Part shown: positions 1-64,000 of the stretch, piece by piece
Numbering within the stretch: the stretch's first letter is position 1
Layout: every line of letters begins with the position of its first letter
Source: Bryobacterales bacterium
GTDB lineage: Bacteria; Acidobacteriota; Terriglobia; Bryobacterales; UBA6623
DNA length: 64,000 bases
Direction: 5' to 3'
Assembly (NCBI GenBank): GCA_022823865.1
Contig: JAJEHF010000002.1
Location: 34,731 to 98,730 of the forward strand
The notes under the pieces: generated by a model
Databases searched by the model: none
Told to the model about the DNA's origin: nothing
What the model saw: only the letters and a program-made list of their open reading frames with translations
Made by a program: the position numbers and the translations under genes

Positions 1-372
1 ACCTTGGAGTATCCGAACGAGGGCTTTCTTGTCCGCTATTGCTCAACGTTCGGCGTCCGCGGGCACAGCTACCTGAAGTTCTTCGGATCTCGCGGCGAAA
101 TGGACGCCACGCGCTGGGGAGATCCGTTCCTTATCACCGGCAAGACCGTGGAAGACGATGACCGGATTCGGGAGGGCGAGACGATCGGAAACGCAGAGAG
201 CGTGCCGCACATGCTCAACTTCCTCGAGTGCGTCCGCACAAGGGAGACCCCGAACGCTCCAATCGAGGCCGGATACAGCCACTCGATCGCAGCGATCCTC
301 GCCGACGAGAGCTTCGTTCGAGGCAGCCGAGTGGTATACGACGCGGCCAAGAGAAGGATCCGCGAAGGCTGA
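1..372 (+). CDS. Gfo/Idh/MocA-family oxidoreductase, C-terminal fragment (5' end outside window)
   Basis: Open frame runs from the window edge to the stop at 370-372. The tail ...HMLNFLECVRTRETPNAPIEAGYSHSIAAILADESFVRG resembles the C-terminal dimerisation region of this family. Confidence 0.5.
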   Translation, partial: TLEYPNEGFLVRYCSTFGVRGHSYLKFFGSRGEMDATRWGDPFLITGKTVEDDDRIREGETIGNAESVPHMLNFLECVRTRETPNAPIEAGYSHSIAAILADESFVRGSRVVYDAAKRRIREG

Positions 373-443
373 TCGCTGCCGACCCGCCCGAGGATCGCGA
401 TTCGAACCGAGCGCAGTGGGCGGCCCGCAGCTCCACGAAGACA

Positions 444-2732
444 ATGACATCCGGGAAGGCAGTCGTCCGCGTCCTCGCAGCGGCGCTTGCAAGCAGTTTC
501 GGTGCCGCTGCACAGACGGTGCTGCCTTCCACCAGGCCACTCGAGACCTCGCAGGATCTCGCGGCCGAGATGGTCGAGGGCATTCATCGCTTTCTCGACA
601 GGGCCACGCGGTCGGCCGCTTCGGACCGAGATCGAAAATGGAGCCCGGATTTCAGCGCCGCGGACGCATATTGGCGTTCAGTTGAGGCGAACCGCAAGCG
701 CCTCGCGACAATTCTCGGCGTCGTCGACGCCCGCCTGCCGCTCAACGCCTTCGAGTTGGCCTCGACCATGGACCGGCCTGCTCGGATTGCCGTCGGCCAG
801 GGGTTCGAAGTGCTGGCGGTTCGCTGGCAAGCCCTGCCTGGAGTGTTCGGAGAGGGGCTGCTACTCCAGCCGGACTCGCCGCCCAGAGCCCGGATCGTGG
901 CGATTCCAGACGCATCGTGGTCGCCCGAGACGCTCGTTGGAATCCAAGGGGGCATTTCGAGCCAAGCCCAGTTCGCCCGGAGACTGGCAGAAAACGGCTG
1001 CCAAGTACTCGTTCCCACGTTGATCGATCGGACGGCCAGATGGACCGGCCTGCGCGGCGTCCGCGAGTCCAACCTGCCGCACCGCGAGTTCCTGTTCCGC
1101 ATGAGCTACGAGCTTGGCCGCCACCTTATCGGCTACGAGATACAGAAAGTCCTCGGCGCCATCGACCTGTTTGAATCCCGCAACCGCGAACACGAGGCTC
1201 CGATCGGAATGATCGGCTACGGGGAGGGCGGCCTGCTGGCGCTCTACGCGGCAGCTCTTGACAGGCGCATCACCTCGGCCGTCGTTAGCGGCTACTTCCA
1301 AGAACGCGAGGGCGTCTGGCAGGAAACGATCGACCGCAACGTGTGGAGCCTGCTGACGGAATTTGGCGACGCCGAGGTCGCCGGCCTCATCGCTCCCCGG
1401 AGATTGACGATAGAGGCCTCGCAAGGGCCGGATGTCCCGGGCCCACCGCCCGCTCCCGCTCCCAATGCGGACCGCGCGGCATCGGGCCGGCTCGTCTCGC
1501 CTCCGGTCGAATCGGTGCGCCGAGAGTTCGATCGAGCGCGGCGAATCTACGAGCAGCTCGGCGCGGACAACTGCTTCCTCGTGGAAGAGTCACCCGCTCC
1601 AGGTTCGGAGACATCGCTGCAGTTCCTGATCGATGCCCAGGACCTGCACCCCGATGTCGGGCACCTCCAGATCGTGTCGCCAGCGCCAGACCAAGAAGCG
1701 CGCATGCGGCGCCAGTTCGACCAAATCGTCGACTACAACCATCGGCTAGTCCGGGATTCGCCGCAGCGCCGCAGTGGATTCTGGGCCAAGGCCGATGCGT
1801 CGTCGGTCCGCTCGTGGGAGGATTCGACTCAGTTCTACCGCGACTACATCTGGGACGAGGTGATCGGGCGCCTGCCGGCACCCGACCGACCAGCCGGCCC
1901 CAAGACCCGCAGAATCTACGACCACGCCGACTTCGACGGGTATGAAGTCGTGCTCGACGTCTGGGAGGAAGTCTTCGCATACGGCGTGCTGCTCGTGCCG
2001 AAGGGACTGCGCCCGGGCGAGCGCCGACCCGTAGTAGTCGCCCAGCACGGGCTTGAAGGGCGTCCGACCGATCTCGCCGACCCGGACGTCGACCACCGCG
2101 CATATCACCGCTACGGGGCGCGCTTGGCGCAAGAAGGATTCGTGGTCTACGCCCCGCAAAACCCGTACATCGGGCGGGACCGGTTCAGGCAGATCTGGCG
2201 CAAGGCCCACCCGTTGAAGCTGTCCCTGTATTCGTTCATCGTGGGACAGCACCAGCAAACGCTGGCTTGGCTCAAGTCGCTGCCCTTCGTGGACCGGGAT
2301 CGGATCGGGTTCTACGGTCTTTCGTACGGCGGCAAGACAGCCATGCGGATCCCTCCTCTGCTCGATGACTATGCCCTGTCGATCTGTTCGGCGGACTTCA
2401 ACGAGTGGGTCTGGAAGAACACGAGCACCACCGATCGCTACAGCTACCTGTTCACGCAGGAATACGACATGCTCGAGTTCGATTTCGCCAACGTGATCAA
2501 CTACGCGGAGCTTGCCACCCTGATGGCACCGCGACCCTTCATGGTGGAGCGTGGGCACTCCGACGGCGTCGCCCCGGACGAGTGGGTCGCCTATGAATTC
2601 GCGAAGGTCCGGCGCTTCTACAACCGACTTGGGCTAGGAGACAAGACCGAGATCGAGTTCTTCGACGGCCCCCACGAGATCCACGGCAAGGGCACTTTCG
2701 ACTTTCTTCGCAAACATCTCGACTGGCCATGA
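444..2732 (+). CDS. secreted tandem alpha/beta-hydrolase-fold protein (dienelactone hydrolase / AXE1-like)
   Basis: ORF 228..2732 trimmed to ATG 444, giving the signal-like MTSGKAVVRVLAAALASSFGAAAQ. The C-terminal half has the nucleophile elbow GLSYGG plus distal D and H (ERGHSDG, GPHEIHG). The N-terminal half has a degenerate elbow, GYGEGG. Confidence 0.7.
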   Translation: MTSGKAVVRVLAAALASSFGAAAQTVLPSTRPLETSQDLAAEMVEGIHRFLDRATRSAASDRDRKWSPDFSAADAYWRSVEANRKRLATILGVVDARLPLNAFELASTMDRPARIAVGQGFEVLAVRWQALPGVFGEGLLLQPDSPPRARIVAIPDASWSPETLVGIQGGISSQAQFARRLAENGCQVLVPTLIDRTARWTGLRGVRESNLPHREFLFRMSYELGRHLIGYEIQKVLGAIDLFESRNREHEAPIGMIGYGEGGLLALYAAALDRRITSAVVSGYFQEREGVWQETIDRNVWSLLTEFGDAEVAGLIAPRRLTIEASQGPDVPGPPPAPAPNADRAASGRLVSPPVESVRREFDRARRIYEQLGADNCFLVEESPAPGSETSLQFLIDAQDLHPDVGHLQIVSPAPDQEARMRRQFDQIVDYNHRLVRDSPQRRSGFWAKADASSVRSWEDSTQFYRDYIWDEVIGRLPAPDRPAGPKTRRIYDHADFDGYEVVLDVWEEVFAYGVLLVPKGLRPGERRPVVVAQHGLEGRPTDLADPDVDHRAYHRYGARLAQEGFVVYAPQNPYIGRDRFRQIWRKAHPLKLSLYSFIVGQHQQTLAWLKSLPFVDRDRIGFYGLSYGGKTAMRIPPLLDDYALSICSADFNEWVWKNTSTTDRYSYLFTQEYDMLEFDFANVINYAELATLMAPRPFMVERGHSDGVAPDEWVAYEFAKVRRFYNRLGLGDKTEIEFFDGPHEIHGKGTFDFLRKHLDWP

Positions 2733-2919
2733 TCCGCGGACCTGCACAGCGGCGAATGCGCGCGAGAGCGCTGACCGCGCTGCGCCGGCGCTGGTGCGCG
2801 ACAGCGTGCGTGCAGCCGGCGCTCTCACAACGCTCAGGTCACCACGCCCCGCCGGCCTCCTGACGGGACCCGGCCCGAAGCCCGCCTCCTGCGAGAATGA
2901 ATCACGGCAACGGTCAAAC

Positions 2920-5058
2920 ATGCCTCGACACGCCTACCTGGGATCCCTCGCATTGATACTCTGCCTCGCCGGAGCCTCTGCGCCCAGCGCCAGCGCCGGA
3001 CCCGTCTCGGGCACCGATCTGCTTGGATCCTCCGAGAACACGAGCGACTGGCTGATGTATGGCCGCGACTACCACGCGCATCGTTACGTCGAACTCGACC
3101 AGATCACGCCGGATAACGTCGACCGGCTGCACCCGGCCTGGGTGTTCGCCACCGGCGGCGAGAATCGCGGCCTGCAAGCCACGCCGTTGATCCATGAGGG
3201 AGTGCTGTACCTCTCCGCGGACGGCTCGCGCGTGTTCGCGATCGACGCCAGAACGGGTGCCAAGAAGTGGGGTTACGATCCCGAGCTGTCTTCCGAGAGC
3301 GAGCGAGTCTACTGCTGCGGCTCGATCAATCGCGGCGTGGCCCTACTGGGCGATCTCGTTTACGTCGGAACGATGGACGCGCGCCTCGTTGCCCTCGACA
3401 AGCAGACCGGAGAAGTCGCCTGGGAGACACAGGTGATCGACTGGCGACAGGGCTACAGCATCACGGGCGCGCCCTTGGTGGTCAAGGACATGGTCCTCAC
3501 GGGTGTCGCCGGCGGCGAGTTCGGAATCCGCGGTTTCGTGAAGGCGTTCGACGCCAGCTCAGGTGAGCTGCGGTGGACGGCGTACACCATCCCGGGTCCG
3601 GGCGAGCCAGGCAACGAGACCTGGCCCGGGGACACGTGGAAGCACGGCGGGGCGCCAACTTGGACCACGGGCGTCTACGATCCGAACCTGGACCTGGTCT
3701 ACTGGAACACCGGCAACGCGGCGCCGTGGAACTGCCAGGTCCGCAAGGGCGACAATCAATGGTCGGCAGCCACGGTCGCGCTCAGGGCGGACAGCGGCGA
3801 GATCGCCTGGGGCTTCCAGTACACGCCGTGGGACTGCTGGGATTACGACGCAGTCAGCACGCCGGTGCTGGCCGACCTCGAGCTTGAGCGGCACGGGCCC
3901 GTCAAGGCCCTGTTCCATCACGACAAGAACGGATTCTTCTACGCCCTGGATCGCACCAACGGAAAGTTCCTCTATGGCGAGCCGATCGTGCCCGGCATCA
4001 CCTGGGCGCGGGGCTTGGACCCGGAGACCGGCCGACCGATCGTCAATCCAGACATGGTGGCCGAGTCGGGCGGGCCGGAGGTCGGCCCGATCATCCCCAG
4101 CCTGGAGGGCGCCATCGACTGGCAGCCGCTGTCCTACGACCCCGAACTCAAGGTCCTGTACTTCATGTCCAACCAATGGGCTATGGGCTACAAGTTCTGG
4201 GAGGAAGGCACGTTCCAGCCTCCGACGAACGGCGAGTGGTACTTGGGCGCGGACTACCAGCAATACCTGACCACCGACGAGCCCGGCAATTTCCTTGCCT
4301 TCGACGTCGTGGAACGCAAGATCCTGTGGCGCCAGACCAGCCCAGCGCCGTTCTGGGCCGGATCGGTGGCGACCTCTAGCGGCTTGGTCTTCACCGGCGA
4401 CATGCGGGGCTATTTCATGGCCCTGGACGCACGCACGGGCGACGTGCTGTGGCAATTCCAGACCGGCTCGGGAATCATCGGAAGCCCGATCACCTACGAA
4501 CTCGACGGGATCCAATACGTGGCCGTGCCGTCCGGGGGCATCGGCGGCGACATGACCTTCTATTACACCGAGCCGCGCGCGGGGAACCTTTGGGTGTTCG
4601 CGCTGGACGGCGGCGGCCCCGCGCAGGTGGCCCCCGGCACGAACCTCACCACGCTCGAGGGCGGACTGCCGTACGTGGGCGAGCCGGGCCACACGCTGGG
4701 CGGCCGCGTCCTGGCCGGCTATGGCTTCGAGCCGACCGAAGGGGGAGAACCGATCCAGACATCCGGCCCGCCGCAGCCGTGGTCAGCCGAAGCGGCGGCA
4801 GCGGCAGATCTTGGCGGATCCTTGGAATCCCCGGAGGACCTGCAGCGAGTGACCTCGGTTTTTCGAGCCCGCTGCATCGGCTGCCACAAGGTAGGCGGGG
4901 GCAGCGGGCCGAACCTGTTCCGCACCAGGCTCTCTCCGGGCGAGTTTGTCGCGCGGGTGCTTCAGGGCGGCAACGGCATGCCGACATTTCAAGACGTCTT
5001 GAGCGACCGGGACATCCTCGAGATCCACGCGCTCGTCGCCGCGCGGGACCGGCCCTGA
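2920..5058 (+). CDS. quinohaemoprotein PQQ-dependent alcohol dehydrogenase (methanol/ethanol family with C-terminal cytochrome c domain)
   Basis: ORF 2794..5058 trimmed to ATG 2920 (signal MPRHAYLGSLALILCLAGASAPSASA). It has propeller W-motifs, the vicinal disulfide VYCCGSINRG, the active-site stretch WDCWDYDAV and the C-terminal haem site CIGCH. Confidence 0.9.
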   Translation: MPRHAYLGSLALILCLAGASAPSASAGPVSGTDLLGSSENTSDWLMYGRDYHAHRYVELDQITPDNVDRLHPAWVFATGGENRGLQATPLIHEGVLYLSADGSRVFAIDARTGAKKWGYDPELSSESERVYCCGSINRGVALLGDLVYVGTMDARLVALDKQTGEVAWETQVIDWRQGYSITGAPLVVKDMVLTGVAGGEFGIRGFVKAFDASSGELRWTAYTIPGPGEPGNETWPGDTWKHGGAPTWTTGVYDPNLDLVYWNTGNAAPWNCQVRKGDNQWSAATVALRADSGEIAWGFQYTPWDCWDYDAVSTPVLADLELERHGPVKALFHHDKNGFFYALDRTNGKFLYGEPIVPGITWARGLDPETGRPIVNPDMVAESGGPEVGPIIPSLEGAIDWQPLSYDPELKVLYFMSNQWAMGYKFWEEGTFQPPTNGEWYLGADYQQYLTTDEPGNFLAFDVVERKILWRQTSPAPFWAGSVATSSGLVFTGDMRGYFMALDARTGDVLWQFQTGSGIIGSPITYELDGIQYVAVPSGGIGGDMTFYYTEPRAGNLWVFALDGGGPAQVAPGTNLTTLEGGLPYVGEPGHTLGGRVLAGYGFEPTEGGEPIQTSGPPQPWSAEAAAAADLGGSLESPEDLQRVTSVFRARCIGCHKVGGGSGPNLFRTRLSPGEFVARVLQGGNGMPTFQDVLSDRDILEIHALVAARDRP

Positions 5059-5066
5059 CCGCAGCC

Positions 5067-6212
5067 ATGTACGACGCCATCGTCATCGGCCTGGGCGGGA
5101 TGGGCAGCGCGACGCTGTACCACCTGGCGCGGAGCGGCTGCAGGGTCCTGGGCCTGGAGCAGTTTGAGATCGGCCACGCGATGGGGTCGTCCCACGGGTC
5201 GACGCGCATCATCCGGCTGGCATACTCCGAAGGCCCGGAATACGTGCCCCTGCTGCGAGCGGCGTACCGCTACTGGCGAGAACTAGAGAGCGCGGCAGAC
5301 TTGGACGAGCCGCTGCTACACGTAACGGGCGGGCTCGATATCGGACCGGAGGGCAGCTGGACCGTGGAGGGCTCGAAGAAATCATGCCTAGAGCACGGGA
5401 TCGAGTTCGAGGAGCTGGGCGGTGCGGACGTCAGCCGGGAATTCCCCGGATGCCGCCTGCCCGCGTCGATGAGGGCGATCTACCAGCCCGACGGAGGCTA
5501 TCTCATGTCGGAGGCGGCCATCCAAGCCCACATCGCTGGCGCCACTAGCGCGGGCGCACAGGTCCGCTCCGGTACGGAGGTGGCCGGCTGGAGTCGACAG
5601 GAATCCGGGTTGCGGATAGAGACGCCTACGGAAGCGTTTGAGACCAAGCGCGTAGTCGTCACAGCCGGACCTTGGATCGGAAGACTGTGCCCCGCACTGC
5701 GCCACTATTGCCAACCGGAGCGGCAGGTCATGCTATGGACGGACCCGCCAGCTCCCGACCGCTTCAAGCCCGAGCGCTTTCCGGTCTTCATCCTAGAGTC
5801 GCCGCTGGGGCGCTTCTACGGGTTCCCCGACCACCGCGGCCAGGGCTTCAAGATCGGCAAGTTCCACCACCTCAGGCAGCGCGTCGAGGATCCAAGCGGC
5901 ATGGACCGCGCTTGCCAGCCGGAAGACGAGGCTGTCTTGCGCGAGGGCATCGCGCATTACTTTCCCGGAGCGGACGGGCCGACCAGCAGAGCGGCTGCCT
6001 GTATCTTCACCAACACGCCGGACGGCCACTTCATTCTGGATCGCCTTCCGGGCTGCGAGGACGTGTTCGTCGCTGCGGGATTCTCCGGACATGGCTACAA
6101 GTTCTGCGGCGTAGTCGGCAAGATCATGGCCGACCTCTGCCAAGGCCGCTCGCCGGCATGGGACATCGACCTCTTCCGCCTCAGCCCTCGGCGGTGGGCA
6201 GGCCGCGCTTGA
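5067..6212 (+). CDS. FAD-dependent amine oxidase, SolA/MSOX (N-methyltryptophan / sarcosine oxidase) family
   Basis: ATG 5067 inside ORF 4449..6212. MYDAIVIGLGGMGSATLYHLA is a dinucleotide fold. GSSHGSTRIIRLAYSEGPEYVPL and GFSGHGYKF match MSOX/SolA hallmark stretches. Confidence 0.85.
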   Translation: MYDAIVIGLGGMGSATLYHLARSGCRVLGLEQFEIGHAMGSSHGSTRIIRLAYSEGPEYVPLLRAAYRYWRELESAADLDEPLLHVTGGLDIGPEGSWTVEGSKKSCLEHGIEFEELGGADVSREFPGCRLPASMRAIYQPDGGYLMSEAAIQAHIAGATSAGAQVRSGTEVAGWSRQESGLRIETPTEAFETKRVVVTAGPWIGRLCPALRHYCQPERQVMLWTDPPAPDRFKPERFPVFILESPLGRFYGFPDHRGQGFKIGKFHHLRQRVEDPSGMDRACQPEDEAVLREGIAHYFPGADGPTSRAAACIFTNTPDGHFILDRLPGCEDVFVAAGFSGHGYKFCGVVGKIMADLCQGRSPAWDIDLFRLSPRRWAGRA

Positions 6213-6315
6213 CACCGCGCTGCGGGGAACGGAGCGGTCCGCGGCTGCGTCGCAATGGGATCGCTCCGGCACCCACTTCGGACACGCCATTGGCTATAGT
6301 GATTGTGGGCCCGCC

Positions 6316-7767
6316 ATGACGCTCGATCCGCGGTTTCACCCGCGCCCGCGTCGCCCTGTCTCGCGCAGGGAGATGCTGCGCACGACCTCGACCGGGTTCG
6401 GGATGCTGGCCCTGGCCGGCCTGATGGCAGATCCGGCCTACGCCGGCCCCGCGCAAGAGGCCGGCCAGCAGGCGCCCCATTTCGAGCCGAAGGTCAAGAG
6501 CGTCATCTTCTGCTACATGTCCGGCGGGCTCTCGCACATCGACTCGTTCGACCCCAAGCCGCGCCTGGCCAAGGAAGCCGGCCAGCCGATGCCGTTCGAG
6601 ACGGCGCGCACGATGTTCAACCAAGACGGCAACATCATGCCGTCCCCGTGGGACTTCCACCGCTACGGCGAGTGCGGCGCCCCGGTCAGCGACCTCTTCC
6701 CGCACATCGCGACCTGCGTCGACGACATCGCCATCGTCCGCGGCATGACGGCGAAGTTCATGGAGCATGCGCAGGGCAATTTCTACTTTCACTGCGGGCA
6801 GCCGTTTACCGGCTTTCCATCCATGGGCGCTTGGGTGACCTACGGACTGGGCAGCGAGTCGAAGGATCTGCCCGGCTTTGTCGTGATCGGCACCGGCGGC
6901 ATCCCGCTGGGCGGAATCAACATGTTCAGCAGCGGCTTCCTGCCCGCAGAGCACCAAGGCTCGATGCTCTATCCGGGCGCCGAAGAGCCGCTGGCGAACA
7001 TCAAGCCGACCGAGGCAGACTCGAAGCAGCGCCGGCGGCTGGACTTTATTCGCTCGCTGGACTCGCTATACCTCGACCGGACCGCCCATGACCCCGATGT
7101 GGAGGCCGCTGTCAAGAACTACGAGACCGCCTACCGCATGCAATCGGCAGTGCCGGAATTGGTCGATCTCAGCGGCGAGACCGAGGCGACCCGCAAGCTC
7201 TACGGGCTGGACTCGACTTTCCCGCCGAAGCGCGACTACGCCCTGCAGTGCCTGACCGCCCGGCGGTTGATCGAGCGCGGCGTGCGGTTTGTCGAACTGA
7301 CCATGGTGGACGGTCGCAATCGCGGCACGGGCAACTCCTCGAACCCGTGGGACCAGCACACAGACCTGATCCTGGGGCATGGCCGCAATGCGTTCGCCGT
7401 CGACCAGCCCGTGGCCGCGCTGCTCCAAGACCTCAAGGCGAGAGGGCTGCTCGACGAGACGCTGGTGATCTTTTCCGGAGAGTTCGGGCGGACGCCCTTC
7501 GTGCAGGGCACGAACGGCAGGGACCACAATCCGTTCGGCTTCAGCCTGTGGCTGGCCGGCGGCGGAATCAAGGCGGGGACGACCTACGGCGCGACCGACG
7601 AGTACGGCTACCACGCGATCGAGGGCATCCGCACCGTGCACGACCTGCACGCCACCGTGCTGCACCTGCTCGGCATCGACCACACAAAGCTCTCCTACCG
7701 GTTCGGCGGACGAGACTTCAGGCTGACCGACGTGCATGGGCACGTGATCGACGAAGTTCTCTCCTGA
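6316..7767 (+). CDS. DUF1501 domain protein (sulfatase-like fold) with Tat-type signal
   Basis: SRREMLRTTSTGFGMLALAGLMA is a twin-arginine leader. The body (FCYMSGGLSHIDSFDPKP ... GRDHNPFGFSLWLAGGG) is typical DUF1501. Confidence 0.85.
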   Translation: MTLDPRFHPRPRRPVSRREMLRTTSTGFGMLALAGLMADPAYAGPAQEAGQQAPHFEPKVKSVIFCYMSGGLSHIDSFDPKPRLAKEAGQPMPFETARTMFNQDGNIMPSPWDFHRYGECGAPVSDLFPHIATCVDDIAIVRGMTAKFMEHAQGNFYFHCGQPFTGFPSMGAWVTYGLGSESKDLPGFVVIGTGGIPLGGINMFSSGFLPAEHQGSMLYPGAEEPLANIKPTEADSKQRRRLDFIRSLDSLYLDRTAHDPDVEAAVKNYETAYRMQSAVPELVDLSGETEATRKLYGLDSTFPPKRDYALQCLTARRLIERGVRFVELTMVDGRNRGTGNSSNPWDQHTDLILGHGRNAFAVDQPVAALLQDLKARGLLDETLVIFSGEFGRTPFVQGTNGRDHNPFGFSLWLAGGGIKAGTTYGATDEYGYHAIEGIRTVHDLHATVLHLLGIDHTKLSYRFGGRDFRLTDVHGHVIDEVLS

Positions 7768-7801
7768 TCACGCCCGAGTTCGCGGTCCGTTTCGCGCCCG
7801 C

Positions 7802-7818
7802 GCCCGAGCGGCTCGGGC
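7802..7818. terminator. GC-rich hairpin in the convergent gap between the DUF1501 gene and amt (possible bidirectional terminator)
   Basis: GCCCGAG-cgg-CTCGGGC is a perfect 7-bp stem. There is no U-tract, so the call is weak. Confidence 0.25.
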
Positions 7819-7909
7819 CGAAGTCGCACCAGCCGCACCCCCGGGCTTGGCCGCCGCCGGGCGGAACCGGATCGCGATCCGCCCCGCTCGGGGCCGCAGG
7901 GTGGCCCGA

Positions 7910-9307
7910 TCAGTCCTCCTCTGGCACGACGATGAATTCCGGGTAAGCCTCGATACCCAGTTCGCCCACATCCTGGCCGATGGCCTCGACGTCGTGTGCG
8001 ACCCGCAGCCCGATGGTCCGGTCGATCGCGAACCAGAGCAGCATCGAGAGCCCGAACACGAACACGCCGACGGCCAAGATGCCGACGACCTGCGCGAAGA
8101 TGCTCCCGCCGCCAACGATGCAGACTGCCAATGTCCCCCAGATGCCCGTGCAGAGATGGACGGGAACTGCGCCGACAACGTCGTCGATCTTCAGCGTTTC
8201 CAGCAGTCTCATAGACACCAGGCAAACCACGCCCCCGATGGCTCCGATCACGACCGCCCAGTGATGCTGGACGATATCCGGCGCCGCGGTGATCGCGACG
8301 AGGCCAGCCAGGGTGCCATTGAGCCCGGCGAGCAGGTCGATTCGTCCCAGCACGGGCCGCGAGAGGCTCAGAGCCGCCATTACACCGGCCGCGGCGGCTA
8401 GGTTGGTGTTGGCGAAGATGTTGCTCACCGCCACCGCGTCGACCGCGCCGCCTAGGGCCAGTTGCGATCCGCCGTTGAAGCCAAACCAGCCCAGCCACAG
8501 GATAAAGACACCCAGAGTGACGACCGGAATATTGGACGGAGGGGTCGCCTTGACACTGCCGTCAGCCCGGAACTTGCCCGAGCGAGGACCGACCATGATG
8601 GCCCCGGCCAGAGCCGCCCAGCCGCCCGTAGAGTGGACCACGGTGGAACCGGCGAAATCCTTGAACCCCAATTCAGCCAGCCAGCCCCCGGCCCAGGTCC
8701 AAGCGCCGACGATGGGGTAGACGAAAGCGGTCAGCACCGCGATGAAGAGGAAGAACGACCAAAGCTTCACGCGCTCCGCCAGAGCGCCCGAAACGATCGA
8801 GGCCGTGGTGGCCACGAAGACCATCTGGAAGAACCAGTACGACATCGCCGAATAGCCGCTCTCGACCACGGCCGCAGCGACCGACTCCTCGCCGCCCAGC
8901 AGGGCCACCTCGTCGGCGGTCGTCCCGTATAGAAATCCAAGCGAGCCGAACCAGCCGCCCGGATCGACCCCCACGTACATGATGTTGAAGCCGACGGCGA
9001 AATACCCGAGTCCGGCAATGGAGTACAGGCCGATGTTCTTCAAGCAGATCATCGACGCGTTCTTGGTGCGTACCGAACCGGCCTCGAGCATCGTAAAGCC
9101 CGCCGCCATCCACATCACCAAGGCACCCCAGACGAGGAACGCAAACGTGTTGAATACGAACTGGGCCTCGCCCTCGACTGCTGCGCGGGCCTGCGCGGGG
9201 GAGAAGGCCCAGACCAAGATCATCGCGGCGACGCCGAACTTGGTCACGGCCCGGACCGCGTCGTTCCCACAGCTCATTAGCGAACGAAAATCTTGTATGG
9301 TGATCAC
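7910..9307 (-). CDS. amt: ammonium transporter (Amt family)
   Basis: 465-aa polytopic protein with Amt motifs (AGFTMLEAGSVRTKN, VHSTGGWAALAGAIMVGPR, VHLCTGIWGTLA). The GTG start at 9307 is preceded by GGAGG 9 nt upstream. Confidence 0.93.
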   Translation of the reverse strand: MITIQDFRSLMSCGNDAVRAVTKFGVAAMILVWAFSPAQARAAVEGEAQFVFNTFAFLVWGALVMWMAAGFTMLEAGSVRTKNASMICLKNIGLYSIAGLGYFAVGFNIMYVGVDPGGWFGSLGFLYGTTADEVALLGGEESVAAAVVESGYSAMSYWFFQMVFVATTASIVSGALAERVKLWSFFLFIAVLTAFVYPIVGAWTWAGGWLAELGFKDFAGSTVVHSTGGWAALAGAIMVGPRSGKFRADGSVKATPPSNIPVVTLGVFILWLGWFGFNGGSQLALGGAVDAVAVSNIFANTNLAAAAGVMAALSLSRPVLGRIDLLAGLNGTLAGLVAITAAPDIVQHHWAVVIGAIGGVVCLVSMRLLETLKIDDVVGAVPVHLCTGIWGTLAVCIVGGGSIFAQVVGILAVGVFVFGLSMLLWFAIDRTIGLRVAHDVEAIGQDVGELGIEAYPEFIVVPEED

Positions 9308-9663
9308 TGCTTCCTACCTCCTTAATCGAATCGTGGCCGTCGCGCGACGCACGAGGATGCGCGGGCGCGGCCCTAGAGAGCATAGCGCCTCCCGCTGTCC
9401 GAGGCCATACCGGAATTGGACACTGCTGCAGCCGGGCGGTGGGCGAGACCCTGGCTGATTGAAGCGGCGTTGCGCCGATGACTGCCGGCAGTTCGCGATC
9501 GAGCATCGAAGCCGAAGGAACGCAGACAGACATCCGGGGCAGCTTCGCGGATCCCCCCTTGTCGACGGGCAGGTTCGTTATATAATTCGACTCGGGCACG
9601 CGCTCGCCATCCCGCACCAGCAGCGGAATCTCGAAATCTCTTGCGGAGCCCGTCAGCATCCCA

Positions 9664-10677
9664 TTGAGCAAGGCATCGATCGTCGTCAGCCAAGGCATCC
9701 AAACCCTGTGCGGCACGCGGGACGAGAACCTCCGCCTGCTGGAGAGCTCGCTGGGAGTCTCGGCCCACATCTCTGCTGGGAGCCTTGAGATCGAAGGCGA
9801 CGAGCAGCAGGTCCGCCGAGCGGACGACATTATCGCGGACTACCTGACGCTGCTGGGCGAGGGCCACCGCTTCAGCAACGGGGACATGCGCTCGTTCCTG
9901 CGCGTGGCTATCGCGGATCCCGATATCAGCTTCAAGGGGCTGGTGCAGAACAGTCGGCGGCGTCTGTGCGGCCGCAAGTCCGTCACGCCGCGCAGTCTCA
10001 ACCAACTGCGCTACTTCGAGGCAATGGATCGCTCGGACATGGTCTTCGGCATCGGCCCGGCCGGCACCGGAAAGACCTACCTGGCCGTGGCCTACGCGAT
10101 CTCCGCGCTGCTGGCCAAGGACGTGCGCCGCATCGTCCTCGCCCGCCCCGCAGTGGAGGCCGGCGAGAGGCTGGGCTTCCTGCCCGGCACGCTGCAGCAG
10201 AAGGTGGATCCCTACTTGCGCCCGCTGTATGACGCCCTGCATGACCTGCTCGAGGCCGAAAGGGTCGAGCGCAACCTCGCGAGCGGCATCATCGAAGTGG
10301 CGCCGCTGGCGTTCATGCGTGGCCGCTCGCTGAATGAGAGCTTCATCATCCTGGACGAAGCCCAGAACGCCACCGCCGAGCAGATGAAGATGTTCATCAC
10401 GCGGCTGGGCTTCGGCTCCAAGGCCGCGATCACGGGTGACATCACCCAGATCGATCTGCCCCCCGGCAAGCGCAGCGGACTGATCGAGGCGATCGACGTG
10501 CTCGCGGACGTGAAGGGGGTCAAGTTCGTCCACTTCGACGAACAGGATGTCGTGCGGCACGGCTTGGTGCAGCGCATCATCCGCGCCTACGACCGCTATG
10601 GCTCCAAGCGATGGCACTCGGCGGCCGCGGCGCCGGACCGGGCCGCGGAGTACGTGCCCGGCCATGATCGAGACTGA
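9664..10677 (+). CDS. phoH: PhoH-like ATPase (YbeZ)
   Basis: Walker A GPAGTGKTYLAV, plus ARPAVEAGERLGFLPG and ILDEAQN. The start is TTG at 9664. Confidence 0.92.
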   Translation: MSKASIVVSQGIQTLCGTRDENLRLLESSLGVSAHISAGSLEIEGDEQQVRRADDIIADYLTLLGEGHRFSNGDMRSFLRVAIADPDISFKGLVQNSRRRLCGRKSVTPRSLNQLRYFEAMDRSDMVFGIGPAGTGKTYLAVAYAISALLAKDVRRIVLARPAVEAGERLGFLPGTLQQKVDPYLRPLYDALHDLLEAERVERNLASGIIEVAPLAFMRGRSLNESFIILDEAQNATAEQMKMFITRLGFGSKAAITGDITQIDLPPGKRSGLIEAIDVLADVKGVKFVHFDEQDVVRHGLVQRIIRAYDRYGSKRWHSAAAAPDRAAEYVPGHDRD

Positions 10678-11149
10678 CGAACAGTCGGAACTCGAAGGCT
10701 GGAGCTACGAGAACCGCCAGTGGAAGATACAGTTCGACGAGGACAGCGTACGGGCCTTCATCTCGCTCGCGTGGAAAGACTTGGCGAGTGAGTGGGGCTT
10801 CGGCGTAGTCGTCTCCAACGACCGCACCGTGCGGGACGCCAATCGAAGGTTCCGCGACATCGCTCGCGCCACGGACGTTCTGTCGTTCCCCGCTGGGGAC
10901 GGGATGCCCTACACTCGCAGGGACGGATACATCGGGGACTTGCTCATTTCCGCCCAGAGAGCGGCCCGGCAGGCGACGCAGTACAAGCACTCGGTAGCGG
11001 ACGAGATCAAGATCCTTGTGCTTCACGGCCTGCTCCACCTGTTGGGATTCGACCACGAGCTCGACGGCGGCGAGATGCGAGAATTCGAAACGGTGCTGCG
11101 GCGCAAGTACGGGCTGTCTGAGGGATTGATCGAGCGGGAGAGCCATTGA
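10664..11149 (+). CDS. ybeY: rRNA maturation endoribonuclease YbeY
   Basis: ATG 10664 inside ORF 10547..11149. Zinc motif HGLLHLLGFDHE. It overlaps the phoH stop by 14 nt. Confidence 0.92.
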   Translation: MIETDEQSELEGWSYENRQWKIQFDEDSVRAFISLAWKDLASEWGFGVVVSNDRTVRDANRRFRDIARATDVLSFPAGDGMPYTRRDGYIGDLLISAQRAARQATQYKHSVADEIKILVLHGLLHLLGFDHELDGGEMREFETVLRRKYGLSEGLIERESH

Positions 11150-11214
11150 TCTCGAAGGATCCGCTCCAGGAGGCAGCGCGGACGCGCATTCCCGCTCGAG
11201 CCGGCCAGCAGCAT

Positions 11215-12129
11215 ATGTCGGAGCCAAGCATGACGAAGGCGGGGTTTGTCACGATTCTCGGAAAGCCCAACGTCGGAAAGTCCACCTTGCTCAATGCCTT
11301 GGTCGGTAGCAAAGTCTCGATCACCAGCCGGCGCGCCCAGACGACGCGGGACGCCATCCAAGGCGTGCTCAGCGAGGCGCGCGGGCAGATCGTCTTCGTG
11401 GACAGCCCCGGGATCCATGAGCCGTCGAAGCAGCTCGGCAAGCGCATGATGCGCGAAGTCAGCCGCGCCACGCAGGGCTGTCATGCAGCCCTGCTGATGG
11501 TGGACGCCAGCATGGGCATCAATCCGTCTGACGAGAGGGCCCTAGACGTTGCCAAGCGGCTCGGAGCACCACTGCTGCTATTGGCCAACAAGGTGGACAA
11601 GCTGGATCGGATGCAGGAATTGCTGCCGTTTCTCGACCGCTGCCGCCAACTTCACGACTTCGAAGAATTCATACCGATCTCAGCCACTAAGCGCATCAAC
11701 TTGGACCAAGTGCTGACCGCGCTGTTCAAGACACTGCCGGAGTCCCCGCAGTTCTATCCGGAGGGGTACCTCACCGACCAGCCGCAGAAATTCCTCGCGG
11801 CGGAACTGATCCGGGAGCGGATTCTGCGCGAGACGCACGACGAGCTGCCCCACGCGGTCGCGGTGCAAATCGAGCGCTGGGAAGAGACCCCGCGCAAGCT
11901 CCTCATCTTCGCCACGGCAGTGGTCGAGCGACAAGGGCAAAAGGCTATCCTGCTGGGCAAGAATGGTGAGAAAATGAAGGAACTCGCAAGCAGGGCGCGA
12001 CAGTCACTCGAGGCCTCCTTCGACCGCAGCGTGCGCTTGGAAGTGTTCGTCAAGGTGCGCAAGAACTGGCGAAACAACGATGGATTCGTGCAAGATCTCG
12101 ATTTCCGCCGCATCCTCGGACAAGGTTAG
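11215..12129 (+). CDS. era: GTPase Era
   Basis: G1 motif GKPNVGKSTLLN, plus DSPG and NKVD, with a C-terminal KH region. ATG 11215 was chosen. The alternative TTG 11146 overlaps the ybeY stop (TTGA). Confidence 0.92.
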   Translation: MSEPSMTKAGFVTILGKPNVGKSTLLNALVGSKVSITSRRAQTTRDAIQGVLSEARGQIVFVDSPGIHEPSKQLGKRMMREVSRATQGCHAALLMVDASMGINPSDERALDVAKRLGAPLLLLANKVDKLDRMQELLPFLDRCRQLHDFEEFIPISATKRINLDQVLTALFKTLPESPQFYPEGYLTDQPQKFLAAELIRERILRETHDELPHAVAVQIERWEETPRKLLIFATAVVERQGQKAILLGKNGEKMKELASRARQSLEASFDRSVRLEVFVKVRKNWRNNDGFVQDLDFRRILGQG

Positions 12130-12143
12130 GGAAGTCTAGCGTC

Positions 12144-12422
12144 ATGAGGCTTACGAGACGCAGCCTGTTCTGGATCGCTCCTGTGGCGGCGAGCGTGGCA
12201 TCCGCGCAAGCGGTGGACGACGACCTGCTGTATGACCGCGTGCACAGAAAGCTGAACAATCACCCGGCGCTCAGGATCCGGGACTTGGTCGTGGACGTCA
12301 CCGATGGGGTCGTCACTATCGACGGCGTGATCCGTTCGGATGCCGCCAAGCGCCGCGCCACCAAGGTCGCCTCGATCAAGGGCGTCACGAAGGTTGTCAA
12401 CAATCTGGTCGTGAGCGCCTGA
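12144..12422 (+). CDS. BON domain protein, secreted
   Basis: 92 aa with signal MRLTRRSLFWIAPVAASVASAQA, followed by a single BON-like domain (VTDGVVTIDGVIRSDAAKRRATKVASIKGVTKVVNNLVV). Confidence 0.8.
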   Translation: MRLTRRSLFWIAPVAASVASAQAVDDDLLYDRVHRKLNNHPALRIRDLVVDVTDGVVTIDGVIRSDAAKRRATKVASIKGVTKVVNNLVVSA

Positions 12423-12688
12423 GCAGGCTCCAGCCGCCAGTACCGGATCTGTCCGCGATGCCCGCGGGCTGAGTCCGGGAACCGGCCCGATGAGACCGGC
12501 ATTGACCGCGGGCTCGGGCGGAATCCCTTGGCAAGTCGCATCCTCTGAGACTGCTTCGATCTGCGGCTCGACCCGTCACAGCACCCGGCCTGCCGACGCT
12601 TGCGATGTCCGAGGGCCCAGATTGCAGCGCAGTAGGGATTGAAGAGAGGCAGGTCCTCGAATACGCAGCCAGCTTTTCGGGCCGCAGC

Positions 12689-12717
12689 GTACTACAGGCG
12701 TAGTACACTTGTAGCAC
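12689..12717 (+). promoter_or_regulatory. candidate operator of the RHH antitoxin operon
   Basis: Perfect inverted repeat GTACTAC-aggc-GTAGTAC (12689-12706) plus a third half-site, GTAGCAC (12711-12717), abutting ATG 12718. Confidence 0.5.
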
Positions 12718-12948
12718 ATGAGTGCCACGATCACTGTCCGCGCCAGTGCTGAGTTGCGCGAGGCGCTCAAGGCGCATGCAGCCAGCTTGGGGCAATCTCT
12801 ATCTGAATTCGTCCGCGACACCCTGGAGAACGCCGTTTCAGAGCGCTCAATTGGCGATCGCGCGGCTCACGTTGCGGGAAAGCTCGCACCGGCAGATTGG
12901 CAGGATGATTGGCATCGCGAACTGCGGGAGCGGAATTGGAGAAGCTGA
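12718..12948 (+). CDS. ribbon-helix-helix (CopG/VapB-like) antitoxin
   Basis: 76 aa. The N-terminus MSATITVRASAELREALKAHAASLGQSLSEFVRDTL shows the strand-helix-helix pattern. It overlaps the downstream PIN gene. Confidence 0.75.
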   Translation: MSATITVRASAELREALKAHAASLGQSLSEFVRDTLENAVSERSIGDRAAHVAGKLAPADWQDDWHRELRERNWRS

Positions 12949-13367
12949 GATCGCTGCTGCTCGACACGGGACCGGCTGTAGCATTCCTTGATGGCGCGGA
13001 CCCCGAGCATCACTGGGTCACCCGTGAATTGTCCGCCTTCAACGGCCAGCTCCACACGACAGTGGCCGTTGTCACCGAGGTAATGCACTTCGTGGCTCCG
13101 AGACGTGGAGGGCCCGCGCTCTTCGCGGAGTTCCTGCGCTCCACCAAGACTGTCGTGCATGGCTGGTCGAGCTCCAAGCAGATCAGCCAAACCGTCGCGC
13201 TGATGGAGCAGTACCGGGATTCTCGGATGGACTACGCTGACGCCACACTTCTGGTGCTGGCGGAGCAGGTCTCGGTATTCGAAATCCTGACCTTGGATCG
13301 TCGGGGATTCTCCTTCGTTCGGACTCCTGGCGGTCGGCCGCTGCAGATCGTGCGATCCGTAGCGTGA
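12936..13367 (+). CDS. PIN-domain toxin (VapC-like)
   Basis: Acidic PIN residues are in place: LLLDTGPAVAFL, VVTEVMHF, DYADATLLVLAE, LTLDRRGF. The TTG 12936 start follows GGGAGCGG; the alternative is TTG 12909. Confidence 0.75.
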   Translation: MEKLRSLLLDTGPAVAFLDGADPEHHWVTRELSAFNGQLHTTVAVVTEVMHFVAPRRGGPALFAEFLRSTKTVVHGWSSSKQISQTVALMEQYRDSRMDYADATLLVLAEQVSVFEILTLDRRGFSFVRTPGGRPLQIVRSVA

Positions 13368-13491
13368 GTGGAGTGCTCTCGCGGCCTGCTCGTGGGGCGG
13401 AACCCGAGCCCAGCCCACGCTCGGCGGCATGCTAGCGCTGGCGTAGAAGCCCGGGCGGTTCGGATTAGAATGAATCGCTGGTTGGAATTGG

Positions 13492-15117
13492 ATGTTTGTG
13501 ATGAGATCAGGCTCTGGCGTATACTGCAGCGCTCTCGCGCTAGCCGTCTTGGCGGGCTGCGGGCCGCAGCCCGCAACTGAAGACGCGACTCCGTACGAGA
13601 TCGTCTTCACCGGAGCGGTCGACGCCGACCTTGCGACGATTGACGAGGCGATCGCTGCCGGACCGTTCGCGGCCGACTGGAATTCGTTGGCCAGCAACGG
13701 TGTCGCGGACTGGTACCGAGACGCCAAGCTCGGGATCTTCGTCCACTGGGGCGTCTACTCCGTCCCTGCGTTCGGACACGAGTGGTACCCGCGGCGCATG
13801 TACCTCGATGAGCTCGACAGGCGCCGGAACGTGAACTTCTTCGAGCATCATCGGAATACCTGGGGCCCCCACAAGACCTTCGGCTACAAGGACTTCATTC
13901 CGATGTTCAAGGCCGAGAACTATGACCCGGAAGCCTGGGCGGCGCTCTTCGAGGAAGCGGGAGCCCGCTACGTCGTGCCGGTCGGCGAACACCACGACGG
14001 CTTTCCGCTCTACGCCTCGAGCTACACCAAGTGGGACGCTTCCGAAATGGGGCCCAAACGCGACGTCATCGCGGACTTGGAGAAGGCAGTCCGCGCCCGC
14101 GGGATGAAATTCGGGATCAGCAGCCATCGCGCCTTCAACTACGGCTACTACCCCCGCGACGAATCCTACGACACCGTCGACGAGGAGGGCTTCGGCCTCT
14201 ACGGCAAGCCTCGCGCAGACCTCGAATTCACCGAGGGGCGGAACTTCGAATGGTTTCCGCAGAGCGAGGAGTTCCGTGACGACTGGCTGGGGCGAACCGC
14301 TGAAATGGCGGAGAAATTCAAGGCTGACTTGGTCTGGTTCGACTTCGGCATCGGCCCTAGGCAGCACGTCCCGACAGCGGACGTGAATCCCTATGCGCCC
14401 CACCTGAAGCGTTTCGCGGCCTACTACTACAACCGCGCCCGGGCCTGGGGCAAGACGGGCGTTGTGAACTACAAGTTCGAGGCGATGCCCGAGAACGTCG
14501 CCGTGCTCGACCTCGAGCGGGCGCGGCTTGCCGGCATGCGCGACCTCTTCTGGCAGACCGACACTTCGGTCGGCTTCACTTCGTGGGGCTACGTGACGAA
14601 TCACCGCTACAAGGACGTGCGCCTGATCTTGACCGAGTTCGTCGACATCGTTTCGAAGAACGGCTGCCTCCTGCTCAACGTCGGTCCCAGAGCCGACGGC
14701 ACGATTCCCGCGAAAGAGGCCGAGATGTTGCGGGAAATCGGTGCCTGGCTCCAGGTCAACGGGGAAGCCATCTACGGCTCCCGCCCGTGGAAGATCTATG
14801 GCGAAGGACCGACCGAGACGGTCGAAGGGCATCTCAGCGAAGAGCGGAACAGGCAGATGGGGCCGGAGGACATTCGATTCACCACCAACGGCGACGCTCT
14901 CTACGCGACCGCGCTTGGCCTGGCCGAGCGGGAGTGGACGATTGAGTCGCTGCGGGCGGGGTCCGACCACCTCGCGGGGCGAACCGTTTCCGGAGTTCGC
15001 CTTCTGGGCCATGACGGAGACCTGGAGTGGTCGCAACGATCTGGCGCGCTGGCGATCCGCAACCCCGGACCAAGCCTCGCCAAGCACGCCTATGTGTTTG
15101 AAATAGCTCTGGAATAG
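13492..15117 (+). CDS. alpha-L-fucosidase (GH29), lipoprotein
   Basis: Lipobox LAGC. GH29 N-terminal signature WYRDAKLGIFVHWGVYSVPAFGHEWYPRRMY and the catalytic-region motifs that follow it. Confidence 0.88.
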   Translation: MFVMRSGSGVYCSALALAVLAGCGPQPATEDATPYEIVFTGAVDADLATIDEAIAAGPFAADWNSLASNGVADWYRDAKLGIFVHWGVYSVPAFGHEWYPRRMYLDELDRRRNVNFFEHHRNTWGPHKTFGYKDFIPMFKAENYDPEAWAALFEEAGARYVVPVGEHHDGFPLYASSYTKWDASEMGPKRDVIADLEKAVRARGMKFGISSHRAFNYGYYPRDESYDTVDEEGFGLYGKPRADLEFTEGRNFEWFPQSEEFRDDWLGRTAEMAEKFKADLVWFDFGIGPRQHVPTADVNPYAPHLKRFAAYYYNRARAWGKTGVVNYKFEAMPENVAVLDLERARLAGMRDLFWQTDTSVGFTSWGYVTNHRYKDVRLILTEFVDIVSKNGCLLLNVGPRADGTIPAKEAEMLREIGAWLQVNGEAIYGSRPWKIYGEGPTETVEGHLSEERNRQMGPEDIRFTTNGDALYATALGLAEREWTIESLRAGSDHLAGRTVSGVRLLGHDGDLEWSQRSGALAIRNPGPSLAKHAYVFEIALE

Positions 15118-15341
15118 AGTGCCGCGAGCACTGTGACACGGCAAATCGCGTCGCTGATCTCGCAATCACCTGAACTCGTCCGAGCAAGCAGACTTCAGTC
15201 CCCGTCCGCCGGAGATCGACGCGGAGCCCGGCAGGCGCTCCTTTCGGTCACCCCTGCCCCAAAGAGTCGAGTGACAAATCGCTTGCTGCGAGAGCGCTCC
15301 AAGGCCGCTTTCGGATCTGCTCCTGCTTGCACTCGAGGAAG

Positions 15342-15517
15342 CACCCGGCACCCCAGATCCGGGACTTGCTAGCGGAAGTCATCGATCGGGTCGTCACTGT
15401 CGATTGCGAGGTTCTTTCGGATGACGCCAGACCCCGCACCATGGAGCTCCCCTCGGTCAGGGGGTCCAAGAGGTTGTCAACCACTTGCTCGTGAGCGCCA
15501 GCGCAGGATCCAGCTGA
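15342..15517 (+). pseudogene. frameshifted paralogue of the BON-domain gene
   Basis: 15357-15499 aligns to 12276-12419 with 109/144 identities by hand, using one 1-nt gap in the G-run at 15460-15464. It translates as HPAPQIRDLLAEVIDRVVTVDCEVLSDDA..., then shifts frame to ...VQEVVNHLLVSA. No intact N-terminus or signal peptide was found upstream. Confidence 0.55.
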
Positions 15518-15582
15518 CCGTACCGAGTCCGTCCGCGGAAAGGCTGGCCGCAGAGTTGGAACGATCGCTGCGGACCGGACAG

Positions 15583-17718
15583 CTACAAGCGTGCCCGGTC
15601 CCAAGCGCCGAAAGTGCTGCCCTGCCCTGCCAGCTCTTCCAGTAGGGGCGCGGGGCGCCACCAGTGACCGTGAGCCGCGTGAAACTCTTTCACGCGCTCC
15701 AACACACTGGCCAAGCCCACCGTGTCGGCGTAGAACATCGGACCGCCCCGCTGCGGCGGAAAGCCGTAGCCATACAGGTAGATGATGTCGATGTCCGACG
15801 AACGCAGGGCGTAGCCCTCCTCGAGGATGCGGGCGCCTTCATTGACCAGGGCGTAAACGAGGCGGTCGCGGATCTCGTTATCGTCGACGTCACGCTGCTC
15901 AATACCCTCCTCGGCGGCGATGCGCTGCAGCACGGCATCGACCTCGGGATCCTCGTTACGGCTGCGGTCCTCGCCATAGCGGTACCAGCCCGCACCGGTC
16001 TTTTGGCCGTAGCGACCGAGCTCGCAGAGTGCATCCTCGGCCAATGGCCGCCGGGTGCCGGGCGGATATAGATGCGGCGCTTCCTTGCGCACGCGCATGC
16101 CGACATCCAGACCGGCTAGATCTCCCACCGCCATCGGGCCCATCGCGGCCCCGAACTCGTACATGATGCTGTCGATGCGGGACGGCTTGGCACCCTCCTC
16201 GGCTAGGAACTGGGCTTCGCGCCGGTAGGGATGGAACATGCGGTTGCCCACGAAGCCGTGGCAGTTGCCAACGAGCACGCCGACCTTCCGCAAGGTGCGG
16301 GCCAAGGCCATCGAAGTGGCGACCACATCCTTGGCGGTCTCCCGGCCTCGCACGATTTCCAGCAACCGCATGACGTTGGCCGGGCTGAAGAAGTGGTGCC
16401 CGATGACGTCCTGCGGACGCGAGGTAACAGAGGCGATCTCGTCCACGCTCAGAGTGGAAGTGTTGGTGGCGAGCACGGCCCCGCTGCGCGCAACGCCATC
16501 GATCTGCTGGAAGACCTCCTTCTTCAGAGCCATGTTCTCGAAGACGGCCTCCACGACGATGTCGGCCCCTTCGAAGCCCTCCCAGCCTGTCTGGGCCGTG
16601 ATCAGAGCCAAGCGCTGCTCGGCAAACTCGGGCGTGAAGCGCCCGCGCTTGACAGAGCGCTCGTAGTTCTTGCGGATCGTCGCCATGCCCTTGTCGAGCG
16701 CCTGTTGGGTGACTTCCTTGATGCGCACGGGAATTCCGGCGTTGGCGTAGGACATCGCGATGCCGCCGCCCATGGTCCCCGCACCAAGCACGGCGGCGGA
16801 ACGGATCGGTCGTGTCGGCGTCTGCTTGGGGACGTCGGGAATCTTGCGCACCTGCCGCTCGGAAAAGAACGCATGGATGAGCGCCTTCGATTGCGTCGAG
16901 AACAGGCACTCCTGAAAGATCTCGGCCTCGCGCTTGATGCCATCGGCGAACGGCAGGGTCACCGCGCACTGCACGGCGTCGATGGCCTTCAGCGGCGCCA
17001 TCTGGCCCCTGCGGATCCTGCGCACCTTGGTCCTGGCAGCGTCGCAGATGGCGGCCGCCGCTTCCGGCGTGCCCAAGCGCTCGTCGCGCTCGCTCGCCTT
17101 GGGGTGCGGCCCCCCGCCCGCGGCGATCCCCGCCGCAAACTCGACCGCGCCAGCCAGCAATTCCTCGTAGCCGCTGCCTTCAATCACTCGGTCGACGATG
17201 CCGTGGTCAAAGGCGTCGGCGGCCGAGATCGGATCGCCAAGCGCGCACATCTCCACAGCCTTCTCCACCCCCGCCAGCCGCGGCAACCGCTGGGTACCGT
17301 GAGCACCCGGGATGATGCCGAGCTTGACCTCCGGCTGCCCGACCTGGGCCGACGCCAAAGCCACCCGGTAATGGCACCCCTGGGCCGTCTCCAAGCCGCC
17401 GCCGAACGCGGTCCCGTGGATCGCCGCGACGGTCGGCTTGGGGGAGTTCTCAAGCCGCTCGATGACGGTTGTCAGGCCCGGCCCGCTCCTCTTCTGCCCA
17501 GATGTGATCTTGCCGAACTCCTTGATGTCCGCCCCTGCGATGAAGGTGCGCCCGCCTCCGATCAGGACGATGGCATTGACGCTGTCGTCTTCGCCGAACT
17601 GCCCGACACCAGCCAGGATGCCGTCCGGAACACCGGGGCTGAGAGCGTTCACGGGGGGATTGTCGACCGTGATGACGCCGACGCCGCCCTCGACACTCAA
17701 ACGGACCAAGTTCGACAT
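15583..17718 (-). CDS. fatty-acid oxidation multifunctional enzyme (enoyl-CoA hydratase / 3-hydroxyacyl-CoA dehydrogenase, FadJ/FadB type)
   Basis: 711 aa. N-terminal crotonase fold ([20 protein letters not shown]), then the NAD-binding [15 protein letters not shown] and 3HCDH C-terminal domains. Confidence 0.92.
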
Positions 17719-17816
17719 GAATTCCTCCTAGGGCTCGGGGCAGGAACACTCCGAGCCAATCAAGTTCTATAGCGTAGCCAAGCCAGCGGTGCCGCAATCG
17801 CCAGAAGTGTGCCGGC

Positions 17817-18629
17817 CTAACCGCCCGATGCCGCAAGCCCCTCGATGTCGACCCGGATCTCGTCCCACGGTGGCAGGCTCTGCAGGCTGCCCATGGCGGC
17901 CAGCGCCACGTCAACCTCCTTGCCGCCGTGAGGCGGCAAGGGGTCGCTGATCACCACTTCGAACGTCGCCAGCGGCGGGGCCTGCTGACTCGCCTCCCGC
18001 ACTCGAAGGAGCACTTGGACCGCTACCGACTGCGCCTCTCTGGAATGATTCGCCACGAAGGCCCGCACATGCGTCTGGAAGTCGTCGTCATAGTACGGCC
18101 GAATGCCCGAGATCTCGATCGGCCCGCGCACGCCGATCGCGAACGTTTCGACAGGCGACACGGCCATTTCGGCCGGATCTTCCAAGCGGAGCGCCGAGAA
18201 CAAACCGCCAGGCCCGGCAGACACCACGACCGCGACGCAGACGGCCAGCGCCACCGCGGCGCCGAACACGAGCAAGTGTTTGGTCTGGAGTTCGAAGGCT
18301 CCGCGCGGACGGCTCGCGGGCTGCGCGGCGGAAGCCTGCACCGGCTCAGCGGGAGTCTGCACCGGCTCGGCAGGAGTCTGAACCGGCTCGGCAGGAGTCT
18401 GAGTCGGCTCGGCAGCGACCGGTACCGCCGGATCGGGGGCCGGCTGCGGATCAGGGCGCGCCGGTGCCTCGGCCGGGGGCGCTTGCACAGGCTGTGTCTC
18501 GTCCCTCGGCGGCCCGGGGCTGTGCCGCGTGGCAGGCTCGGGCGCGGCGCCTCGCGCCGCACAGTGCGGACATGTGACTTCGGCTACATCGACGCTGCCG
18601 CCGCATTTCGGACAGACCCAGGTGAACAT
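17817..18629 (-). CDS. hypothetical membrane protein: zinc-ribbon, Pro-rich repeat linker, one TM, extracytoplasmic domain
   Basis: ATG 18629 inside ORF 17817..18668 gives MFTWVCPKCGG...CPHC (CxxC-x12-CxxC). Then come AEPVQTP repeats, the TM segment LLVFGAAVALAVCVAVVV and a ~130-aa C-terminal domain. Confidence 0.65.
   Translation of the reverse strand: MFTWVCPKCGGSVDVAEVTCPHCAARGAAPEPATRHSPGPPRDETQPVQAPPAEAPARPDPQPAPDPAVPVAAEPTQTPAEPVQTPAEPVQTPAEPVQASAAQPASRPRGAFELQTKHLLVFGAAVALAVCVAVVVSAGPGGLFSALRLEDPAEMAVSPVETFAIGVRGPIEISGIRPYYDDDFQTHVRAFVANHSREAQSVAVQVLLRVREASQQAPPLATFEVVISDPLPPHGGKEVDVALAAMGSLQSLPPWDEIRVDIEGLAASGG
18337..18420. repeat. four tandem 21-bp coding repeats
   Basis: ctgcaccggctcagcgggagt / ctgcaccggctcggcaggagt / ctgaaccggctcggcaggagt / ctgagtcggctcggcagcgac. 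They encode AEP(V/T)QTP heptads on the minus strand. Confidence 0.9.
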
Positions 18630-18972
18630 GCCTCTTCCATTGTGCAGCAATGCCTGTCCGGGAGGCACGGCGACCTGCGGCAGATCGAACGCAGTTCTGC
18701 CGGTCCAAGGCGCGGAAAACGACCTTGATATAGGGACTCATGACTTATATCGAGGAGTCGCGAGTCCTGTGACATACTGAAATCAAATGCAGCCAGCAGC
18801 AACATTGATGCGGTTTGCCTGTATTCCGGTGGCTGGGGCTCTTGCCGCCGAAGCGCTAACGTGGGCCGCTGGGCCGCGCGTTGCTTCAGAACCGTGTCGA
18901 GTAGTGGTTCGCCACTAGTCGATATAGGTCCCACATAACTCGATTCGGGCTCGGTCCGCAAATCTCCAGCCA

Positions 18973-20454
18973 ATGTCCTCCATGGATGCAGGTCTAGCGG
19001 ACGAAGCTACCATCGCGCAGTACGAGCCCGTCATCGGACTAGAAGTCCACGTCCAGCTCAAGACAAACACAAAGATCTTTTCCCATTCGAGCCACGCCTT
19101 CGGCAATGCGCCCAACACTCAGACCGATCCCGTCGTGCTGGGGTTGCCGGGCGCTCTGCCCGTGCTGAACCGAGAGGCGGTCTCGCTGGCAGTGCGCGCC
19201 TCCCTGGCGATCAACTGCAAGGTCAACCGCTACTCGCAGTTCGCGCGGAAGAACTACTTCTACCCCGACTTGCCCAAGGGCTACCAGATCTCCCAGTACG
19301 ACCACCCGCTCGCCGAGCACGGCTGGCTGGACATCCAGACCGGAGAGCTTGCCAAGCGCATCGGGATCACCCGCCTGCACATGGAAGAGGATGCCGGCAA
19401 GACCGTTCACGACGGGTTCCCGGACTCGCACCGCTACAGCTACGTGGATCTGAACCGCGCCGGCGCGCCGCTGTGCGAAATCGTGAGCGAGCCAGACTTG
19501 CGCAGCGCCGACGAAGCGGTGGCCTACCTCAGCGAACTCAAGCTGCTGATGCAGTTCGCCCGCGCCTCCGACTGCGACATGGAGAAAGGGCAGTTGCGCT
19601 GCGACGCCAATGTCTCGGTGCGCCTGCGGGGCAGCGACAAGCTTGGCACGCGCTGCGAGATCAAGAACCTCAACTCGTTTCGCTTCGTCAAGCAGGCCAT
19701 CCAGTACGAGATCGCGCGCCAAGCGGCGCTGCTGGAAGCCGGTGGCACCGTGGTGCAAGAGACCCGCCTGTTCAACACCACCACCGGCACCACCGCGAGC
19801 ATGCGCGGCAAAGAGGATTCCCACGACTACCGCTACTTCCCCGAGCCTGACCTGCCCCCACTGATCGTCGAGGACGAGTGGTTGGACGGGATTCGCGATG
19901 AGATCCCCGAGTTGCCCCCGGCCATGCGGAAGCGGTTCGTCGAGGCCTACGGGCTGTCTGAATACGACGCCAAGGTCCTCACGCTGACGGCCGCGACCGC
20001 GGCTTACTTCGAAGCCGCGGCCAAGGCTTCCGGCAATCCCAAGATCGCGTCCAACTGGGTGCAGGGCGAATTGATGGGAGCCCTGAACGCCGCGGGCAAG
20101 GCCATCGAGGACTCTCCCGTGGGCGCTGCCGAACTTGGCGAATTGGTCGCCTTGGTGAACGAAGGGACCCTGTCCGGAAAACTCGGCAAGGAAGTGTTCG
20201 CCAAGATGTTCGAGAGCGGCAAGACAGCCCCGGAGATCATCGAAGCCGAGGGCCTGCGACAGATCAGCGACACAGGCGAGCTGGACAAGATTATCAGCGA
20301 GGTCCTAGCCCGGTCGGAACGCCAAGTGCAGCAGTATCGCGGCGGCAAGACAGGCGTGATCGGCTACTTCGTGGGACAGGTGATGAAGGCCACCCGTGGC
20401 CAGGCTAACCCCAAGCTGGTCAATCAGATGCTGCGAGCCGCCTTGGACGGATGA
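18973..20454 (+). CDS. gatB: Asp/Glu-tRNA(Asn/Gln) amidotransferase subunit B
   Basis: 493 aa. YEPVIGLEVHVQL, FARKNYFYPDLPKGYQISQ and the C-terminal GatB/YqeY domain. Confidence 0.95.
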   Translation: MSSMDAGLADEATIAQYEPVIGLEVHVQLKTNTKIFSHSSHAFGNAPNTQTDPVVLGLPGALPVLNREAVSLAVRASLAINCKVNRYSQFARKNYFYPDLPKGYQISQYDHPLAEHGWLDIQTGELAKRIGITRLHMEEDAGKTVHDGFPDSHRYSYVDLNRAGAPLCEIVSEPDLRSADEAVAYLSELKLLMQFARASDCDMEKGQLRCDANVSVRLRGSDKLGTRCEIKNLNSFRFVKQAIQYEIARQAALLEAGGTVVQETRLFNTTTGTTASMRGKEDSHDYRYFPEPDLPPLIVEDEWLDGIRDEIPELPPAMRKRFVEAYGLSEYDAKVLTLTAATAAYFEAAAKASGNPKIASNWVQGELMGALNAAGKAIEDSPVGAAELGELVALVNEGTLSGKLGKEVFAKMFESGKTAPEIIEAEGLRQISDTGELDKIISEVLARSERQVQQYRGGKTGVIGYFVGQVMKATRGQANPKLVNQMLRAALDG

Positions 20455-20483
20455 CCCTCAGGCGCGGAGGCCGGGGGCGGCAG

Positions 20484-21251
20484 TCACTGCAGCAACGTGC
20501 GCACAAGCGCAGCGTTGCGCTTACTCACCGTGTATTGCAAGCCGTTGACCAGCGTCAGCAGCCAGCGGCGACTGCTCAGCGAGCTGATGCGGCCGATCTT
20601 GTCGCTGTTGACAAGAACTGCCCTGTGCACCCGCAGGAAACTCGAGCCGGCCAGCTTGGACGCAATGGCTGTCAGCGTCTGCGTGGCACGGTAGCGCTTG
20701 TTCTGCGTTTGGATCCAGACGATCTCGCCCGAAGCCTGAAAGGCATAGACCTGATCGAGATCTATCAGCAAGAACTCGCGCCCGTGGCAGGCGACGATCT
20801 TCGAACTCTGCCGGCCGCGCTGAGCTGCGGCGTTGACCGTCCGCGCCACCCGCTCGGCGTTGTCCCGAGGATTCCTGTGGGCCCGCCGGGCCCTCTGGAT
20901 CGAGCGGTCGAGCCGCTCGACGCTGAACGGCTTCAACAAGTAGTCGACCGCGCCGATCTCGAACGCCTTCAGCGCGTGCTCGCTGTAAGCGGTCACGAAG
21001 ACGATCGAAGGCAGTTGCCCGCGGATACCGCGAACAACCTCAAACCCGTCACGGACGGGCATCTGGATATCGAGAAGCACCAAGTCGGGATGCAGCTCTT
21101 CGATCCGCTGCATCGCGGTCAGCCCGTTCTCAGCCTCGCCCACGATCTCGACACCCTCGATCTGGGTCAAGTCACGGCGTAGCACGTCGCGAGCAGCGCG
21201 CTCGTCGTCGACGATCAGAGTTCGCAGTGTCCGGGATGGCCCGTCGGGCAT
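20484..21251 (-). CDS. two-component response regulator, LytTR DNA-binding family
   Basis: Receiver domain (LIVDDE ... LLDIQMP) plus a C-terminal LytTR domain (FLRVHRAVLVNSDKI). Confidence 0.92.
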   Translation of the reverse strand: MPDGPSRTLRTLIVDDERAARDVLRRDLTQIEGVEIVGEAENGLTAMQRIEELHPDLVLLDIQMPVRDGFEVVRGIRGQLPSIVFVTAYSEHALKAFEIGAVDYLLKPFSVERLDRSIQRARRAHRNPRDNAERVARTVNAAAQRGRQSSKIVACHGREFLLIDLDQVYAFQASGEIVWIQTQNKRYRATQTLTAIASKLAGSSFLRVHRAVLVNSDKIGRISSLSSRRWLLTLVNGLQYTVSKRNAALVRTLLQ

Positions 21252-21543
21252 GCTGTCCGATGTTGTATCACGGCAGCCGCCTTACCACCGCGCACAACGA
21301 CGCGAACGGAACAATCAAGTCACTGAGCGGAACCCTAGCGCCTGTCGAGCGGGGCAGTCGGCTTGAGAGCGATGCGGGCGCCCGGTGCTGTCCGATCGTC
21401 GAAATGCGATCAAGACTGCACTGCCGTTCGGGCGGAGCGCGAACGCAGGTTCAAGACGCGGGATTGTAGGATCGCTCGTCAAATCGTGTAAGAGAGCGTA
21501 CGGAACCGGTTGATGGAATGACGATGCTACGTTTTATACATCT

Positions 21544-21577
21544 ATATACTAGACATGTGAAAGATCATATACTAAAC
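21544..21577 (+). promoter_or_regulatory. direct repeats in the AT-rich promoter region (candidate LytTR binding site)
   Basis: ATATACTAGAC (21544-21554) and ATATACTAAAC (21567-21577) are separated by a 12-nt spacer. The sigma70-like hexamers TAGACA-N17-TAAACT overlap them, and TATAAA lies at 21584-21589. Confidence 0.45.
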
Positions 21578-21641
21578 TAAACATATAAAGAACGATGATT
21601 TTACGAAATCAGAGTTGACTCTCAATCACTGGAGGATAAAC

Positions 21642-22142
21642 ATGAAAAGCAAGACTGACACACCTGCAGCAGCAAGTCAGAAATCCATGGTCGCTCTACT
21701 GATCCGCCTCGGGGCCGATCCGGACGAAGCGTATAATGCGACCGAGACCATGACGTCGGAAGCCAAGCGCGTCGCCCTAGAGCTCGTGGAGGGATCGAAG
21801 CTGCAGCTTCTGTCGCGCATCGAGGCGCTCCACGCTGCGCTCAAGGGCTTCAAGGCTGAAGTTGAGACGCGATTCGAAGCCGTCGACCACCGCTTCGAGT
21901 CAATCGAACGCGAGATGAGAACGGGCTTCAGAGGCATCGACCAGCGCTTCGATGGAATGGAGAGGCGGTTCGACGAAATGGAAAGGCGGTTCGACAGGAT
22001 GCAAGTCCAGTTCGATGGCCATCTCGCAAGCTATCGGAAGCTGCTCTTCCTGCTGGTTGCACCCGTTGCCGTAGCCATCACGGCTGGAATCGGAGCGATG
22101 CTCTGGAAGGCCATCAGCAGCGGGGCGACTGGCTTGCCGTAG
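21642..22142 (+). CDS. tail-anchored coiled-coil protein with RF(D/E)-type 11-residue repeats (DUF1640/XhlA-like architecture)
   Basis: ATG 21642 is preceded by GGAGGA with a 5-nt spacer (ggaggataaacATG). The repeats are ETRFEAVDHRF ESIEREMRTGF RGIDQRFDGME RRFDEMERRFD RMQVQFD. A C-terminal TM follows: LLFLLVAPVAVAITAGIGAMLW. Confidence 0.7.
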   Translation: MKSKTDTPAAASQKSMVALLIRLGADPDEAYNATETMTSEAKRVALELVEGSKLQLLSRIEALHAALKGFKAEVETRFEAVDHRFESIEREMRTGFRGIDQRFDGMERRFDEMERRFDRMQVQFDGHLASYRKLLFLLVAPVAVAITAGIGAMLWKAISSGATGLP

Positions 22143-22423
22143 GAAGCTGTTGCGGAATCCCGCGACCGGGCAGGCTCCTGGGCGGAATTGTAGACGCCCA
22201 GCTCGGCTCAGGCCTCTAACGAGACGCGAGAGCTGGCAAGTTGCACATTGCACAAATCGAATCGGCCGCCAAGCGTGGCTGACGCGAATCGCCAGCCACG
22301 ACCTGCCCGGTTCGATCTCGCTTCACCCCATTGCCCGAATAGCGTTCCGCGTGCGGCCACGGCAACAATCCGGTGAGTCCGGGCTCTCCGATTGGAAATC
22401 CGGACCGTGGAGCAATACCCTAG

Positions 22424-24247
22424 GTGGAGTCCGTGAATCACTTTCCGATCCTGCTGAACCTGCTGGGGCACACAGCCGGGATTACGGCCTTCGGGGCCTT
22501 CCTAGTGCTGCTCGTCCGGAGCCCGCGCCCGGATATCCGCGTGCCGGCAGCCGCAGCTGCGCTGGCGCTGTGCTGGAATCTCGGGTCGTTGACGGTGCTG
22601 CTGGCCGAGCCGGCGGGACAGTTCCAGGCTGCCATCTCGGCCCTGAGTCTAGCCTTCTTGAGCATGCTGCCCTGCACGCTGCTGCACTCGGCGCTCGGTA
22701 ACGAACATCGCTGGCTGTCAGCAGCCGGGTACACCGTTGGTGCGGCGGCGGTGACGATCCACGTCACGAACGCCTTGGGCGTGCCGGTCGCCAGTCCGGG
22801 CACGGGTCTGGCTTCGATCAACTATGGCTTCGGCTCCCTGTCAGTGATCGGCGCCGTGCTACTGGCGCGCGGCGGGTCCCGGCGGACGCGCTCGGGCATG
22901 CGGACGCTGGCGGCGATGGCGCTGTTCCTGCTGGCCCTTTCGTTTGTCCATTTTGGCCGCGCCCACGAGCCGGGAGCGTGGTTGCACGAATTGGTGTTCC
23001 ACCACGCCGGCATTCCGTTGGCCCTGTTCGTGCTGCTCCAAGACTACCGCTTCCTGCTCATGGACGTGTTTGTGCGGCTGGCCGGGTCGGTCCTGTTGGC
23101 AGCGGCGGTCGCGGGCACGATCCTATGGGTGGCAGACCTGCTGGGCCTGGTGCAGGCCGCCTCTGAGACCGCATGGGACTTGGCGGCATTCTTGGTGCTG
23201 TCCGGCTTGGCGATCTTGGCCTATCCCGCGATCGCTCAGCGCATGGGAGCTTGGGCGGAGAACAGCCTCTTCAGACGCAAGAACGTGCAGGACGCCACCC
23301 GCGCCGTCGGCGCGCTGGAAGCCGATGGCGAGAGTACCTTCCTGACGGGCGCGGGGGGAGTGATCGCTGAGTTCGTGTCCGCGGCGCATTGGGAGCTGTT
23401 GGGCGCAGACAGCAAGGTGCGCGTCGCGAAGCCAGAAACGATTCCCGCGCCGGGCATGGAGGCGCTCCACGCTGCTGGTCACGGCTGGAGCGAGGCCGTG
23501 GTGCCGCTGCGAGACGGAGTGGGAGCCCAGCGCCTCTTGCTGCTCGGCGCACGCGACGGCGGGCGTCGCTACCTGAGCGTTGATCTGGCCGATCTGGAGC
23601 TGCTCGCTACGGCAGTCGGCAGGCGGGTCGAGGCAATGCGTCGCGGGGAGCAGGATAGCCTGTTGCGCGATTCCGAGATCGCGGCGCTGCGGGCCCAGAT
23701 CAACCCCCACTTCCTCTTCAACGCCCTGAACGCCCTCAACGCGATCATTCCCGCGGGAGCTACGGCTGCCCGCAAGACCCTGTTGAACCTGGCTGACATC
23801 TTCCGCTACTCGTTGAGCAGCAAGCAGCAGCTCGTCTCGCTCGCCGACGAGATCGATATCGTGGAGGCCTACCTGCAGATCGAAAGGCTCCGCCTGGCAG
23901 ACCGGCTCACCGCGCGCATAGAAATCGACGAGCGGGTCCGGTTCAACCGAGTGCCGGCGCTGTCGATCCAGCCGCTGGTGGAGAACGCAGTCAAGCACGG
24001 CGTGAGCCGCAAGGCCGATGGCGGAGAAGTGCGGGTCTCGGCCCGCGAGGATTCGGGCGGGCTGCGCGTGGAGGTGGCAGACAACGGCCCCGGCTTCGAC
24101 ACGCAGGCCCAGCCAGGCGGCGGCCACGGGCTGCGCAGCGTCGAGCGGCGGCTGCAACTGTGCTACGAGGGAGCGGTGGAGTTTCGAGTCGAATCCGATG
24201 CTTCCGGATCCCGCGTCGGCTTCACTATCCCGGCCGCTGCACAATAG
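22424..24247 (+). CDS. sensor histidine kinase, LytS/YehU type (His_kinase PF06580 + HATPase_c), polytopic N-terminus
   Basis: About 8 predicted TM helices, then RAQINPHFLFNALNALNAII and an ATPase domain (LVENAVKHG, DNGPGF, GGGHGL). The start is GTG at 22424 or 22433. Confidence 0.9.
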   Translation: MESVNHFPILLNLLGHTAGITAFGAFLVLLVRSPRPDIRVPAAAAALALCWNLGSLTVLLAEPAGQFQAAISALSLAFLSMLPCTLLHSALGNEHRWLSAAGYTVGAAAVTIHVTNALGVPVASPGTGLASINYGFGSLSVIGAVLLARGGSRRTRSGMRTLAAMALFLLALSFVHFGRAHEPGAWLHELVFHHAGIPLALFVLLQDYRFLLMDVFVRLAGSVLLAAAVAGTILWVADLLGLVQAASETAWDLAAFLVLSGLAILAYPAIAQRMGAWAENSLFRRKNVQDATRAVGALEADGESTFLTGAGGVIAEFVSAAHWELLGADSKVRVAKPETIPAPGMEALHAAGHGWSEAVVPLRDGVGAQRLLLLGARDGGRRYLSVDLADLELLATAVGRRVEAMRRGEQDSLLRDSEIAALRAQINPHFLFNALNALNAIIPAGATAARKTLLNLADIFRYSLSSKQQLVSLADEIDIVEAYLQIERLRLADRLTARIEIDERVRFNRVPALSIQPLVENAVKHGVSRKADGGEVRVSAREDSGGLRVEVADNGPGFDTQAQPGGGHGLRSVERRLQLCYEGAVEFRVESDASGSRVGFTIPAAAQ

Positions 24248-24342
24248 CCCAGGCACGCGAGGCGCTCTCAATACCGGATTCACACCGCTGGCGAGGCGAA
24301 ACATCTACCCCGGATCCGTGCGAAGATAGGTTTCAGGAAGCA

Positions 24343-25521
24343 ATGAAGTTGTCTTACCACCTACCTCTGGTCGGGCTGGCGCTCGCCACGGCGCTCTCGG
24401 CCGACGTGATGATCCTCGAAGAGATCATCGTCAAGGTAAATGACGGGATCATTCTGCGCTCGGAATACGAGCGCACGCTGGAGCAAGACCGGCTCGAGTT
24501 GCTCGCCGACGCGTCCCTGACCGATGCCGAGCGCGAAGAGCAGCTCCGGCAGCGCGAGAAGTCCGTGTTGCGGGACATGATCGACCAGCGCCTGCTGATC
24601 CAAAAGGGCGAGGAACTCGGCATCGAAGTCCAAGCACAGGTGCTGCGCCAGCGGGACGAGATCATGAGGCGCAATAACATCGAGTCGACCGACGAATTCG
24701 AAGCCTGGGTCCTCGAGCGCACCGGGGAGCCGGCTGAAGACCTGATGGACCGCATGCGCGAGAACTTCCTGTCCCAGGCGGTGCTTGGCCAAGAGGTGTC
24801 CCGGCGGGTAATCGTCACCCGGGACGAGATCGAGGAGTACTACGAGGCCCACAAGGACGAATTCGTGCGCTCGGAGGGCGTCCGCCTGAGCCAGATCCTG
24901 ATTTCGCTCGAGGGCGACGGGGATGCCAAGCGCAAGCAGGCAGAAGAAGTTCACGAGCGCGTGGAGCGCGGCGAGACCTTCGCCGAGATGGCGCGGCGCT
25001 TCTCTGAGGACGAGGCCACCAAGGAACTGGGTGGGGATATCGGCATCTACCGCCGAGGGATGCTCCGGGAAGAGATCGAGTCCTCCGTGTTCGGGCAGCG
25101 TCAAGGGCACATCACGGACATCCTCGAAGTCCCCAATGGCCTGCTGATCCTGCGAGTCGATCAGAACTACAGCGAAGGCCTGGCGGAATTGGAAGAGGTG
25201 CAGGAGGAGATTCGCGCCACCATCAGCGGCCCGCGCTTCCAGCCCGAAATCCGCCAGTACCTCAGCGAGCTGCGGACGCAGTCCTACATCGAGATCCGTC
25301 CCGGCTATGCCGACGAAGGTGCCGTGGACGGCATGAACACTGCGTGGAGCGACCCGTCTCGCCTGGCCCCGCTGACCACGACCCGCGAAGAGGTGATCCG
25401 CACGCGCCGGCGCAAGCGCCTGCTTTGGATGATCCCTCTGCCGAAGGGCCCGGTGGACCTAGAAGACTCCGACGACAGCAGCGAGCCCGGGGATGCGACA
25501 GACGGGGCCGCCGCGTCGTGA
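24343..25521 (+). CDS. SurA-like periplasmic peptidyl-prolyl isomerase (SurA_N + PpiC rotamase)
   Basis: ATG 24343 inside ORF 24160..25521. Signal MKLSYHLPLVGLALATALSA, then the parvulin core VRLSQILISL...GGDIGIYRRGML. Confidence 0.85.
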   Translation: MKLSYHLPLVGLALATALSADVMILEEIIVKVNDGIILRSEYERTLEQDRLELLADASLTDAEREEQLRQREKSVLRDMIDQRLLIQKGEELGIEVQAQVLRQRDEIMRRNNIESTDEFEAWVLERTGEPAEDLMDRMRENFLSQAVLGQEVSRRVIVTRDEIEEYYEAHKDEFVRSEGVRLSQILISLEGDGDAKRKQAEEVHERVERGETFAEMARRFSEDEATKELGGDIGIYRRGMLREEIESSVFGQRQGHITDILEVPNGLLILRVDQNYSEGLAELEEVQEEIRATISGPRFQPEIRQYLSELRTQSYIEIRPGYADEGAVDGMNTAWSDPSRLAPLTTTREEVIRTRRRKRLLWMIPLPKGPVDLEDSDDSSEPGDATDGAAAS

Positions 25522-26759
25522 TCAAAGAGCACTTCGTCGCCGATCTGAGGACGATCGATCGTACCGCGCGGTTCGAGAGCACGTTCCTGGTCCAAGCCAA
25601 GGAGATTCGCTCGAAGAAGAAAAGCGGCGACCCGTACCTTGTGCTGCGGCTGGCGGATCGCACGGGCGTGATGGATGCCCGCATGTGGGACAACGTCAGC
25701 GCGGTCGCCGAAGTCTTCAAGGTCAGCGACTTCGTCGAAATCCGGGGCCGGGTCCAAGACTACAACGGCCAAGCGCAGATCGTCATTGGCAAGCTGGCGG
25801 TCGTGCCGCGCGCCCAGGTCGATCCCGGCGAATTCCTGCCCCGCACAAGACGCAACATCGACAAGATGTTCGGGGAAGTCCTGGCGACCATCGACGGCTT
25901 CACGGACCCGCACCTGAGGCGGCTCATGAGCGATATCTTCCGGGACCAGGAGATCGCTCGCCGCTACAAGCGGGCCCCGGCCGCAAGCGGCATGCACCAT
26001 GCTTGGGTCGGTGGCCTGCTGGAGCATGTCCTGAGCTGTCTCCAGCTCAGCCAGCTCTTGGCGTCCCACTATTCCGAACTCGACAGCGACCTGCTCGCCT
26101 CGGGAGTGCTGCTGCACGATTTCGGCAAGATCTTCGAATTGAGCGCGGACCACGCGATCGAATACACGGATGAGGGCCGTCTCTTGGGCCATATCGCCAT
26201 GGGCAGCGCCTGGCTGGAGCGCCGCTGCGATGAAATCGAGGGCTTCCCGCCGCGCCTGAAGACGCTGCTGCTGCACTTGGTGCTCAGCCATCACGGCAAG
26301 TTGGAATTCGGATCGCCCAAGCAGCCGCTATTCCCCGAAGCGCTCGCACTGCACTATATCGACGACCTTGATTCGCGCCTCGAAATGATGCGTGCAGCCA
26401 CAGGTGAGATCACTGGCGGGCAGGCATGGAGCCCCTTCCATCGCGGCTTGGGATCCGTTGTGCTCGACAAGGGAGCGTTCCTGCGAAGGGGCTCGGAAGC
26501 CGACACTGCGCAGGAGTCGGGAGAGCAAGTGGGGGCCGACGCGCGTCCCGCACCGCAGCAAAGCCCTGCAACGCCCCAGCCTGAGAGGCCGGCGGCCCCG
26601 GCCGGCACGCACGACCAGCCCTTGGTCCCGCCCGCGTTGCATCCTGAGCCTTCATCTGGCGCTGGACTCGTGCAAGCCGAACACGACGAGACGCCAGCCA
26701 AGCCGCCGCCGCCGGACCTGTTTTCTGTGTCCGGAGCGGCTGGCGAGAATCGGGAGTGA
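25518..26759 (+). CDS. OB-fold + HD-domain nuclease (YhaM-like 3'-5' exoribonuclease family) with Pro-rich tail
   Basis: GTG 25518 overlaps the upstream stop (GTGA). OB region YLVLRLADRTGVMDARMWDN. HD motifs HHAWVGGLLEH, LLHDFGK and LSHHG. Confidence 0.8.
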   Translation: MIKEHFVADLRTIDRTARFESTFLVQAKEIRSKKKSGDPYLVLRLADRTGVMDARMWDNVSAVAEVFKVSDFVEIRGRVQDYNGQAQIVIGKLAVVPRAQVDPGEFLPRTRRNIDKMFGEVLATIDGFTDPHLRRLMSDIFRDQEIARRYKRAPAASGMHHAWVGGLLEHVLSCLQLSQLLASHYSELDSDLLASGVLLHDFGKIFELSADHAIEYTDEGRLLGHIAMGSAWLERRCDEIEGFPPRLKTLLLHLVLSHHGKLEFGSPKQPLFPEALALHYIDDLDSRLEMMRAATGEITGGQAWSPFHRGLGSVVLDKGAFLRRGSEADTAQESGEQVGADARPAPQQSPATPQPERPAAPAGTHDQPLVPPALHPEPSSGAGLVQAEHDETPAKPPPPDLFSVSGAAGENRE

Positions 26760-26830
26760 TCCCAGCGGCGCGAAAGCGCGCGGGCGCAGCATCGTCACGC
26801 GGGCCAAACAGGCAAATGGAAGGCGGCACC

Positions 26831-27613
26831 ATGCCCGATGCGCTGCAAGGCAAGGTCATTCTGGTCACAGGCTCGACCCAGGGCCTGGGCGCGGAGATCG
26901 CCCGCCTCTCGGTAGAGCGAGGGGCTGCAGGCCTCGTGCTGACCGGCCGCTCGGCAGAGCGCGGCGAGGCACTGGCGGCTGCCTTGGGATCCGCGCAATG
27001 CCGAGTGATCTTCGTGCAAGCCGAACTCGCCAGCGCCGCCACGTGCCGGGAAATCATCAAGCGGGCCGACACCGCGTTCGGCCGTTTGGACGGCTTGGTC
27101 AACGCCGCTGCCTGCACTGAGCGCGGCACCCTCGAGGACACGTCGGCCGAGCACTGGGACAAGATCATGGCGATCAACCTGCGTGCGCCGTTCCTGCTGA
27201 TCCAAGGTGCCGTGCGCATCATGCAGCGCGAGGGCAATGGCGGGAGCATCGTCAACATCCAGAGCATGTCGGCCCACGGCGGCACGCCCAATCTGACTGC
27301 CTACAGCGTGTCGAAGGGCGGCCTCGGCATCCTGACGCGGAACGCCGCGCACTCCCAGAGAGCGCACAATATTCGGGTGAACGCCCTCAATATTGGCTGG
27401 ATGGCCACTCCCGCCGAGCATGCCGTGCAACGCCTGGAAGGCCAGCCCGAGGACTGGCTGCAAGCAGCGGACAAGGAAGCGCCGTTCGGCAGGATACTAC
27501 GCCCCCGGGACGTGGCTGGCATGGCCGCGTACCTGCTCAGCGAGGAAGCCCGCATGATGACGGGAGCCTTGGTCGACTTCGACCAGCACGTGATGGGCAT
27601 CTACGATCCCTAG
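26831..27613 (+). CDS. short-chain dehydrogenase/reductase (SDR)
   Basis: ATG 26831 follows GGAAGG. TGSTQGLG cofactor motif, NAAA, and the catalytic YSVSK. Confidence 0.88.
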   Translation: MPDALQGKVILVTGSTQGLGAEIARLSVERGAAGLVLTGRSAERGEALAAALGSAQCRVIFVQAELASAATCREIIKRADTAFGRLDGLVNAAACTERGTLEDTSAEHWDKIMAINLRAPFLLIQGAVRIMQREGNGGSIVNIQSMSAHGGTPNLTAYSVSKGGLGILTRNAAHSQRAHNIRVNALNIGWMATPAEHAVQRLEGQPEDWLQAADKEAPFGRILRPRDVAGMAAYLLSEEARMMTGALVDFDQHVMGIYDP

Positions 27614-27726
27614 ACTGCGGCGTGCTGCGCCAGGGAGGCAGCTAGATCTGACGGGAAGTGCTATGCTTGGGACTGGCAAAGGGTATCCCCTATCACCGAG
27701 GCATGCCCGCAATATGGCCCGGTTTT

Positions 27727-27802
27727 GGGCGCGTAGCTCAATTGGTAGAGCAAGTGACTCTTAATCACTAGGTTCGGGGTTCGAGTCCCTGCGCGCTCAC
27801 CA
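27727..27802 (+). tRNA. tRNA-Lys (anticodon CUU), CCA encoded
   Basis: Hand-folded cloverleaf: acceptor GGGCGCG/CGCGCTC, D arm GCTC-AATTGGTA-GAGC, anticodon arm AGTGA-CTCTTAA-TCACT, T arm CGGGG-TTCGAGT-CCCTG, discriminator A, then CCA. Confidence 0.93.
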
Positions 27803-28032
27803 CTCCAAGATCGGGCAATGCGCGACCCGCTTGCGCTTCCACACGGCGGCCTGGCGCCCCTCCAGCGCATTGAAGCCACAACGCCATCGCAGCGTCGCCG
27901 GGCCGGCACGCGAGCGGCCTAGTGGCGCTTGCCCGATGGAGCGGGAATCCGTCCCGTTCACCAAGGCTTCGCGCCCGCCTGTAGCAAAATCCTATGGTTT
28001 CTCCACAGGTGCGCCTAAGCTGTTTAGCTCAA

Positions 28033-30471
28033 ATGTCATCCCTGTGCCTCCGCCTCCTAGCCGCCTCGGCTATAGCCATTCTTGCAATCCCCGGGTCGGC
28101 ACAGACGACGGGCACCCTTGCCGGAACCGTTTCGATGAAGGAGACGGGCAGCCCGATGCACGGCGCGAACGTGCTCATCGTCGAGCTGGGCCGCAGCATT
28201 CTCTCCGACGACGACGGAGGATTCGAATTCGACCGCGTTCCGCCCGGGACATACCATGTCGTTGCCCATCTGGACCACATCTTCACGGAAGCCGCAAAGA
28301 CCGTACAGGTAGAGTCCGGCCGCGCGGCATCGGTCGATTTCCTCCTTGCACTGGTCACCGACCGGTACGAAATCACAGTCACCGCGTCGGAGCTCCACGA
28401 GACGACTTTCGAGTCCTTCCAGGATGTCGAGTCTCTGGATGCCTATGACCTGGCCGAAGGAACGGCCATATCGCTGGGCGAGGCGCTGGACCACCAGGTC
28501 GGGACCGGAATCGCAAAGCGCAGCTTTGGCCCTGGCAGTTCGCGGCCGATCATCCGGGGATTCGACGGCGACCGCGTCCTAGTCATGGAGGACGGCATCA
28601 GCACCGGAACTCTGTCGTCACAGTCCGGCGACCACGGGGAAGTCGTGAACGTTGGGCAGCTGGCAAGACTTGAGATCGTGAAGGGGCCCGCGACGCTGTT
28701 GTACAGCGGCAACGCGATGGGAGGCACGGTCAATGCGATCAGCCGCCACCACGAGCATCACCCCCATCCACACGAAGGCTTTCGAGGATTCCTGTCGGGT
28801 TCAGGCGGGACTGCGAATGCGCTGGCGGGAGGGAATGCGGGCTTCGAACTCGGAGTCGGGAGGACGATGCTCTGGGGCCACGGCGGAGGGATTCGCACAG
28901 GAGATTACACGGCGGCGGGACAAGGCCAGATCTACAATTCCCGGTCGGAGCTCATGAACGGAGGGGGCGGGTTCGGCTGGTACGGGAAATCGATGTTCCT
29001 CACCGCTGAAGCGAGGGTCGACCGTGGCGACTCCGGAGTTCCCTTCGCTCAGGAGTTCCACGCGCACGGGCATGAGGAGGAGGACGACCACGACGACGAA
29101 GACGACGACCACAAAGAGGGCGAGGACGAAGACGAGGACGAAGATCACGACGAAGAGGAAGAAGATCACGAGGAGGAGGAGCTCGAGCGAGTCTCCCTCC
29201 AGAGCCGTCGCACAAGCTACCGGGTGACGTGGGGCCTGCAGAATCTCGATGGACCTGTCGAGAGCTTCGACCTCAAGCTGAGCTACGTCGACTGGAACCA
29301 TGACGAGATCGAGCACTTCGCGGATGGCGAGTCGGCTATCGGGACGATGTTCCACAACAATCGGTTCACCTATCGCGGGGTGTTCGAACAAAGACAGCGG
29401 GGACTGCTGTCGGGTCGGTTCGGCGTCTGGGGTGTTGACCGCGCCTACGAGGCCACGGGCGAGGAGGCACTCTCCCCGCCAGTCGACCAGAACGGGCTCG
29501 CATTCTTCGCCCTGGAAGAGCTGGACTTCGAACGATTCAAGATCCAGTTCGGGGGACGCATCGAGACACAGCGCTACAAGCCCGCGTACGCGGAACGCGA
29601 AGGCCACGACGAGGAAGAGGAAGAGGGAGGAGACCACGCCGAGGGCGACGAGGGCGAGGGCGAGGAGGAGGACCACCACGAAGAGCGGGAGCCTCCCGAT
29701 GCAGTCGATCGGGCCTTCACCGGAGGCTCGGCCGCGATCGGCATCCACGCCGATACCTGGCAGGGAGGGGCGTTCGTAGCCAACTTCGCCAGAAGCTTCC
29801 GCGCACCGTCGCTCGAGGAGCTGTACAACTTCGGACCACACGCCGGAAACAGGGCATTCGAGATCGGCAATCCCGGCCTGGCTGCCGAGACCGGAAACGG
29901 AATCGATGTCTCGTTGCGACACAACGAGGGCCGTGTCCGCGCCGAATTCAACGTCTTCTACTACGACTTCGACAACTTCATCTTCCCGTTCTCCACCGGC
30001 GAGCTGGTTGACGAGTTCCTAGAGATCGAGTACACGCAGCGCAACGCCCGTTTCACCGGCGCAGAAGCGAGCCTCGGGATCGACCTGAATGACGTTCTTC
30101 GCCTGAACCTCGGCATGGACTATGTCGATGCGAAGGACACCGATACCAACACGTACCTGCCTCGGATCCCGCCCTTGCGCGGGCGCATAGGCTTCGACCT
30201 TCGCAAGGGCGGCTTCCGCCTGTCCCCGGAATTTGTGATGGCAAGCGAACAGAGCCGGACGTTCACGGGCGAAACCGCGACACCCGGGTATACGGTCGTG
30301 AACCTCAAGGCCGCCTACACCGTCGCCCGCCAGCACTTGGCACACCAGTTCGCGGCCGAAGTGTTCAATATCGGGGACCAGCTCTACCGGAACCATTCGT
30401 CCTTCATCAAGGACCTGGCCCCTGAGATCGGTCGAGGCGTGCGGTTTACGTATACCGTGCGATTCTTCTGA
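28033..30471 (+). CDS. TonB-dependent receptor with N-terminal CarboxypepD_reg domain and His/Asp/Glu-rich insertions
   Basis: ATG 28033 gives signal MSSLCLRLLAASAIAILAIPGSAQ. It has a carboxypeptidase-regulatory-like fold (GTLAGTV...GTYHVVAHLDH), a plug (RPIIRGFDGDRVLVMEDG) and the terminal ...RFTYTVRFF. Acidic/His inserts lie at 28747-28776, 29059-29187 and 29593-29700. Confidence 0.88.
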   Translation: MSSLCLRLLAASAIAILAIPGSAQTTGTLAGTVSMKETGSPMHGANVLIVELGRSILSDDDGGFEFDRVPPGTYHVVAHLDHIFTEAAKTVQVESGRAASVDFLLALVTDRYEITVTASELHETTFESFQDVESLDAYDLAEGTAISLGEALDHQVGTGIAKRSFGPGSSRPIIRGFDGDRVLVMEDGISTGTLSSQSGDHGEVVNVGQLARLEIVKGPATLLYSGNAMGGTVNAISRHHEHHPHPHEGFRGFLSGSGGTANALAGGNAGFELGVGRTMLWGHGGGIRTGDYTAAGQGQIYNSRSELMNGGGGFGWYGKSMFLTAEARVDRGDSGVPFAQEFHAHGHEEEDDHDDEDDDHKEGEDEDEDEDHDEEEEDHEEEELERVSLQSRRTSYRVTWGLQNLDGPVESFDLKLSYVDWNHDEIEHFADGESAIGTMFHNNRFTYRGVFEQRQRGLLSGRFGVWGVDRAYEATGEEALSPPVDQNGLAFFALEELDFERFKIQFGGRIETQRYKPAYAEREGHDEEEEEGGDHAEGDEGEGEEEDHHEEREPPDAVDRAFTGGSAAIGIHADTWQGGAFVANFARSFRAPSLEELYNFGPHAGNRAFEIGNPGLAAETGNGIDVSLRHNEGRVRAEFNVFYYDFDNFIFPFSTGELVDEFLEIEYTQRNARFTGAEASLGIDLNDVLRLNLGMDYVDAKDTDTNTYLPRIPPLRGRIGFDLRKGGFRLSPEFVMASEQSRTFTGETATPGYTVVNLKAAYTVARQHLAHQFAAEVFNIGDQLYRNHSSFIKDLAPEIGRGVRFTYTVRFF

Positions 30472-31156
30472 TCCGCCGCCCCGGGGCGCCCAGAGACCGG
30501 CGTTATCGCCATCGCGGAGCGTCTCACATGGCGCCGCTTGAGGTGCGAGCCCCAGGCCGGTGAGAGCGAACCGCTCAACCGGTTCCAAGCCTTGGCGCGT
30601 AAACTTGCGTTCGATGTGGCCGGGAGAGCAGACGTCGAGTACTGGCCTTCCCCGGTCCCGGGACAACCCGATCAGGGCTCGGCTCGCTGGGTGACTCTTG
30701 AGATCGAACGCAGCTGTCTGGCGGACATTGGTGGGGGATAGCTGCCGGTCAAGTTGCTGGGCATCGCTTGAAGCCCGTCAGGGACTGCCGCACGCTGACG
30801 TTAGCGGCGGCAAACGATGCCAGCCCGGTGGCTCACGCCAGCTGGATGTACACCGGGCATGCTCGCTGCTGCGCGACGCCTCTTGCGAGAACGCGCTGTC
30901 AAGCGCGCTGTGACGATTCGACATATTGCCCGTGCGTCTCTTCAAGCGGTCTGATTGTTGCGTCCCCGAGGCGCTCGACCGCCTACTCGCCGGACGCCAG
31001 CCCGTTCCCTTCTGCGGACCGCTCCGTGCCGTTCACACCAGAGGGCGTTCCAGTTGCAGCCCAAATGCCAAGACGTGTATCCTATTGGGCGCATCTAAGC
31101 CCTAGCCGCAGCGGCCCGTCCAGCGCTGGCGTCAGAGTGGGCATAGGAGGAATCAC

Positions 31157-32347
31157 ATGGCAACAAATCGAGGCGTTGCATATATTCGCCCCGGAGTCGT
31201 CGAAATCCAATCGATTGACTTTCCCAAGCTAGCGCTCGGGGATCGCAAGTGCGAGCACGGCGTGATCCTGCGGATCGTCTCCACCAATATCTGCGGCAGC
31301 GACCAACACATGGTCCGCGGTCGGACCACCGCACCGGAAGGACTCATCCTGGGTCACGAGATCACCGGCGAGGTGATCGAGGCCGGCCGCGATGTAGAGT
31401 TCATCTCCGTCGGCGACATCGTCTCGGTACCGTTCAACATCGCATGCGGACGTTGCCGCAACTGCAAGGGCGGGCTGACCGGCATCTGCCTCAACGTCAA
31501 TCCGGCCAGACCCGGCGCCGCATACGGCTACGTGGATATGGGCGGCTGGGTAGGCGGCCAGGCCGAGTACGTCATGGTCCCCTACGCCGACTTCAACCTG
31601 CTCAAGTTCCCTGACCGGGGCCAAGCCATGGAGAAGATCGGCGACTTGACGTTGCTTTCCGATATCTTCCCGACCGGCTACCACGGAGCGGTGACGGCGG
31701 GGGTGGGGCCGGGTTCGATCGTCTACGTCGCAGGCGGGGGGCCGGTCGGCCTAGCGAGCGCGCACGGCTGCCAGCTCCTCGGAGCGGCCTGCGTGATCGT
31801 TGGGGATATGATCCCCGAGCGGCTTGCCCAGGCGGCAAGCTTCGGCTGCGAGACCGTGGATCTGAGCAAGGACGCCTCGCTAGCGGAGCAGATCGAGCAG
31901 ATCGTGGGCGAGCCCGAAGTCGATTGCGGCGTGGACTGCGTGGGATTCGAGGCCCGCGGGCACGGCCGCGAAGCGGTTGTCGAGCGGCCTGCCACCGTGC
32001 TCAACGCGCTGATGGAGGTCACGCGGGCGGGCGGCGGCATCGGCATTCCGGGCCTGTACGTGACCGGAGATCCGGGCGGCGTCGACGACAACGCCAAGAT
32101 CGGCAACCTGGGCATTCGCATCGGCCTGGGGTGGGCCAAGTCCCACCACTTCATGACCGGCCAGTGCCCGGTGATGAAATACCACCGCCAGCTCATGCAG
32201 GCGATTCTGTACGGCAAGGCGTCTCCGGCCAAGGCGTGCAACGTCACCTACATCTCGCTGGACGAGGCTCCGCAAGGCTACAAGGACTTTGACAAGGGCG
32301 CGGCTCGGAAGTTCGTGATCGATCCGCACGCTCTAATCGCAGCCTGA
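31157..32347 (+). CDS. fdhA: glutathione-independent formaldehyde dehydrogenase (Zn-ADH family)
   Basis: AGGAGG lies 6 nt upstream of the ATG. NRGVAYIRPG...EHGVILRIVSTNICGSDQHMVRGRTTAPEGLILGHEITGEVIE closely matches the Pseudomonas FdhA N-terminus as I recall it. Confidence 0.85.
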   Translation: MATNRGVAYIRPGVVEIQSIDFPKLALGDRKCEHGVILRIVSTNICGSDQHMVRGRTTAPEGLILGHEITGEVIEAGRDVEFISVGDIVSVPFNIACGRCRNCKGGLTGICLNVNPARPGAAYGYVDMGGWVGGQAEYVMVPYADFNLLKFPDRGQAMEKIGDLTLLSDIFPTGYHGAVTAGVGPGSIVYVAGGGPVGLASAHGCQLLGAACVIVGDMIPERLAQAASFGCETVDLSKDASLAEQIEQIVGEPEVDCGVDCVGFEARGHGREAVVERPATVLNALMEVTRAGGGIGIPGLYVTGDPGGVDDNAKIGNLGIRIGLGWAKSHHFMTGQCPVMKYHRQLMQAILYGKASPAKACNVTYISLDEAPQGYKDFDKGAARKFVIDPHALIAA

Positions 32348-32394
32348 CCGCAAGCGGATTCCCGCCGGGTCCCCCATCGGTGTAGCATGGGGGC

Positions 32395-33336
32395 ATGCAA
32401 CAGAAAACCTCGCGGCGTCGGCTGCTTGCCGCAGCTGGGGCTGGCGCACTGGGTGCGGCATGTGCCCGGCCATCTTCGGAGGCTGAACCAATGTCAGCCG
32501 ATCCCGCCAGCGGGATCCGGCTGGGTGTTTCCACGTATTCGTACTGGCACTTCCTCGAGGAGAAGTACCCCATCGAGAACGTGATCGACCACGCGGCCGC
32601 GCTGGGTTTCGACGGCGTCGAGATCTTGCACCGCCAGATGGAGAACGAGACGCCCGAGTACATGAACGCGCTCAAGCGCCGCGCATGGGACGAAGGCTTG
32701 GACCTGATCATGCTCTCGATCCACCAAGATTTCGTCGATCCCAGCGCGGACAAGCGGCAGGAGGCCATCTCCCATACCAAGCACTGCATCGATCTGGCCC
32801 ATCAATTGGGTATCCCGGCAATCCGGCTCAACACCGGACGCTGGGGCACGATCAGGTCATTCGACGACCTGATGGCGGCCGATGGGAACGAACCAGCCCT
32901 CGAGGGGTACACCGACGAGGACGCCATCGGCTGGTGCGTGGACTCGATCCGCGAATGCCTGCCCCACGCCGCACAGGCCGGAGTCGTGATGGCCCTGGAG
33001 AACCACTGGGGGCTGTCCACGAAGGTCGACGTCCTCCTGCGCATCCACCGCGAGGTCGGCGATCCCTGGCTCGGCATCAACATGGATACGGGCAACTATG
33101 TCGGGGACCCGTACCCTCAAATGGAACAGCTCGCCCCGCACGCCAACATCGTGCAGGCCAAGACCTATCCGGGCGGCGGCGTCTGGTATACGCTCGACCT
33201 CGACTACCCGCGCATCGCCCAGATCCTGCGTGACGCCGGCTTCAAGGGCTATGTGTCGCTTGAAATGGAAGGCAACGCGCCGGCCGAGCAGGCGGTCGCG
33301 GAAAGCTTCGAAGTCCTGCGCGGAGCATTCGCCTAG
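32395..33336 (+). CDS. xylose-isomerase-like TIM-barrel protein (sugar phosphate isomerase/epimerase) with Tat signal
   Basis: [24 protein letters not shown] leader. AP_endonuc_2-type motifs (FDGVEI, ALENHWG, NMDTGN, VSLEMEG). Confidence 0.8.
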
Positions 33337-33621
33337 AGAGCGGCCATCGCTCGGTTGCTTCTCGTTGAAGGACCGGCCACCGAGCAGCCGGCCGCTCGAC
33401 ATTTGATCCCGTCTGGCGGCAGAGCATTAGCGGGTCGCGGCTGCGGGAGAGGTCGATCAGATAGACAGGCTGGGGCCTGGCGGGCCGGCCCGACAGCCAA
33501 GGGCGGGGCTACGAGCGACTATTTGCCCGGCAAAGGCGCCCACGGGCGTTCAGTCTCAATGCCGCGATGCGGGCCACGGCTTCGGCCTCGCACAGTCTGC
33601 TAGCCTTGATAGTCATTCGCC

Positions 33622-34413
33622 ATGCGGCTACTGACATCCATCGCACTGCTCGCGGTGATTCCGGCCATCCTCAGCGCTGCGCGGACCCACGAGACCAACC
33701 CTATGAGTTCGCCGGAGGACTTCGAGGAGGGCCGACGACTGTATCGCATCAACTGCGGGGTCTGCCACGGCATGGAGGGCAAGACTGGACGCGGCTCCCG
33801 CTTGGCGCGTCGCAGCTACCGCCATGGCAATGCCGATGCCGCCCTCTTCGACCTGATCGAAGGCGGAATCCCGGGCACGGACATGCCCGGACTGTGGCTT
33901 GACGAGGATGACATCTGGAGAATCCTCCTGTTCGTCCGCACGTTCGCGGAGAAAGCCAGCGAGGTCTGTAACGCGAGCGGCGACGCGGCCGCCGGAAAGC
34001 GCGTCTTCGACTCGCAGGGTTCGTGCCTGGCCTGCCACACCGTCGGGAGTCGCGGCGGCCGGCTCGGCCCGGACATGTCGTTCGCGGGCGTGCAGTACAC
34101 CGACCAGCAACTGCGCGATGCGCTGCTGGAGCCCTCGCGCGAGGTGACCGGCCGTTACGAGACCGCGAGACTTGTCACAGCGGAAGGCGAACGCGTCGAG
34201 GGTGTGGTGATGAACGAGAACAGCTACAACATCTTCGTCATGGACCGTTCCGAGAACATCCGGTCGTTCCGCAAAGCGGAGCTTCGATCGCTCGATCTCC
34301 CGGAGGAATCGCTGATGCCTGCCTATGGGGACCTGCTGAGCACTGCAGATCTCGAAAACCTGATCGCCTACCTGTGCTCGCTGCAGGGGCCGGCCGAGGA
34401 GGTCGCGCAGTGA
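33622..34413 (+). CDS. dihaem c-type cytochrome (Planctomycete/Verrucomicrobia-type haem-binding domain)
   Basis: Signal MRLLTSIALLAVIPAILSA. Two CxxCH sites (CGVCHGMEG and CLACHTVG). The stop overlaps the start of the downstream PQQ-ADH. Confidence 0.85.
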   Translation: MRLLTSIALLAVIPAILSAARTHETNPMSSPEDFEEGRRLYRINCGVCHGMEGKTGRGSRLARRSYRHGNADAALFDLIEGGIPGTDMPGLWLDEDDIWRILLFVRTFAEKASEVCNASGDAAAGKRVFDSQGSCLACHTVGSRGGRLGPDMSFAGVQYTDQQLRDALLEPSREVTGRYETARLVTAEGERVEGVVMNENSYNIFVMDRSENIRSFRKAELRSLDLPEESLMPAYGDLLSTADLENLIAYLCSLQGPAEEVAQ

Positions 34414-36023
34414 AGACCCTGCTATTGCGATGGATGCTCCCGTCGGCACTGCTCTGCGCCGCTGCCGCGGCGGGAGAGGTGACCTATCAGGACCTGCTGA
34501 ACGACCCGAACGTAGCATCCGACTGGCTGAACTATCACGGGGGTTACGCCGGGCACCGGCACAGCCTGCTGGACGAGGTGAACCGCTCGAACGTCGAGTC
34601 CCTGCGACTGCAGTGGGCCTTCCAGGAAAAGATCGCTGAGAAGTTCGAAGTCACGCCCATCGTCCATGACGGAATCATGTACATCACTGTCCCGCCAGGC
34701 GATGTCTACGCGCTAGACGCGGAGACCGGGGCCCGGCTGTGGCGGTATTCCAGGCGCCTGCCCGCCAAGCTGATCGCATGCTGCGGGCTCGTCAACCGCG
34801 GTCTGGCGATCCTGGGCGACCGGCTGTTCATGGCGACCCTGGACGCCTACACTATCGCGCTGGACCGCAAGACGGGGCGCCTGCTGTGGGAGACGGAACT
34901 GATCGATTACTCCCTAGGCTATTCGGGCACGCTCGCGCCCTTGGTGGTCAAGGACATGGTCATGGTCGGCACGGCCGGAGGCGAGTACGGCATCCGGGGG
35001 TTTATCGACGCCTTCGATGTCGAGACCGGAGAGCGCCGCTGGCGCTTCTACACCGTCCCGGGCCCGGGAGAGTTCGGCAACGACACTTGGTCCGGAGACT
35101 CGTGGAAGACTGGCGGGGCCTCGATCTGGATCACCCCCAGCTACGACCCCGAACTGAACCTCGTCTACTGGGGAGTGGGCAATCCGGGGCCGGACTGGAA
35201 CGGCGATGTGCGCCTGGGGGACAACCTGTTCTCGGATTCCGTGGTCGCCCTGGACGCGGACACCGGCAAGCGCAAGTGGCACTTCCAGTTCACCCCGCAT
35301 GACGTCCATGACTGGGACGCCACGCAAGTCATGGTGCTGATCGACCGGGAGTACCGAGGAGTGGAGCGCAAGCTGCTGGTGACCGCCAACCGGAACGGCT
35401 TCATCTACATGCTGGATCGCGAAACGGGCGAGTTTCTCAAGGCGACGCAATTCGTCAAGCAGACCTGGGCGGTCGGGATTTCCGAAGAAGGCCGACCGAT
35501 TCGGCGGCCGGGCATGGAGCCGAGCGCCGAGGGCATCGAGGTGTACCCGGCGGTGGCCGGCGGCACGAATTGGATGTCTCCTGCCTACAGTCCAGACACG
35601 GGCTTGCTGTACGTCTCTTGCCGCGAAGGCAGCAGCATGTACTTCAAGGGCGAGACCGAGTACCGGCCCGGCACCCGCTACTGGGGCAGCATGTTCGTCA
35701 ACGAGTCCACCATGGGCGAGTGGTACGGCGCTGTCCGGGCATTCCATCCGGTGACTGCCGAGAAGGTCTGGGAGCACAAGCTCTTCCAGCCGGTGTGGGC
35801 CGGATTGCTCTCCACGGCCGGCGGCTTGGTGTTTGCCGGAGGCAGCGGTGGCTTCTTCAAGGCGCTTGATTCCGAATCGGGCGAGGAGCTGTGGCGAATC
35901 AACCTCGGAGCGTCGATCCTTGCCAGCCCGATGACGTACGAGGTCAACGGCCGCCAGCTGGTTGCGGTTGCCTCCGGCGGCGGGATGTTCGTGTTCGCGC
36001 TGCCGCAAGAATCCGCGCCGTAG
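34410..36023 (+). CDS. PQQ-dependent alcohol dehydrogenase (methanol/ethanol family, no haem domain)
   Basis: GTG 34410 (GTGA overlap with the cytochrome c stop) gives signal VKTLLLRWMLPSALLCAAAAAG. DWLNYHGGYAGHRHS, the vicinal disulfide LIACCGLVNRG and the active-site stretch HDVHDWDAT. Confidence 0.9.
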   Translation: MKTLLLRWMLPSALLCAAAAAGEVTYQDLLNDPNVASDWLNYHGGYAGHRHSLLDEVNRSNVESLRLQWAFQEKIAEKFEVTPIVHDGIMYITVPPGDVYALDAETGARLWRYSRRLPAKLIACCGLVNRGLAILGDRLFMATLDAYTIALDRKTGRLLWETELIDYSLGYSGTLAPLVVKDMVMVGTAGGEYGIRGFIDAFDVETGERRWRFYTVPGPGEFGNDTWSGDSWKTGGASIWITPSYDPELNLVYWGVGNPGPDWNGDVRLGDNLFSDSVVALDADTGKRKWHFQFTPHDVHDWDATQVMVLIDREYRGVERKLLVTANRNGFIYMLDRETGEFLKATQFVKQTWAVGISEEGRPIRRPGMEPSAEGIEVYPAVAGGTNWMSPAYSPDTGLLYVSCREGSSMYFKGETEYRPGTRYWGSMFVNESTMGEWYGAVRAFHPVTAEKVWEHKLFQPVWAGLLSTAGGLVFAGGSGGFFKALDSESGEELWRINLGASILASPMTYEVNGRQLVAVASGGGMFVFALPQESAP

Positions 36024-36114
36024 AAGGCCCCGGAGTCCTGCGGTGGGTCGGCCAGGCGCCAGGGTTGGACACAGCAAGCGAGCAGTCGGGCCGCGGCCGC
36101 ACGGAGGTGAAGCG

Positions 36115-37419
36115 ATGAGCACCCGCAGGCAGACGACAGAGAACACCGATCTGGGCGCCGTCACCCGGCGCCGGATGGCGCGGGGAGTCGGCGCGGTCCT
36201 CGGATCCGCGGCGGTGATGCGGGAGTTGCGGGCGGAAGCGTTGGCGGCGCCTTCCGCGGCCGTTGCTCAGGCCGCGTCCGTGGGCTCCTACGACCCGGAC
36301 TGGCTGCCCCCGGGCGTGCGCTCGCGCTTCGTCCACGGCGTCAACGGGCTCACGATGCACGTGCTGGATGCCGGCTTCGAGACCGGCGGGCGCCCGGCTC
36401 TGCTGCTGCTGCACGGCTTCCCCGAGCTCGGCTACAGCTGGCGGCACGTGCTGGCGCCGCTGGCCGCGGCCGGCTATCACGTCATCGCGCCGGATCAGCG
36501 CGGCTACGGCCGCACCACCGGCTGGAGCGCGGACTACGACGGCGACCTGCGGCCGTTCAGCCGGATGAACGCCGTGCGCGACGCCCTCGCGCTGGTATGG
36601 GCGTTCGGCTACCGCACCGTGGACGCCGTCATCGGCCACGATTTCGGATCGCCGATCGCCGCCTGGTGCGCCGTGGCGCGGCCAGATGTGTTCCGGGCGG
36701 TGGCGCTGATGAGCGCCCCGTTCGGCGGCACGCCGACGTTTCCGTTCGGGACGGCTGACGACGGCCCGCGCGCCGCGCCGGCCGCCGAGCCGGACATCTA
36801 CGAGGAGCTGGCGCGCCTGCCCCGCCCGCGCAAGCACTACCAGCGCTACTACCGAACACGCGAGGCGAACCCCAACATGTGGCGCGCCCCGCAGGGCGTC
36901 CACGCGTTCCTGCGCGCCTACTACCACCACAAGAGCGCCGACTGGGCCGCGAACCGCCCGCACCGGCTGGCATCGTGGACGGCCGCCGAGGTCGCGCAGA
37001 TGCCGACCTACTACATCATGGACCTCGACATGGGCATGGCGGAGACTGTCGCCCGCGAGATGCCGACCGCGGCCGAGATCGCGGCCAACCGCTGGCTGCC
37101 CGACGACGAGCTGCGCGTCTACAGCACGGAGTACGAGCGCAACGGGTTCCAGGGCGGCCTGCAGTGGTACCGCTCCGGCGTGATCACGGACGAGCCGCTG
37201 ACCTTCGCCGGCCGCACGATCGACATCCCGTCGCTGTTCATCGGCGGCGCGAGCGACTGGGGCGTCTATCAGCGCCCGGGGGCGTTCGAGCGGATGCAGG
37301 AGAGCGCCTGCACCGACTTTCGCGGCGCGCACCTGCTCGACGGCGCCGGCCACTGGGTGCAGCAGGAGCGGCCCGAGGAGACCGTCCGCCTGCTGCTGGA
37401 GTTCCTGCGGGCAGCGTAG
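36115..37419 (+). CDS. alpha/beta hydrolase, epoxide-hydrolase-like, Tat-type leader
   Basis: ATG 36115 inside ORF 35962..37419. Leader TRRRMARGVGAVLGSAAV. LLLLHGFPELGYSWRH and the nucleophile elbow GHDFGS. Confidence 0.82.
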   Translation: MSTRRQTTENTDLGAVTRRRMARGVGAVLGSAAVMRELRAEALAAPSAAVAQAASVGSYDPDWLPPGVRSRFVHGVNGLTMHVLDAGFETGGRPALLLLHGFPELGYSWRHVLAPLAAAGYHVIAPDQRGYGRTTGWSADYDGDLRPFSRMNAVRDALALVWAFGYRTVDAVIGHDFGSPIAAWCAVARPDVFRAVALMSAPFGGTPTFPFGTADDGPRAAPAAEPDIYEELARLPRPRKHYQRYYRTREANPNMWRAPQGVHAFLRAYYHHKSADWAANRPHRLASWTAAEVAQMPTYYIMDLDMGMAETVAREMPTAAEIAANRWLPDDELRVYSTEYERNGFQGGLQWYRSGVITDEPLTFAGRTIDIPSLFIGGASDWGVYQRPGAFERMQESACTDFRGAHLLDGAGHWVQQERPEETVRLLLEFLRAA

Positions 37420-37443
37420 CCGCGCGCGTCACGGAGACGCCTG

Positions 37444-37590
37444 ATGAAGGAACGCGTATTCACTGGTCGATCGGTGGCTCTCGGCTCGGCGACCGGCACA
37501 GTCGTGTCGGTCATGCTCGGCGCGTTCGGCATAGATTGGGTGTTGGCGTGCACGACCGGGCTGGCCGCCGGTGCCTTCGTGCTGCCTTGA
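37444..37590 (+). CDS. unannotated 48-codon hydrophobic ORF (two TM-like segments)
   Basis: Below the ORF-track length cutoff. GGAG lies 7 nt upstream of ATG 37444. It translates as MKERVFTGRSVALGSATGTVVSVMLGAFGIDWVLACTTGLAAGAFVLP. Its TGA overlaps TTG 37587 of the next gene (TTGA). Confidence 0.4.
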   Translation: MKERVFTGRSVALGSATGTVVSVMLGAFGIDWVLACTTGLAAGAFVLP

Positions 37591-38048
37591 CGCCATCGAA
37601 AGCGCACACCCTGTCCCGAGTACAGCTAGCGATAAACGTGCCCGACCTCGACAAGGCGATCGCGTTCTACTCCCGCCTGTTCGACACCGCCCCCGCGAAG
37701 GTGAAGCCCGGCTACGCGAACTTCGCGATTGCCGATCCGCCACTGAAGCTGGTCCTGTTCGAGGGTCGAGAGGGAGCGACCCTCAACCACTTGGGCGTCG
37801 AGGTTGAGACGGCCGACGAGGTTGCGTCGGCCGAACGGCGCCTGCACCGGGCCGGGCTCGAGACGACCGGCGTCGAGGACACGATCTGCTGCTATGCAGA
37901 GAAGACGGAGACGTGGATGGCCGACCCCGACGGAGCCCGCTGGGAGTGGTACGTGAAGCCGGGAGACGTCGGGCAACTCCACCAGACGGCCGTCGGCCGC
38001 CGCTCGTCCTGCGCAGACGACAGCGCACCCGCAACCTGCTGCTCGTGA
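37587..38048 (+). CDS. ArsI/CadI-family VOC (glyoxalase-fold) metalloenzyme
   Basis: C-terminal part of ORF 36879..38048. SRVQLAINVPDLDKAIAFYSRLFDTAPAKVKPGYANFAIADPPLKLVLFE...LNHLGVEV and the vicinal Cys pair TICCYAEK. The start is uncertain (TTG 37587 or CTG 37611). Confidence 0.8.
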   Translation: MTPSKAHTLSRVQLAINVPDLDKAIAFYSRLFDTAPAKVKPGYANFAIADPPLKLVLFEGREGATLNHLGVEVETADEVASAERRLHRAGLETTGVEDTICCYAEKTETWMADPDGARWEWYVKPGDVGQLHQTAVGRRSSCADDSAPATCCS

Positions 38049-38061
38049 GCCCCGCGCGCCG

Positions 38062-38490
38062 CTACCGCAACGGGTTCTGCCACTCCAGACCATCAAACCG
38101 GGCGAAGTCACCATCGGTCGAGCAGAGAACGAGGCCGTGCTCGATGGCCAGAGCCGCCAGGTGGGCGTCGGGAACGAGATTCGCGCGGCCCTCCGCACTC
38201 GCCATGAGCGGAGCGAGCACATCCTGATGGCGCTCCGTCGGCAGTGGGACCCAGACCGACCGTGTCGCGAGCCATGACTCCACCTGCAGCCACGCGGTGG
38301 ACACCGCGGCGGGCCGATCGAAGATGCGCGGATTGCTGACAATCCGCACGAAGGCCAGCAGACTGGGCCACGGAATCCCCACGGGAGCGGCGGCATTGAT
38401 GCGGTCGTCCAACCACGTACGCGCCCGCTCGTGCTGCGGGAATGAAGCCACGTGCGCGTAGACGAGCAGGTTGGCGTCGACGAGGATCAC
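38062..38490 (-). CDS. vapC: PIN-domain toxin VapC
   Basis: GTG 38490 inside ORF 38062..38631. VILVDANLLVYAH ... PDAHLAALAIEHGLVLCSTDGDFARF. It has a 4-nt overlap with the upstream antitoxin. Confidence 0.85.
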   Translation of the reverse strand: MILVDANLLVYAHVASFPQHERARTWLDDRINAAAPVGIPWPSLLAFVRIVSNPRIFDRPAAVSTAWLQVESWLATRSVWVPLPTERHQDVLAPLMASAEGRANLVPDAHLAALAIEHGLVLCSTDGDFARFDGLEWQNPLR

Positions 38491-38735
38491 CGGAAATCCT
38501 CGCCTTCCGCGACGGCAAGTGCTTCGGCGACGTCGTCGAGGCTGCCAATCCGACAACGACCCAGATCCGCGGCCGGCGTCCTGTAGGCCGCCGGCTGGCC
38601 GGACGGAGCCGCCATGGCGCGCAGACCGCACCGCAGCGCCTCGTTCACGACCGCCTTGAAGCTCTGACCGCGCACCCGCTGCATTCGTTCGGCCAAGGCC
38701 GCCACGTCAGGGTCCAATGTCAATGTGGTACGCAT
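38487..38735 (-). CDS. vapB: VapB-type antitoxin
   Basis: 82 aa. The N-terminus MRTTLTLDPDVAALAERMQRVRGQSFKAVVNEALRCGL is typical of antitoxins paired with VapC. Confidence 0.8.
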   Translation of the reverse strand: MRTTLTLDPDVAALAERMQRVRGQSFKAVVNEALRCGLRAMAAPSGQPAAYRTPAADLGRCRIGSLDDVAEALAVAEGEDFR

Positions 38736-38736
38736 G

Positions 38737-38760
38737 CATCACATCATAGAAGATGTGATG
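38737..38760 (-). promoter_or_regulatory. candidate vapBC operator
   Basis: Perfect 9-bp inverted repeat CATCACATC-atagaa-GATGTGATG, starting 2 nt upstream of the vapB start codon. Confidence 0.5.
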
Positions 38761-38799
38761 TGTTGATGCTGATCGTTCGTGCCTGCTCACGCCGCGACC

Positions 38800-39074
38800 G
38801 CCTCGGCGCCGCCACGCTCGTGCCGCTCGCCAATGCCCGCGGGCAGGCCCTCGCCAACCGAATGCTTGCCCGCTCGGGCGGCAATCTCCTCTTCGAGAAA
38901 CAGGGCGTCCAGGGAGTGCCCACCTTCGCCGAAGCCGCCCAGTGCATGCTCGAACGGAAGCGCGACGGCTGGCGCAGTCGGTGGCATGCTCAGAACTGGT
39001 GGCGCAGCATGGAGCGGTACGTGTCCACTCGCGTCGGCAACCGACCCGTGTCCGAGGCGGATCGCGGAGCGTGA
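38800..39074 (+). pseudogene. tyrosine-integrase N-terminal fragment (remnant)
   Basis: ...ARGQALANRMLARSGGNLLFEKQGVQGVPTFAEAAQCMLERKRDGWRSRWHAQNWWRSMERYVSTRVGNRPVSEA matches the arm/SAM-like N-terminal region of phage-type integrases. It then stops, and no catalytic domain follows. Confidence 0.6.
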
Positions 39075-39409
39075 TGCGCGGGCAGCCAAGCAGCGGGCGA
39101 GCACGGCAGAGCAGGCGACAAGCGCGGCGAAGCAGGAGGCCAGCGCAGCGGACGAGCGAGTGCGGGCACTGGAGGAGCAACTCCGCGCCCTCACGGCCGA
39201 TGCCGCTCCAGCCGAGCGCGACCGCTAACTGCCAGTCCGAGGCACTGGGCGATACCATCCGCCCGCCACAAAGCTCGGGATTGGCGCAGGATTGCAAGTC
39301 GGCTCACTCCCTTGAACTCCTAAACAGACCCGCAATCGCCGGTCTCGCTGTCGATGATGGGTAGGCGCTTGAGTTAGGATTCGGGACCGCAATACCTGGT
39401 TGGTCTGAG

Positions 39410-39685
39410 GTGCGCCTCACTAGCTGTACCGTGACCTTGTGCGGCAGCCACACGGTGAAACCGCCAGCCGGACACGAGTCCTTTCCGCTGCGCTTCAGTT
39501 GGATTGCCAAGCGTCTGGAGACGCTACCAAACGATCCCGCAGCAGGCGACCATAATTGGAATCGTCGGCGCGACTGCGGTACCATGCGGCTACTCGGTTC
39601 AGAGCCGTCCGACGGTCCTGCTGCTCACTGGCCTTCCAACCAGCCTGAGTTGCTGAACGGCGCGGTGACGCACGCATGCCGGTAG
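39410..39685 (+). pseudogene. DUF4007-like N-terminal fragment (remnant)
   Basis: 39470-39511 encodes GHESFPLRFSWIAK, which resembles the conserved N-terminal motif of DUF4007 proteins. The rest of the frame is not protein-like and runs into the ABC gene. Confidence 0.3.
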
Positions 39686-40548
39686 TAGACGTCGACGGGC
39701 TGACCTTCACCTACGCGTCCAGAACGGCTCCTGCGGTGCGCGATCTCCGCTTCAGCATCGACCAGGGTGAGATTTTCGGGTTTCTCGGGCCGAACGGCGC
39801 GGGCAAGTCGACCACACAGAAGCTACTGATCGGGCTCCTGCGGGGCTATCGGGGCACCGTCTTGGTGCTGGGCCGGGATCTCGCGGACTGCGAATCCGAC
39901 TACTACGAGCGGATTGGTGTTTCGTTCGAGTTGCCCAACCACTATCTCCGGCTGACCGGCCTAGAGAACCTCAGCTACTTCCAGGCGCTTTACCGGGGCG
40001 AGACCCGACAGCCGGAGGCGCTACTCGAGATGGTCGGGCTGGGGGACGACGGCGAGCGCCTAGTCGCCGAGTACTCCAAGGGCATGAAGACGCGGCTCGG
40101 GGTGGCGCGCGCCCTGCTCAACGATCCGCAACTGATATTCCTGGACGAGCCGACGGCAGGGCTCGACCCCGTCAGCAGGCGGCGCATACGGGACCTCATC
40201 CGGACGATGAAGAAGGCGGGCCGCACCGTTTTCCTGACCACGCACGACATGACGGTGGCGGACGAGCTATGCGACCGCGTGGCCTTCATCGTCAACGGCG
40301 AGATACAGGTCGTCGAGTCGCCGCACGAGCTGAAGCTGGCCCACGGCGCACAGACGGTCGCGATGGAGTACGACCTAGACGGCCGCCCCGGGCGGCGCGA
40401 GTTCCCGCTCGATGGGCTCGGCACCGACGCCGACTTCCTAGCCCTGCTGCGCGAGGCCACCGTCCACACCCTGCACACTCAGGAAACGACCCTCGAGGAC
40501 GTATTCCTGCGAGTCACCGGCCACGGCCTGCGGCAAGCCGATGCATAG
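39676..40548 (+). CDS. ABC transporter ATP-binding protein (ABC-2 exporter type)
   Basis: Walker A GPNGAGKST, signature YSKGMKTRL, Walker B LIFLDEPTAGLD. Confidence 0.92.
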   Translation: MPVVDVDGLTFTYASRTAPAVRDLRFSIDQGEIFGFLGPNGAGKSTTQKLLIGLLRGYRGTVLVLGRDLADCESDYYERIGVSFELPNHYLRLTGLENLSYFQALYRGETRQPEALLEMVGLGDDGERLVAEYSKGMKTRLGVARALLNDPQLIFLDEPTAGLDPVSRRRIRDLIRTMKKAGRTVFLTTHDMTVADELCDRVAFIVNGEIQVVESPHELKLAHGAQTVAMEYDLDGRPGRREFPLDGLGTDADFLALLREATVHTLHTQETTLEDVFLRVTGHGLRQADA

Positions 40549-41248
40549 GCTGGCCGCCACCGTGCGCCTAGACCTCCGCCTGCAGATGCGGAACGGCTTC
40601 TACTATGCGGTGGCCTTCGTGTTGGCCTGCTGGTTCGTCGTGCTCACCCGCCTTCCCGCGATCGACTGGGGTTACGTGCTGCCTGCCGTCGTGTTTGGCA
40701 ACCTAGTGATGATCAACTTCTACTTCGTGGCCGGCCTCGTGCTGCTCGAGAAGGGCGAGGGGACGCTGGAGGCCCAAGTGGCGACGCCCCTCGCTAACTG
40801 GGAGTACCTGGCCTCGAAGACGCTGACGCTGGCCGCGCTCGCGGTAGTCGAGCAGCTGGTCATCGTCTGGTCTGCGTACGGAGGCGGATTCGCGGCCGGC
40901 CCACTGGTCGTCGGCGTAGTGCTGGCGGGCGTCCTGTACACGTTGACCGGCTTTCTCCTCGTCGCCCGCTACCGGTCGATCAACGAGTTCATGTTTCCCT
41001 CGGTCCTCTTCACGGCCGTTCTCTCGCTACCGCTGCTGCACTATTTCGGCCTCTGGAACGCCTGGCTGCTCTATCTCCATCCCTTCGCGGCGCCGCTCGT
41101 GCTGCTGGGCGGGGCGTTCCGGCCGATTGCGTCCTGGGAGTGGGCCTACGGCGTGCTGTACTCTGCCGCCTGGGCCGGGATGCTGCTGCTCGCCAGCCAG
41201 CGGTCCTTCGACCGCTTCATCGTCGCCCGGGAGGGGGTGGGGGGCTGA
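40541..41248 (+). CDS. ABC-2 type transporter permease
   Basis: 235 aa with about 6 TM segments. It overlaps the ATPase stop by 8 nt. Confidence 0.75.
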   Translation: MHRLAATVRLDLRLQMRNGFYYAVAFVLACWFVVLTRLPAIDWGYVLPAVVFGNLVMINFYFVAGLVLLEKGEGTLEAQVATPLANWEYLASKTLTLAALAVVEQLVIVWSAYGGGFAAGPLVVGVVLAGVLYTLTGFLLVARYRSINEFMFPSVLFTAVLSLPLLHYFGLWNAWLLYLHPFAAPLVLLGGAFRPIASWEWAYGVLYSAAWAGMLLLASQRSFDRFIVAREGVGG

Positions 41249-41988
41249 TGCCGACCGCCATCGCGGTGATCCGCGCGCTCGGCCCCATCGACGTCAAGAG
41301 CGTCGCCCGCGACAGCATGCTGCGCTGGATGATCGGCATACCGATCGTCCTCGCTCTCGTCTTCCGCTGGGGCGTACCTGCCCTCGACAGATGGCTCGGC
41401 GAGCGGTACGACTTCGACCTCACGCCGCACTACCCTCTCCTCAGCAGCTTCCTCATGCTGATGATCCCGACGCTGATTGGCGCGGTCGTCGGCTTCCTGC
41501 TGCTGGATCAACGCGACGATCACACGCTCACCGCGCTGCAGGTCACGCCCCTCACCGTGCAGGGGTACCTCGCCTACCGCATCGCTGTCCCGATGGCCGT
41601 CAGCGTGCCCGTTATGATGGCGAGTCTCGCCATCGCGAATCTGGTCGAAATGGGTGTCGTCATGGCCTTCGCCGCCACGGTCCAAGCGGCTCTCACTGCA
41701 CCGCTCTACGCGCTGTTCGTCGCCGCGTTCGCGGGCAACAAGGTCCAGGGGTTCGCCCTGCTCAAGGGCGCGGGGGTGCTCACGTGGCCACCGGTTTTCG
41801 CATGGTTCATCGCGTCGCCGTGGCAGGTAGCGATCGGGCTCGACCCGCTCTATTGGCCGCTCAAGCTCTTCTGGATGCTCGAGGCCAGCGAACCCCGCGT
41901 GGCCCTCTACTTTCTGGTCGGCTTGGGGTACCAAGGGATCCTGATCGCGCTCTTGCTGCGGCGCTTCAAGGCCGTGATTGCTCAATAG
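41248..41988 (+). CDS. ABC-2 type transporter permease (second subunit)
   Basis: ATG 41248 overlaps the upstream TGA (ctgATGcc). 246-aa polytopic protein inside ORF 41140..41988. Confidence 0.72.
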   Translation: MPTAIAVIRALGPIDVKSVARDSMLRWMIGIPIVLALVFRWGVPALDRWLGERYDFDLTPHYPLLSSFLMLMIPTLIGAVVGFLLLDQRDDHTLTALQVTPLTVQGYLAYRIAVPMAVSVPVMMASLAIANLVEMGVVMAFAATVQAALTAPLYALFVAAFAGNKVQGFALLKGAGVLTWPPVFAWFIASPWQVAIGLDPLYWPLKLFWMLEASEPRVALYFLVGLGYQGILIALLLRRFKAVIAQ

Positions 41989-42560
41989 CGGTGCGGCGTG
42001 CCGCGAGCTCTCGGCTGCTAGTGCGATCCAGGTGAGCGCACGTGTTGGGCCGGTCCACGTTACGCTAGCCTGCGGTCGGCTAACCGGCTACCAGGGGGCG
42101 CATCAAGTTGCCGACAGCCTTGCTCCACTCACGAGGCTCTACTTCGACGATCCTCATGCCACCGATGGACACGCTACAGATGACAACGTCGCCATCCAGC
42201 GTGCGGAGAATCGCGGGGCTATCCGCTAAGTCCCGGCGGTCTCCCCCGTCTTGGGATCAGACTCGGTCAGCCGAGATGACGCGAGGCTGTCGAAAGGCTC
42301 CGCCCCGAGAACCATTTCTGCTCGCGGCCTGCTAGATCTCTGGGCAGGCCCGCGGTGGGTTCGCTCCGGATCGCTCACCGACGCCGGACCTGAGCGAACC
42401 CGCATTCTACAGTCAGACTCCCGCGCCGGACCCGCTAGACTCCTGAAGGGCCGCTCCGTTCTCCCTGAAGAGCGCCTTCCAGGCGCGGACCATTGCACGA
42501 TTGCCTTCTATAAGTCAGCTACCGTGAGCGACTTGCGCGGCTAGCGCCGACGCGGCCGCG

Positions 42561-43871
42561 TCAGCCCTGGATCAGGTCGAGGACCAGTTCCCGATCCGCA
42601 GGCGGCTGGGAGGAGATGCGGAAAGCATCTTCGACGAGTTGCTTGGCTTCCTCGAGATTCGCGTCGCTGTTGTAGTACAGCGCACACAAGCGGGTGCCGT
42701 TGACGACCTGCTGACCGACCTTGGTCTCCAAGACTACCCCAACCGCGGGATCGATGGCGTCCTCAGGGCTGCTGCGACCGGCTCCGAGCATCACTGCGGC
42801 CCTGCCAATGTCTTCGGCATTGATCCGGCTCACGTAGCCATCGCGCGGGGAGGTGATTGGTTCGGCGCCCGCTGGGTTGGGCAGTCGGGCAAAGTCTGTC
42901 AGCACCGTCGGGTCGCCGCCCTGCGCCTTGATCACGTTGCCAAACATCTGCAGCGCAGATCCGTCCAAGATCACGGAATTGGCACGCTCGCGCGCGTCTT
43001 CGATCGAGATGCTCGTGTCGGAAAGATAGATCATGCGGGCGGCCAGCTCCACCGACAGGCCGAGAACATCCTCGGGGCCTTGGCCCTGCAGTGTCTGGGA
43101 CACCTCCATGATCTCCAGGGCGTTTCCAACGGTGTAACCCAAGGGCTGTTCCATGTCGGTCAGCAGCGCCTGCACCTTGCAATCGTGCTTCCTGCCAATC
43201 GCGATCATCAGCTGGGCCAGACGGCGAGCCTCGTTGCGGCCCGACAGAAGCGAGCCCTTGCTGACCTTGATGTCCACCACCAAGCCCATGATCTCTTCCG
43301 CCAGCTTCTTCGACATCACAGAGGCGGCGATCAGAGCCAGCGAATCCACGGTCGCTGTCTCGTCGCGGAGTTCGTACAAGCGCTTCTCCGCCGGAGCCAG
43401 CGCGTTGCTCTGCTGGGCGAACGCCAGTCCGTACTCGCCCACGAGATCGGCGAAATCGGAGACCTCCAGATCTGTGCGAAAGCCCGGGATCGAGTTCAGC
43501 TTCTCTAACGACCCGATGATGTGGTCCGAGCCGCGCTCGACGATCATCGGCACGGCCACCCCAGCCGCCGCTGCGATCGGCGCCACGATCAAGGGCGTCT
43601 TGTCGCCAACGCCACCAGTGGAGCAGCAGTCCACCGTGGGCCGCATTCCATCGGGCAGTTCCAGCCTTTCGCCACACCGCAGCATCGCGGTTGTGAGCGC
43701 GGTCGCCTCCGCGTCGGAAAAGCCCGTGCAAGTCCCGGCCATCAGCAGGGCACCCATCTGGGCGTCGGAAATTTCATTCAGCGTGTAGCCGTTGATCAGG
43801 CGTTCGAAATCGGCCAGCCCGAGTTCATCTCCGCGCCGCTTGCACTGAATGAGGTCTACGATGCGATCCAT
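42561..43871 (-). CDS. deoA: thymidine / pyrimidine-nucleoside phosphorylase
   Basis: 436 aa. DAQMGALLMA, CSTGGVGDKT and the C-terminal PYNP domain. Confidence 0.9.
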   Translation of the reverse strand: MDRIVDLIQCKRRGDELGLADFERLINGYTLNEISDAQMGALLMAGTCTGFSDAEATALTTAMLRCGERLELPDGMRPTVDCCSTGGVGDKTPLIVAPIAAAAGVAVPMIVERGSDHIIGSLEKLNSIPGFRTDLEVSDFADLVGEYGLAFAQQSNALAPAEKRLYELRDETATVDSLALIAASVMSKKLAEEIMGLVVDIKVSKGSLLSGRNEARRLAQLMIAIGRKHDCKVQALLTDMEQPLGYTVGNALEIMEVSQTLQGQGPEDVLGLSVELAARMIYLSDTSISIEDARERANSVILDGSALQMFGNVIKAQGGDPTVLTDFARLPNPAGAEPITSPRDGYVSRINAEDIGRAAVMLGAGRSSPEDAIDPAVGVVLETKVGQQVVNGTRLCALYYNSDANLEEAKQLVEDAFRISSQPPADRELVLDLIQG

Positions 43872-44047
43872 ATTGACTTACCGCGTGAATGCACAATGCC
43901 CCATCCAGCCTAACGAGCAACGCTGGTCGGGCCGGCATGCGGCGTATGCGGGTACACAGATTTTCTAATTTACCACAGCGTATTCAAATGCCACAGAAAC
44001 TTGCGGTTACGTGCGCCCGCCCGGGTCGCGTCCGGACGCCACAGAAT

Positions 44048-44875
44048 CTAGCCGGCGTTGTCGAGCGGCGGCAACGCGTGCCGCTGGCGGCCGCGCGAAA
44101 CCTCGGCGAGAAGCTCCAGCAGATCTGAGGTCACCTTGCCGTTGGTGGCCACGATACGCAGGTCGCCCGGACGATAGCGGTTGCGGTCGAAGTCGCAGTA
44201 TTCCCCGCCTGCCTCGGAGAGCAGCACCAGCCCTGCGGCCACGTCCCACGATTTCAGCCCGATCTCCCAGAACCCCTCTAAGTGGCCCGCGGCCACCGCG
44301 CACAAGTCCAGCGCCGCCGAGCCGGTTCGCCGGACGCCGTGAGTGGCCATGGCCACCTGGTGAAAGTAGTGCGTGTTCGGGTTGGTCGCACGGATGGAGC
44401 TCGGAAAGCCTGTCGCGAACAAGCTTCGCCCGAGGTCTCCCTCGTCTGACACGCGGATACGGTGGCTGTTCAGATACGCGCCGGATCCCCGCTCGGCTGC
44501 GTACATGTCGCCGCGCACTGGATCGAAGATGACACCCGCCAGACCCTCCCGGCGGGACCACAGGCCGATGCTTACGCAGAAGCGCGGCAGACCGTGGGCG
44601 AAGTTGGTCGTTCCGTCCAACGGGTCCACGTGCCAGATCAACTCGCCGGCCCCCTCGAAGTTGCCACCCTCCTCAGCTACGATCGAGTGGCTTGGGAAAC
44701 GCGAGCGGATGCGTTCGACAACGAGACGCTCGGATGCCCGGTCAGCGGCCGTTACGGTATCGAAGCTGCCCTTGTGCTCGACCTGCACGTTGCCGTAGTG
44801 GCGCATTAGGACGGCGCCGGCCTCCCGTGCAAGCTCCGCGGCGAACGGAATGTAGTCCGGAGCGGCGAAGGGCAC
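44048..44875 (-). CDS. inositol monophosphatase family protein (SuhB-like)
   Basis: IVAEEGG and WHVDPLDGTTNFAHG motifs, plus the C-terminal WDVAAG. Confidence 0.9.
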   Translation of the reverse strand: MPFAAPDYIPFAAELAREAGAVLMRHYGNVQVEHKGSFDTVTAADRASERLVVERIRSRFPSHSIVAEEGGNFEGAGELIWHVDPLDGTTNFAHGLPRFCVSIGLWSRREGLAGVIFDPVRGDMYAAERGSGAYLNSHRIRVSDEGDLGRSLFATGFPSSIRATNPNTHYFHQVAMATHGVRRTGSAALDLCAVAAGHLEGFWEIGLKSWDVAAGLVLLSEAGGEYCDFDRNRYRPGDLRIVATNGKVTSDLLELLAEVSRGRQRHALPPLDNAG

Positions 44876-44928
44876 GCCTTCAGGCTACCAACCCCGTGCA
44901 AGGCGCATCGGCGCGACTGCCCTGCCGG

Positions 44929-46050
44929 CTACGGGCCGGGCCGGACTATCGGAGCCTTGCGAGTTCCCGAGCGCCGGGGCGGCCTCGTGACGGGTTCAGC
45001 GGGTTCCTCATTTTCCTCGTCCGCGACCCCCACTTGGGGCACGGTGCGCAAGCGGACCGGAGCTCCGATGCGGCTACGGCGGGCCGGCCGCTCCACGGGA
45101 CTCTTGGCGAAATACCCGCTGCGGGCCAGGACGACAGCACCCTCGCGAGCGACGCGCACCTCGACCTTGCGGAAGTCATCCGCCGGATTGAAGCCGTCGT
45201 CCGCAGGATAGAAGCCGAGCAAGTATTGCGTCCGCAGATTGACCAGCACCTCGTCGAACGCGGCATCCAAATCTCGGGCGCCGTACTGGACAAACGCTTC
45301 GCCCCCCGTGTGTTTCGCCAAGGTGATCAGGGCATGCTCCCCGCCCCGGTTCCGTCCGGCATCGCTCCGGATCGGCAGCACGATCAGAGGGTATATCGCG
45401 GCCTCGGCGGCATGGGCCGCGCGCAGCGCGTCATCAAAGTTGAGACCGCTAGTGGTGTCGCCGCCGTCGGTAATGATGACGATGACAGGGCGGCCGTCGC
45501 GCTGCTGCAGATACTGGGACGCGAGCAGGACCGCGTCATAGACCGACGTGCCGGTCTGCGGCCGAACCCGCCCCAAGGCGGCCGCAAGCTCTTTCTGGCT
45601 GCGAGTGAAATCGGCGAGGACCGTGACGTCAGCGGAAAAGGAAAGGACGGCAGCGGCATCGCCCGGCTGTGAGCCGGACCCCAGCAGTCTCTCCAAGAAG
45701 CGGCCCGCGGACTCCCTCTCGTAACGCAGCTCCACCGCCGTGCTCAGGCTTGCATCCACAAGCAAGACAACCGAAAGTGGCCTGTCAGTTCTCCGCTCGA
45801 ACACAGTGATTTCGCGCTGCTCGTCGGATTCGAGAATCTGGAAGTCCTCGCGCTGCAGGTCGCCGACTGGAGCGCCGCGAGCGTCCTTGACGGTTACAGG
45901 CAGGGACACCAGACGAACGTCTGCCGTAAACACGGCGGGCTCGATTTGCAGCGCCGTTGCGCAGGCGGCGATTGCGAGCGAGCCGAAGATCAGCCTGTGC
46001 CCGCCGCCGAGTACCTGGCTACCGAAGCGTCCCACTGGCCTTCTACCCAC
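44929..46050 (-). CDS. secreted VWA-domain protein (VWFA-related acidobacterial-type N-terminal domain)
   Basis: FTADVRLVSLPVTVKDARGAPVGDLQREDFQILESDEQREI, followed by the MIDAS-type LLVDASLST. The GTG 46050 start overlaps the moaDE 3' end by 61 nt, so the start is uncertain (alternative GTG 46035). Confidence 0.8.
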   Translation of the reverse strand: MGRRPVGRFGSQVLGGGHRLIFGSLAIAACATALQIEPAVFTADVRLVSLPVTVKDARGAPVGDLQREDFQILESDEQREITVFERRTDRPLSVVLLVDASLSTAVELRYERESAGRFLERLLGSGSQPGDAAAVLSFSADVTVLADFTRSQKELAAALGRVRPQTGTSVYDAVLLASQYLQQRDGRPVIVIITDGGDTTSGLNFDDALRAAHAAEAAIYPLIVLPIRSDAGRNRGGEHALITLAKHTGGEAFVQYGARDLDAAFDEVLVNLRTQYLLGFYPADDGFNPADDFRKVEVRVAREGAVVLARSGYFAKSPVERPARRSRIGAPVRLRTVPQVGVADEENEEPAEPVTRPPRRSGTRKAPIVRPGP

Positions 46051-46718
46051 ACCTCACCATCAGCGAAGTGTTCCTTCTTCCAGACCGGCACCTTGCTCTT
46101 GACTTCGTTGATCGCGGACAAGCTGGCCTCGTACGCCGGCTTGCGGTGCGCCGAAGCGACCACGATCGAGACACTGGCCTCGCGCACCTCGAGCCGGCCC
46201 ACCCGATGCACCAACGCAATAGCATGCACGTCCGAGCGGTCCACGATGTCGCGTCCTATCTCCTCGAGCTGGCGCAGGGCCAACGGCACGTAGCACTCGT
46301 AGTCGAGGTACACCGTCCGCCGGCCTCGGGTGTTGTCCCGCACGACGCCTTCGAACACCAACACTGCGCCATCGCCGTCACCCTGCACCCGCCTAGCCAG
46401 CGCGGCGCTGTCGATTGGCGCTCGCGTAATCGCGGCGAACACGCCGTCGCGTTCGGCGCTCGCAATCCACTCAGAACCGCCGCTCACCGGCGGCATGATC
46501 GCGACCTCGTCACCATCTTCGACGGCTTCACTGGCCGGAGCGAACCGCTGGTTGCGCGCCATCGCCACGCTGCCGGCCATTTCCCCGAGCCTGGGGTGTT
46601 GAGACGCATAGTGCTGGAATACCGTTTCGAGGCATGCGCCGCACTCAAACTCGGCCTCGTCCGACGAGCAGCCAACTAAGTCTTTGAGTTGGCCGAAGAA
46701 GAGCACGCGGACTTTCAT
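45990..46718 (-). CDS. fused molybdopterin synthase MoaD-MoaE (MoaX-like)
   Basis: ATG 46718 inside ORF 45990..46745. Residues 1-81 form a MoaD/ThiS fold ending ...IMPPVSGG. The frame continues directly into MoaE (VFEGVVRDNTRGR ... SAHRKPAYEA...PVWKKE). Confidence 0.85.
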   Translation of the reverse strand: MKVRVLFFGQLKDLVGCSSDEAEFECGACLETVFQHYASQHPRLGEMAGSVAMARNQRFAPASEAVEDGDEVAIMPPVSGGSEWIASAERDGVFAAITRAPIDSAALARRVQGDGDGAVLVFEGVVRDNTRGRRTVYLDYECYVPLALRQLEEIGRDIVDRSDVHAIALVHRVGRLEVREASVSIVVASAHRKPAYEASLSAINEVKSKVPVWKKEHFADGEVWVEGQWDASVARYSAAGTG

Positions 46719-47299
46719 GCCACTCTCCATTCTTGCAAGACCCACGCCCTTCCGCAGACACCGCTAGCAAGGACGGGCCGCATTGGATGTTTGGGACCGA
46801 TAGCGTGCAGGCGCAGATCCGAGGTTCGGGAGTCGTGTGCAAGGACGGCGATTGCCCGAGCCGCCAAGGTGAGCGAGATCACTGTGACCGCGCATGAGAA
46901 CTCGTGCGGTGGGATGAGAACAGCACTGTTTGGGAGCAGGCACACCGCCAGCCATGGCGGCCCGTGTGCCGAGCGCCCGCGTCTTGGCGGACAGTCTAGA
47001 TCGAGGCGTCTGGCGCAAGACACGCACTCCAAGAGGCAGTGGTAGGGGTGGGAAACGAGTGAGAAGACAGACAGGTGTCTGGGGCGGAAACGCTTCTCTT
47101 GGCAAACCTGGAAATCGGCGGGCGGCTGACCCTCATTGCCCTTCATCTGTACAGTGCCACCATCTGGCAAGACGTGCCCCAGGCACACGGGCTCGATATG
47201 TCAGAGGGAGAGTGAGGGCAGATGCTGAGCACAGACCGTTCCAAGCCGCCGCCCGCCTACACGGTCGACGCGGGAACAGGATGAAGGACGCGCACGCCT

Positions 47300-47560
47300 T
47301 CACGGTAGAGGTTCGATTCGGCTGACGGGCTTGAGTTCACTAGCCTTTGTCCAAGCCGCTCGAAGTTCACCTTGGTGAAGACTCGCCCACTCCCTGACAA
47401 GGTTCAATGCTCGTTGGGGAAGCCCGCCTGCGATGGTCGCAAGTGTATCGATACCTATGACAGCCTCGTGGCCGGAATACTCCGCGTGAAAATGAGGCGG
47501 TGAGTGGTCGGCAAAGTACATCTTGATGACGATCCCGTAAAATCGACTCAGCTCAGGCAT
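47300..47560 (-). CDS. DUF4160 domain protein
   Basis: MPELSRFYGIVIKMYFADHSPPHFHAEY is the hallmark DUF4160 N-terminus. Confidence 0.82.
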   Translation of the reverse strand: MPELSRFYGIVIKMYFADHSPPHFHAEYSGHEAVIGIDTLATIAGGLPQRALNLVREWASLHQGELRAAWTKASELKPVSRIEPLP

Positions 47561-47837
47561 CAGCAGGCGCGGGCATCAAGCCGGGGAAGATCTCTTCCGC
47601 TTGCCTGCCGGTCAATCGGATATAGAGGGCGTCAGGGCACAGGTCGATTTCACCCGGCCAAACGATTGCACCGCTCTCGTTGATTGTGACAGAGCGAAAG
47701 ATATTCTCTTCGGACCAGGCCTCAAAGACGCCTCGGCCGGCCAAATCGCTCAGATCCACAATGCCTTCGATGCCATCTTCGTATTTCAACCAGAGGCGGA
47801 AACCGTCCAAGGGACTTGCTTGAACTGCTTTCTTCAA
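47553..47837 (-). CDS. DUF2442 domain protein
   Basis: 94 aa. ...LWLKYEDGIEGIVDLS...SGAIVWPGEIDLCPDALY is the typical DUF2442 pattern. It overlaps the DUF4160 gene by 8 nt. Confidence 0.8.
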   Translation of the reverse strand: MKKAVQASPLDGFRLWLKYEDGIEGIVDLSDLAGRGVFEAWSEENIFRSVTINESGAIVWPGEIDLCPDALYIRLTGRQAEEIFPGLMPAPADA

Positions 47838-47919
47838 TGGAAACCTCTACTTCAGATTCTAACGTGTGGTCGGCTCTCGGGTTGTTCCCATAGCACCGGA
47901 AAACCCTCAACGCTGACTG

Positions 47920-49110
47920 TTAGAAGTCCTCCCCGGCCGGATCCCAAGCCTCGAGGTACTTCAATCCCGTGCCGGTGTTGTAGATGGCGAGTTCGTCGTC
48001 CTGGGCCAAGAAGCCCTCGCGCAACAGATGCTGGGCGGCCGCCACGCACGCCGCGCCTTCGGGAGCACCGAAGATGCCTTCCGTCTGCGCCAGCATCCGG
48101 CCAGCATCCAACATGTCTTGATCCGAAACCGCCACTGCAGTGCCGCCACTCTCGCGGACGGCGTTGAGCACTAGGAAGTCGCCAATTGCCTTTGGGACGC
48201 GCAGTCCGCTGGCCACGGTGGCGGCGTTCTCCCAATAGCGTGACTCGTTCGCGCCAGCGTCCCAGGCGCGGACGATGGGAGCGCAGCCTGCCGCCTGCAC
48301 GGAGATCATCTTGGGGCGCTTTGAACCGATCCAGCCCAAGCTCTCGAGCTCGGAAAAGGCCTTCCACATGCCAATCAGGCCCACTCCCCCGCCCGTGGGA
48401 TAGAACACCGCGTCCGGCAATCGCCAGCCGAGCTGCTCGGCCAGTTCAAGCCCCATGGTCTTCTTGCCCTCGATGCGATACGGCTCCTTGAGCGTGGACA
48501 CGTCGAACCAACCCTCGCTGGGACCGCGTTCGGCGACGATCCGGCCGCAGTCGCTGATCAGACCGTCGACCAGAGTGACGTTGGCACCCATCGACTGGCA
48601 CTCGACCACGTTGGCCCGCGGGACGTCGCGCGGCATGAACAGGTTCGCTTCCAGTCCAGCCCGGGCGGCATAGGCCGCCAGAGCGCTGGCCGCATTGCCG
48701 GCCGAAGGCGCGCCGAACTTCTTCACGCCCAGTTCGTTGGCCATCGACACGGCGGCCGCCATGCCGCGGGCCTTGAAGGTTCCGGTCGGATTCGCGCTCT
48801 CGTCCTTGATCAACGCACGCCGGCAGCCCAGCCGCTGAGCTAGGCGCGGCGTGTCCAGCAGCGGCGTCATGCCCTCGCCGAGGGTCACCAGATGCGCCAT
48901 GTCCCGAAGCGGCAGCAGCGGCGCATAGCGCCACAGCGAGCTTGGCCCGAGCGCGATGCGGTCGCGATCCAGTTCGCGCCTAGCCCGCTCCAAGTCGTAG
49001 CGCACCAGCAGGGGCGCCCCGGTGGGGGAGAGGTTGGCGAGCCTTCCTGCGGGCAATCGCTCGCCGGTCCTGCTGCACTCTAGATGGGATACGTACGTCC
49101 TATGATGCAA
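47920..49110 (-). CDS. thrC: threonine synthase
   Basis: YVSHLECSRTGERL N-terminus, PLP lysine context NPTGTFKARG, PALP fold. The start is TTG. Confidence 0.9.
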   Translation of the reverse strand: MHHRTYVSHLECSRTGERLPAGRLANLSPTGAPLLVRYDLERARRELDRDRIALGPSSLWRYAPLLPLRDMAHLVTLGEGMTPLLDTPRLAQRLGCRRALIKDESANPTGTFKARGMAAAVSMANELGVKKFGAPSAGNAASALAAYAARAGLEANLFMPRDVPRANVVECQSMGANVTLVDGLISDCGRIVAERGPSEGWFDVSTLKEPYRIEGKKTMGLELAEQLGWRLPDAVFYPTGGGVGLIGMWKAFSELESLGWIGSKRPKMISVQAAGCAPIVRAWDAGANESRYWENAATVASGLRVPKAIGDFLVLNAVRESGGTAVAVSDQDMLDAGRMLAQTEGIFGAPEGAACVAAAQHLLREGFLAQDDELAIYNTGTGLKYLEAWDPAGEDF

Positions 49111-49120
49111 GTACGCAAGT

Positions 49121-49843
49121 ATGCAACAGCGTCTCGCATGGCGTCTACTGACCTCGCTGTTGATCGCGTCGGCAGTCTGCGCGGCAGATACCGTCGTGTT
49201 GCGCAGCGGCTATCGCTTGCCGGTGCAGGGATATGACGCGAGCGACGGAAAGATCCGCCTGCTCATGCCCAATGGCGGCTGGATCGCGGTGCTGGAGGCG
49301 GACGTGGATCGAATCGAGCCCGACGCTCCGGAGCCCAGCGCGAAACCGCCCGTCGCACGCGGTGACTCCGCATCGGATGAGAGTGATGCATTGGAGAGCG
49401 CCATCGCGCGGTTCTCGGCCGAGGCCGGGCTGCCCCCGGGCCTAGTCCGGGCCGTCGTGTGGGCGGAATCGGACTTCCGGCAAGGAGCCGTCTCCCCCAA
49501 GGGCGCAATCGGACTCATGCAGCTGATGCCCGAGACGGCTGCCGAGCTGGGCGTCAACCCGCGAGACTCGGAACAGAACCTGCAAGGCGGCACGACATAC
49601 TTGCGCCAAATGCTCGACCGCTTCGAGGGCGATCCAGAGCAACTCCTGAAGGCACTGGCAGCATACAATGCCGGCCCCGGACAGGTCGCCCGTCACGGCG
49701 GGATCCCTCCGTTTCCGGAAACGGCCGCGTACGTCCGGCGCGTTGTACGCCGCTATCTGGCCGACGGCAAGAATCCGCTTGGCCCCAATGCCGGGGAAGC
49801 CCTGCCCGCGAACGGAGATCCCGGGCCGCCGCCAGAAGACTGA
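49121..49843 (+). CDS. lytic transglycosylase (SLT domain), secreted
   Basis: Signal MQQRLAWRLLTSLLIASAVCA. Catalytic AESDF, GLMQLMP, and AYNAGPG. Confidence 0.88.
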   Translation: MQQRLAWRLLTSLLIASAVCAADTVVLRSGYRLPVQGYDASDGKIRLLMPNGGWIAVLEADVDRIEPDAPEPSAKPPVARGDSASDESDALESAIARFSAEAGLPPGLVRAVVWAESDFRQGAVSPKGAIGLMQLMPETAAELGVNPRDSEQNLQGGTTYLRQMLDRFEGDPEQLLKALAAYNAGPGQVARHGGIPPFPETAAYVRRVVRRYLADGKNPLGPNAGEALPANGDPGPPPED

Positions 49844-49928
49844 CGCGCCGCCCCTGACACTTGCGGTCCATCCGAACCTCCCCCAAGCGCCGACCTATAC
49901 TCAATGCTTAGTCTCAGAACTGCCCGCG

Positions 49929-51107
49929 ATGAAGCCACAAACGACTCTTGTCCATGCCGGCGAACGGCGACCGCTCGGTAACTACATTCCCGTCTCGACC
50001 CCCATCTTCGCCTCTTCGAGCTTCTTCTACCCAACCACGGAGGAATTGGCGGACGTCTTTGCGGAGCGGCTGCCGGGTGAAACCTATGCCCGCATGGGCA
50101 ACCCGACGAGCAGCGCCTTGGAAGAGCAGGTCGCGGCCGTCGAGGGCGGGCACGCGGCCATCGCTACCGCTTCCGGCATGGCGGCAGTGCATCTAGCCCT
50201 TCTGGCCGGACTGCTGGATCGCCGCCAGGCCATCGTCGCGGCCGACGTGCTCTACGGCGGCACGCTCGAACTGCTGCGTACCGTGCTGCCATCCGAAGGT
50301 GTCGAAGTCCGCTTCTGTGACTTTTGCGACCTAGAAGCAGTCGAAGCGGCTGTGCGAGAAGTGCGCCCGGCGCTGCTGCTGACCGAGACGATTTCTAATC
50401 CCGCCCTACGGGTCGCGCGGCTGGACCGCCTCAGGGAAATCGCCAGCGAATACGGTGCCCTTTTCTTGGTGGACAACACCTTCACGCCGCTGCTGATCAA
50501 GCCGTTTGACCATGGAGCGGACATGGTTATCCACAGTGCAACGAAGTACTTGGGGGGGCACGGGGACGTACTGGCCGGAGCTGTGGTTGTCCCGGAAGAG
50601 CATGCCGAGGCGCTGCGGCAGACCCATCGCTGCCTGGGCGGAAACCTCGGGCCGTTCGAAGCCTACTTGGTCATGCGCGGGATCAAGACGCTGCCCTTGC
50701 GCATGCGGCACCACTGCGCCAACGCCCGCATGGTTTTCGAAGGGCTGCGGGGACATCCCAAGATCGAGCGGCTCATCTTCCCGGGCGACCCGCAACACCC
50801 TGATGCCAAGGCGGTGCACCAGCTGATGCCCGCGGGCGAGGCAGGCGGCGCGGTCGGCATCGACGTGAAGGGTGGGAGCGAGGGTGCCTGCGCGTTCTTG
50901 GACTCGCTGCGGCTAGCCGCCACCTCGGCCAGCATCGGCGACCTGACGACACTGGGGCTCCACCCGTCGAGCGCGACGCACCGCATGCTCACGCCGGAAG
51001 CGCGGATGGCCTTGGGCATCACCGATGGCTTGGTGCGCCTTTCCGTGGGCGCCGAGCATATCGACGACATCATGGCCGACATCCTCCAAGCATTGGAGCA
51101 AGCATGA
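49929..51107 (+). CDS. Cys/Met-metabolism PLP enzyme (CGS / CBL / MGL / OAH-sulfhydrylase family)
   Basis: ATG 49929 inside ORF 49668..51107. YARMGNPT, DNTF, and the PLP lysine in SATKYLGGH. Confidence 0.88.
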   Translation: MKPQTTLVHAGERRPLGNYIPVSTPIFASSSFFYPTTEELADVFAERLPGETYARMGNPTSSALEEQVAAVEGGHAAIATASGMAAVHLALLAGLLDRRQAIVAADVLYGGTLELLRTVLPSEGVEVRFCDFCDLEAVEAAVREVRPALLLTETISNPALRVARLDRLREIASEYGALFLVDNTFTPLLIKPFDHGADMVIHSATKYLGGHGDVLAGAVVVPEEHAEALRQTHRCLGGNLGPFEAYLVMRGIKTLPLRMRHHCANARMVFEGLRGHPKIERLIFPGDPQHPDAKAVHQLMPAGEAGGAVGIDVKGGSEGACAFLDSLRLAATSASIGDLTTLGLHPSSATHRMLTPEARMALGITDGLVRLSVGAEHIDDIMADILQALEQA

Positions 51108-52309
51108 AGCAGCAGACTCTCGCCATTCACGCCTGCGCAAGGACCGCGGGCGAAAACGAGCGCTTCGTGGCCTCGGCGCCCCCGCTTGAAACCGCCGCCA
51201 GCTTCCACTACAAGAGCGCCGCCGACATGACGGCGGTCGCGAACGGCGAAATCGACGGGTTCGTGTACCAGCGCTACGGCAATCCATCCGCGGACGCCCT
51301 ACAGCGCCAGATCGCCGCCCTCGATAGCGCCGCCAGCGCCTTGGCGTGCAGTTCTGGCATGGCCGCGATGCACATCGGGCTGCTCACCGCCCTGCGCGAC
51401 CGGCCGAAGACGATTCTCGCGGCCAACGTGCTGTTCGGCCAGACCTTCCAGCTGCTGCAGCTGATGGAGCAGCAGGGTTTCGTGGCGCGCTTTGCCAACC
51501 CGTGCGACTTGGCCCAGTTCGAGGCCGCACTGGACCAAACCGAGACAGGCTGCATCCTAATCGAGACCGTTTCCAACCCGCTCCTGCGCGTGCCTCAGAT
51601 CGACTCGATTGCCAAGATCGCCGCCCGGCGCGGAGTGCCGCTAGTCGTGGATGCGACCTTTGCCCCGCCCGTGATGAGCCGTCCCCTCGAGTCCGGCGCA
51701 ACAGTGGTCGTTCACAGCGTGACCAAGTACTTGGCCGGTCACGCCGACGTCCTAGGCGGCATCGTGGCTTGCGGCGAAGCGGACGCCGAATACATGCAGG
51801 AACTCGGCCGCCACTTCGGGGCGAACCTCGGACCGTTTCAGTGTTTCTTGGCCGCTCGTGGGATCAAGACGCTGCCAATGCGCATGGAGGAGCACTGCCG
51901 CAATGCCCTGCTCGTCGCCCGGGCGCTGGAGCGGCACCCGCGCGTGGGCACTGTCCACTATCCCGGCCTTGCCAGCCACCCGGATCGGGCCGTGGCGGAG
52001 CGCCAGTTCGATCAGGACACGCAGGGGGCAACGATGTCAGGCGGCATCGTCAGCTTCGAAGTGCTGGACGCAGATCAGGTGAAGACGTTCCGCTTCATGA
52101 ACGCCTTGCGGCTCGTGGTCCGCACGCTGAGCCTGGGAGACGTGCACTCGCTGATCACGCACCCAGCCACGACCACCCACCGAAACATCGGAGAGAAACG
52201 CCGCCAGAGGCTGGGCATTACTGACAACATGGTGCGGTTCTCGGTCGGAATCGAGGATCCCGACGACATAGTGGCCGACGTGGCGCAGGCGCTGGAATCC
52301 GTCGACTAG
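51104..52309 (+). CDS. Cys/Met-metabolism PLP enzyme, second paralogue
   Basis: ATGA overlap with the upstream paralogue. YQRYGNPS, DATF, and SVTKYLAGH. Confidence 0.88.
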   Translation: MKQQTLAIHACARTAGENERFVASAPPLETAASFHYKSAADMTAVANGEIDGFVYQRYGNPSADALQRQIAALDSAASALACSSGMAAMHIGLLTALRDRPKTILAANVLFGQTFQLLQLMEQQGFVARFANPCDLAQFEAALDQTETGCILIETVSNPLLRVPQIDSIAKIAARRGVPLVVDATFAPPVMSRPLESGATVVVHSVTKYLAGHADVLGGIVACGEADAEYMQELGRHFGANLGPFQCFLAARGIKTLPMRMEEHCRNALLVARALERHPRVGTVHYPGLASHPDRAVAERQFDQDTQGATMSGGIVSFEVLDADQVKTFRFMNALRLVVRTLSLGDVHSLITHPATTTHRNIGEKRRQRLGITDNMVRFSVGIEDPDDIVADVAQALESVD

Positions 52310-52595
52310 TCGGCGGCAAAGCCGGCACATCGATCAGTAGTCATACCTTCTGGAGACCACCCAATCCCAAGTGAATCGATCCTATGCGGAACCCGCTGCG
52401 TTCGATCCCTACTCGCTCTCGGGCTCGACGCAAACGCCCTGGAAGGGCTCGCCAGGGGATTGGCGTTCGTTCCGCTCAGGCCACTCTGGGGCACATTGGG
52501 CCGAGCCGCATGGGCTCTCGGGAACTTGAAGTCCCAAAGCGGGGTCTAATATCATCGCTCGACTCACTCGGCGGGGCGATGAAGGTAGCGTCAAC

Positions 52596-53639
52596 GTGTC
52601 AATCAAGTTGATATCCTCCGCCGTAGTATTCCTAGTCGGAACGGGGCTCCATTTATCGGTTTTCGCACAGGATCTGCGCCGCGAAGCTTTTGCAGGTCGC
52701 AACATCACGGAGGACGAGGCTGCAGTTCTCGAATCGCAGCTTGGGGAGAGCCCTGAAGATCTGTCCGCGCGTGCTCGGTTGGTCGGGTACTACCACGGCC
52801 AGCAGTTCCTGAACGACGCGGCTCGGGCCAAGCACGTAGCGCATGTCCTGTGGTTGATTAGGCACGCGCCGGAAGCGAACCTGCTGGCTAGCCCCGAGGT
52901 TCTCATCCTTGAAGCCCTTGCGGCTGATGGCCACGCGAAAGGAAAGGACGCTTGGTCTTCACATCTCGAGAACGATCCGGACAACCTCAGGATCCTGAAG
53001 CACGCGGCACACTTCTTTCGACTCGATGACCGGAAACTCGCAATCCAGCTCCTCACACACGCCCAGTCCCTTGATCGAGAGGACCCGGACTGGGCCAAGG
53101 AGCTGGGGCAGCTGCACCACTTGGACAGCAGGCTCCGTGGTGGCGCGTGGGATCCCGAGACTGCCGAGCGAGCGCTTGCACAATTCGAACTCGCCTACGA
53201 ACTGTCAGACGAGTTGCGACGCGGGTACCTGTTGACGGACCTCGGCACTTCGGCGTTTCACGCCGGCAACATGGAGAAAGCCGAGGCATACGCCGAAGAG
53301 ATGCTGGAAGGGAACGTAGAGGACTGGAACCATGGCAACCGGATCCACTACGGCAACCTTATCCTAGGCCGAATCGCGCTCTTGGAGGGGAATATAGAAG
53401 AGGCCAAGTCTCGTCTGGTTGCAGCAGGCGAGACACCGGGCTCGCCTCAGCTGAACTCTTTCGGGCCGGACATGGCGCTGGCATCGGAGTTGCTAAGGCG
53501 GGGCGAAGCCGACATCGTGCTCGAGTACCTCTCGCTGTGCTTGGATTTCTGGGAGTTGGGCTATGGCGACCTCGAAGACTGGATCGCCCAAATCGAGAAT
53601 GGGAATACGCCGAACTTCCGACATAACCTGCGTTTCTGA
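52596..53639 (+). CDS. hypothetical secreted all-helical (TPR-like) protein
   Basis: GTG start. Signal MSIKLISSAVVFLVGTGLHLSVFAQ. The helical-repeat character is visible, but I recognise no family. Confidence 0.6.
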   Translation: MSIKLISSAVVFLVGTGLHLSVFAQDLRREAFAGRNITEDEAAVLESQLGESPEDLSARARLVGYYHGQQFLNDAARAKHVAHVLWLIRHAPEANLLASPEVLILEALAADGHAKGKDAWSSHLENDPDNLRILKHAAHFFRLDDRKLAIQLLTHAQSLDREDPDWAKELGQLHHLDSRLRGGAWDPETAERALAQFELAYELSDELRRGYLLTDLGTSAFHAGNMEKAEAYAEEMLEGNVEDWNHGNRIHYGNLILGRIALLEGNIEEAKSRLVAAGETPGSPQLNSFGPDMALASELLRRGEADIVLEYLSLCLDFWELGYGDLEDWIAQIENGNTPNFRHNLRF

Positions 53640-53904
53640 CCGCTCGGCGGCAACGAAGCAACTGTCCAAGCCGGCCAATTGCTGGGCCTGAGTCAGCGAA
53701 TCGGTGAGTGCCGCACCATTCCTCGGTATCTAGACTCCTTGTCTCGACGCAAGCTTGACGACGGAGGCAAGTTTGATCGTGGGGGAGCGATTCTGTGCCG
53801 GTTTGACGCTCGACCTCAGCCGCCGACGCCGAGGCAACGGGACCTAGTCAGCATGCCCGCGCCGGCTGCCCGCCTAGCGCGATCCCGGCTGCTATCATGC
53901 AGCC

Positions 53905-54723
53905 ATGGCCGCTCCCGGCGCACTCTTGGATGCCCGCACCGACCCGGCTGCGGAACAACCGGTGGAATACCCCTACTCCGACGGCAAGGTCCTGATGGAG
54001 ACGGACCCGCATGCGCGGTCCATCATCGATATGCGCGACCAGCTGGACACGCATTTCAAGGCCCGGCAAGACGCCTATGTGGCCGGCAGCATGGCGCTGT
54101 ACTACCGCCAAGGCGACCCCGCGGCCGTGGTGGCGCCGGACGTGTTCGTGGTGCTGGGCGCTGCGCACAAGCAGGCGCGCAAGTCGTATCTGCTCTGGGA
54201 GGAGGGCGGCGTGGTGCCGAGCTTCGTGGTGGAGGTGGCATCGATGTCCACGAGCCGTCGCGACGCGACCAGCAAGCGCGCGACGTACGAGCGGATGGGG
54301 GTGCACGAATACTGGCGCTTCGACCCGCTGGGCGAGCTGATCGCGGGGCGGCTGGAGGGCTGGCGGCTAGCGGGTGGCCGCTACGAGCGGGTGCGGGCTG
54401 TGCGAGCGGGCGGCTGGCACCGCAGCGAGGCGCTGGGGCTGGAGCTGCGGGCCGAGCGCTGGCTGCTGCGCTTCCATGATCCACGGCTGGGGCGGGACAT
54501 GCTGACGCACGCAGAAGCCGTGCAGGAGCGAGACGAGGCGGTGCGGGAGCGAGACGCAGCAGTACGGCAACGCGACGAGACGATGAGCGAACGCGACGAG
54601 GTGGCGCGCGAGCACGACGGAGCAGTGCGCGAGCGAGACAAAGCGGTGCGGGAGCGCGACGAAGCGAATCAACGGATCCGCGAATTGGAAGCGCGACTGC
54701 GGTTGTCCGACAAGTCCGCCTAG
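53905..54723 (+). CDS. Uma2 (DUF820) family endonuclease-like protein with C-terminal heptad-repeat tail
   Basis: Core pattern ...PDVFVV...PSFVVEVAS...KRATYERMGVHEYWRFDP is typical of Uma2. The tail consists of (V/A)RERD-type heptads. Confidence 0.8.
   Translation: MAAPGALLDARTDPAAEQPVEYPYSDGKVLMETDPHARSIIDMRDQLDTHFKARQDAYVAGSMALYYRQGDPAAVVAPDVFVVLGAAHKQARKSYLLWEEGGVVPSFVVEVASMSTSRRDATSKRATYERMGVHEYWRFDPLGELIAGRLEGWRLAGGRYERVRAVRAGGWHRSEALGLELRAERWLLRFHDPRLGRDMLTHAEAVQERDEAVRERDAAVRQRDETMSERDEVAREHDGAVRERDKAVRERDEANQRIRELEARLRLSDKSA
54520..54666. repeat. seven tandem 21-bp coding repeats
   Basis: Units such as gtgcaggagcgagacgaggcg / gtgcgggagcgagacgcagca ... gtgcgggagcgcgacgaagcg. They encode VxERDxA heptads. 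Confidence 0.9.
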
Positions 54724-55158
54724 GATTCCAGCGTTCGGAGCATTCTCCGGCCAACCGCAAAGACAACACCGCGCAAGACTTGCTGCTCCAAACCACGGAC
54801 ACGCTTCCTATCCAGACCGCGACGGCTTCGTGCGACGCTTCGCAGCAGTGGTTCAGTCTGCGGCGACGGAGGCAGCCAGTCACGAGGTCCCCTCTCGCTC
54901 GGTGCGGCCCACAAACGAGTGACGCTTGGAACCCCGCTCGTTCCCCCTTGTGCGCCCTCGTGGGTCTGAGGCTCAGCCTCCCTAGATCTGTTCGTCCCTA
55001 AGCGAGCGGCAACCCTCCCGGACGAACAGCAATGACCGGAACCGGCCCTCCACGCTCTATGAGTTCCGGCACCGCGACCAAGACGACCGTACCGGCATCG
55101 TCGGCTTAGATTACGCCCACGGGGCCCTTAGGCAGTGAAGCCGACAGTTGAACTCGGC

Positions 55159-56709
55159 CTAGGGTAGCCTGCAAGTGTAGCTGGTCTCCAGATTCGGATC
55201 TCCACCTGTAAACTCCGCGCGTTCGGGATAGACGCACAGCGGACGGGCCTTTGTAATCGTGCCGTCTGTGACCTTGACTGCAGTCAGGGCATCCGGAGCA
55301 TCGCCATCCTCGACCCAGCTCTCCAGCGCATCCAACCAGTCGACGCGATCGGGTCCGGGACCTCCCGCACAGTGAAAGACCCCGGGCATGAGGTAGAAGC
55401 GGAAATAGTCGCGGACGTTCGGGTCCAGTCGCTCGGCCGCCTCGAAATATTCGATCGAGCCAAGCGCCGTGAGCGCTGCATCTGACCAGCCGTGCCAGAG
55501 CAACAGCTTGCCGCCGGCCTGCCTGAAGCCGGTGAGGTCGGGATCGGTGGCGTCCAAGAACGCCCCAAGATGCGCTGCGTCGTTGCCATAGGCGTCGAAA
55601 TCGTATGTGGAGTAGTCGAACTCGGGATCTTGGAATATCAGGTATTTGAAGCCCTGCGTGGAGAACCCAAACTGCGAGCTCGGCTCCCCGTAGGCGGTCA
55701 TCAAGCGACGGCTAGGTCCGGTAATCCAGCCCTGCCAAGCTGCGGCCGCGGACTCGCCGCCGAACGGAAAGCCCGGGTAGATCTGTCCGTCGGCGTTGCG
55801 CGGCCCGCCATAGACCGCCGCAATGGCCTCGCGCTGGCGGATCGTGAGACAGTTGTCCGACGGCGCCTCGCCGGCGCAAACCGGCAGGTCGCTCAGCTTG
55901 AAGTCACAATCTCGCGGATCGTTGAGGAAGCCGTCCTCGACGCCATCGCCAGCATCGCAGCGCCGGAGGATCTCAGACTCGAGCAGCCGTCGGTTCTGCG
56001 GTGTGATGACAGGCTCGGTCAGGGCACTGGGGTCGGGGAAGATGCGCTGCATGTTGTAGGCGAAGGCGGCGAGCACTCCGCTGAAATCGTGAGCCGGTGC
56101 CCCGGCGACGATCCCGTCAAAGTCGTTGGGGAAGCGCTGGGCGGACATCATGGCTTGCCGACCTCCGTTCGAGCAGCCCATGAAGTACGCCCGCTCGGCC
56201 GGCTCCCCGTAGTAGGCTCGGACGATCGCCTTGGCCGCTTCGGTCGTTCGATGCACGGCGAGGTAGCCGTAGTTGATCCGACGTTCCGGTTGTCCGTGGG
56301 CCCACTCCGCCCGGATGCCATCGCCCTGATGGCCGGTATCGGTTGCCGCAGTGGCGTACCCGCGATTCACCGAGAAGCGCCCCTGGTAGCCGAGACTGCC
56401 GACAAAGCCGCCGCCCCCTCCCATGAGAAACTTGCCGTTCCAATCGTCCGGCAACAAGACCTCGAAGCGGATTTCGCTGCCGATCACGCCGCTGACCTTG
56501 CAGTGCGGCACTGTGGCGCGCGGCGAGCGTGAAGACACTCCCTCGGGCAAGTTCTCGGATTGACCCTCCTCGCCCTGCGAGGCTACAGCGTCTTGGACGC
56601 GGATGTCGGGGAGCTTCAGATCAGTCAAGGCGGCGCAATCCAGCGCGCTGAGGGTTCCGGCGGACATGCTGCCCGCGGCCAGCAAGGCGATCTTTATCGT
56701 GCTTGTCAA
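55159..56709 (-). CDS. tannase / feruloyl esterase family protein, secreted
   Basis: 516 aa. Family motif GCSNGGRQAMMSAQRFPNDFDGIVAGAPA. The start is TTG (alternative ATG 56667). Confidence 0.85.
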   Translation of the reverse strand: MTSTIKIALLAAGSMSAGTLSALDCAALTDLKLPDIRVQDAVASQGEEGQSENLPEGVSSRSPRATVPHCKVSGVIGSEIRFEVLLPDDWNGKFLMGGGGGFVGSLGYQGRFSVNRGYATAATDTGHQGDGIRAEWAHGQPERRINYGYLAVHRTTEAAKAIVRAYYGEPAERAYFMGCSNGGRQAMMSAQRFPNDFDGIVAGAPAHDFSGVLAAFAYNMQRIFPDPSALTEPVITPQNRRLLESEILRRCDAGDGVEDGFLNDPRDCDFKLSDLPVCAGEAPSDNCLTIRQREAIAAVYGGPRNADGQIYPGFPFGGESAAAAWQGWITGPSRRLMTAYGEPSSQFGFSTQGFKYLIFQDPEFDYSTYDFDAYGNDAAHLGAFLDATDPDLTGFRQAGGKLLLWHGWSDAALTALGSIEYFEAAERLDPNVRDYFRFYLMPGVFHCAGGPGPDRVDWLDALESWVEDGDAPDALTAVKVTDGTITKARPLCVYPERAEFTGGDPNLETSYTCRLP

Positions 56710-56816
56710 GACAGGGACTCCTTGGCGTCGGCGTTCGCCAACGCCAACGGCGTAGTTGAGCGTATCAGACCGGGCACACTTGACAGCAGAGGTCGTTATG
56801 GCTGAATCTACGGCAC

Positions 56817-57659
56817 ATGCGAAGACGCGAATGGATGATGGCTGCTCTGGCTTCCGCCGCGCTGCCCCTGCAGGGCGACGACCACAAGATCGAGCGCGCC
56901 CTCATCGACAGCATGCTGCCCAAGGACCTGGAACTGGTCGACCGCTTCAAGCTGGCCGTCGAGGTCGGGTTCACGTCGATGGAGGTCCGCACGGTCGAGG
57001 ACGACGCCGATGCGCAAGCGATCCACGACGCGGCTCAAGCCGCAGGCCTGCGCATCCACTCGGTGATGAACCAGACACACTGGCGCCACCCCCTGTCCTC
57101 GCCGGATCCAGCAGACGTCGAAGCCTGTGTCGTGGGCGTGCGGGCGTCGATGCGCCAAGCCAAGCTCTATGGCGCCAACGCCGTGTTGCTGGTCCCGGCA
57201 GTCGTGCGCTCGGACACGACCTACGAACAAGCCTGGGAGCGCTCTCAAGCCGAAATCCGCAAGCTCATCCCGCTGGCCGAAGAAAACGACGTGATGATTG
57301 CCGTGGAAGAGGTCTGGAACAAGTTCCTGCTCACGGCCCGCGACTTCCGGCAGTACATTGACGAGTTCAACCACCCCATGGTCCGGGCCTATTTCGATGT
57401 CGGCAATATTGTTCACTACGCTGTGCCGGAGCACTGGATCCGCGAACTGGGCGACCGCATCGTCAAGGTGCATCTGAAGGATTACTCGCGCCGCGACGGC
57501 TTCGTCAACCTCGGCGATGGCGATGTCGATTGGCCGGCGGTGCGCGAGGCTTTCGCCGCGGTCGGCTACAATTCCGAGGCAACAGTGGAATTGCGCGGCG
57601 GCGACCGCGCCTACCTGGCCGATCTGGGCCAGAGAGTGGATCGTTTGCTCGGCCTGTGA
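56817..57659 (+). CDS. xylose-isomerase-like TIM-barrel protein (sugar phosphate isomerase/epimerase), Tat-type leader
   Basis: MRRREWMMAALASAALPLQG leader, then an AP_endonuc_2-type barrel (FTSMEV, IAVEEVWN, YFDVGN, VELRG). Confidence 0.8.
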   Translation: MRRREWMMAALASAALPLQGDDHKIERALIDSMLPKDLELVDRFKLAVEVGFTSMEVRTVEDDADAQAIHDAAQAAGLRIHSVMNQTHWRHPLSSPDPADVEACVVGVRASMRQAKLYGANAVLLVPAVVRSDTTYEQAWERSQAEIRKLIPLAEENDVMIAVEEVWNKFLLTARDFRQYIDEFNHPMVRAYFDVGNIVHYAVPEHWIRELGDRIVKVHLKDYSRRDGFVNLGDGDVDWPAVREAFAAVGYNSEATVELRGGDRAYLADLGQRVDRLLGL

Positions 57660-57702
57660 CGGCGCAGCGGTCTGATCAACCACAGTATCGAAGGAGACGA
57701 AA

Positions 57703-58080
57703 GTGAACTGGCCATCGGCAACCCACGCGCTGCTGCGCATCATGACCGGCTTCCTGTTCGTGCCGCACGGCTATCAGAAGCTGTTCGGGCTCGGCGGCGT
57801 AGGCCCTAGGGACGGCACCCTGCCCCTGATCGCGGCTGTGATCGAGATCATCGGCGGGACCCTCATCGTGCTCGGCTGGCAGACCCGCTGGGTCGCCTTC
57901 CTCTGCTCGGGCCTGATGGCGGCGGCCTATTTCATCGCACATGGCTTCAATGCCTTCCTGCCTCTGCTCAACAGAGGAGAGACGGCCGTCCTGTATTGCT
58001 TTGTGTTCCTCTTCTTCTGGGCCAACGGCTCCGGCCCTTGGTCCATCGACAGCCTGCTTGCCAAACGCAAGAGCGCGTGA
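57703..58080 (+). CDS. DoxX family membrane protein
   Basis: 125 aa with 4 TM segments. LLRIMTGFLFVPHGYQKLFG is a DoxX hallmark. Confidence 0.82.
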   Translation: MNWPSATHALLRIMTGFLFVPHGYQKLFGLGGVGPRDGTLPLIAAVIEIIGGTLIVLGWQTRWVAFLCSGLMAAAYFIAHGFNAFLPLLNRGETAVLYCFVFLFFWANGSGPWSIDSLLAKRKSA

Positions 58081-58112
58081 TCTGGCGGACACTCGTCGCG
58101 GCCAGTGTCTGC

Positions 58113-59408
58113 CTAGCCCGGAACGGCGAGCCGTTCGGCCGCGAAGGCCAGCGCCTGCTCGCGGTCCGTGAGCACGCCTTCGTGCTGCAGCTCGCGCACC
58201 TCGGCGAGAACCTTGCCGAAGACAGGGCCGGGCTCATACCCTGCGGCAATTAGATCCCGGCCCGTCAGCAGCGGGACAAACGGCTCTTCCGCCTGGACTT
58301 GCTCGAAGTGCCGCGCAGCAAAGTCGTGGTTGTCCAGCAGGCCGTGGCTGGAAAGGCAATCGAGCCTGTGCAGCTCCAGGTGATCCTCGAAGTCCGGCTG
58401 TTCGACGAAGCTCCGCAGCTTGGAACGGCGCATGTCCTGCACGTGCGCGAACTTCATGTGATTAGCCACCAGCGCCAATACGTGCTGTCTCATGGCGTTG
58501 GAAAACCGCAGCCGCTTGCAGATTGCCTCCGCAAGCTCGACGCCGCGCCCGACATGCCCGTGAAAGCGGATGCGGTCCGCCCGTGTGAACGTCTCGGGCT
58601 TGCCCACGTCGTGCAACAGGACCCCCCACGCCAATGCCAGCGAAGGCCGTCGCAGCCCCTCCAGCATCAGCATCGTGTGGGTCCACACGTCGCCCTCGGG
58701 ATGGTACTGGGGCGGCTGCTCAACGCCCCTGAGGGCTGCGACCTCCGGCAGCAACTGCTCCAGCAGCCCGCTTTCGCGCAACAGCTCGAATCCGCGCCGC
58801 GCGCTTCCCTCGGTCAAGATTCGGCCCAGCTCGTCGCGCACCCGCTCCGCCGCCACGGCCCGCAGGGCGGCGGCGTTATCGCGGATCGCCGCCATCGTGC
58901 CGGCCTCGATCTCGAACCCTAGGCTGGCAGCCAGCCGCACGGCGCGCAGCATCCGCAGGTGGTCTTCGCGGAAGCGCTCTTCGGCCGAACCGACAGCCCG
59001 GATCAACCGGCTCTCGAGATCGGCCGCTCCTCCAGTGAAGTCCAGGCGCTGCTTCGAAACCGGGTCGTAGAACAGGGCGTTGACCGTGAAGTCGCGCCGA
59101 ATCGCATCTTCCTCGGGATCCTTGCTGTAGGACACCTTGTCAGGCCGGCGGCCATCGCTGTAGGGGCCCTCGCGGCGAAACGTCGCCACTTCTGTGAATC
59201 CGTCGTCGCCACGGACGTGCACCACGCCGAAGCGCTGGCCGACGCGACGCGCGCCCTTGAACAGTCGAACGACCTGGTCCGGCCGGGCGTCCGTCGCCAC
59301 GTCGCGGTCCTTGATCGGGCGCCCCAGCAGCTCGTCGCGCACGCAGCCGCCCACCCAGTAGGCCTTGTAGCCGTTGGATTGGAGCCGTTGGATGACGTGC
59401 AGCGACAT
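58113..59408 (-). CDS. cca: CCA-adding tRNA nucleotidyltransferase with HD domain
   Basis: YWVGGCVRDELLGRPIKDRDVAT head domain, RDFTVNAL, and the C-terminal HD (LLHDVGK). Confidence 0.9.
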   Translation of the reverse strand: MSLHVIQRLQSNGYKAYWVGGCVRDELLGRPIKDRDVATDARPDQVVRLFKGARRVGQRFGVVHVRGDDGFTEVATFRREGPYSDGRRPDKVSYSKDPEEDAIRRDFTVNALFYDPVSKQRLDFTGGAADLESRLIRAVGSAEERFREDHLRMLRAVRLAASLGFEIEAGTMAAIRDNAAALRAVAAERVRDELGRILTEGSARRGFELLRESGLLEQLLPEVAALRGVEQPPQYHPEGDVWTHTMLMLEGLRRPSLALAWGVLLHDVGKPETFTRADRIRFHGHVGRGVELAEAICKRLRFSNAMRQHVLALVANHMKFAHVQDMRRSKLRSFVEQPDFEDHLELHRLDCLSSHGLLDNHDFAARHFEQVQAEEPFVPLLTGRDLIAAGYEPGPVFGKVLAEVRELQHEGVLTDREQALAFAAERLAVPG

Positions 59409-59440
59409 GTCTCTGCAACCCCAAGCCCAGCCCGGCGAGG

Positions 59441-60520
59441 CTACAGCTTCGGTCGGTAGCCCGCGCGCGTGCGGACACGGTAGCGCTGCTGGCCAGGGCC
59501 CACGAGTTCGACCTGGATGCTGCGCCAGCCGCGATTGGGGTTCGCCTCGGGGTAGTACGTCACCGTGTAGGAGCTGGCCAGCTCGTCGCGGATTTCGACG
59601 AACGCCTCGGACTGGCGCTGCCAGGTCTTGGCGAAGTAGGCCTTGCCGCCCGTGCGCTGCGTGATCCTTCGAAAGGCGTTGCTCGAGATCGGGTCGCGAT
59701 TGAGCGCGCGCGTGCTGATGACATAGATGGGCACTCCCTCGTCCTCGGCGATAGCGCCGACATCGTCCGGAGAGACCGCGCTGGCGTTGTCGGGGCCGTT
59801 GGAGAACACGATGATGACCTTGCGCCCCGACACCCTGGCCGCATCCCGCAGCGTCAGCAAGAGGCAGTTGTACAGGGCCGTCTCGTCTCCCGCCACGGAG
59901 CTGCGCAAGCCGCGCAAGGCGTCATCGTGGTCCGCCGACAAGTTGGCATGCCTGGTCAGGTTGCGGCTGAACGAGTACACCGCGACCGAGTCCGCGCCGT
60001 CGAGTCCGCGGATGAAGTCCGCGATGGCGTCCTCGGCGTAGACCAAGCTGCGGTACATGAAATTGCTGGTGTCGAAGAGCACGAATACGTTCGTGCCGAC
60101 CAACTGGCCCGCGATCGCTTCGGGAATCGAGAGCTCGGCCTCGCCAGCGACCGGCCCGGGGCGCACGCCGGTCCTGGTGATGCGCCGAGGGGCGACGTTG
60201 CCCTCGCCGAACGATGCGATCGTCTGCTGGACGCCGTCCTCGGTGATCCGGAAGTCCTCCGGTGTCAAGCCCTGTATGTAACGACCGCGCGGGTCCGTGA
60301 CTGCGATGTTTAGCATGACGAGGTCGACCTCGACCTCGAATAGGGCCGCCGGTTCGCCGAGTGCCTCCGGCACCTGCCCGCGCAGGCCGGGCACTGCCTG
60401 CCACATGCCCAGCAAGGTTGCGGCGGCAGTGGCCAGCCGCAGGCCGGCGCTGGGCCCCGCTCGATTTAGCCTGCAATCGCTCATTTTCTTAGTATCAGCT
60501 TCGCACCTTGGAACCTGCAT
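59441..60520 (-). CDS. secreted VWA-domain protein (VWFA-related acidobacterial-type), second copy
   Basis: LFEVEVDLVMLNIAVTDPRGRYIQGLTPEDFRITEDGVQQTI, followed by VLFDTSNFM. ATG 60520 forms an ATGA overlap with the stop of the upstream 1137-aa gene (alternative ATG 60484). Confidence 0.8.
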   Translation of the reverse strand: MQVPRCEADTKKMSDCRLNRAGPSAGLRLATAAATLLGMWQAVPGLRGQVPEALGEPAALFEVEVDLVMLNIAVTDPRGRYIQGLTPEDFRITEDGVQQTIASFGEGNVAPRRITRTGVRPGPVAGEAELSIPEAIAGQLVGTNVFVLFDTSNFMYRSLVYAEDAIADFIRGLDGADSVAVYSFSRNLTRHANLSADHDDALRGLRSSVAGDETALYNCLLLTLRDAARVSGRKVIIVFSNGPDNASAVSPDDVGAIAEDEGVPIYVISTRALNRDPISSNAFRRITQRTGGKAYFAKTWQRQSEAFVEIRDELASSYTVTYYPEANPNRGWRSIQVELVGPGQQRYRVRTRAGYRPKL

Positions 60521-63500
60521 CAATCGCCCCGGGGAGTCCCTGCGGACGATGCGCTAGCGGCACTGCTGGGGCCGCTCTCCTGGCGCACTTGGTCGGCGAT
60601 GATCCGCAACGAGCGCCACAGGGCCGGCCAGTCGTCCAGATGCGTGGCGAAGATGCGCTCCAGCGTGCGCTGCGTCCACTGGGGGATCAGCAGGTTGAGT
60701 TGCGCCGGAGCGATGTGCAATTCGTCAGACAGCGCGGCCCAGAACAGGTTGTTGGACTCCCAGCTCTCCGCGAGAATGCGGCTCGAGAACCCCATCAACG
60801 TAGGAAACAGCGGCAGGTGCAGCAGCTCTAGGCGATAGGAGTGCGCCAGGCGCGGGTGCGGCATCCCGAACATCTGACCAGTCTGGCGTTCGTTGTGGCG
60901 TTGCGGGTCCCGGCTCTCCAGCTCCGCGATGGCCGCGACATATGGCCGCCCCAGCGACTCCAGTCGCTCGCCGTGGGACTCGCGCAGCCGACACGCCAGA
61001 TCGAAGAGTTCGGCCGGGGTGACGATCTCGATTCCCTCCCGCACGCGCCCGCGCCTGAATGCGTCTTCGATCTTCCAGATGCGGGACGGCTCCACCCGCG
61101 TCCGCAGTTGGCCCAAGACGGGCCCGGCCAAGTCTTCGTCAAGAGCAGCCTGGGCGAGCAGGGAACGCGACAGCCGCAGGTGCAGCCCCACGTAGTGCAG
61201 GTCGGCGGGGCGGACGCCCCACCAGCGCGGCAGGGTGGCGCCAAGCAACATCTGCGGCGCCAGGTCCTGCCATATCAGGGCCTGCCGGTTGGATGGGACC
61301 AAGAAGTTCTGCTCTGCCGACGCCAGTTCGTAAGGCAGCGAGACGAGCGAGCCCATCAGGCGGCCGCCGCCGCTGCTGGGCCAGCCGGTCGACTGCATTC
61401 GAGCCCGCGACCAGCTGTACTTGCTCTCAGGACCGAGGAAGTCGTGGCTGCGCACGAACAAGGGGTTGGCACGGATCAGTTCGGCCCCGGGCGGCGAATA
61501 CAGCGCGTACGCGATGCCGACCAGCGAGTCGCGCAGTATCGGCGCCAGTTCCCCGCGAATCGAGAGCAGGCGCCTGGGATTGCCCTGCGCCCGATCCACC
61601 GCACGCCGCAGGTTGAGGTTTCGCTGCCCCTGGATGTGGCGGTCGACCCAGTGGCCGCGCGCCATGGCGTTGGCCTCTTCGACGGATAGCACGGACCGCG
61701 GAAGCCGGATGTCCGAAATGCTCTCCGAGAGGCGGTTGGCCATGGCCACGTTGAACGCCTCGCCGCGCGAGACGCGCTCGAGGTGGTCGGCTAGGTCGAA
61801 CAACGTGTCCAGCGGCACCAGCCGTTGCAGAACCAGGAGCTGGTTCACGCGGGCCAGCACCTCGCTCCGCGCCTCCTGCTCGCCGTCGGCGGCCTCGCCC
61901 ACTAACAGGTCCAGCAACGCCTCCTGCGGATCGGCAGCGTCTCGCCCGGCTGCTTCCAGCAGCGCCAGCACGCCGGCGCGCCCCGCTTCGAACACCCCCT
62001 GCGAATCGGTCGCGCCCGAGGTGGCCGAGAGCAGGGCCTGCATCGACGAATCGGCCCGTTCCGGCGGAATCGCGCCGTTCCGGCGCAGCACTTGCCACAG
62101 CGCAAGTTGCGCTTGCAGGACGCCGATGGAGTTGGCGCGACGCAGGACATTGCCGATCTTGTCCAGGCGCGCCATCGTGTCCAAGTGCGCGGCGATGGTT
62201 GCCTCGGCGAGATTGGGAGAGTCGCTGTAGAGGGCGAACTGGTGTCCGTGGTCCGGGAATGCCCGAATCATCCGCGCGACGGTGTCGGCCGATAGAGGCG
62301 TGGCGCGGTTGCGATCCAAGTCCGAGATCGCCAGGAACATGCGCAGCGGCTCGTTCTCGATCGCCTTGCGCGAGAGAGCGAACATGGCCTCGATGACATC
62401 GTCGGCCTGCGTCCAGCGCGTGGCGGACTCGGTCAGCTTGCCGTCGTATTTGCCGTGCGGGTGAACGACGAACAAATCCCTCCACGGCCCGATGCCGCCG
62501 GGTATGCGCGGAGCGCCCGAAGCTTCAAAGTCGAGCCTCGTCGCCAGCAGCATCAAGTCGGAACTGGCACGAAAGATCGGGCGCGCGGGGCCCGGGCTTG
62601 TGACCTTCCCCCGCACTGCCTGATAGAAGCGCTCGATGCGCGGCGGATCGAGGAAGTAGGCCTTCGCGGCGTCCCCTTGGACGCGCGCCAAAGCGTCATA
62701 GAACGCCGCCATCCAGCCATCGTCCAGACGGATAAGCCGCTGGAAGAACTGGCCCCCCTGATTTACGCGCTCGCCCACCAGACGTTCCCAGCCGGGCCGC
62801 GCACGCGCGCCCCCCGGAGTGACCGCGACACCGTCGGCGACCTCGAACATCGCCCCGAAGAAGTCGAGCACGGGGACATAGTCCTTCAAGTCGCCGATCG
62901 GAGCGGCGGCCCGCAAGGCCTCGGCGGTCGGACGGTGCAGGTTTTGCATTGCGACGTACAGCCGCGCCAAGCCCGGATCGTCGATAAACGTGTCCAGGAA
63001 GTTGTCTTGGGCGCGTCTGGCCCCTGCCAGCCAGTAGTCCCGGCCGAAGAGGACCGGCAGTCTCGTAGGGCCGAACTGGTAGCTGAACGGCTCGCCCCGG
63101 CGGAATGCCAGTTCCAAGTCCGCCAGCGGGAAGGCCGAATCGATGGCGAGAAACGCCCGCGAGGGGTTGACCGTCTCGAGCACGGCTGCCGGGCCGCACG
63201 CCCCGCGCAAGCGGTAGCCGATGATCTTCAGCAGCTGCGCCGTCTCGGCCGATTCGCAAACCGCGATGCTGATGGTGTTGTCGGCCCCAGCGAACGTCGC
63301 GAGTTCCCTCGCTTGGGTCAAGTACTGCTTCAGCAGGCGGAGATACTCGGTCGGCTCGAACGTGGCGCCACCGCCGGAGGCATGGTAGCCGCCGGCGAAA
63401 ATCGTCCGGCCAAGCGACGGCAGGATGAGATCGGGAGAGAGATCGGTGGACAGCGCCGCCATCCGGCTGAACGAGTCCAGCGTGCCGGGCACCTCGATGA

Positions 63501-63933
63501 AATCGGTAGCTTCCGGCGTGGTCAGCGGTTGCAGCAGCCTGTCAACCCCGGGGCTGCCTTCGCCCGCTGCTTGCAACGCCGCCAAGGCGGCCTTGGCCTG
63601 CTCCGCATTGCCGTGCGACAGGGCGGCGACCGCGATCCGGCGGCGCAGCTCGGCAGCCGTCGCGGAATCTTCGGGATCGACCGACGCAAGCGCCGCCAAA
63701 TAGGCCTCGACAGCGGCCGGGTCGCCGTAGCGATCTAAGAAGTCCGCTCTCGCCAACAGCGCTTCGCCATTGCCCTGCTGGTCCCTCACGGTATCTTGGA
63801 GCACGCGCCGCGCCTCGAGGGGCTGGCCCGCCCGTTCCAGTTCACGCGCCTGCTCGACGTTGGCGTCGAGCGAGCTTGGGCAGAGAGCGCTGACGAAGAC
63901 TGCGGCTGCTAGGGGAGCGATCCAAGTGCGCAT
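60520..63933 (-). CDS. large secreted hypothetical protein (1137 aa), no domain recognised
   Basis: ATG 63933 inside ORF 60520..63981 gives signal MRTWIAPLAAAVFVSALCPSS. There is a short TPR-like N-terminus; the remainder is mostly helical with no motif I can name. Confidence 0.7.
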   Translation of the reverse strand: MRTWIAPLAAAVFVSALCPSSLDANVEQARELERAGQPLEARRVLQDTVRDQQGNGEALLARADFLDRYGDPAAVEAYLAALASVDPEDSATAAELRRRIAVAALSHGNAEQAKAALAALQAAGEGSPGVDRLLQPLTTPEATDFIEVPGTLDSFSRMAALSTDLSPDLILPSLGRTIFAGGYHASGGGATFEPTEYLRLLKQYLTQARELATFAGADNTISIAVCESAETAQLLKIIGYRLRGACGPAAVLETVNPSRAFLAIDSAFPLADLELAFRRGEPFSYQFGPTRLPVLFGRDYWLAGARRAQDNFLDTFIDDPGLARLYVAMQNLHRPTAEALRAAAPIGDLKDYVPVLDFFGAMFEVADGVAVTPGGARARPGWERLVGERVNQGGQFFQRLIRLDDGWMAAFYDALARVQGDAAKAYFLDPPRIERFYQAVRGKVTSPGPARPIFRASSDLMLLATRLDFEASGAPRIPGGIGPWRDLFVVHPHGKYDGKLTESATRWTQADDVIEAMFALSRKAIENEPLRMFLAISDLDRNRATPLSADTVARMIRAFPDHGHQFALYSDSPNLAEATIAAHLDTMARLDKIGNVLRRANSIGVLQAQLALWQVLRRNGAIPPERADSSMQALLSATSGATDSQGVFEAGRAGVLALLEAAGRDAADPQEALLDLLVGEAADGEQEARSEVLARVNQLLVLQRLVPLDTLFDLADHLERVSRGEAFNVAMANRLSESISDIRLPRSVLSVEEANAMARGHWVDRHIQGQRNLNLRRAVDRAQGNPRRLLSIRGELAPILRDSLVGIAYALYSPPGAELIRANPLFVRSHDFLGPESKYSWSRARMQSTGWPSSGGGRLMGSLVSLPYELASAEQNFLVPSNRQALIWQDLAPQMLLGATLPRWWGVRPADLHYVGLHLRLSRSLLAQAALDEDLAGPVLGQLRTRVEPSRIWKIEDAFRRGRVREGIEIVTPAELFDLACRLRESHGERLESLGRPYVAAIAELESRDPQRHNERQTGQMFGMPHPRLAHSYRLELLHLPLFPTLMGFSSRILAESWESNNLFWAALSDELHIAPAQLNLLIPQWTQRTLERIFATHLDDWPALWRSLRIIADQVRQESGPSSAASASSAGTPRGD

Positions 63934-64000
63934 ACCTGATTCCCGAGAGTGATTGTACACCGGCACCGGATGGGGCGGCACGGGCGTGCAATCTCTGGAA

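Follow-up and report, generated by a model that had tools for sequence, protein, structure and literature searches.

Type II quinohaemoproteins (ADH-IIB, 1KV9; ADH-IIG, 1YIQ; Comamonas QH-ADH, 1KB0) are single soluble polypeptides in which a monohaem cytochrome c domain follows the PQQ propeller at the C-terminus, and their solved members are Ca2+ enzymes; Ca-type quinohaemoproteins are already in use for direct-electron-transfer electrodes. The XoxF enzymes (4MAE, 6DAM, 6OC5, 7O6Z), which have a separate XoxG cytochrome and XoxJ, and the ExaF/PedH enzymes (Keltjens type 2b; 6ZCV/6ZCW), which have a separate cytochrome c, carry no fused haem domain. A survey published in 2025 lists every enzyme biochemically shown to need a lanthanide as a haem-less XoxF or ExaF/PedH with a separate cytochrome. 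The remark in a preliminary description of the DNA analysed here, that known lanthanide enzymes lack a haem domain, holds for the biochemically confirmed XoxF and type 2b ExaF/PedH enzymes, none of which is a quinohaemoprotein (PMC11996626). The Asp at the lanthanide ligand position is required by XoxF and the type 2b enzymes to coordinate the lanthanide, as judged by mutagenesis and structures (PMC11996626), and a further paper supports this role in PedH (PMC5487730).

According to sequence surveys, most families of PQQ dehydrogenases have predicted lanthanide sites; one of these families is "ADH type 4", whose members are called quinohaemoproteins in that literature. A literature search, with Keltjens 2014 and Huang 2019 outside its scope, retrieved no paper in which lanthanide, PQQ and "cytochrome c domain" occur together, and in the matching passages of papers pairing lanthanide and quinohemoprotein the quinohaemoproteins are cited as background only.

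The gene considered here lies in a 64-kb stretch of Bryobacterales (Acidobacteriota) DNA, the whole of which is referred to as the window. Its product is a so far uncharacterised variant on a known type of enzyme and is probably a soluble periplasmic quinohaemoprotein alcohol/aldehyde dehydrogenase with a predicted light lanthanide(III) site. The analysis establishes how its domains are arranged, that its ligand residues are homologous and invariant, and how its family is distributed.

Gene and domain organisation

The open reading frame on the + strand could start at GTG 2794 or ATG 2920 and ends at 5058; ATG 2920 is the likely true start, because homologues of 710-716 amino acids align from residue 1. 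From this codon a single intact ORF of 712 amino acids extends over window positions 2920-5058. Pfam models for PQQ (1.2e-79) and Cytochrome_CBB3 (PF13442, residues 640-702, 5.9e-12) matched the protein, and the score for TIGR03075 (NCBIfam; PQQ-dependent dehydrogenase, methanol/ethanol family) was 597.6 bits, above the cutoff of 480.05. The vicinal Cys pair, the Glu and Asn metal ligands and the catalytic Asp of this family are present, C132, C133, E200, N266 and D308 occupying the columns of XoxF C104, C105, E172, N256 and D299. The features are listed in Table 1.

Table 1. Predicted features of the dehydrogenase gene, its product and the downstream gene (coordinates in the window)
Feature	Coordinates	Strand	Basis
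PQQ dehydrogenase with fused cytochrome c domain, 712 aa	2920..5058 (incl. stop codon)	+	ORF list, Pfam, TIGR03075, PDB match
Putative Sec signal peptide, residues 1-26 (cleavage between MPRHAYLGSLALILCLAGASAPSASA and GP)	2920..2997	+	Hydrophobic core then A-S-A, by inspection
Eight-bladed PQQ beta-propeller, ~residues 28-565	3001..4614	+	HMMER vs PedH, ADH-IIB, XoxF, ExaA; Foldseek 6ZCW E 5.3e-53
Vicinal Cys132-Cys133, PQQ-stacking disulfide of the enzyme class	3313..3318	+	Aligned to XoxF-SolV Cys104-Cys105; invariant (65-sequence alignment)
Glu200, predicted metal ligand; preceded by Gly199 as in PedH, XoxF	3517..3519	+	Column of XoxF Glu172
Asn266, predicted metal ligand	3715..3717	+	Column of XoxF Asn256; invariant (65-sequence alignment)
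Asp308-Tyr309-Asp310: catalytic base Asp and +2 lanthanide-type Asp	3841..3849	+	Columns of XoxF-SolV Asp299, Tyr300, Asp301
Lys336, where XoxF, PedH, ExaA have a PQQ-contacting Arg; ADH-IIB likewise Lys	3925..3927	+	Column of XoxF Arg326
Family-specific conserved segment, residues 571-612 (core GHTLGGRVLAGYGF), between propeller and haem domain	4630..4755	+	Column identity
C-terminal class I monohaem cytochrome c domain, residues 640-712	4837..5055	+	PF13442 5.9e-12; weak alignment to ADH-IIB 1KV9 haem domain
CIGCH haem c attachment motif, residues 652-656; His656 would be proximal ligand	4873..4887	+	C652, C655, H656 invariant
Met687 in NGMPTF, probable distal haem ligand	4978..4980	+	Invariant; aligns with GMPSF of ADH-IIB
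FAD oxidase similar to N-methyl-L-tryptophan oxidase (SolA/MSOX family)	5067..6212	+	NF008425 432 bits vs cutoff 257; Pfam DAO

Among PDB entries PedH matches best (6ZCV, E 1.3e-135), and an AlphaFold2 model of the protein gave 6ZCW as the best Foldseek match (E 5.3e-53), followed by the three type II quinohaemoprotein structures 1KV9, 1YIQ and 1KB0 with 730-747 aligned columns spanning both domains. The input for this model was a family alignment of 65 sequences at 70-81% identity, which is too shallow, and the model (mean pLDDT 69) served for fold matching and not for docking or metal-site geometry.

The signal-peptide region shows a column identity of 36% across the family; signal peptides are usually poorly conserved. 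The linker of ~90 residues that joins propeller and haem domain contains a segment of 42 residues (571-612) with a column identity of 85% overall and 97% over residues 590-599, a level equal to that of the propeller, and the AlphaFold2 confidence for this segment and the linker is below 35. The fused C-terminal cytochrome c domain with CIGCH, noted in the preliminary description, was recovered as a PF13442 domain with the motif at residues 652-656 and an invariant Met687.

Cofactor-less "empty quinoproteins" and other non-catalytic propeller proteins are a kind expanded in Acidobacteria, and the protein has a sub-threshold match to one of their models (TIGR04528, "acido-empty-quinoprotein group A", NCBIfam). 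Its 406.6 bits, however, fall far under the cutoff of 650 whereas TIGR03075 was passed, and no variation is seen in the haem motif, the Cys-Cys pair, the catalytic Asp or any metal ligand. Assignment to TIGR04528 was rejected on its score, and a non-catalytic role of any such kind is considered highly improbable.

The predicted metal and PQQ site

The active-site stretch WDCWDYDAV was read as the preliminary description gave it, inside the intact ORF: bases 3841-3849 (gat tac gac) encode Asp308-Tyr309-Asp310 within W304-DCWDYDAV-312. A MAFFT alignment was made with the sequences of four solved structures (4MAE, 6ZCV, 1FLG and 1KV9), rebuilt from HMMER alignment output. In this alignment Asp310 (gac, 3847-3849) shares its column with Asp301 of XoxF-SolV and with the corresponding Asp of PedH, which bears out the proposed homology of the second Asp with the lanthanide ligand; the same column holds Ser in ExaA and Thr in ADH-IIB. 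The motif accordingly reads D-F-D in PedH, D-F-S in ExaA, D-F-T in ADH-IIB and D-Y-D in the present protein. At the XoxF positions C104, C105, E172, N256, D299, Y300, D301 and R326 the protein carries C, C, E, N, D, Y, D and K, respectively, and these residues are invariant in its family.

A Gly residue before the ligand Glu co-occurs with Asp at the lanthanide column and is common to the present protein, PedH and XoxF. Of the sequences with the lanthanide-type Asp, 95 carry Glu or Asp at the ligand-Glu column, and 69 of these have the Gly; where Thr, Ser, Ala or Asn takes the place of the lanthanide-type Asp, 3 of 28 have it.

The metal is most likely a light lanthanide(III) and not Ca2+, because Asp310 stands at the lanthanide-specific ligand position of XoxF and PedH. 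As the D-x-D motif is necessary but perhaps not sufficient, lanthanide dependence of the protein is put forward as a prediction, in which our confidence is moderate.

The same site could also belong to a functional quinohaemoprotein dehydrogenase that uses Ca2+ or promiscuous di-/trivalent metals, the Asp being a trait of the lineage and not a lanthanide marker. The membrane glucose dehydrogenase of the E. coli type possesses D-x-D yet functions with Ca, Mg, Zn or Sr, and Lys336 and the fused haem domain are common to the Ca-dependent type II quinohaemoproteins. Among the structurally characterised alcohol dehydrogenases compared here, however, every one with Asp in the column (XoxF, PedH) is a lanthanide binder, a Ser or Thr there goes with Ca, and the Gly199 signature fits the lanthanide enzymes. 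Use of Ca2+ or of promiscuous metals is regarded as possible but rather unlikely.

Family distribution, phylogeny and the haem fusion

Matches to the family were confirmed for 158 entries of a collection of species-representative genomes, and 80 of these loci, mainly from Bryobacterales and Vicinamibacterales, were examined. An orthologue with 97% identity is present in OZ241997.1, the complete genome of a near relative. WD[CR]WDYD is kept in all 80 loci and is accompanied by an in-frame CxxCH in 78. Among the 120 closest homologues clustered at 90%, the pattern P.D.WD.D occurs in 119 and exactly one CxxCH in every one; D308, D310, C652, C655, H656 and M687 are invariant in the 65-sequence alignment, in which the mean column identity is 69%. 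The pattern of a second Asp and a haem motif is not due to chance, since P.D.WD.D, CxxCH and WD[CR]WDYD are conserved across homologues and loci, and the invariance of the Asp also counts against its use with Ca2+ or promiscuous metals.

Wider sampling with full-length representatives of 50% clusters nearest to the protein revealed Asp at the lanthanide column in 98 of 128; of these 98, 12 carry a C-terminal CxxCH domain and 24 carry N-terminal CxxCH domain(s). The combination of this Asp with a haem domain had been called unusual, which is correct in that a haem domain is missing from all characterised lanthanide enzymes, but among sequences the combination is common (36/128 representatives and 78/80 loci).

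The preliminary description also suggested placing the protein on a phylogeny. In a neighbour-joining (NJ) tree the family forms its own clade together with the sequence P0121; it groups neither with PedH and ExaA, whose clade excludes it in 133/133 NJ bootstraps, nor with XoxF-SolV, the one XoxF reference, from which it stands apart in a single unbootstrapped NJ tree. A bipartition uniting at least 90% of the C-haem sequences having Thr/Ser/Asn and Lys with ADH-IIB likewise excludes the family in 133/133 NJ bootstraps. As far as the NJ trees indicate, the clade is distinct both from PedH/ExaA and from the classical quinohaemoproteins of type II. P0121, the nearest outgroup at 53% identity, is 586 amino acids long and its sequence ends inside the conserved linker.

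Comparison with the known enzymes yields a mixed picture. PedH shares with the protein the eight-bladed propeller, the Cys-Cys pair, the Glu/Asn/Asp ligands, D-x-D and the Gly before Glu, but differs in lacking the haem domain, in having Arg at the position of Lys336 and in belonging to a separate clade, the identity being ~41-49%. The type II quinohaemoproteins share the two-domain architecture, CxxCH, the Met of GMP(S/T)F and Lys at the Arg position; in contrast to them, the protein carries Asp310 (Thr in ADH-IIB), its linker, which includes the conserved 42-residue segment, is much longer, and its propeller lies outside their clade.

XoxF is alike in the identical D-Y-D, the ligand set and the Cys-Cys pair, but has Arg326, belongs to a different clade and is less similar to the protein (E 1e-110). 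If the protein were a XoxF-type methanol dehydrogenase into which the XoxG cytochrome had been absorbed, the exact D-Y-D match would be accounted for. Methanol and formaldehyde are substrates of some XoxF and ExaF enzymes (PMC11996626), and the SolA/MSOX-like oxidase encoded downstream would, going by its family name, free formaldehyde from N-methyl amino acids. Over the conserved columns, however, the propeller is nearer to PedH (49%) and ADH-IIB (47%) than to XoxF (44%), Lys336 replaces the Arg of XoxF, the family stands apart from XoxF in the tree and neither xoxJ nor C1-assimilation genes were found in the 64-kb window. An enzyme of this XoxF-derived kind is very unlikely.

The haem domain itself gave weak and similar phmmer scores against the cytochrome domains of other clades, C-terminal and N-terminal alike, and against ADH-IIB (E 5e-6), and the propeller tree suggests that the haem fusion in this family may be independent of those in other clades. 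We give about an even chance to the fuller proposal that the family represents the first lanthanide-dependent quinohaemoprotein, in which Ln(III), PQQ and haem c would be combined in one self-contained enzyme and the rare-earth site wired to the enzyme's own cytochrome through the conserved family-specific linker, and which would be widespread in Acidobacteriota and of an origin independent of the Ca-type enzymes.

Proposed function and genomic neighbourhood

The protein would be exported to the periplasm by the Sec pathway, and its propeller is expected to bind PQQ beside the Cys132-Cys133 disulfide, with the metal, presumed to be a lanthanide, held by Glu200, Asn266, Asp308, Asp310 and PQQ. 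The metal would act as a Lewis acid on the C5 carbonyl of PQQ and Asp308 as the base, and the substrate would give up a hydride to PQQ; the resulting PQQH2 could be re-oxidised in two one-electron steps by intramolecular transfer to haem c (His656/Met687) in the tethered C-terminal domain. The haem would then, like that of type II quinohaemoprotein ADHs, reduce a soluble periplasmic acceptor, probably linked to the respiratory chain. A broad range of alcohols and aldehydes is conjectured as substrates from PedH, the closest relative.

If lanthanide use by the protein is real, rare-earth biochemistry would be extended to the quinohaemoprotein architecture, electron transfer from Ln-PQQ to haem would be measurable within a single protein, and the enzyme would be a candidate for direct-electron-transfer electrodes. 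For the Acidobacteriota it is a further predicted lanthanide enzyme that is both abundant and conserved; its value is limited by the earlier surveys that already predict most PQQ dehydrogenase families to be of the lanthanide type, and by the gene being common and routinely annotated in public databases.

The location of the family outside both proven lanthanide clades (XoxF and ExaF/PedH) is a point against the predicted lanthanide site and favours Ca2+ or promiscuous metals, as does the neighbourhood: no pqq genes, xoxJ/xoxG, aldehyde dehydrogenase or lanthanide uptake genes were found within the 64-kb window. The sole TonB-dependent receptor of the window (27994-30471) matches Zn and haem receptors, in each case below the threshold.

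A second D-x-D PQQ dehydrogenase is encoded in the window in a split form (33622-36023), its own cytochrome c gene lying upstream and overlapping its start codon. This cytochrome has full-length homology (E 4e-45) to the N-terminal domains of fused relatives, which shows that Asp-type enzymes of the superfamily are routinely paired with a dedicated c-type cytochrome, whether fused or adjacent. The split form and the Asp-type PQQ dehydrogenases with N-terminal cytochromes thus resemble the present protein in joining a lanthanide-type Asp to a dedicated c-type cytochrome; they differ in that the cytochrome is N-terminal or separate and often dihaem, TIGR02603-type domains included, and these enzymes also have Arg in place of Lys and belong to a different propeller clade.

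The gene for the SolA-like oxidase begins 8 nt past the stop codon of the dehydrogenase gene, and the two are probably co-transcribed. Clustering of conserved neighbours revealed no neighbour gene universal to the 80 related loci; the SolA-like oxidase lies 3' of the dehydrogenase in 26 of them, a DUF1501 protein recurs in 20, and sulfatases, a gluconolactonase-like protein and an amidohydrolase are each present in subsets.

Domain organisation and conservation of the dehydrogenase

The PQQ dehydrogenase gene is a single unbroken open reading frame, the product of which comprises 712 residues from the ATG at 2920, since homologues of 710-716 residues align from that codon. Residues 1-26 (MPRHAYLGSLALILCLAGASAPSASA) resemble a Sec signal peptide as judged by eye. 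A PQQ propeller (E 1.2e-79) and a class I cytochrome c domain (Cytochrome_CBB3-type, residues 640-702, E 5.9e-12) were identified with Pfam, and the protein scores above the NCBIfam cutoff for TIGR03075 (PQQ-dependent dehydrogenase, methanol/ethanol family; 597.6 bits against 480). The 'empty quinoprotein' model of Acidobacteria, TIGR04528, was rejected (406.6 bits, cutoff 650). Both motifs quoted in the preliminary description are present, gat tac gac encoding Asp308-Tyr309-Asp310 and CIGCH forming residues 652-656.

Of the 90%-identity clusters, the 120 nearest to the target, with 70-81% identity, all have the PQQ + PF13442 architecture and exactly one CxxCH; 119 also show the pattern P.D.WD.D. 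C132, C133, E200, N266, D308, D310 and K336 are invariant in an alignment of 65 sequences (mean column identity 69%), as are C652, C655, H656 and M687 of the haem domain. In a scan in which each GTDB species was represented by a single genome, 158 stretches encoding a relative were located; WD[CR]WDYD is present in every one of the 80 loci retained, and CxxCH in the same frame in 78. Orthologues 97% identical to the target occur in three Bryobacterales MAGs, which places the window in a Bryobacterales bacterium (Acidobacteriota). The family is centred on Bryobacterales, Vicinamibacterales and 'Marinacidobacterales'; other phyla contribute scattered matches, some of them on short contigs.

Propeller and haem domain are joined by a long stretch of about 90 residues that includes a 42-residue segment, 571-612 (core GHTLGGRVLAGYGF), which is conserved on a par with the propeller (column identity 85%, rising to 97% for residues 590-599) and is modelled by AlphaFold2 without confidence, as disordered. 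Linkers of solved type II quinohaemoproteins are probably far shorter than this segment, which could act as a docking strap or as a lid over the substrate channel.

Coordinates of the features discussed
Feature	Position	Strand	Remarks
PQQ dehydrogenase (target)	2794/2920-5058	+	
Asp308-Tyr309-Asp310	3841-3849	+	gat tac gac
Conserved linker segment	4630-4755	+	residues 571-612
CIGCH	4873-4887	+	residues 652-656
SolA/MSOX-like FAD oxidase	5067-6212	+	begins 8 nt past target stop; NF008425, 432 bits
DUF1501 protein	6316-7767		next after oxidase
tRNA-Lys(CTT)	27727-27802	+	
TonB-dependent receptor	27994-30471	+	N-terminal carboxypeptidase-regulatory-like domain
Dihaem cytochrome c	33622-34413	+	CGVCH and CLACH; includes TIGR02603 domain
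Second PQQ dehydrogenase	34410-36023	+	TIGR03075, 595 bits; H-D-V-H-D-W-D
Asp codons of its D-W-D	35310-35312, 35316-35318	+	
Short ORF	38442-39074	+	phage integrase central domain only
1153-aa ORF	60520-63981	-	no Pfam match

Metal site and position in the superfamily

The closest solved structure is that of PedH from P. putida (6ZCV/6ZCW, a lanthanide enzyme; HMMER E 1e-135), followed by ADH-IIB (1KV9, a Ca enzyme), XoxF of M. fumariolicum SolV (4MAE) and other XoxFs, with two more quinohaemoproteins, ExaA and MxaFs ranking lower. Sequences of PedH, ADH-IIB, ExaA (1FLG) and XoxF-SolV, reconstructed from the HMMER printouts, were aligned with the query and 143 further relatives. As WDSWDYDG of XoxF-SolV begins at 295 in the chain numbering, its two Asp residues are D299 and D301, known from the literature as the catalytic and the lanthanide-specific residue, respectively. 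At the columns of XoxF C104, C105, E172, N256 and D299, the query (C132, C133, E200, N266, D308), PedH, ExaA and ADH-IIB all have C, C, E, N and D. The Y300 column holds Tyr in the query (Y309) and Phe in the other three; that of D301 holds Asp in the query (D310) and PedH, Ser in ExaA and Thr in ADH-IIB; that of R326 holds Lys in the query (K336) and ADH-IIB and Arg in PedH and ExaA. Since D310 falls in the D301 column, the possibility that the second Asp is not homologous to the lanthanide ligand is dismissed; the observation of a lanthanide-type Asp was real and correctly read.

The query shares with PedH and XoxF a Gly immediately before the ligand Glu, a position taken by Asp in ExaA and by Ala in ADH-IIB. 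In a diverse set, Gly precedes this Glu in 69 of 95 sequences with Asp at the lanthanide column and in just 3 of 28 with Thr, Ser, Ala or Asn there, which lends slight support to a lanthanide-type site, since sequences linked by common descent are not independent observations.

Searched exhaustively with HMMER, a set of 1.84 billion 50%-cluster representatives yielded 2,449 relatives at E <= 1e-30. Beyond the target's own tight family the nearest full-length relative, P0121, is only about 54% identical, and the others are 36-47% identical. In a neighbour-joining tree (460 propeller columns, 133 bootstraps) the family and P0121 were monophyletic in 133/133 replicates and always apart both from the clade of PedH and ExaA and from that of ADH-IIB with the Thr/Lys C-terminal-haem sequences. 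The target is therefore neither an ExaF/PedH-type enzyme, which it resembles in the metal site, nor a classical type II quinohaemoprotein, which it resembles in architecture and Lys336. It is best regarded as an uncharacterised variant in which two known enzyme kinds are combined.

Pairing of the lanthanide-type Asp with cytochrome c

The pairing of such an Asp with a fused cytochrome c, thought unusual in the preliminary description, turns out to be commonplace in sequence data. Among the 128 full-length 50%-cluster representatives nearest the query, 98 have Asp at the lanthanide column, 12 of them with a C-terminal CxxCH domain, 24 with one or two N-terminal CxxCH domains and 62 without a cytochrome c fusion; 14 have Thr with a C-terminal haem (the classical type). 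The classical quinohaemoprotein clade of the tree itself contains several Asp-type, C-terminal-haem sequences. A second PQQ dehydrogenase in the window likewise has a lanthanide-type D-W-D, with Arg at the PQQ position, and lies behind a dihaem cytochrome c gene, the TGA stop of which overlaps its GTG start at 34410 (GTGA). In fused relatives such as P0131, the N-terminal domains are homologous to this cytochrome along its entire sequence (E 4e-45); the locus 33622-36023 is thus a split form of the N-terminally fused family, and fused and split forms of the association between an Asp-type PQQ enzyme and its own cytochrome c coexist.

According to a 2025 ISME J survey (PMC11996626), only XoxF and type 2b (ExaF/PedH) are biochemically confirmed lanthanide enzymes; the motif occurs in most or all members of 14 of 17 PQQ-dehydrogenase families, and heterogeneity is seen within families regarded as Ca-only, 'e.g. 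ADH type 4'. Membrane glucose dehydrogenase also has D-x-D but is active with Ca, Mg, Zn or Sr (PMC11996626), so that the motif, although indispensable in the enzymes tested, may not suffice by itself. A 2026 preprint by related authors names quinohaemoproteins 'Type IV' and describes eight-bladed enzymes of predicted lanthanide type, in 15 clades, from weathered granite (10.64898/2026.07.10.737718). No explicit description of a lanthanide-type eight-bladed quinohaemoprotein was found in the literature searched, which did not extend to Keltjens 2014 and Huang 2019. The protein family is widespread and conserved and receives routine annotation, and the rule that predicts its metal type is one that large surveys already apply superfamily-wide; a biochemical test is worthwhile, but the finding would be no surprise to a specialist.

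The target is very likely a functional PQQ quinohaemoprotein dehydrogenase, and its physiological metal is probably, with less assurance, a lanthanide. In the most likely mechanism, the exported protein would oxidise an alcohol or aldehyde in the periplasm; the reaction would take place at a Ln(III)-PQQ centre, Asp308 serving as the base and Asp310 filling out the higher coordination number required by the lanthanide; the tethered haem c (His656/Met687) would re-oxidise PQQH2 and pass the electrons to a periplasmic carrier.

Genomic neighbourhood

The gene lies in an ordinary chromosomal neighbourhood, with a dienelactone-hydrolase-family protein encoded upstream and an ammonium transporter and PhoH-YbeY-Era beyond the DUF1501 gene. 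The oxidase, which NF008425 names N-methyl-L-tryptophan oxidase, follows the dehydrogenase in 26 of the 80 related loci, down to about 63% identity, and the DUF1501 gene follows it in 20; no other widely conserved neighbour was seen among the 80. No consensus promoter or terminator was found between dehydrogenase and oxidase. A cytoplasmic demethylating oxidase beside a periplasmic PQQ enzyme makes an odd operon, in which a link through formaldehyde is conceivable. Genes for pqq, xoxJ/G, lanmodulin-like proteins or recognisable lanthanide receptors are absent from the 64 kb; the TonB-dependent receptor, which follows the tRNA gene, matched Zn and haem receptor families, in each case below threshold. 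The short integrase-like ORF is possibly a remnant.

Several related MAGs have names (for example RHO3_bin, APA_bin, SB066x_bin) that we take, from their appearance, to be those of marine-sponge metagenome bins. Sulfatase genes (PF00884, tested in two related loci, L001 and L007) recur among the related loci, as do genes for a GFO/IDH/MocA oxidoreductase and a gluconolactonase-like protein, and a fucosidase and a tannase are encoded further along the window; together with the DUF1501 genes, this suggests a lifestyle of sulfated-glycan degradation.

Follow-up and report, generated by a model that had tools for sequence, protein, structure and literature searches.

What is the small gene that lies between a divergently transcribed LytTR-type response regulator and a membrane histidine kinase, and does it belong to their signaling system? 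The gene (21642..22142, + strand, stop codon included) was taken from the list of open reading frames and the sequence of the 64-kb window, i.e., the whole stretch of Bryobacterales DNA that we analyzed, and it encodes a protein of 166 amino acids. Its neighbors are gatB, the regulator gene (20484..21251, − strand; receiver domain PF00072 at 1.8e-25 and LytTR DNA-binding domain PF04397 at 2.7e-19), the kinase gene (22424..24247, + strand; a multi-transmembrane sensor region with Pfam PF06580 His_kinase and HATPase_c), and a gene for a SurA-like protein. The open reading frame is a genuine gene: A ribosome-binding site, GGAGGA (21631..21636, + strand), is located 5 nt 5′ of the ATG and is invariant across all 8 of the 8 aligned loci, the start methionine is identical in all homologues, and more than 50 full-length relatives (n = 53, 51 to 100% identity) exist. 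The dN/dS of 0.22 to 0.36 against these homologues indicates purifying selection on the gene. An earlier, sequence-only reading of the locus had quoted the repeat sequence of this protein correctly but had numbered it as residues ~85 to 135, while the repeat string ETRFEAV starts at residue 75 of 166; a TTG start at 21615 adds nine residues, which accounts for the shifted numbering.

The repeats turned out to have a period that was different from the one first assigned to them. RF(D/E) repeats are indeed present in the protein, with a signal far above chance, but the proposed 11-residue periodicity dissolved upon quantification: The self-identity at a lag of 11 residues is 5 matches versus 4.1 expected (p = 0.39), and the Phe residues, described as being in register per 11-residue block, fall at positions 4 and 11, 11, 7, 3 and 10, and 6 of the successive blocks. 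At a lag of seven residues, by comparison, we counted 19 matches versus 4.4 ± 1.9 expected, a value that 0 of 5000 shuffles reached. The autocorrelation with shuffles thus rules out a hendecad repeat and leaves heptads with one single stutter, as can also be read from the successive Phe-to-Phe distances of 8, 7, 11, 7, 7, 7, 7, and 12 residues. In the heptad consensus, Phe occupies a, Met/Ile/Val d, an acidic residue e, and Arg g, and over 380 heptads of the family, set in a register with Phe at a, we found Arg in 71% of g positions, Asp/Glu in 84% of b, Met/Ile/Val in 84% of d, and Glu/Asp in 71% of e.

The sole hendecad unit is the stutter itself, which runs over 11 residues from F85 to G95 (21894..21926, + strand), with F96 as the next core Phe, and is the only place where the Phe spacing is 11. 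Its length is conserved in every family member, and E89, R90, E91, R93, and G95 within it show ≥90% conservation, as does the F96 that follows. On its two sides lie heptad array 1 (residues 75 to 86, ETRFEAV DHRFE; 21864..21899, + strand) and heptad array 2 (residues 96 to 130, FRGIDQR FDGMERR FDEMERR FDRMQVQ FDGHLAS; 21927..22031, + strand), both of variable copy number. At the DNA level, the RRFDxME heptads are encoded by a 21-bp tandem repeat (21944..21995, + strand; 2.5 copies with 87% matches in Tandem Repeats Finder).

Among the relatives, the two arrays change in length independently of each other and in whole heptads, even between near-identical proteins. Array 1 measured 12, 19, 26, or 33 residues and the zone after the stutter, which holds array 2, 37, 44, 51, or 58 residues, yielding 11 length combinations among 49 proteins and total lengths of 159 to 201 amino acids. 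As many as 58 protein pairs shared ≥97% identity over the non-repeat sequence and yet differed in heptad number, and a near-identical relative, P0002, lacks exactly one 21-bp unit of array 2. Such varying length is unusual in a cytoplasmic scaffold and would be easier to explain in an exposed protein. The Bdr proteins of Borrelia are likewise small inner-membrane proteins in which a central short-repeat array of varying copy number precedes a C-terminal hydrophobic anchor; they belong to plasmid-borne paralogous families of spirochaetes, and their repeat sequence and periodicity are unrelated to those of the present protein, to which our searches detected no similarity.

The general architecture proposed earlier, a coiled coil followed by a C-terminal transmembrane helix and a short tail, held up, since the repeat analysis, the hydrophobicity profile, and an AF2 model all agree on it. 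The profile contains one strongly hydrophobic segment, L134 to W155 (LLFLLVAPVAVAITAGIGAMLW; 22041..22106, + strand; best 19-residue Kyte-Doolittle mean of 2.39), which is preceded by Y-R-K and in which L137, L138, V139, P141, A143, A145, I146, A148, G149, G151, and W155 are invariant. Its motif recurs in the proteins P0070, P0127, and P0139. The tail (residues 156 to 166, KAISSGATGLP; 22107..22139, + strand) ends in an invariant Pro. At the other end of the protein, a conserved head (residues 13 to 50; 21678..21791, + strand) consists of a short helix, a G-A-D-P turn, and the start of a long helix, with M16, L19, L20, L23, G24, A25, A30, Y31, E40, K42, and R43 invariant, and hhalign also aligns it with the remote homologue P0070 (probability of 99% over residues 12 to 159). 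The AF2 monomer, a low-confidence model (pLDDT 58, pTM 0.25), shows a helix at residues 13 to 22 and then one at residues 27 to 147. Because the hydrophobicity profile displays no signal peptide and places the single transmembrane segment at the extreme C terminus, with merely 11 residues behind it, the ~133 N-terminal residues would most likely stay in the cytoplasm.

Profile searches bore out the earlier reluctance to assign a family: Among the Pfam and NCBIfam profiles, including those of DUF1640, XhlA, and DUF883, none reached its threshold. All candidates from Pfam, NCBIfam, PHROG, and PADLOC were sub-threshold, generic coiled-coil matches, and the match to phrog_6701 (1e-11), a PHROG of no known function, covers the repeat/coiled-coil part only. 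A profile search of the PDB returned only weak matches, to the influenza HA2 coiled coil at an E value of about 4e-3, which we took as similarity in repeat composition. Judged from the homologues retrieved, the family is confined to Bryobacterales metagenome-assembled genomes (MAGs) and a handful of relatives from metagenomes. The repeat itself, on the other hand, is of a widespread type, with 3175 cluster representatives as repeat-only matches, and a tail anchor is present in 50 of the 146 best of these. The genomic context of the remote relatives showed nothing in common, as P0070 is located on a 1.3-kb contig without neighbors and P0286, an analogous tail-anchored repeat protein, is encoded among purine-synthesis genes. 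The protein is best read as the founder of a small, new family whose architecture is already known.

Two known groups illustrate this architecture and its parts. ElaB, YqjD, and YgaM (DUF883) resemble the present protein in that they are small, lack a signal peptide, and carry a helical cytoplasmic part, one C-terminal transmembrane segment, and a tail of very few residues (PMC6389858). The group is further marked by stress or stationary-phase induction and by a role at the ribosome or in membrane integrity. However, ElaB-type proteins have ~100 amino acids and no tandem heptad arrays, and we found no sequence or profile similarity, the DUF883 profile being absent both from the Pfam matches at E ≤ 10 and from the family-wide scan. 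The stalks of DUF3782 proteins, which are N-terminal in PD-(D/E)XK endonucleases, and of RF(D/E)xxD proteins share the same heptad consensus and account for a large share of the 3175 repeat-only matches; these proteins differ in that they carry a nuclease domain or lack a membrane anchor, and the similarity is limited to the repeat, where it may reflect either shared ancestry of the repeat or convergence. The structurally studied stalks of this DUF3782/RF(D/E)xxD group are trimeric (PMC4786415).

The DNA around the gene carries signs of a different history from that of its neighbors. The promoter, the 5′ untranslated region (UTR), and the first codons lie in an AT-rich island (21459..21700; GC scan), which is the sole stretch below 45% GC in the window when scanned in 100-bp windows, with a minimum GC fraction of 0.28 versus a mean of 0.65 (SD 0.05) over the 64 kb. 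The GC3 of the small gene is 0.72 versus 0.82 to 0.84 in the neighboring genes, and the small gene evolves fastest within the block, with an identity of 51% versus 79 to 91% in the neighbors. Within the island, a consensus scan (9/12) predicts a sigma-70–like promoter (21550..21578, + strand) with a −35 element TAGACA, a 17-nt spacer, and a −10 element TAAACT. In L001 and L004, which are the most distant loci, the −35 sequence is TTGACA or TTGACT, and the locus of a remote homologue, L017, displays TTGACA-17-AAATAT together with GGAGGA. From these elements, we infer that the small gene has its own sigma-70–like promoter. Downstream, a 281-bp spacer (22143..22423, + strand) separates the small gene from the kinase gene; a scan for intrinsic terminators gave 0 sites, the folding z score of the spacer was −2.25, and a GC hairpin (22149..22166) without a T run lies directly 3′ of the stop codon. 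The 5′ UTR had a folding z score of −0.30, and an Rfam search of the 5′ UTR and this spacer returned no family.

We next consider whether the position of the gene ties it to the two-component system, as the sequence-only reading had hinted in calling a membrane-active or signaling role plausible next to a LytTR/LytS pair. Part of this hint stands, since the gene sits between regulator and kinase in all the family members that we examined. However, the whole block is collinear within one narrow clade, and because the neighborhood is collinear throughout that clade, the conserved adjacency is of little weight. Beyond it, the hint weakens. Orthologues of the kinase sensor domain are found down to 37% identity across the Acidobacteria, and the small gene does not co-occur with the kinase across this phylogenetic range: It is lacking beside kinase orthologues with sensor identities of 72% (L016), 68% (L012), 63% (L015), 57% (L013), and 42% (L014), all five of which have the divergent regulator. 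In four of these outgroup loci (L013, L015, L014, and L016), the divergent regulator/kinase pair is separated by gaps of 131 to 451 bp in which tblastn finds no homologue of the small gene, and in L012, an insertion sequence (IS) element fills the gap, which shows that the gap tolerates unrelated insertions. L016 keeps the ECH-gatB-regulator-kinase synteny minus the small gene, and its homology to the window ends 26 bp past the regulator start and restarts 7 bp before the kinase start. Searches of the outgroup intergenic regions with tblastn and blastn found no relics of the gene. Since distant Acidobacteria possess the pair without the small gene, the latter is a later insertion and not ancestral, and, as judged from these sequence comparisons, it is far younger than the divergent LytTR regulator/kinase pair. 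The link of the gene to the kinase is thus positional only. A search around the gene for signs of mobile elements (flanking direct or inverted repeats, transposase genes) gave only short repeats of chance length.

Against this background, it seems unlikely that the protein serves the LytTR-type two-component system as a third, clade-specific component, i.e., one that is co-transcribed with the kinase, contacts the membrane domain of the kinase through the transmembrane helix or tethers the regulator through the head, and so tunes signaling. The constant location between the two genes would fit such a role, as would the shared orientation with the kinase gene, which begins 281 bp past the end of the small gene with no terminator-like site in between, and the invariant Pro, Ala, and Gly residues of the transmembrane helix, which suggest specific helix packing. 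In addition, the promoter contains a direct repeat, ATATACTAGAC / ATATACTAAAC (21544..21577, + strand), whose 11-bp copies start 23 bp apart and are separated by a 12-bp spacer, and LytTR proteins bind direct repeats with 11- to 13-bp spacers (PMC6193735). Here, however, the repeat overlaps the predicted −35 and −10 elements instead of lying upstream of −35, and conservation of its second copy does not extend to L001 or L004, which leaves it a possible but unsupported candidate for a LytTR site. The far greater age of the sensor domain and of the divergent pair, which function without the small gene in the outgroups, also argues against a third component, as do the IS element in the gap of L012 and the small weight of adjacency in a collinear clade. 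The locus of P0070 has no remnant of a regulator or kinase, although its contig spans only 1.3 kb. The LytTR regulatory systems HdrRM and BrsRM come closest as a precedent, in that a small membrane protein is encoded beside a LytTR-family regulator. They differ in that HdrM/BrsM-type proteins are co-operonic with a receiver-less LytTR regulator, whereas the present regulator has a receiver domain (PF00072 with PF04397) and a cognate kinase and is encoded divergently, on the opposite strand; moreover, the defining direct repeats of those systems, with 11- to 13-bp spacers, are placed 4 to 11 bp upstream of the −35 element (PMC6193735), a position that the promoter repeats here, judged by the predicted −35 element, do not share. 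In the literature, we found no paper that joins LytTR systems with tail-anchored proteins.

The two family resemblances noted earlier fare worse. We consider it improbable that the protein belongs, as a highly diverged member, to the DUF1640/CCDC90 family (PF07798; MCUR1, CCDC90B, and prokaryotic relatives) and acts, like these head-neck-stalk-anchor membrane proteins, as a trimeric membrane scaffold. The overall plan is alike, in that a small head at the N terminus is followed by a long coiled-coil stalk and then by one transmembrane anchor at the C terminus; two prokaryotic proteins with a DUF1640-like head and an ATKDD β-layer (P0248 and P0094) use a stalk of the same RF(D/E)xxD heptads plus an anchor; and P0068, for which a hydrophobicity scan finds no transmembrane segment, matches positions 1 to 36 of PF07798 at E = 3.4e-4. 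But PF07798 (gathering score of 33.5 bits) gave no match to the window protein with the limit relaxed to E ≤ 10, and it was outside the 25 most-matched families of the 53 members at E ≤ 1. Alignments of the family profile to P0248, P0094, and P0266 by hhalign covered the repeat and the transmembrane segment, never the head; the heads are unalignable, and the present stalk further differs by its Phe at nearly every a position and its variable heptad number. The protein lacks the β-layer motif that opens the DUF1640 stalk, [aliphatic]-A-T-K-[polar]-[DE] (PMC4786415). Its closest string, N-A-T-E-T-M within Y31-N-A-T-E-T-M37, has no Lys and no acidic residue where required, and the low-confidence AF2 model runs through Y31 to M37 as a continuous helix. 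We regard as very improbable, and as the least probable of the readings considered, that the protein is membrane-active, whether as an XhlA-like holin accessory or as a pore former, and could be the remnant of a mobile element. XhlA likewise has an N-terminal coiled coil and then a C-terminal transmembrane helix, the conserved transmembrane segment of our protein is rich in small residues and contains a Pro, its coiled coil could drive oligomerization, the AT-rich island and the lower GC3 suggest a foreign origin, and the weak phrog_6701 match points the same way. XhlA, however, is about half the size and is encoded in phage lysis cassettes, and its profile PF10779 (cutoff of 34.7 bits) gave no match to the window protein at E ≤ 10 and does not figure among the 25 families that most of the 53 members hit at E ≤ 1. 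No lysis cassette with holin and endolysin and no other phage or mobility genes were found nearby, where the genes are those named above; tblastn against 50,697 phage records returned no match; and PADLOC gave only generic coiled-coil noise. Purifying selection and what appear to be a strong, constitutive-type promoter and ribosome-binding site would also be odd for a lytic toxin.

The reading that we prefer, and to which we give about an even chance, is that of a clade-specific, cytoplasm-facing, homo-oligomeric, tail-anchored stalk protein that acts as a scaffold or adaptor and was inserted late beside the LytTR pair. Residues ~27 to 133 would then form one long helix and, by the standard rules of coiled coils, assemble into a parallel, in-register homo-oligomer with g-e′ salt bridges, giving a stalk of ~16 nm with the small conserved head (13 to 50) at its membrane-distal end, while the conserved Pro/Ala/Gly-rich transmembrane helices would bundle in the membrane. 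Between near-identical strains, the arrays flanking the fixed stutter gain or lose whole 21-bp units, and each such change would shift the distance from head to membrane in steps of ~1 nm. The gene probably came with its own AT-rich, sigma-70–type promoter into the intergenic region of the older LytTR pair and would since have been retained under purifying selection. By analogy with other bacterial tail-anchored coiled-coil proteins, its most likely role is that of a membrane-tethered scaffold or adaptor stalk, a predicted function that we put forward as a weak claim. Transcriptional read-through into the kinase gene is possible, and the strict position between regulator and kinase, together with the lack of a recognizable terminator, would also fit a functional link to the kinase.

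A bolder version, which we hold to be very doubtful, would treat the Phe-core stalk as a length-tunable spacer that a sponge- or marine-associated Bryobacterales clade recruited as a third LytTR component. Gain and loss of heptads around the stutter would then set the distance or register between the head and the membrane-embedded kinase and so tune signaling between strains, and the tail-anchored RF(D/E)xxD stalks would constitute a large, unrecognized “Phe-zipper” class of membrane-tethered proteins in bacteria.

For the window gene itself, annotation as DUF1640, as XhlA, or as a LytS/LytTR component is unwarranted. If the preferred model is true, the protein would be a naturally occurring coiled coil in which phenylalanine fills nearly all a positions, where known coiled coils have aromatic residues at <10% of core positions (bioRxiv 10.1101/2021.02.01.429152). 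Its stalk would moreover be edited in exact heptad steps between strains, which would make it a compact natural system for the effects of stalk length and stutter on a membrane-tethered protein. The repeat type occurs in thousands of unannotated prokaryotic proteins, and a third of the best matches are tail-anchored. With a repeat so common, one characterized example would annotate many proteins.

The small gene, an open reading frame of 166 residues at 21642-22142 on the plus strand, showed a dN/dS of 0.22-0.36 against seven orthologues, where divergence was measurable. On sequence comparison, it is protein-coding and under purifying selection, and not an ORF that a GC-rich genome has produced by chance. 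A GGAGGA element ends 5 nt before the ATG and is invariant across all 8 aligned loci, and the start Met is common to all homologues; a TTG at 21615 provides an alternative start that adds 9 residues. The sequence-only reading, whose quoted repeat is present as given, probably numbered the protein from this TTG, because ETRFEAV starts at residue 75 of the 166-residue protein.

That reading had described an 11-residue periodicity, which did not hold: Self-identity at lag 11 gave 5 matches versus 4.1 expected (p = 0.39), and the signal lay at lag 7, with 19 matches versus 4.4 ± 1.9 in shuffled sequences (0 of 5000 shuffles scored as high). The Phe-to-Phe spacings are 8, 7, 11, 7, 7, 7, 7, and 12 residues, and Tandem Repeats Finder located a 21-bp tandem unit at 21944-21995. 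Over 380 family heptads, the register was Phe at a, Asp/Glu at b (84%), Met/Ile/Val at d (84%), Glu/Asp at e (71%), and Arg at g (71%), as judged from sequence a canonical a/d heptad in which the charges at e and g complement each other. By standard coiled-coil rules, such heptads would be expected to form parallel in-register homo-oligomers. The sole 11-residue unit runs from F85 to F96, is fixed in length in every family member, and mostly keeps its sequence (SIEREMRTGF); therefore, two heptad arrays are separated by a single hendecad-type stutter, and a hendecad repeat is absent. The window has another 21-bp tandem repeat (18336-18415, 3.8 copies, 91% matches), which codes for TPAEPVQ repeats inside ORF 17817-18668 on the minus strand. 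The 283-residue product of this ORF comprises a zinc ribbon at its N-terminus, a linker rich in Pro, and a TM segment, and its homologues vary from 248 to 263 residues among loci.

The number of heptads differs widely between relatives of the small protein. Homologues measure 159, 166, 173, 180, 187, or 201 residues, with 12, 19, 26, or 33 residues in the array upstream of the stutter and 37, 44, 51, or 58 in the zone downstream, and 11 combinations of array length occurred among 49 proteins. In 58 pairs, identity outside the repeats is 97% or higher (100% in some), and yet the heptad numbers are unequal; P0002, the window protein's nearest relative, is shorter by exactly one RRFDEME unit. Such near-identical pairs argue that whole heptads are gained and lost fast, independently in both arrays, with reading frame and coiled-coil phase always kept.

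The proposed architecture of a coiled coil plus a tail anchor was borne out. The segment L134-W155 is the only hydrophobic one (19-residue Kyte-Doolittle mean of 2.39), is immediately preceded by Y-R-K, and is followed by 11 residues, matching the C-terminal TM helix and short tail noted earlier. Because the hydrophobicity profile displays no signal-like N-terminal segment, the protein is most likely C-tail-anchored with its N-terminal part in the cytoplasm. Conservation is strongest, above that of the repeats, in the head (M16, L19, L20, L23, G24, A25, A30, Y31, E40, K42, and R43) and the TM helix (listed as L137, L138, V139, P141, A143, A145, I146, A148, G149, G151, W155, and P166). An AF2 model built on a 53-sequence alignment gave a short helix (13-22), a turn, and a single helix (27-147) at a pLDDT of 58, a low confidence that would be expected when an oligomeric coil is modeled as a monomer.

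Pfam and NCBIfam scans of the small protein returned nothing near cut-offs, a scan of all 53 members yielded only sub-threshold generic coiled-coil families, and PHROG, PADLOC, PDB-sequence, and phage-genome searches gave nothing specific. Family members in GTDB (one genome per species) come from six MAGs, all Bryobacterales or Terriglobia, and the named database matches are organisms of the same kind. When 1.84 billion cluster representatives were searched exhaustively with the profile, 4 proteins scored at E ≤ 1e-30, and 3175 proteins at E ≤ 1e-3 matched in the repeat region only. Among the E ≤ 1e-3 matches, P0070, P0127, and P0139 have the TM motif LxVPVAxAIxxGxGxxxW in common, and P0070 aligns with the family over residues 12-159 (hhalign probability 99%); thus, the family does occur, rarely, beyond its clade. 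The repeat-only matches include DUF3782-type endonuclease stalks, secreted-plus-anchored proteins, and proteins that combine a DUF1640-like head with an ATKDD motif, and none of those tested scored above a Pfam cut-off. Since 50 of the best 146 are tail-anchored, an RF(D/E) heptad stalk with a tail anchor is a recurrent, undescribed architecture. The small protein itself founds a new family whose general architectural kind is known. RF(D/E)xx[VIM]D arrays occur in many phyla among the 3175 representatives, and no model in the Pfam copy searched captures this repeat; a newer entry, PF27742 (CTXL_M), has faint precomputed matches. A third of the best repeat-only matches (P0061-P0206) are tail-anchored, whereas others combine a signal peptide with a later TM helix or lie N-terminal to PD-(D/E)XK nuclease domains. 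Against the PDB, profile residues 59-104 matched solved structures only in the trimeric coiled coil of influenza haemagglutinin HA2 (E about 4e-3), which shares the F/V/L a-d pattern, most likely by convergence.

In every family locus examined, the small gene lies between a divergent receiver-LytTR regulator (20484..21251, minus strand) and a PF06580/HATPase_c membrane kinase (22424..24247, plus strand). By itself this adjacency says little, because those loci are collinear throughout the block (enoyl-CoA hydratase, hypothetical gene, gatB, regulator, small gene, kinase, SurA-like, HD/OB protein, and SDR). The divergent pair also occurs without the small gene in five outgroup loci, with gaps of 131 bp (L013), 194 bp (L015), 451 bp (L014), and 402 bp (L016), the fifth being L012; in none of the five did tblastn detect a relic of the small protein. 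L016 keeps the ECH-gatB-regulator-kinase synteny of the window, with a kinase sensor 72% identical, and its DNA similarity to the window ends 26 bp past the regulator start and restarts 7 bp before the kinase start. These comparisons identify the small gene, together with some 1.1 kb of DNA, as a clade-specific acquisition by a divergent promoter region that is older than the gene; an ancestral gene lost in all outgroups would be less parsimonious. In L012, from a related Acidobacterium, the same gap holds an rve-family integrase (IS) gene (3488-4501), with a second, IS66-type transposase beside the regulator, and the gap appears to tolerate insertions. The kinase, called LytS-like, matched PF06580 and HATPase_c and gave no 5TMR_LYT match; its multi-TM sensor region of ~400 residues constitutes a conserved family of its own in Acidobacteria (805 matches), with sensor-domain orthologues reaching as low as 37% identity.

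Scored in 100-bp windows, GC falls below 45% nowhere in the 64-kb window except over 240 bp around the small-gene start (21459-21700), where the minimum is 0.28 versus a window mean of 0.65 (sd 0.05), about 7 sd below. This island coincides exactly with the promoter and 5' end of the small gene, a placement that points to a foreign origin or to some special promoter architecture. GC3 is 0.72 versus 0.82-0.84 in the neighbors, and the gene is the fastest-evolving of the block (51% identity where neighbors keep 79-91%). Inside the island lies a predicted sigma-70-like promoter (TAGACA, 17 nt, TAAACT), whose -35 reads TTGACA or TTGACT in the most distant loci; the locus of the remote homologue P0070 is arranged likewise (TTGACA-17-AAATAT, a ~50-nt UTR, GGAGGA). 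An 11-bp direct repeat with a 12-bp spacer, its second copy not conserved, overlaps the -35 and -10, whereas LytTR sites sit upstream of the -35 (PMC6193735). On the minus strand, the island carries the region's best sigma-70-like match (21598-21625, TTGAGA-16-TAAAAT, 10/12), which faces the regulator gene about 350 nt away, and the inserted island may also be a new promoter source for the regulator. Directly upstream of the regulator start codon, the block CTGTCCGATGTTGTATCACGGC (21253-21274), identical in the clade loci and L016 and partly kept as TTTTATCACG in L012 and L015, probably serves as promoter or 5' leader of the regulator itself. The scan found no terminator-like site between the small gene and the kinase; read-through into the kinase gene is possible. 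Directly 3' of the stop codon is a GC-rich hairpin without a T run (22149-22166, GUUGCGG-AAUC-CCGCGAC); the 281-nt spacer (22143-22423) folds somewhat better than shuffles (z = -2.25) and has no Rfam match. It also contains TTGCACATTGCAC (22241-22253, two TTGCAC 7 nt apart), which the closer loci L002, L006, L007, L009, and L010 conserve and L001 and L004 do not. Similar strings, ATTGCACATTGAAC and TGCAATGTTGCAAC, occur in regulator-proximal intergenic DNA of L012 and L016, and TTGCACATTGCAC may serve the two-component system as a regulatory site.

The model with the best support is a homo-oligomeric stalk protein that is C-tail-anchored, faces the cytoplasm, and has both its head and its TM bundle conserved. 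The analysis showed that the gene is real, along with its heptad register, anchor, length polymorphism, late insertion, and promoter-like signals of its own; topology, parallel oligomer, and scaffold role are what we infer. Its main rival, a new accessory of the adjacent kinase, is unlikely: The gene's constant place beside the pair favors it, but the suggested link to the LytTR/kinase pair finds no support in a collinear block whose pair persists without the gene. A diverged DUF1640 member, which the shared stalk-and-anchor layout would accommodate, is more doubtful still, since PF07798 is absent even at E ≤ 10 and the heads of DUF1640-like repeat proteins do not align to the family. PF10779 (XhlA) and DUF883 are likewise absent at that level, and the hint at DUF1640 or XhlA found no support. 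Least probable is that the protein is membrane-active. The tail-anchored stalk would work like other bacterial tail-anchored coiled-coil proteins, of the DUF1640/MCUR1 type (PMC4786415) or ElaB/YqjD (PMC6389858); the protein fails the membership tests for both. Its stalk would vary in length between relatives in steps of about 1 nm. The significance is modest and comes chiefly from the Phe core, from length variation in exact heptads, and from how large the unannotated repeat class is.

What the first reader, a model, noticed from the sequence alone, without database searches (positions are those of the whole stretch)
28747..29700. TonB-dependent receptor with three extreme His/Asp/Glu insertions
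Three low-complexity segments interrupt an otherwise ordinary TBDR:
- RHHEHHPHPHE (28747-28776)
- HAHGHEEEDDHDDEDDDHKEGEDEDEDEDHDEEEEDHEEEELE (29059-29187)
- EREGHDEEEEEGGDHAEGDEGEGEEEDHHEEREPPD (29593-29700)

His/Asp clusters in surface loops are the hallmark of metal-piracy receptors such as ZnuD. The overwhelmingly carboxylate-rich character here would also suit hard trivalent cations. Given two predicted lanthanide-type dehydrogenases nearby, a rare-earth (or Zn/Ni/Co) capture role is an attractive hypothesis but untested.

An imperfect inverted repeat, TGTAGCAAAA-N8-TTTCTCCACA (27980-28007), lies 26 bp upstream of the start. It could be a metalloregulator site, but I do not recognise it as a Fur or Zur box.
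Basis: partly seen in the sequence, partly recalled or inferred. Interest (0 to 1): 0.7.

Follow-up and report, generated by a model that had tools for sequence, protein, structure and literature searches.

The report
ZnuD-like metal receptor with acidic loops
This soil-bacterium gene encodes an outer-membrane importer related to the zinc receptor ZnuD, carrying very acidic, histidine-studded surface loops, and it appears to be switched on by a nearby two-component sensor rather than by a classical zinc repressor.

Summary
The three His/Asp/Glu segments are real and far from chance. The gene (28033-30471) is a TonB-dependent receptor of Bryobacterales (Acidobacteriota).

Its closest solved relative, by sequence and by fold, is the zinc importer ZnuD. 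All four ZnuD high-affinity zinc ligands (D213, H214, E438, H616) are kept in 116 homologs.

- Segment 2 is the counterpart of ZnuD's zinc-fishing loop 3.
- Segment 3 is a lineage-specific expansion of loop 6. Both are extracellular.
- Segment 1 is not a surface insert. It is a nearly invariant R-H-H-E-x-H-x-H-x-H motif in the plug-to-barrel linker, which lies on the periplasmic side.

The conserved upstream element is a direct repeat, CCGYTCA, with exact 21-bp spacing, the layout of a LytTR response-regulator site. The same repeat precedes the LytTR regulator gene 6.7 kb upstream. That regulator and its kinase sit beside receptor homologs in at least four different arrangements.

Zinc, or a similar divalent metal, is the best-supported substrate. 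The lanthanide idea rests only on lineage-restricted synteny with PQQ dehydrogenases and is not excluded.

Verdict: a new variant of a known kind, of moderate interest.

The parts
27952..27960 (+). Direct repeat 1 (TCCCGTTCA; core CCGTTCA 27954-27960), proposed LytTR regulator half-site, 79 nt before the ATG
   Evidence: Invariant block in the alignment of 13 orthologous promoters. CCGYYBR pairs at exactly 21-bp spacing occur in 22/102 loci, against 0-5 loci at any other spacing and 0 on the reverse strand. Consensus derived.
27973..27981 (+). Direct repeat 2 (GCCCGCCTG; core CCGCCTG 27975-27981), 21 bp after repeat 1 and just upstream of the -35-like hexamer
   Evidence: The 9-bp repeat plus 12-bp spacer layout matches the ComE and PlnC/D sites described in PMC4005675 and PMC2714321.
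27980..28007 (+).
   Evidence: 7/10 complementary. 440 equivalents in 64 kb. Not conserved as a palindrome. No consensus RNA structure.
27994..28021 (+). Putative core promoter: weak -35-like ATGGTT (27994-27999), 16-nt spacer, -10-like TAAGCT (28016-28021). This is an inference.
   Evidence: T-A-n-n-C-T is invariant in all 13 aligned promoters. The simple sigma-70 scan did not call it, so it remains an inference.
28033..30471 (+). Coding sequence of the TonB-dependent receptor (812 aa from ATG 28033; the ORF opens at 27994). It ends ...TYTVRFF-stop.
   Evidence: Homologs align from the residue encoded at 28033. The signal peptide MSSLCLRLLAASAIAILAIPGSAQ is encoded at 28033-28104.
28114..28347 (+). 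N-terminal CarboxypepD_reg-like domain (aa 41-118)
   Evidence: Pfam PF13620, E 7e-13.
28366..28386 (+). TonB box YEITVTA (aa 125-131)
   Evidence: Read directly from the sequence. It lies between the N-terminal domain and the plug. Its resemblance to the BtuB-type box DTLVVTA is from general knowledge.
28414..28728 (+). Plug domain (aa 141-245). Includes D213 and H214 (28630-28635), which correspond to ZnuD Asp99 and His100.
   Evidence: Pfam PF07715, E 5e-16. Alignment to 4rdr. Ligand list from PMC4557270. Conservation D 119/121 and H 121/121.
28744..28776 (+). Segment 1: conserved His motif R-H-H-E-x-H-x-H-x-H in the plug-to-barrel linker (aa 251-261), on the periplasmic side
   Evidence: R251, H252, H253, H256, H258 and H260 are kept in 117-121 of 121 sequences. 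The motif follows the last plug strand and precedes strand 1. It is absent from ZnuD and from the proteobacterial relatives.
29059..29187 (+). Segment 2: extracellular loop 3, 88% His/Asp/Glu, net charge -30 (aa 356-398)
   Evidence: Its start aligns to ZnuD cluster 1 (HSHEYDDCHAD) and its end to cluster 2 (HDDDNAHAHTH). It is disordered in the model, between two long strands. The position is conserved while the length varies from about 17 to 316 aa.
29305..29307 (+). E438, counterpart of ZnuD Glu340, within the motif DWNHDEIEH
   Evidence: Conserved 121/121.
29593..29700 (+). Segment 3: expansion of extracellular loop 6 (aa 534-569), net charge -19
   Evidence: Six strands after loop 3, so on the same face. 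The position matches ZnuD loop 6, residues 430-459. The expansion is lineage-specific and recurs independently in L024, L028-L030 and L034-L036.
29797..29880 (+). FRAP...H616...NPGL loop. H616 (29839-29841) corresponds to ZnuD His499.
   Evidence: H conserved 121/121.
20484..21251 (-). LytTR-family response regulator (255 aa), proposed activator of the receptor gene
   Evidence: Pfam Response_reg + LytTR. Best NCBIfam matches are BtsR and LytR, both below cut-off. Orthologs sit directly beside receptor homologs in L012, L049, L055, L059 and L077.
21303..21330 (-). Second copy of the direct-repeat pair (CCGCTCA-N14-CCGTTCG), 79 nt upstream of the regulator's own start codon
   Evidence: One of only three strict matches in the 64-kb window. 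The pair is found upstream of the regulator gene in 7 loci.
22424..24247 (+). Sensor histidine kinase (607 aa): about nine transmembrane helices with no Pfam match, then His_kinase + HATPase_c
   Evidence: Invariant residues are H88, H113, H176, E189, H193, H194, D207 and D214. A hydropathy and positive-inside reading places H176-H194 at the periplasmic face (heuristic).

Best explanation
The gene encodes a ZnuD-type TonB-dependent importer of a free divalent transition-metal ion, most likely Zn2+.

Proposed mechanism:
1. Two disordered, strongly anionic, His-studded extracellular loops (L3 and L6) concentrate and pass on cations, as proposed for ZnuD loop 3. This step is inferred.
2. [quoted passage not shown] The ligands are shown to be conserved; binding itself is inferred.
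3. TonB action on the plug releases the ion into the periplasm.
4. A conserved five-to-six-His motif at the plug-barrel linker may receive the ion at the periplasmic exit. This step is inferred, and ZnuD has no counterpart.

Transcription is driven not from a Fur/Zur-type operator but from a promoter with two 9-bp direct repeats 21 bp apart. These are bound by the LytTR response regulator encoded 6.7 kb upstream, which also carries the repeats in front of its own gene. The repeat and the gene association are shown by comparative genomics; binding is inferred.

The partner kinase has a conserved His/Glu-rich stretch predicted to face the periplasm. It may be the metal sensor, but this is speculative.
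For: - **Family assignment.** Pfam finds Plug and barrel domains. The best NCBIfam match is Zn_piracy_ZnuD at 224 bits, E 4e-66. The best PDB sequence hit is ZnuD 4rdr at E 4e-32. The best fold hits are ZnuD 4rdt, 4rdr and 4rvw at E about 1e-26, ahead of OprC and ChuA.
- **Zinc ligands.** ZnuD ligands Asp99, His100, Glu340 and His499 (PMC4557270) align to D213, H214, E438 and H616. They are kept in 119-121 of 121 close homologs and, with only a few Asp-to-Glu/His changes at the first position, in all 116 loci spanning 24-92% identity.
- **Loops.** Segment 2 aligns to both ZnuD loop-3 H/D/E clusters. In the homologs whose loops are H/D/E-rich, His stays at about 10-30% against 2.3% background, across independent expansions. 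Homologs with short loops often have no His in them.
- **Distant relative.** A homolog in L026 has a FUR-family gene directly downstream of it.
- **Regulation.** The 21-bp-spaced repeat occurs in 22/102 promoters with a strict pattern, against a background of 0.012 per 320 nt. Strict repeat pairs fall 29 times upstream of the receptor gene and 9 times upstream of the regulator gene, and at most 3 times for any other gene. The kinase and regulator lie near the receptor in 16 loci and at least four arrangements. The LytTR site architecture is taken from PMC4005675 and PMC2714321.
Against: - The score against the curated ZnuD model is far below its cut-off (224 against 950).
- No znuABC, zur or other zinc gene is a recurrent neighbour in 106 loci.
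- No Fur/Zur-like AT-rich palindrome is seen upstream.
- A His2-carboxylate2 site does not discriminate Zn from Co, Ni, Cu, Mn or Fe(II).
- The loops are mostly carboxylate.
- The structure model is only moderate (pLDDT 68.5; the loops and first strands are poorly predicted).
- LytTR systems are not known metal regulators.
Confidence: 0.55

Rival explanations
1. Lanthanide (or other hard trivalent cation) capture. The carboxylate-rich loops would harvest Ln3+ for the neighbouring XoxF-like PQQ dehydrogenases, making this an outer-membrane lanthanide entry route in Acidobacteriota.
For: - Loops with net charge -30 and -19.
- Downstream neighbours are a glutathione-independent formaldehyde dehydrogenase (TIGR02819, 734 bits, above cut-off) and a methanol/ethanol-family PQQ dehydrogenase carrying the D-x-D signature.
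- This synteny is kept down to a homolog of about 65-68% identity (P0027/L039). A 50%-identity homolog (L014) is surrounded by four PQQ-family genes.
- A study of Acidobacteria carrying XoxF3 found no system like the Methylorubrum lanthanophore cluster (PMC10875860).
Against: - PQQ dehydrogenase neighbours occur in 14/17 close relatives but only 1/18 and 1/34 of more distant ones. H/D/E-rich loops also occur in loci without a PQQ neighbour, for example L024 and L041/L042.
- The invariant inner site has two His and is shared with a proven zinc importer. From general chemistry, lanthanide sites use 8-9 oxygen donors.
- His enrichment is maintained in the loops.
- No lut-type ABC transporter, lanmodulin or metallophore cluster was seen among the roughly 26 largest ORFs of the window that were scanned; smaller ORFs were not scanned.
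- The receptor has its own promoter, and in L039 an opposite-strand gene separates it from fdhA.
Confidence: 0.12
2. Same mechanism but a different divalent metal (Ni2+, Co2+, Cu2+, Mn2+ or Fe2+) is the physiological substrate.
For: - His/Asp/Glu-rich disordered segments and N2O2 sites bind all of these ions (general chemistry).
- OprC (copper) is the second-best fold match.
- DUF2946-like small Cys/His proteins sit upstream of several homologs. From memory, such proteins accompany copper-type receptors.
- There is no Zur signature at this gene.
Against: - All four ligands are identical to ZnuD's, not to OprC's. From memory, the OprC site uses Cys, Met and His.
- The ZnuD model scores far above the copper-receptor model, 224 against 61 bits.
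- No nickel, cobalt or copper genes were seen in the neighbourhood.
Confidence: 0.18
3. The low-complexity loops are neutral products of triplet-repeat slippage, or merely a surface-charge or antigenic-variation feature. The receptor's substrate would then be unrelated to them, for example haem, given the FRAP/NPxL box with its His.
For: - The underlying DNA is an imperfect GAN triplet repeat.
- Loop length varies from about 17 to 316 aa among homologs, and some homologs have very short loops.
- TIGR01785, the TonB-haemin model, is the second-best NCBIfam match.
Against: - In the homologs with H/D/E-rich loops, His makes up about 10-30% of the loop. This holds across lineages and independent expansions, and pure GAG/GAC slippage would not maintain it.
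- The loop positions coincide with ZnuD's metal-binding loop.
- The haem model score is 143 against a cut-off of 317.
- Asp and Glu ligands specific to the ZnuD pocket are conserved, and that pocket is too small for haem according to PMC4557270.
Confidence: 0.1

Closest known systems
ZnuD (Neisseria meningitidis zinc-uptake TonB-dependent receptor; PDB 4RDR/4RDT/4RVW; NCBIfam NF038289)
   Same: - Plug plus 22-strand barrel fold.
- Best sequence and fold match.
- Identical Asp-His-Glu-His ligands at aligned positions.
- His/Asp/Glu clusters at both ends of extracellular loop 3.
- A FRAP...His...NPxL loop.
   Different: - About 20% identity, with an HMM score well below the family cut-off.
- An extra N-terminal CarboxypepD_reg domain.
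- Loop 3 is almost entirely low-complexity (88% H/D/E), where ZnuD has two 11-residue clusters in a folded loop.
- Loop 6 is also expanded.
- A conserved His motif lies in the plug-barrel linker, which ZnuD lacks.
- No Zur-type operator is recognisable. A LytTR-type direct repeat is present instead.
- The host is an environmental Acidobacteriota bacterium, not a host-adapted pathogen.
Zur-regulated zinc TonB-dependent receptors of free-living bacteria (Caulobacter ZnuK/ZnuL/ZnuM, PMC4176598)
   Same: Outer-membrane TonB-dependent zinc scavenging in an oligotrophic environmental bacterium, with several paralogs per genome.
   Different: Those genes carry palindromic Zur boxes (TGTTAT-N-ATAACA type) and one is next to an ABC transporter. 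Here there is no such box and no transporter neighbour. Sequence relatedness to ZnuK/L/M was not tested.
LytTR two-component regulons (AgrCA, ComDE, PlnBCD, BtsSR/YpdAB)
   Same: The response regulator has a LytTR DNA-binding domain. Its target promoters carry two (sometimes three) imperfect 9-bp direct repeats with a 12-bp spacer just upstream of a weak -35. The regulator gene is autoregulated.
   Different: The known systems respond to peptides, pyruvate or membrane state, and control toxins, competence or carbon transporters. None is known to control a metal receptor. The kinase sensor domain here has no Pfam family.
Lanthanide receptors LutH / LanA of methylotrophs
   Same: A TonB-dependent receptor encoded near lanthanide-type PQQ dehydrogenase genes.
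   Different: LutH belongs to a cluster with an ABC transporter and takes up a lanthanide-metallophore complex, according to the paper abstracts listed. No such partners are seen here. The inner site is ZnuD-like. A direct sequence comparison with LutH could not be made.

Membership tests
TonB-dependent receptor | Plug domain followed by a 22-strand beta-barrel domain | tested here: met
   PF07715 at E 5e-16 and PF00593 at E 2e-39. The AF2 model shows plug strands followed by a long antiparallel strand series. All top PDB fold hits are TonB-dependent receptors.
TonB-dependent receptor | Signal peptide, TonB box before the plug, C-terminal aromatic residue | tested here: met
   Signal peptide MSSLCLRLLAASAIAILAIPGSAQ, TonB box YEITVTA (aa 125-131), and a C-terminus ending ...VRFF. 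All were read from the sequence.
ZnuD (NF038289, zinc piracy receptor) | Score at or above the curated HMM cut-off (950 bits) | tested here: not met
   224 bits, E 3.9e-66. It is the best family hit but far below the cut-off. The protein is therefore not filed as ZnuD proper.
ZnuD (NF038289, zinc piracy receptor) | High-affinity site ligands Asp99, His100, Glu340, His499 | tested here: met
   They align to D213, H214, E438 and H616. They are conserved in 119-121 of 121 close homologs and throughout 116 loci.
ZnuD (NF038289, zinc piracy receptor) | His/Asp/Glu clusters in extracellular loop 3 | tested here: met
   Query residues 357-368 align on ZnuD 241-251, and query residues around 388 align on ZnuD 292-298. 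The loop is 88% H/D/E.
ZnuD (NF038289, zinc piracy receptor) | Repression by Zur / zinc-responsive expression | tested here: inconclusive
   No Fur/Zur-like palindrome is conserved upstream. The conserved element is a LytTR-type direct repeat. Expression itself cannot be tested with these tools.
ZnuD (NF038289, zinc piracy receptor) | Zinc binding and transport | not testable with these tools
   Needs metal-binding and uptake experiments.
Haem/haemoglobin TonB-dependent receptors (TIGR01785) | HMM score above cut-off (316.85) | tested here: not met
   143 bits. The FRAP...H...NPGL box is present, but ZnuD shares it.
Lanthanide receptor (LutH/LanA type) | Embedded in a lanthanide-uptake cluster (ABC transporter, periplasmic binding proteins, metallophore genes) | tested here: not met
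   Pfam on about 20 of the larger window ORFs, out of 47 called, shows no such genes near the receptor. None appears among the recurrent neighbours in 106 loci.
Lanthanide receptor (LutH/LanA type) | Sequence similarity to LutH/LanA | not testable with these tools
Lanthanide receptor (LutH/LanA type) | Conserved association with lanthanide-type PQQ dehydrogenases | tested here: inconclusive
   Present in 14/17 close relatives, 1/18 at 60-74% identity and 1/34 below 60%. This is compatible with inherited synteny.
LytTR regulon target | Two 9-bp imperfect direct repeats with a 12-bp spacer immediately upstream of the -35 | tested here: met
   Exact 21-bp periodicity in 22/102 promoters, with three repeats in several loci. 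The repeats lie at -79 and -58 from the ATG in the window. The architecture is described in PMC4005675 and PMC2714321.
LytTR regulon target | A cognate LytTR regulator encoded nearby, itself preceded by the same repeats | tested here: met
   The regulator is at 20484-21251. A repeat pair lies at 21303-21330, 79 nt before its start. The same holds in 7 loci. The regulator and kinase are adjacent to the receptor in L012, L049, L055, L059 and L077; in L081 only the kinase falls within the short contig.
LytTR regulon target | Physical binding of the regulator and activation of transcription | not testable with these tools
   Needs EMSA or footprinting and reporter assays.

The most novel reading that the evidence does not exclude
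A Zur-independent metal-acquisition circuit in Acidobacteriota, with three parts:
- A membrane histidine kinase with a conserved periplasmic His/Glu patch and a LytTR regulator, which together control the receptor.
- A ZnuD-type receptor whose hyper-acidic, His-studded loops strip cations from soil minerals or soil solution.
- A periplasmic His cluster on the receptor that hands the ion on.

In the Bryobacterales lineage, where the receptor sits beside fdhA and XoxF-like genes, this receptor would also be the missing outer-membrane entry route for lanthanides.
Probability: 0.1. Interest if true: 0.85.

Novelty: new variant of a known kind. Interest (0 to 1): 0.5.

Why it matters
Acidobacteriota are among the most abundant soil bacteria, yet how they acquire trace metals is almost unstudied. 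This family has thousands of members and would be their main candidate for outer-membrane zinc uptake.

Three features go beyond the ZnuD paradigm, and each can be tested directly:
- Surface loops that are essentially polyanionic His/Asp/Glu threads of very variable length.
- An invariant His cluster at the periplasmic exit.
- Control by a LytTR two-component system rather than Zur, which would be an unusual job for that regulator family.

The lanthanide reading, though unlikely, bears on the open question of how non-methylotroph soil bacteria feed their XoxF-type enzymes.

Tried and rejected
- **RNA element upstream.** An Rfam scan of 27500-31200 found only tRNA-Lys. RNAalifold on 13 promoters found no structure. 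A riboswitch or leader RNA was rejected.
It is at chance frequency and not conserved. On the minus strand it merely resembles a terminator hairpin.
- **Sigma-54 or ECF promoter readings of the conserved blocks.** I considered these by eye. The GG/GC invariants are not kept, so they were rejected.
- **Zinc genes as neighbours.** Clustering the ORFs of 106 loci found no recurrent znuABC, zur or COG0523-like neighbour. A FUR-family gene beside a distant homolog (L026) was the only such case seen among the few neighbours that were scanned with Pfam.
- **PQQ importer (PqqU/YncD type), suggested by the PQQ enzymes nearby.** PqqU is only fold hit number 47, and the ZnuD ligands are conserved. Rejected.
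- **Kinase sensor domain.** No Pfam family matches even at E <= 10, so a link to MHYT or 5TMR-LYT domains could not be made.
- **Literature.** Searches found no paper describing this family, nor a LytTR-controlled metal receptor.
- **Model coordinates.** They are not exposed by the tools, so ligand distances and the membrane side of segment 1 could not be measured.


Full report
**Observation**

The + strand ORF 27994-30471 encodes 825 aa.
- aa 356-398, nt 29059-29187;
- aa 534-569, nt 29593-29700.

Their His+Asp+Glu content is 73%, 88% and 69%, against 14% in the rest of the protein. Segments 2 and 3 carry net charges of -30 and -19. In all six frames of the 64-kb window they are the only stretches with at least 22 of 30 H/D/E residues. 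Their DNA is an imperfect GAN/CAC triplet repeat.

**What the gene is**

Pfam finds CarboxypepD_reg (aa 41-118), Plug (141-245) and the TonB-dependent-receptor barrel (405-793). A signal peptide begins at the second ATG (28033). A TonB box, YEITVTA, precedes the plug, and the protein ends in ...VRFF.

The best curated family match is the zinc-piracy receptor ZnuD, NF038289, at 224 bits and E 4e-66. That is far under its 950-bit cut-off. The best solved relative by sequence is ZnuD 4rdr at E 4e-32.

An AlphaFold2 model built from 70 homologs has mean pLDDT 68.5 and pTM 0.69, with the loops and the first strands poorly predicted. Its best fold matches are ZnuD 4rdt, 4rdr and 4rvw at E about 1e-26, ahead of the copper receptor OprC and the haem receptors.

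More than 5,300 homologs were scored at E <= 1e-10. The closest ones that carry a source name are labelled Bryobacterales. Genome and metagenome scans gave 116 related loci from Bryobacterales, other Terriglobia, Vicinamibacterales and, more distantly, Proteobacteria and Verrucomicrobiota.

**The metal site**

The ZnuD paper names four ligands of the buried high-affinity zinc site: Asp99, His100, Glu340 and His499. It also names two H/D/E clusters in loop 3: 241-HSHEYDDCHAD-251 and 288-HDDDNAHAHTH-298 (PMC4557270).

In the phmmer alignment, chain index equals paper numbering plus 14. I checked this offset on both clusters and on all four ligands. The ligands align to D213 and H214 (SGDHG, in the plug), E438 (DWNHDEIEH) and H616 (FRAPSLEELYNFGPHAGN).

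Among the query plus 120 homologs of 57-89% identity, these positions are D 119/121, H 121/121, E 121/121 and H 121/121. Across 116 loci spanning 24-92% identity, the set D-H-E-H is kept throughout, with only a few Glu or His substitutions at the first position. This is the strongest evidence that the family works like ZnuD.

**Where the three segments lie**

*Segment 2.* Its start aligns on ZnuD cluster 1 and its end on cluster 2. It is therefore the counterpart of ZnuD's extracellular loop 3. Relative to ZnuD it is not an insertion. It is somewhat shorter than ZnuD's loop but almost wholly low-complexity.

*Segment 3.* In the model, six strands separate segment 2 (model residues 337-383) from segment 3 (518-559). 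Two more strands lead to the FRAP...H...NPGL loop. All three are therefore on the same face, which is extracellular. Segment 3 coincides with ZnuD loop 6 (residues 430-459 in the paper).

*Segment 1.* This one is different. It follows the last plug strand directly and precedes barrel strand 1. Loop 3 is by definition five strands further on. The linker must therefore lie on the opposite, periplasmic side.

Segment 1 is also not low-complexity drift. R251, H252, H253, H256, H258 and H260 are kept in 117-121 of 121 sequences. The motif persists down to about 46-50% identity within Acidobacteriota. It is absent from ZnuD and from the proteobacterial and Opitutales relatives.

**Variation of the loops**

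Loop 3 is H/D/E-rich in most homologs. Its length runs from about 17 to 316 residues; P0051 has 209 aa and P0103 has 316 aa. The loop-6 expansion is confined to the closer Bryobacterales relatives. It recurs independently in a Vicinamibacterales homolog and in several marine gammaproteobacterial homologs.

Where the loops are H/D/E-rich, His stays at roughly 10-30% against a 2.3% background. Slippage of acidic codons alone would not maintain that. I read this as selection for a mixed carboxylate/imidazole thread, as in the flexible loops of ZnuD and ZnuA (comparison made in PMC4557270).

**Regulation**

Repeats of the same geometry and quality occur once per 145 nt in the window. It is not conserved in 13 aligned promoters, and no RNA family or consensus structure was found there.

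The conserved elements are two blocks, TCCCGTTCA (27952-27960) and GCCCGCCTG (27973-27981), plus a TAnnCT hexamer (TAAGCT, 28016-28021). The two blocks form an imperfect direct repeat.

With the strict pattern CCGYYBR, pairs at exactly 21-bp spacing occur in 22 of 102 promoters. Any other spacing occurs in 0-5 promoters, and the opposite strand has none. The background is 0.012 pairs per 320 nt. Several promoters have three repeats in register.

Two 9-bp direct repeats with a 12-bp spacer, just upstream of a weak -35, is the layout of LytTR-regulator sites: ComE in PMC4005675, PlnC/D in PMC2714321 and AgrA in PMC4227749.

The window encodes a LytTR response regulator (20484-21251, minus strand) and a PF06580 histidine kinase (22424-24247). 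Orthologs of this pair lie near receptor homologs in 16 loci, in at least four arrangements:
- the window type, with regulator and kinase 3.7-6.7 kb upstream;
- kinase (-) and regulator (+) directly upstream of the receptor (L012, L049, L055);
- downstream of the receptor (L059);
- directly downstream on the same strand (receptor, kinase and regulator in L077, about 51% identity in my alignment and 46% in the scan). L081 shows the same start, but only the kinase falls within its short contig.

Only three strict repeat pairs exist in the whole 64-kb window. One lies 79 nt before the receptor's ATG. One lies 79 nt before the regulator's own ATG (21303-21330, minus strand). The third, a weaker one, lies before gatB. 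Over all loci, strict pairs fall 29 times before the receptor gene and 9 times before the regulator gene, and at most 3 times before any other gene.

I conclude, by comparative genomics only, that the receptor and the regulator gene form a small LytTR regulon.

The kinase's nine-helix sensor domain matches no Pfam family. It has invariant H88, H113, H176, E189, H193, H194, D207 and D214. By hydropathy and the positive-inside rule, the stretch H176-H194 faces the periplasm. A metal-sensing role for it is a speculation.

**Genomic context and the lanthanide idea**

The neighbours are an SDR, tRNA-Lys(CTT) and then the receptor. Downstream come a glutathione-independent formaldehyde dehydrogenase (TIGR02819, above cut-off), a xylose-isomerase-like protein and a PQQ methanol/ethanol-family dehydrogenase. 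A second such enzyme lies at 2794-5058. Both PQQ enzymes carry the D-x-D signature associated with lanthanide use (the rule is from general knowledge).

This synteny is kept in close relatives and in a homolog of about 65-68% identity. A PQQ dehydrogenase lies within 6 kb in 14/17 loci at >=75% identity, 1/18 at 60-74% and 1/34 below 60%. The single exception below 60%, L014, has four PQQ-family genes around it.

H/D/E-rich loops also occur in loci without PQQ neighbours, for example L024 and L041/L042. The receptor has its own promoter, and in L039 an opposite-strand gene separates it from fdhA.

No lut-type transporter, lanmodulin or metallophore genes were seen among the roughly 26 largest window ORFs that were scanned. 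Smaller ORFs were not scanned. The invariant His2-carboxylate2 pocket shared with a proven zinc importer argues against a lanthanide substrate. The idea keeps a probability of about 0.1, helped by a report that Acidobacteria with XoxF3 lack known lanthanophore systems (PMC10875860).

**Verdict**

The finding is a real, selected feature of a large Acidobacteriota family of ZnuD-like receptors.
- The protein works like ZnuD on the evidence of fold, ligands and loop 3. It fails the curated membership cut-off, so I do not file it as ZnuD itself.
- It differs from ZnuD in five ways: an N-terminal CarboxypepD_reg domain, fully low-complexity L3 and L6 loops, a conserved periplasmic His motif, the absence of a recognisable Zur operator, and probable control by a LytTR two-component system.
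- I rate it a new variant of a known kind, with interest about 0.5.

Noticed in passing
window 21530-21612: An AT-rich island (76% AT over 80 nt, in a window of 65% G+C) lies between the LytTR regulator gene and the small coiled-coil ORF/kinase. It has conserved blocks TATATACTAGAC and ATATACTAAACTAAACATA.AAAGAACGATGATT.TACGAA, shared with L002, L003, L009 and L010. It may be a promoter or operator of the kinase operon. It remains unexplained.
   Followed up: partly
L014:9399-9902, L022, L070; L024, L089, L111, L113, L120; L026-L036 (gene directly upstream of the receptor): Small (86-167 aa) secreted or membrane proteins sit directly upstream of many other family members. They have a CxxC or His cluster and a C-terminal R[AG]PP motif. 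There is one weak DUF2946 hit (E 0.015). They occur mainly where the linker His motif is degenerate or absent. The window has none.
   Followed up: partly
L026:11243-11680: A FUR-family regulator gene (PF01475, E 5e-18) lies directly downstream of a distant (30% identity) D-H-E-H receptor in a Puniceicoccaceae genome.
   Followed up: partly
window 31157-32347, 34023-36023 and 2794-5058: A glutathione-independent formaldehyde dehydrogenase (TIGR02819, 734 bits) lies downstream of the receptor. There are also two PQQ methanol/ethanol-family dehydrogenases with the D-x-D (WDYDA, HDWDA) signature, and the first has a C-terminal cytochrome c domain. Together they look like an alcohol/formaldehyde oxidation module.
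   Followed up: partly
window 33337-34450: The 666-aa ORF call for the PQQ dehydrogenase has a roughly 150-residue Arg-rich N-terminal extension that is unlikely to be real. Orthologous loci (L003, L039) have a cytochrome c gene at this position. The window copy may be degraded or mis-called.
   Followed up: no
window 18845-18872: A third, weaker 21-bp-spaced repeat pair (CCGCCGA-N14-CCGCTGG) lies 128 nt upstream of gatB. It is conserved in L002 and L010. It could be chance or a third regulon member.
   Followed up: no
P0051 (aa 346-554) and P0103 (aa 343-658): Two homologs have loop-3 expansions of 209 and 316 residues, built from near-perfect tandem peptide repeats such as HDEEDEHDEEGEDEHE. 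These are extreme cases of the same loop.
   Followed up: no
window 27727-27802; L039:8570-9484; L041:9259-9744 and 12635-17522: In the window, tRNA-Lys(CTT) lies directly upstream of the receptor. A matching tRNA 3' end was seen by eye upstream in at least one ortholog, L009. Other loci have transposase or phage-integrase genes next to the receptor. The site may be an integration hotspot.
   Followed up: no
window 21615-22142: A small tail-anchored coiled-coil protein (175 aa, with repeated RF(D/E)xxE motifs and no Pfam family) is conserved between the regulator and kinase genes in the close relatives.
   Followed up: no
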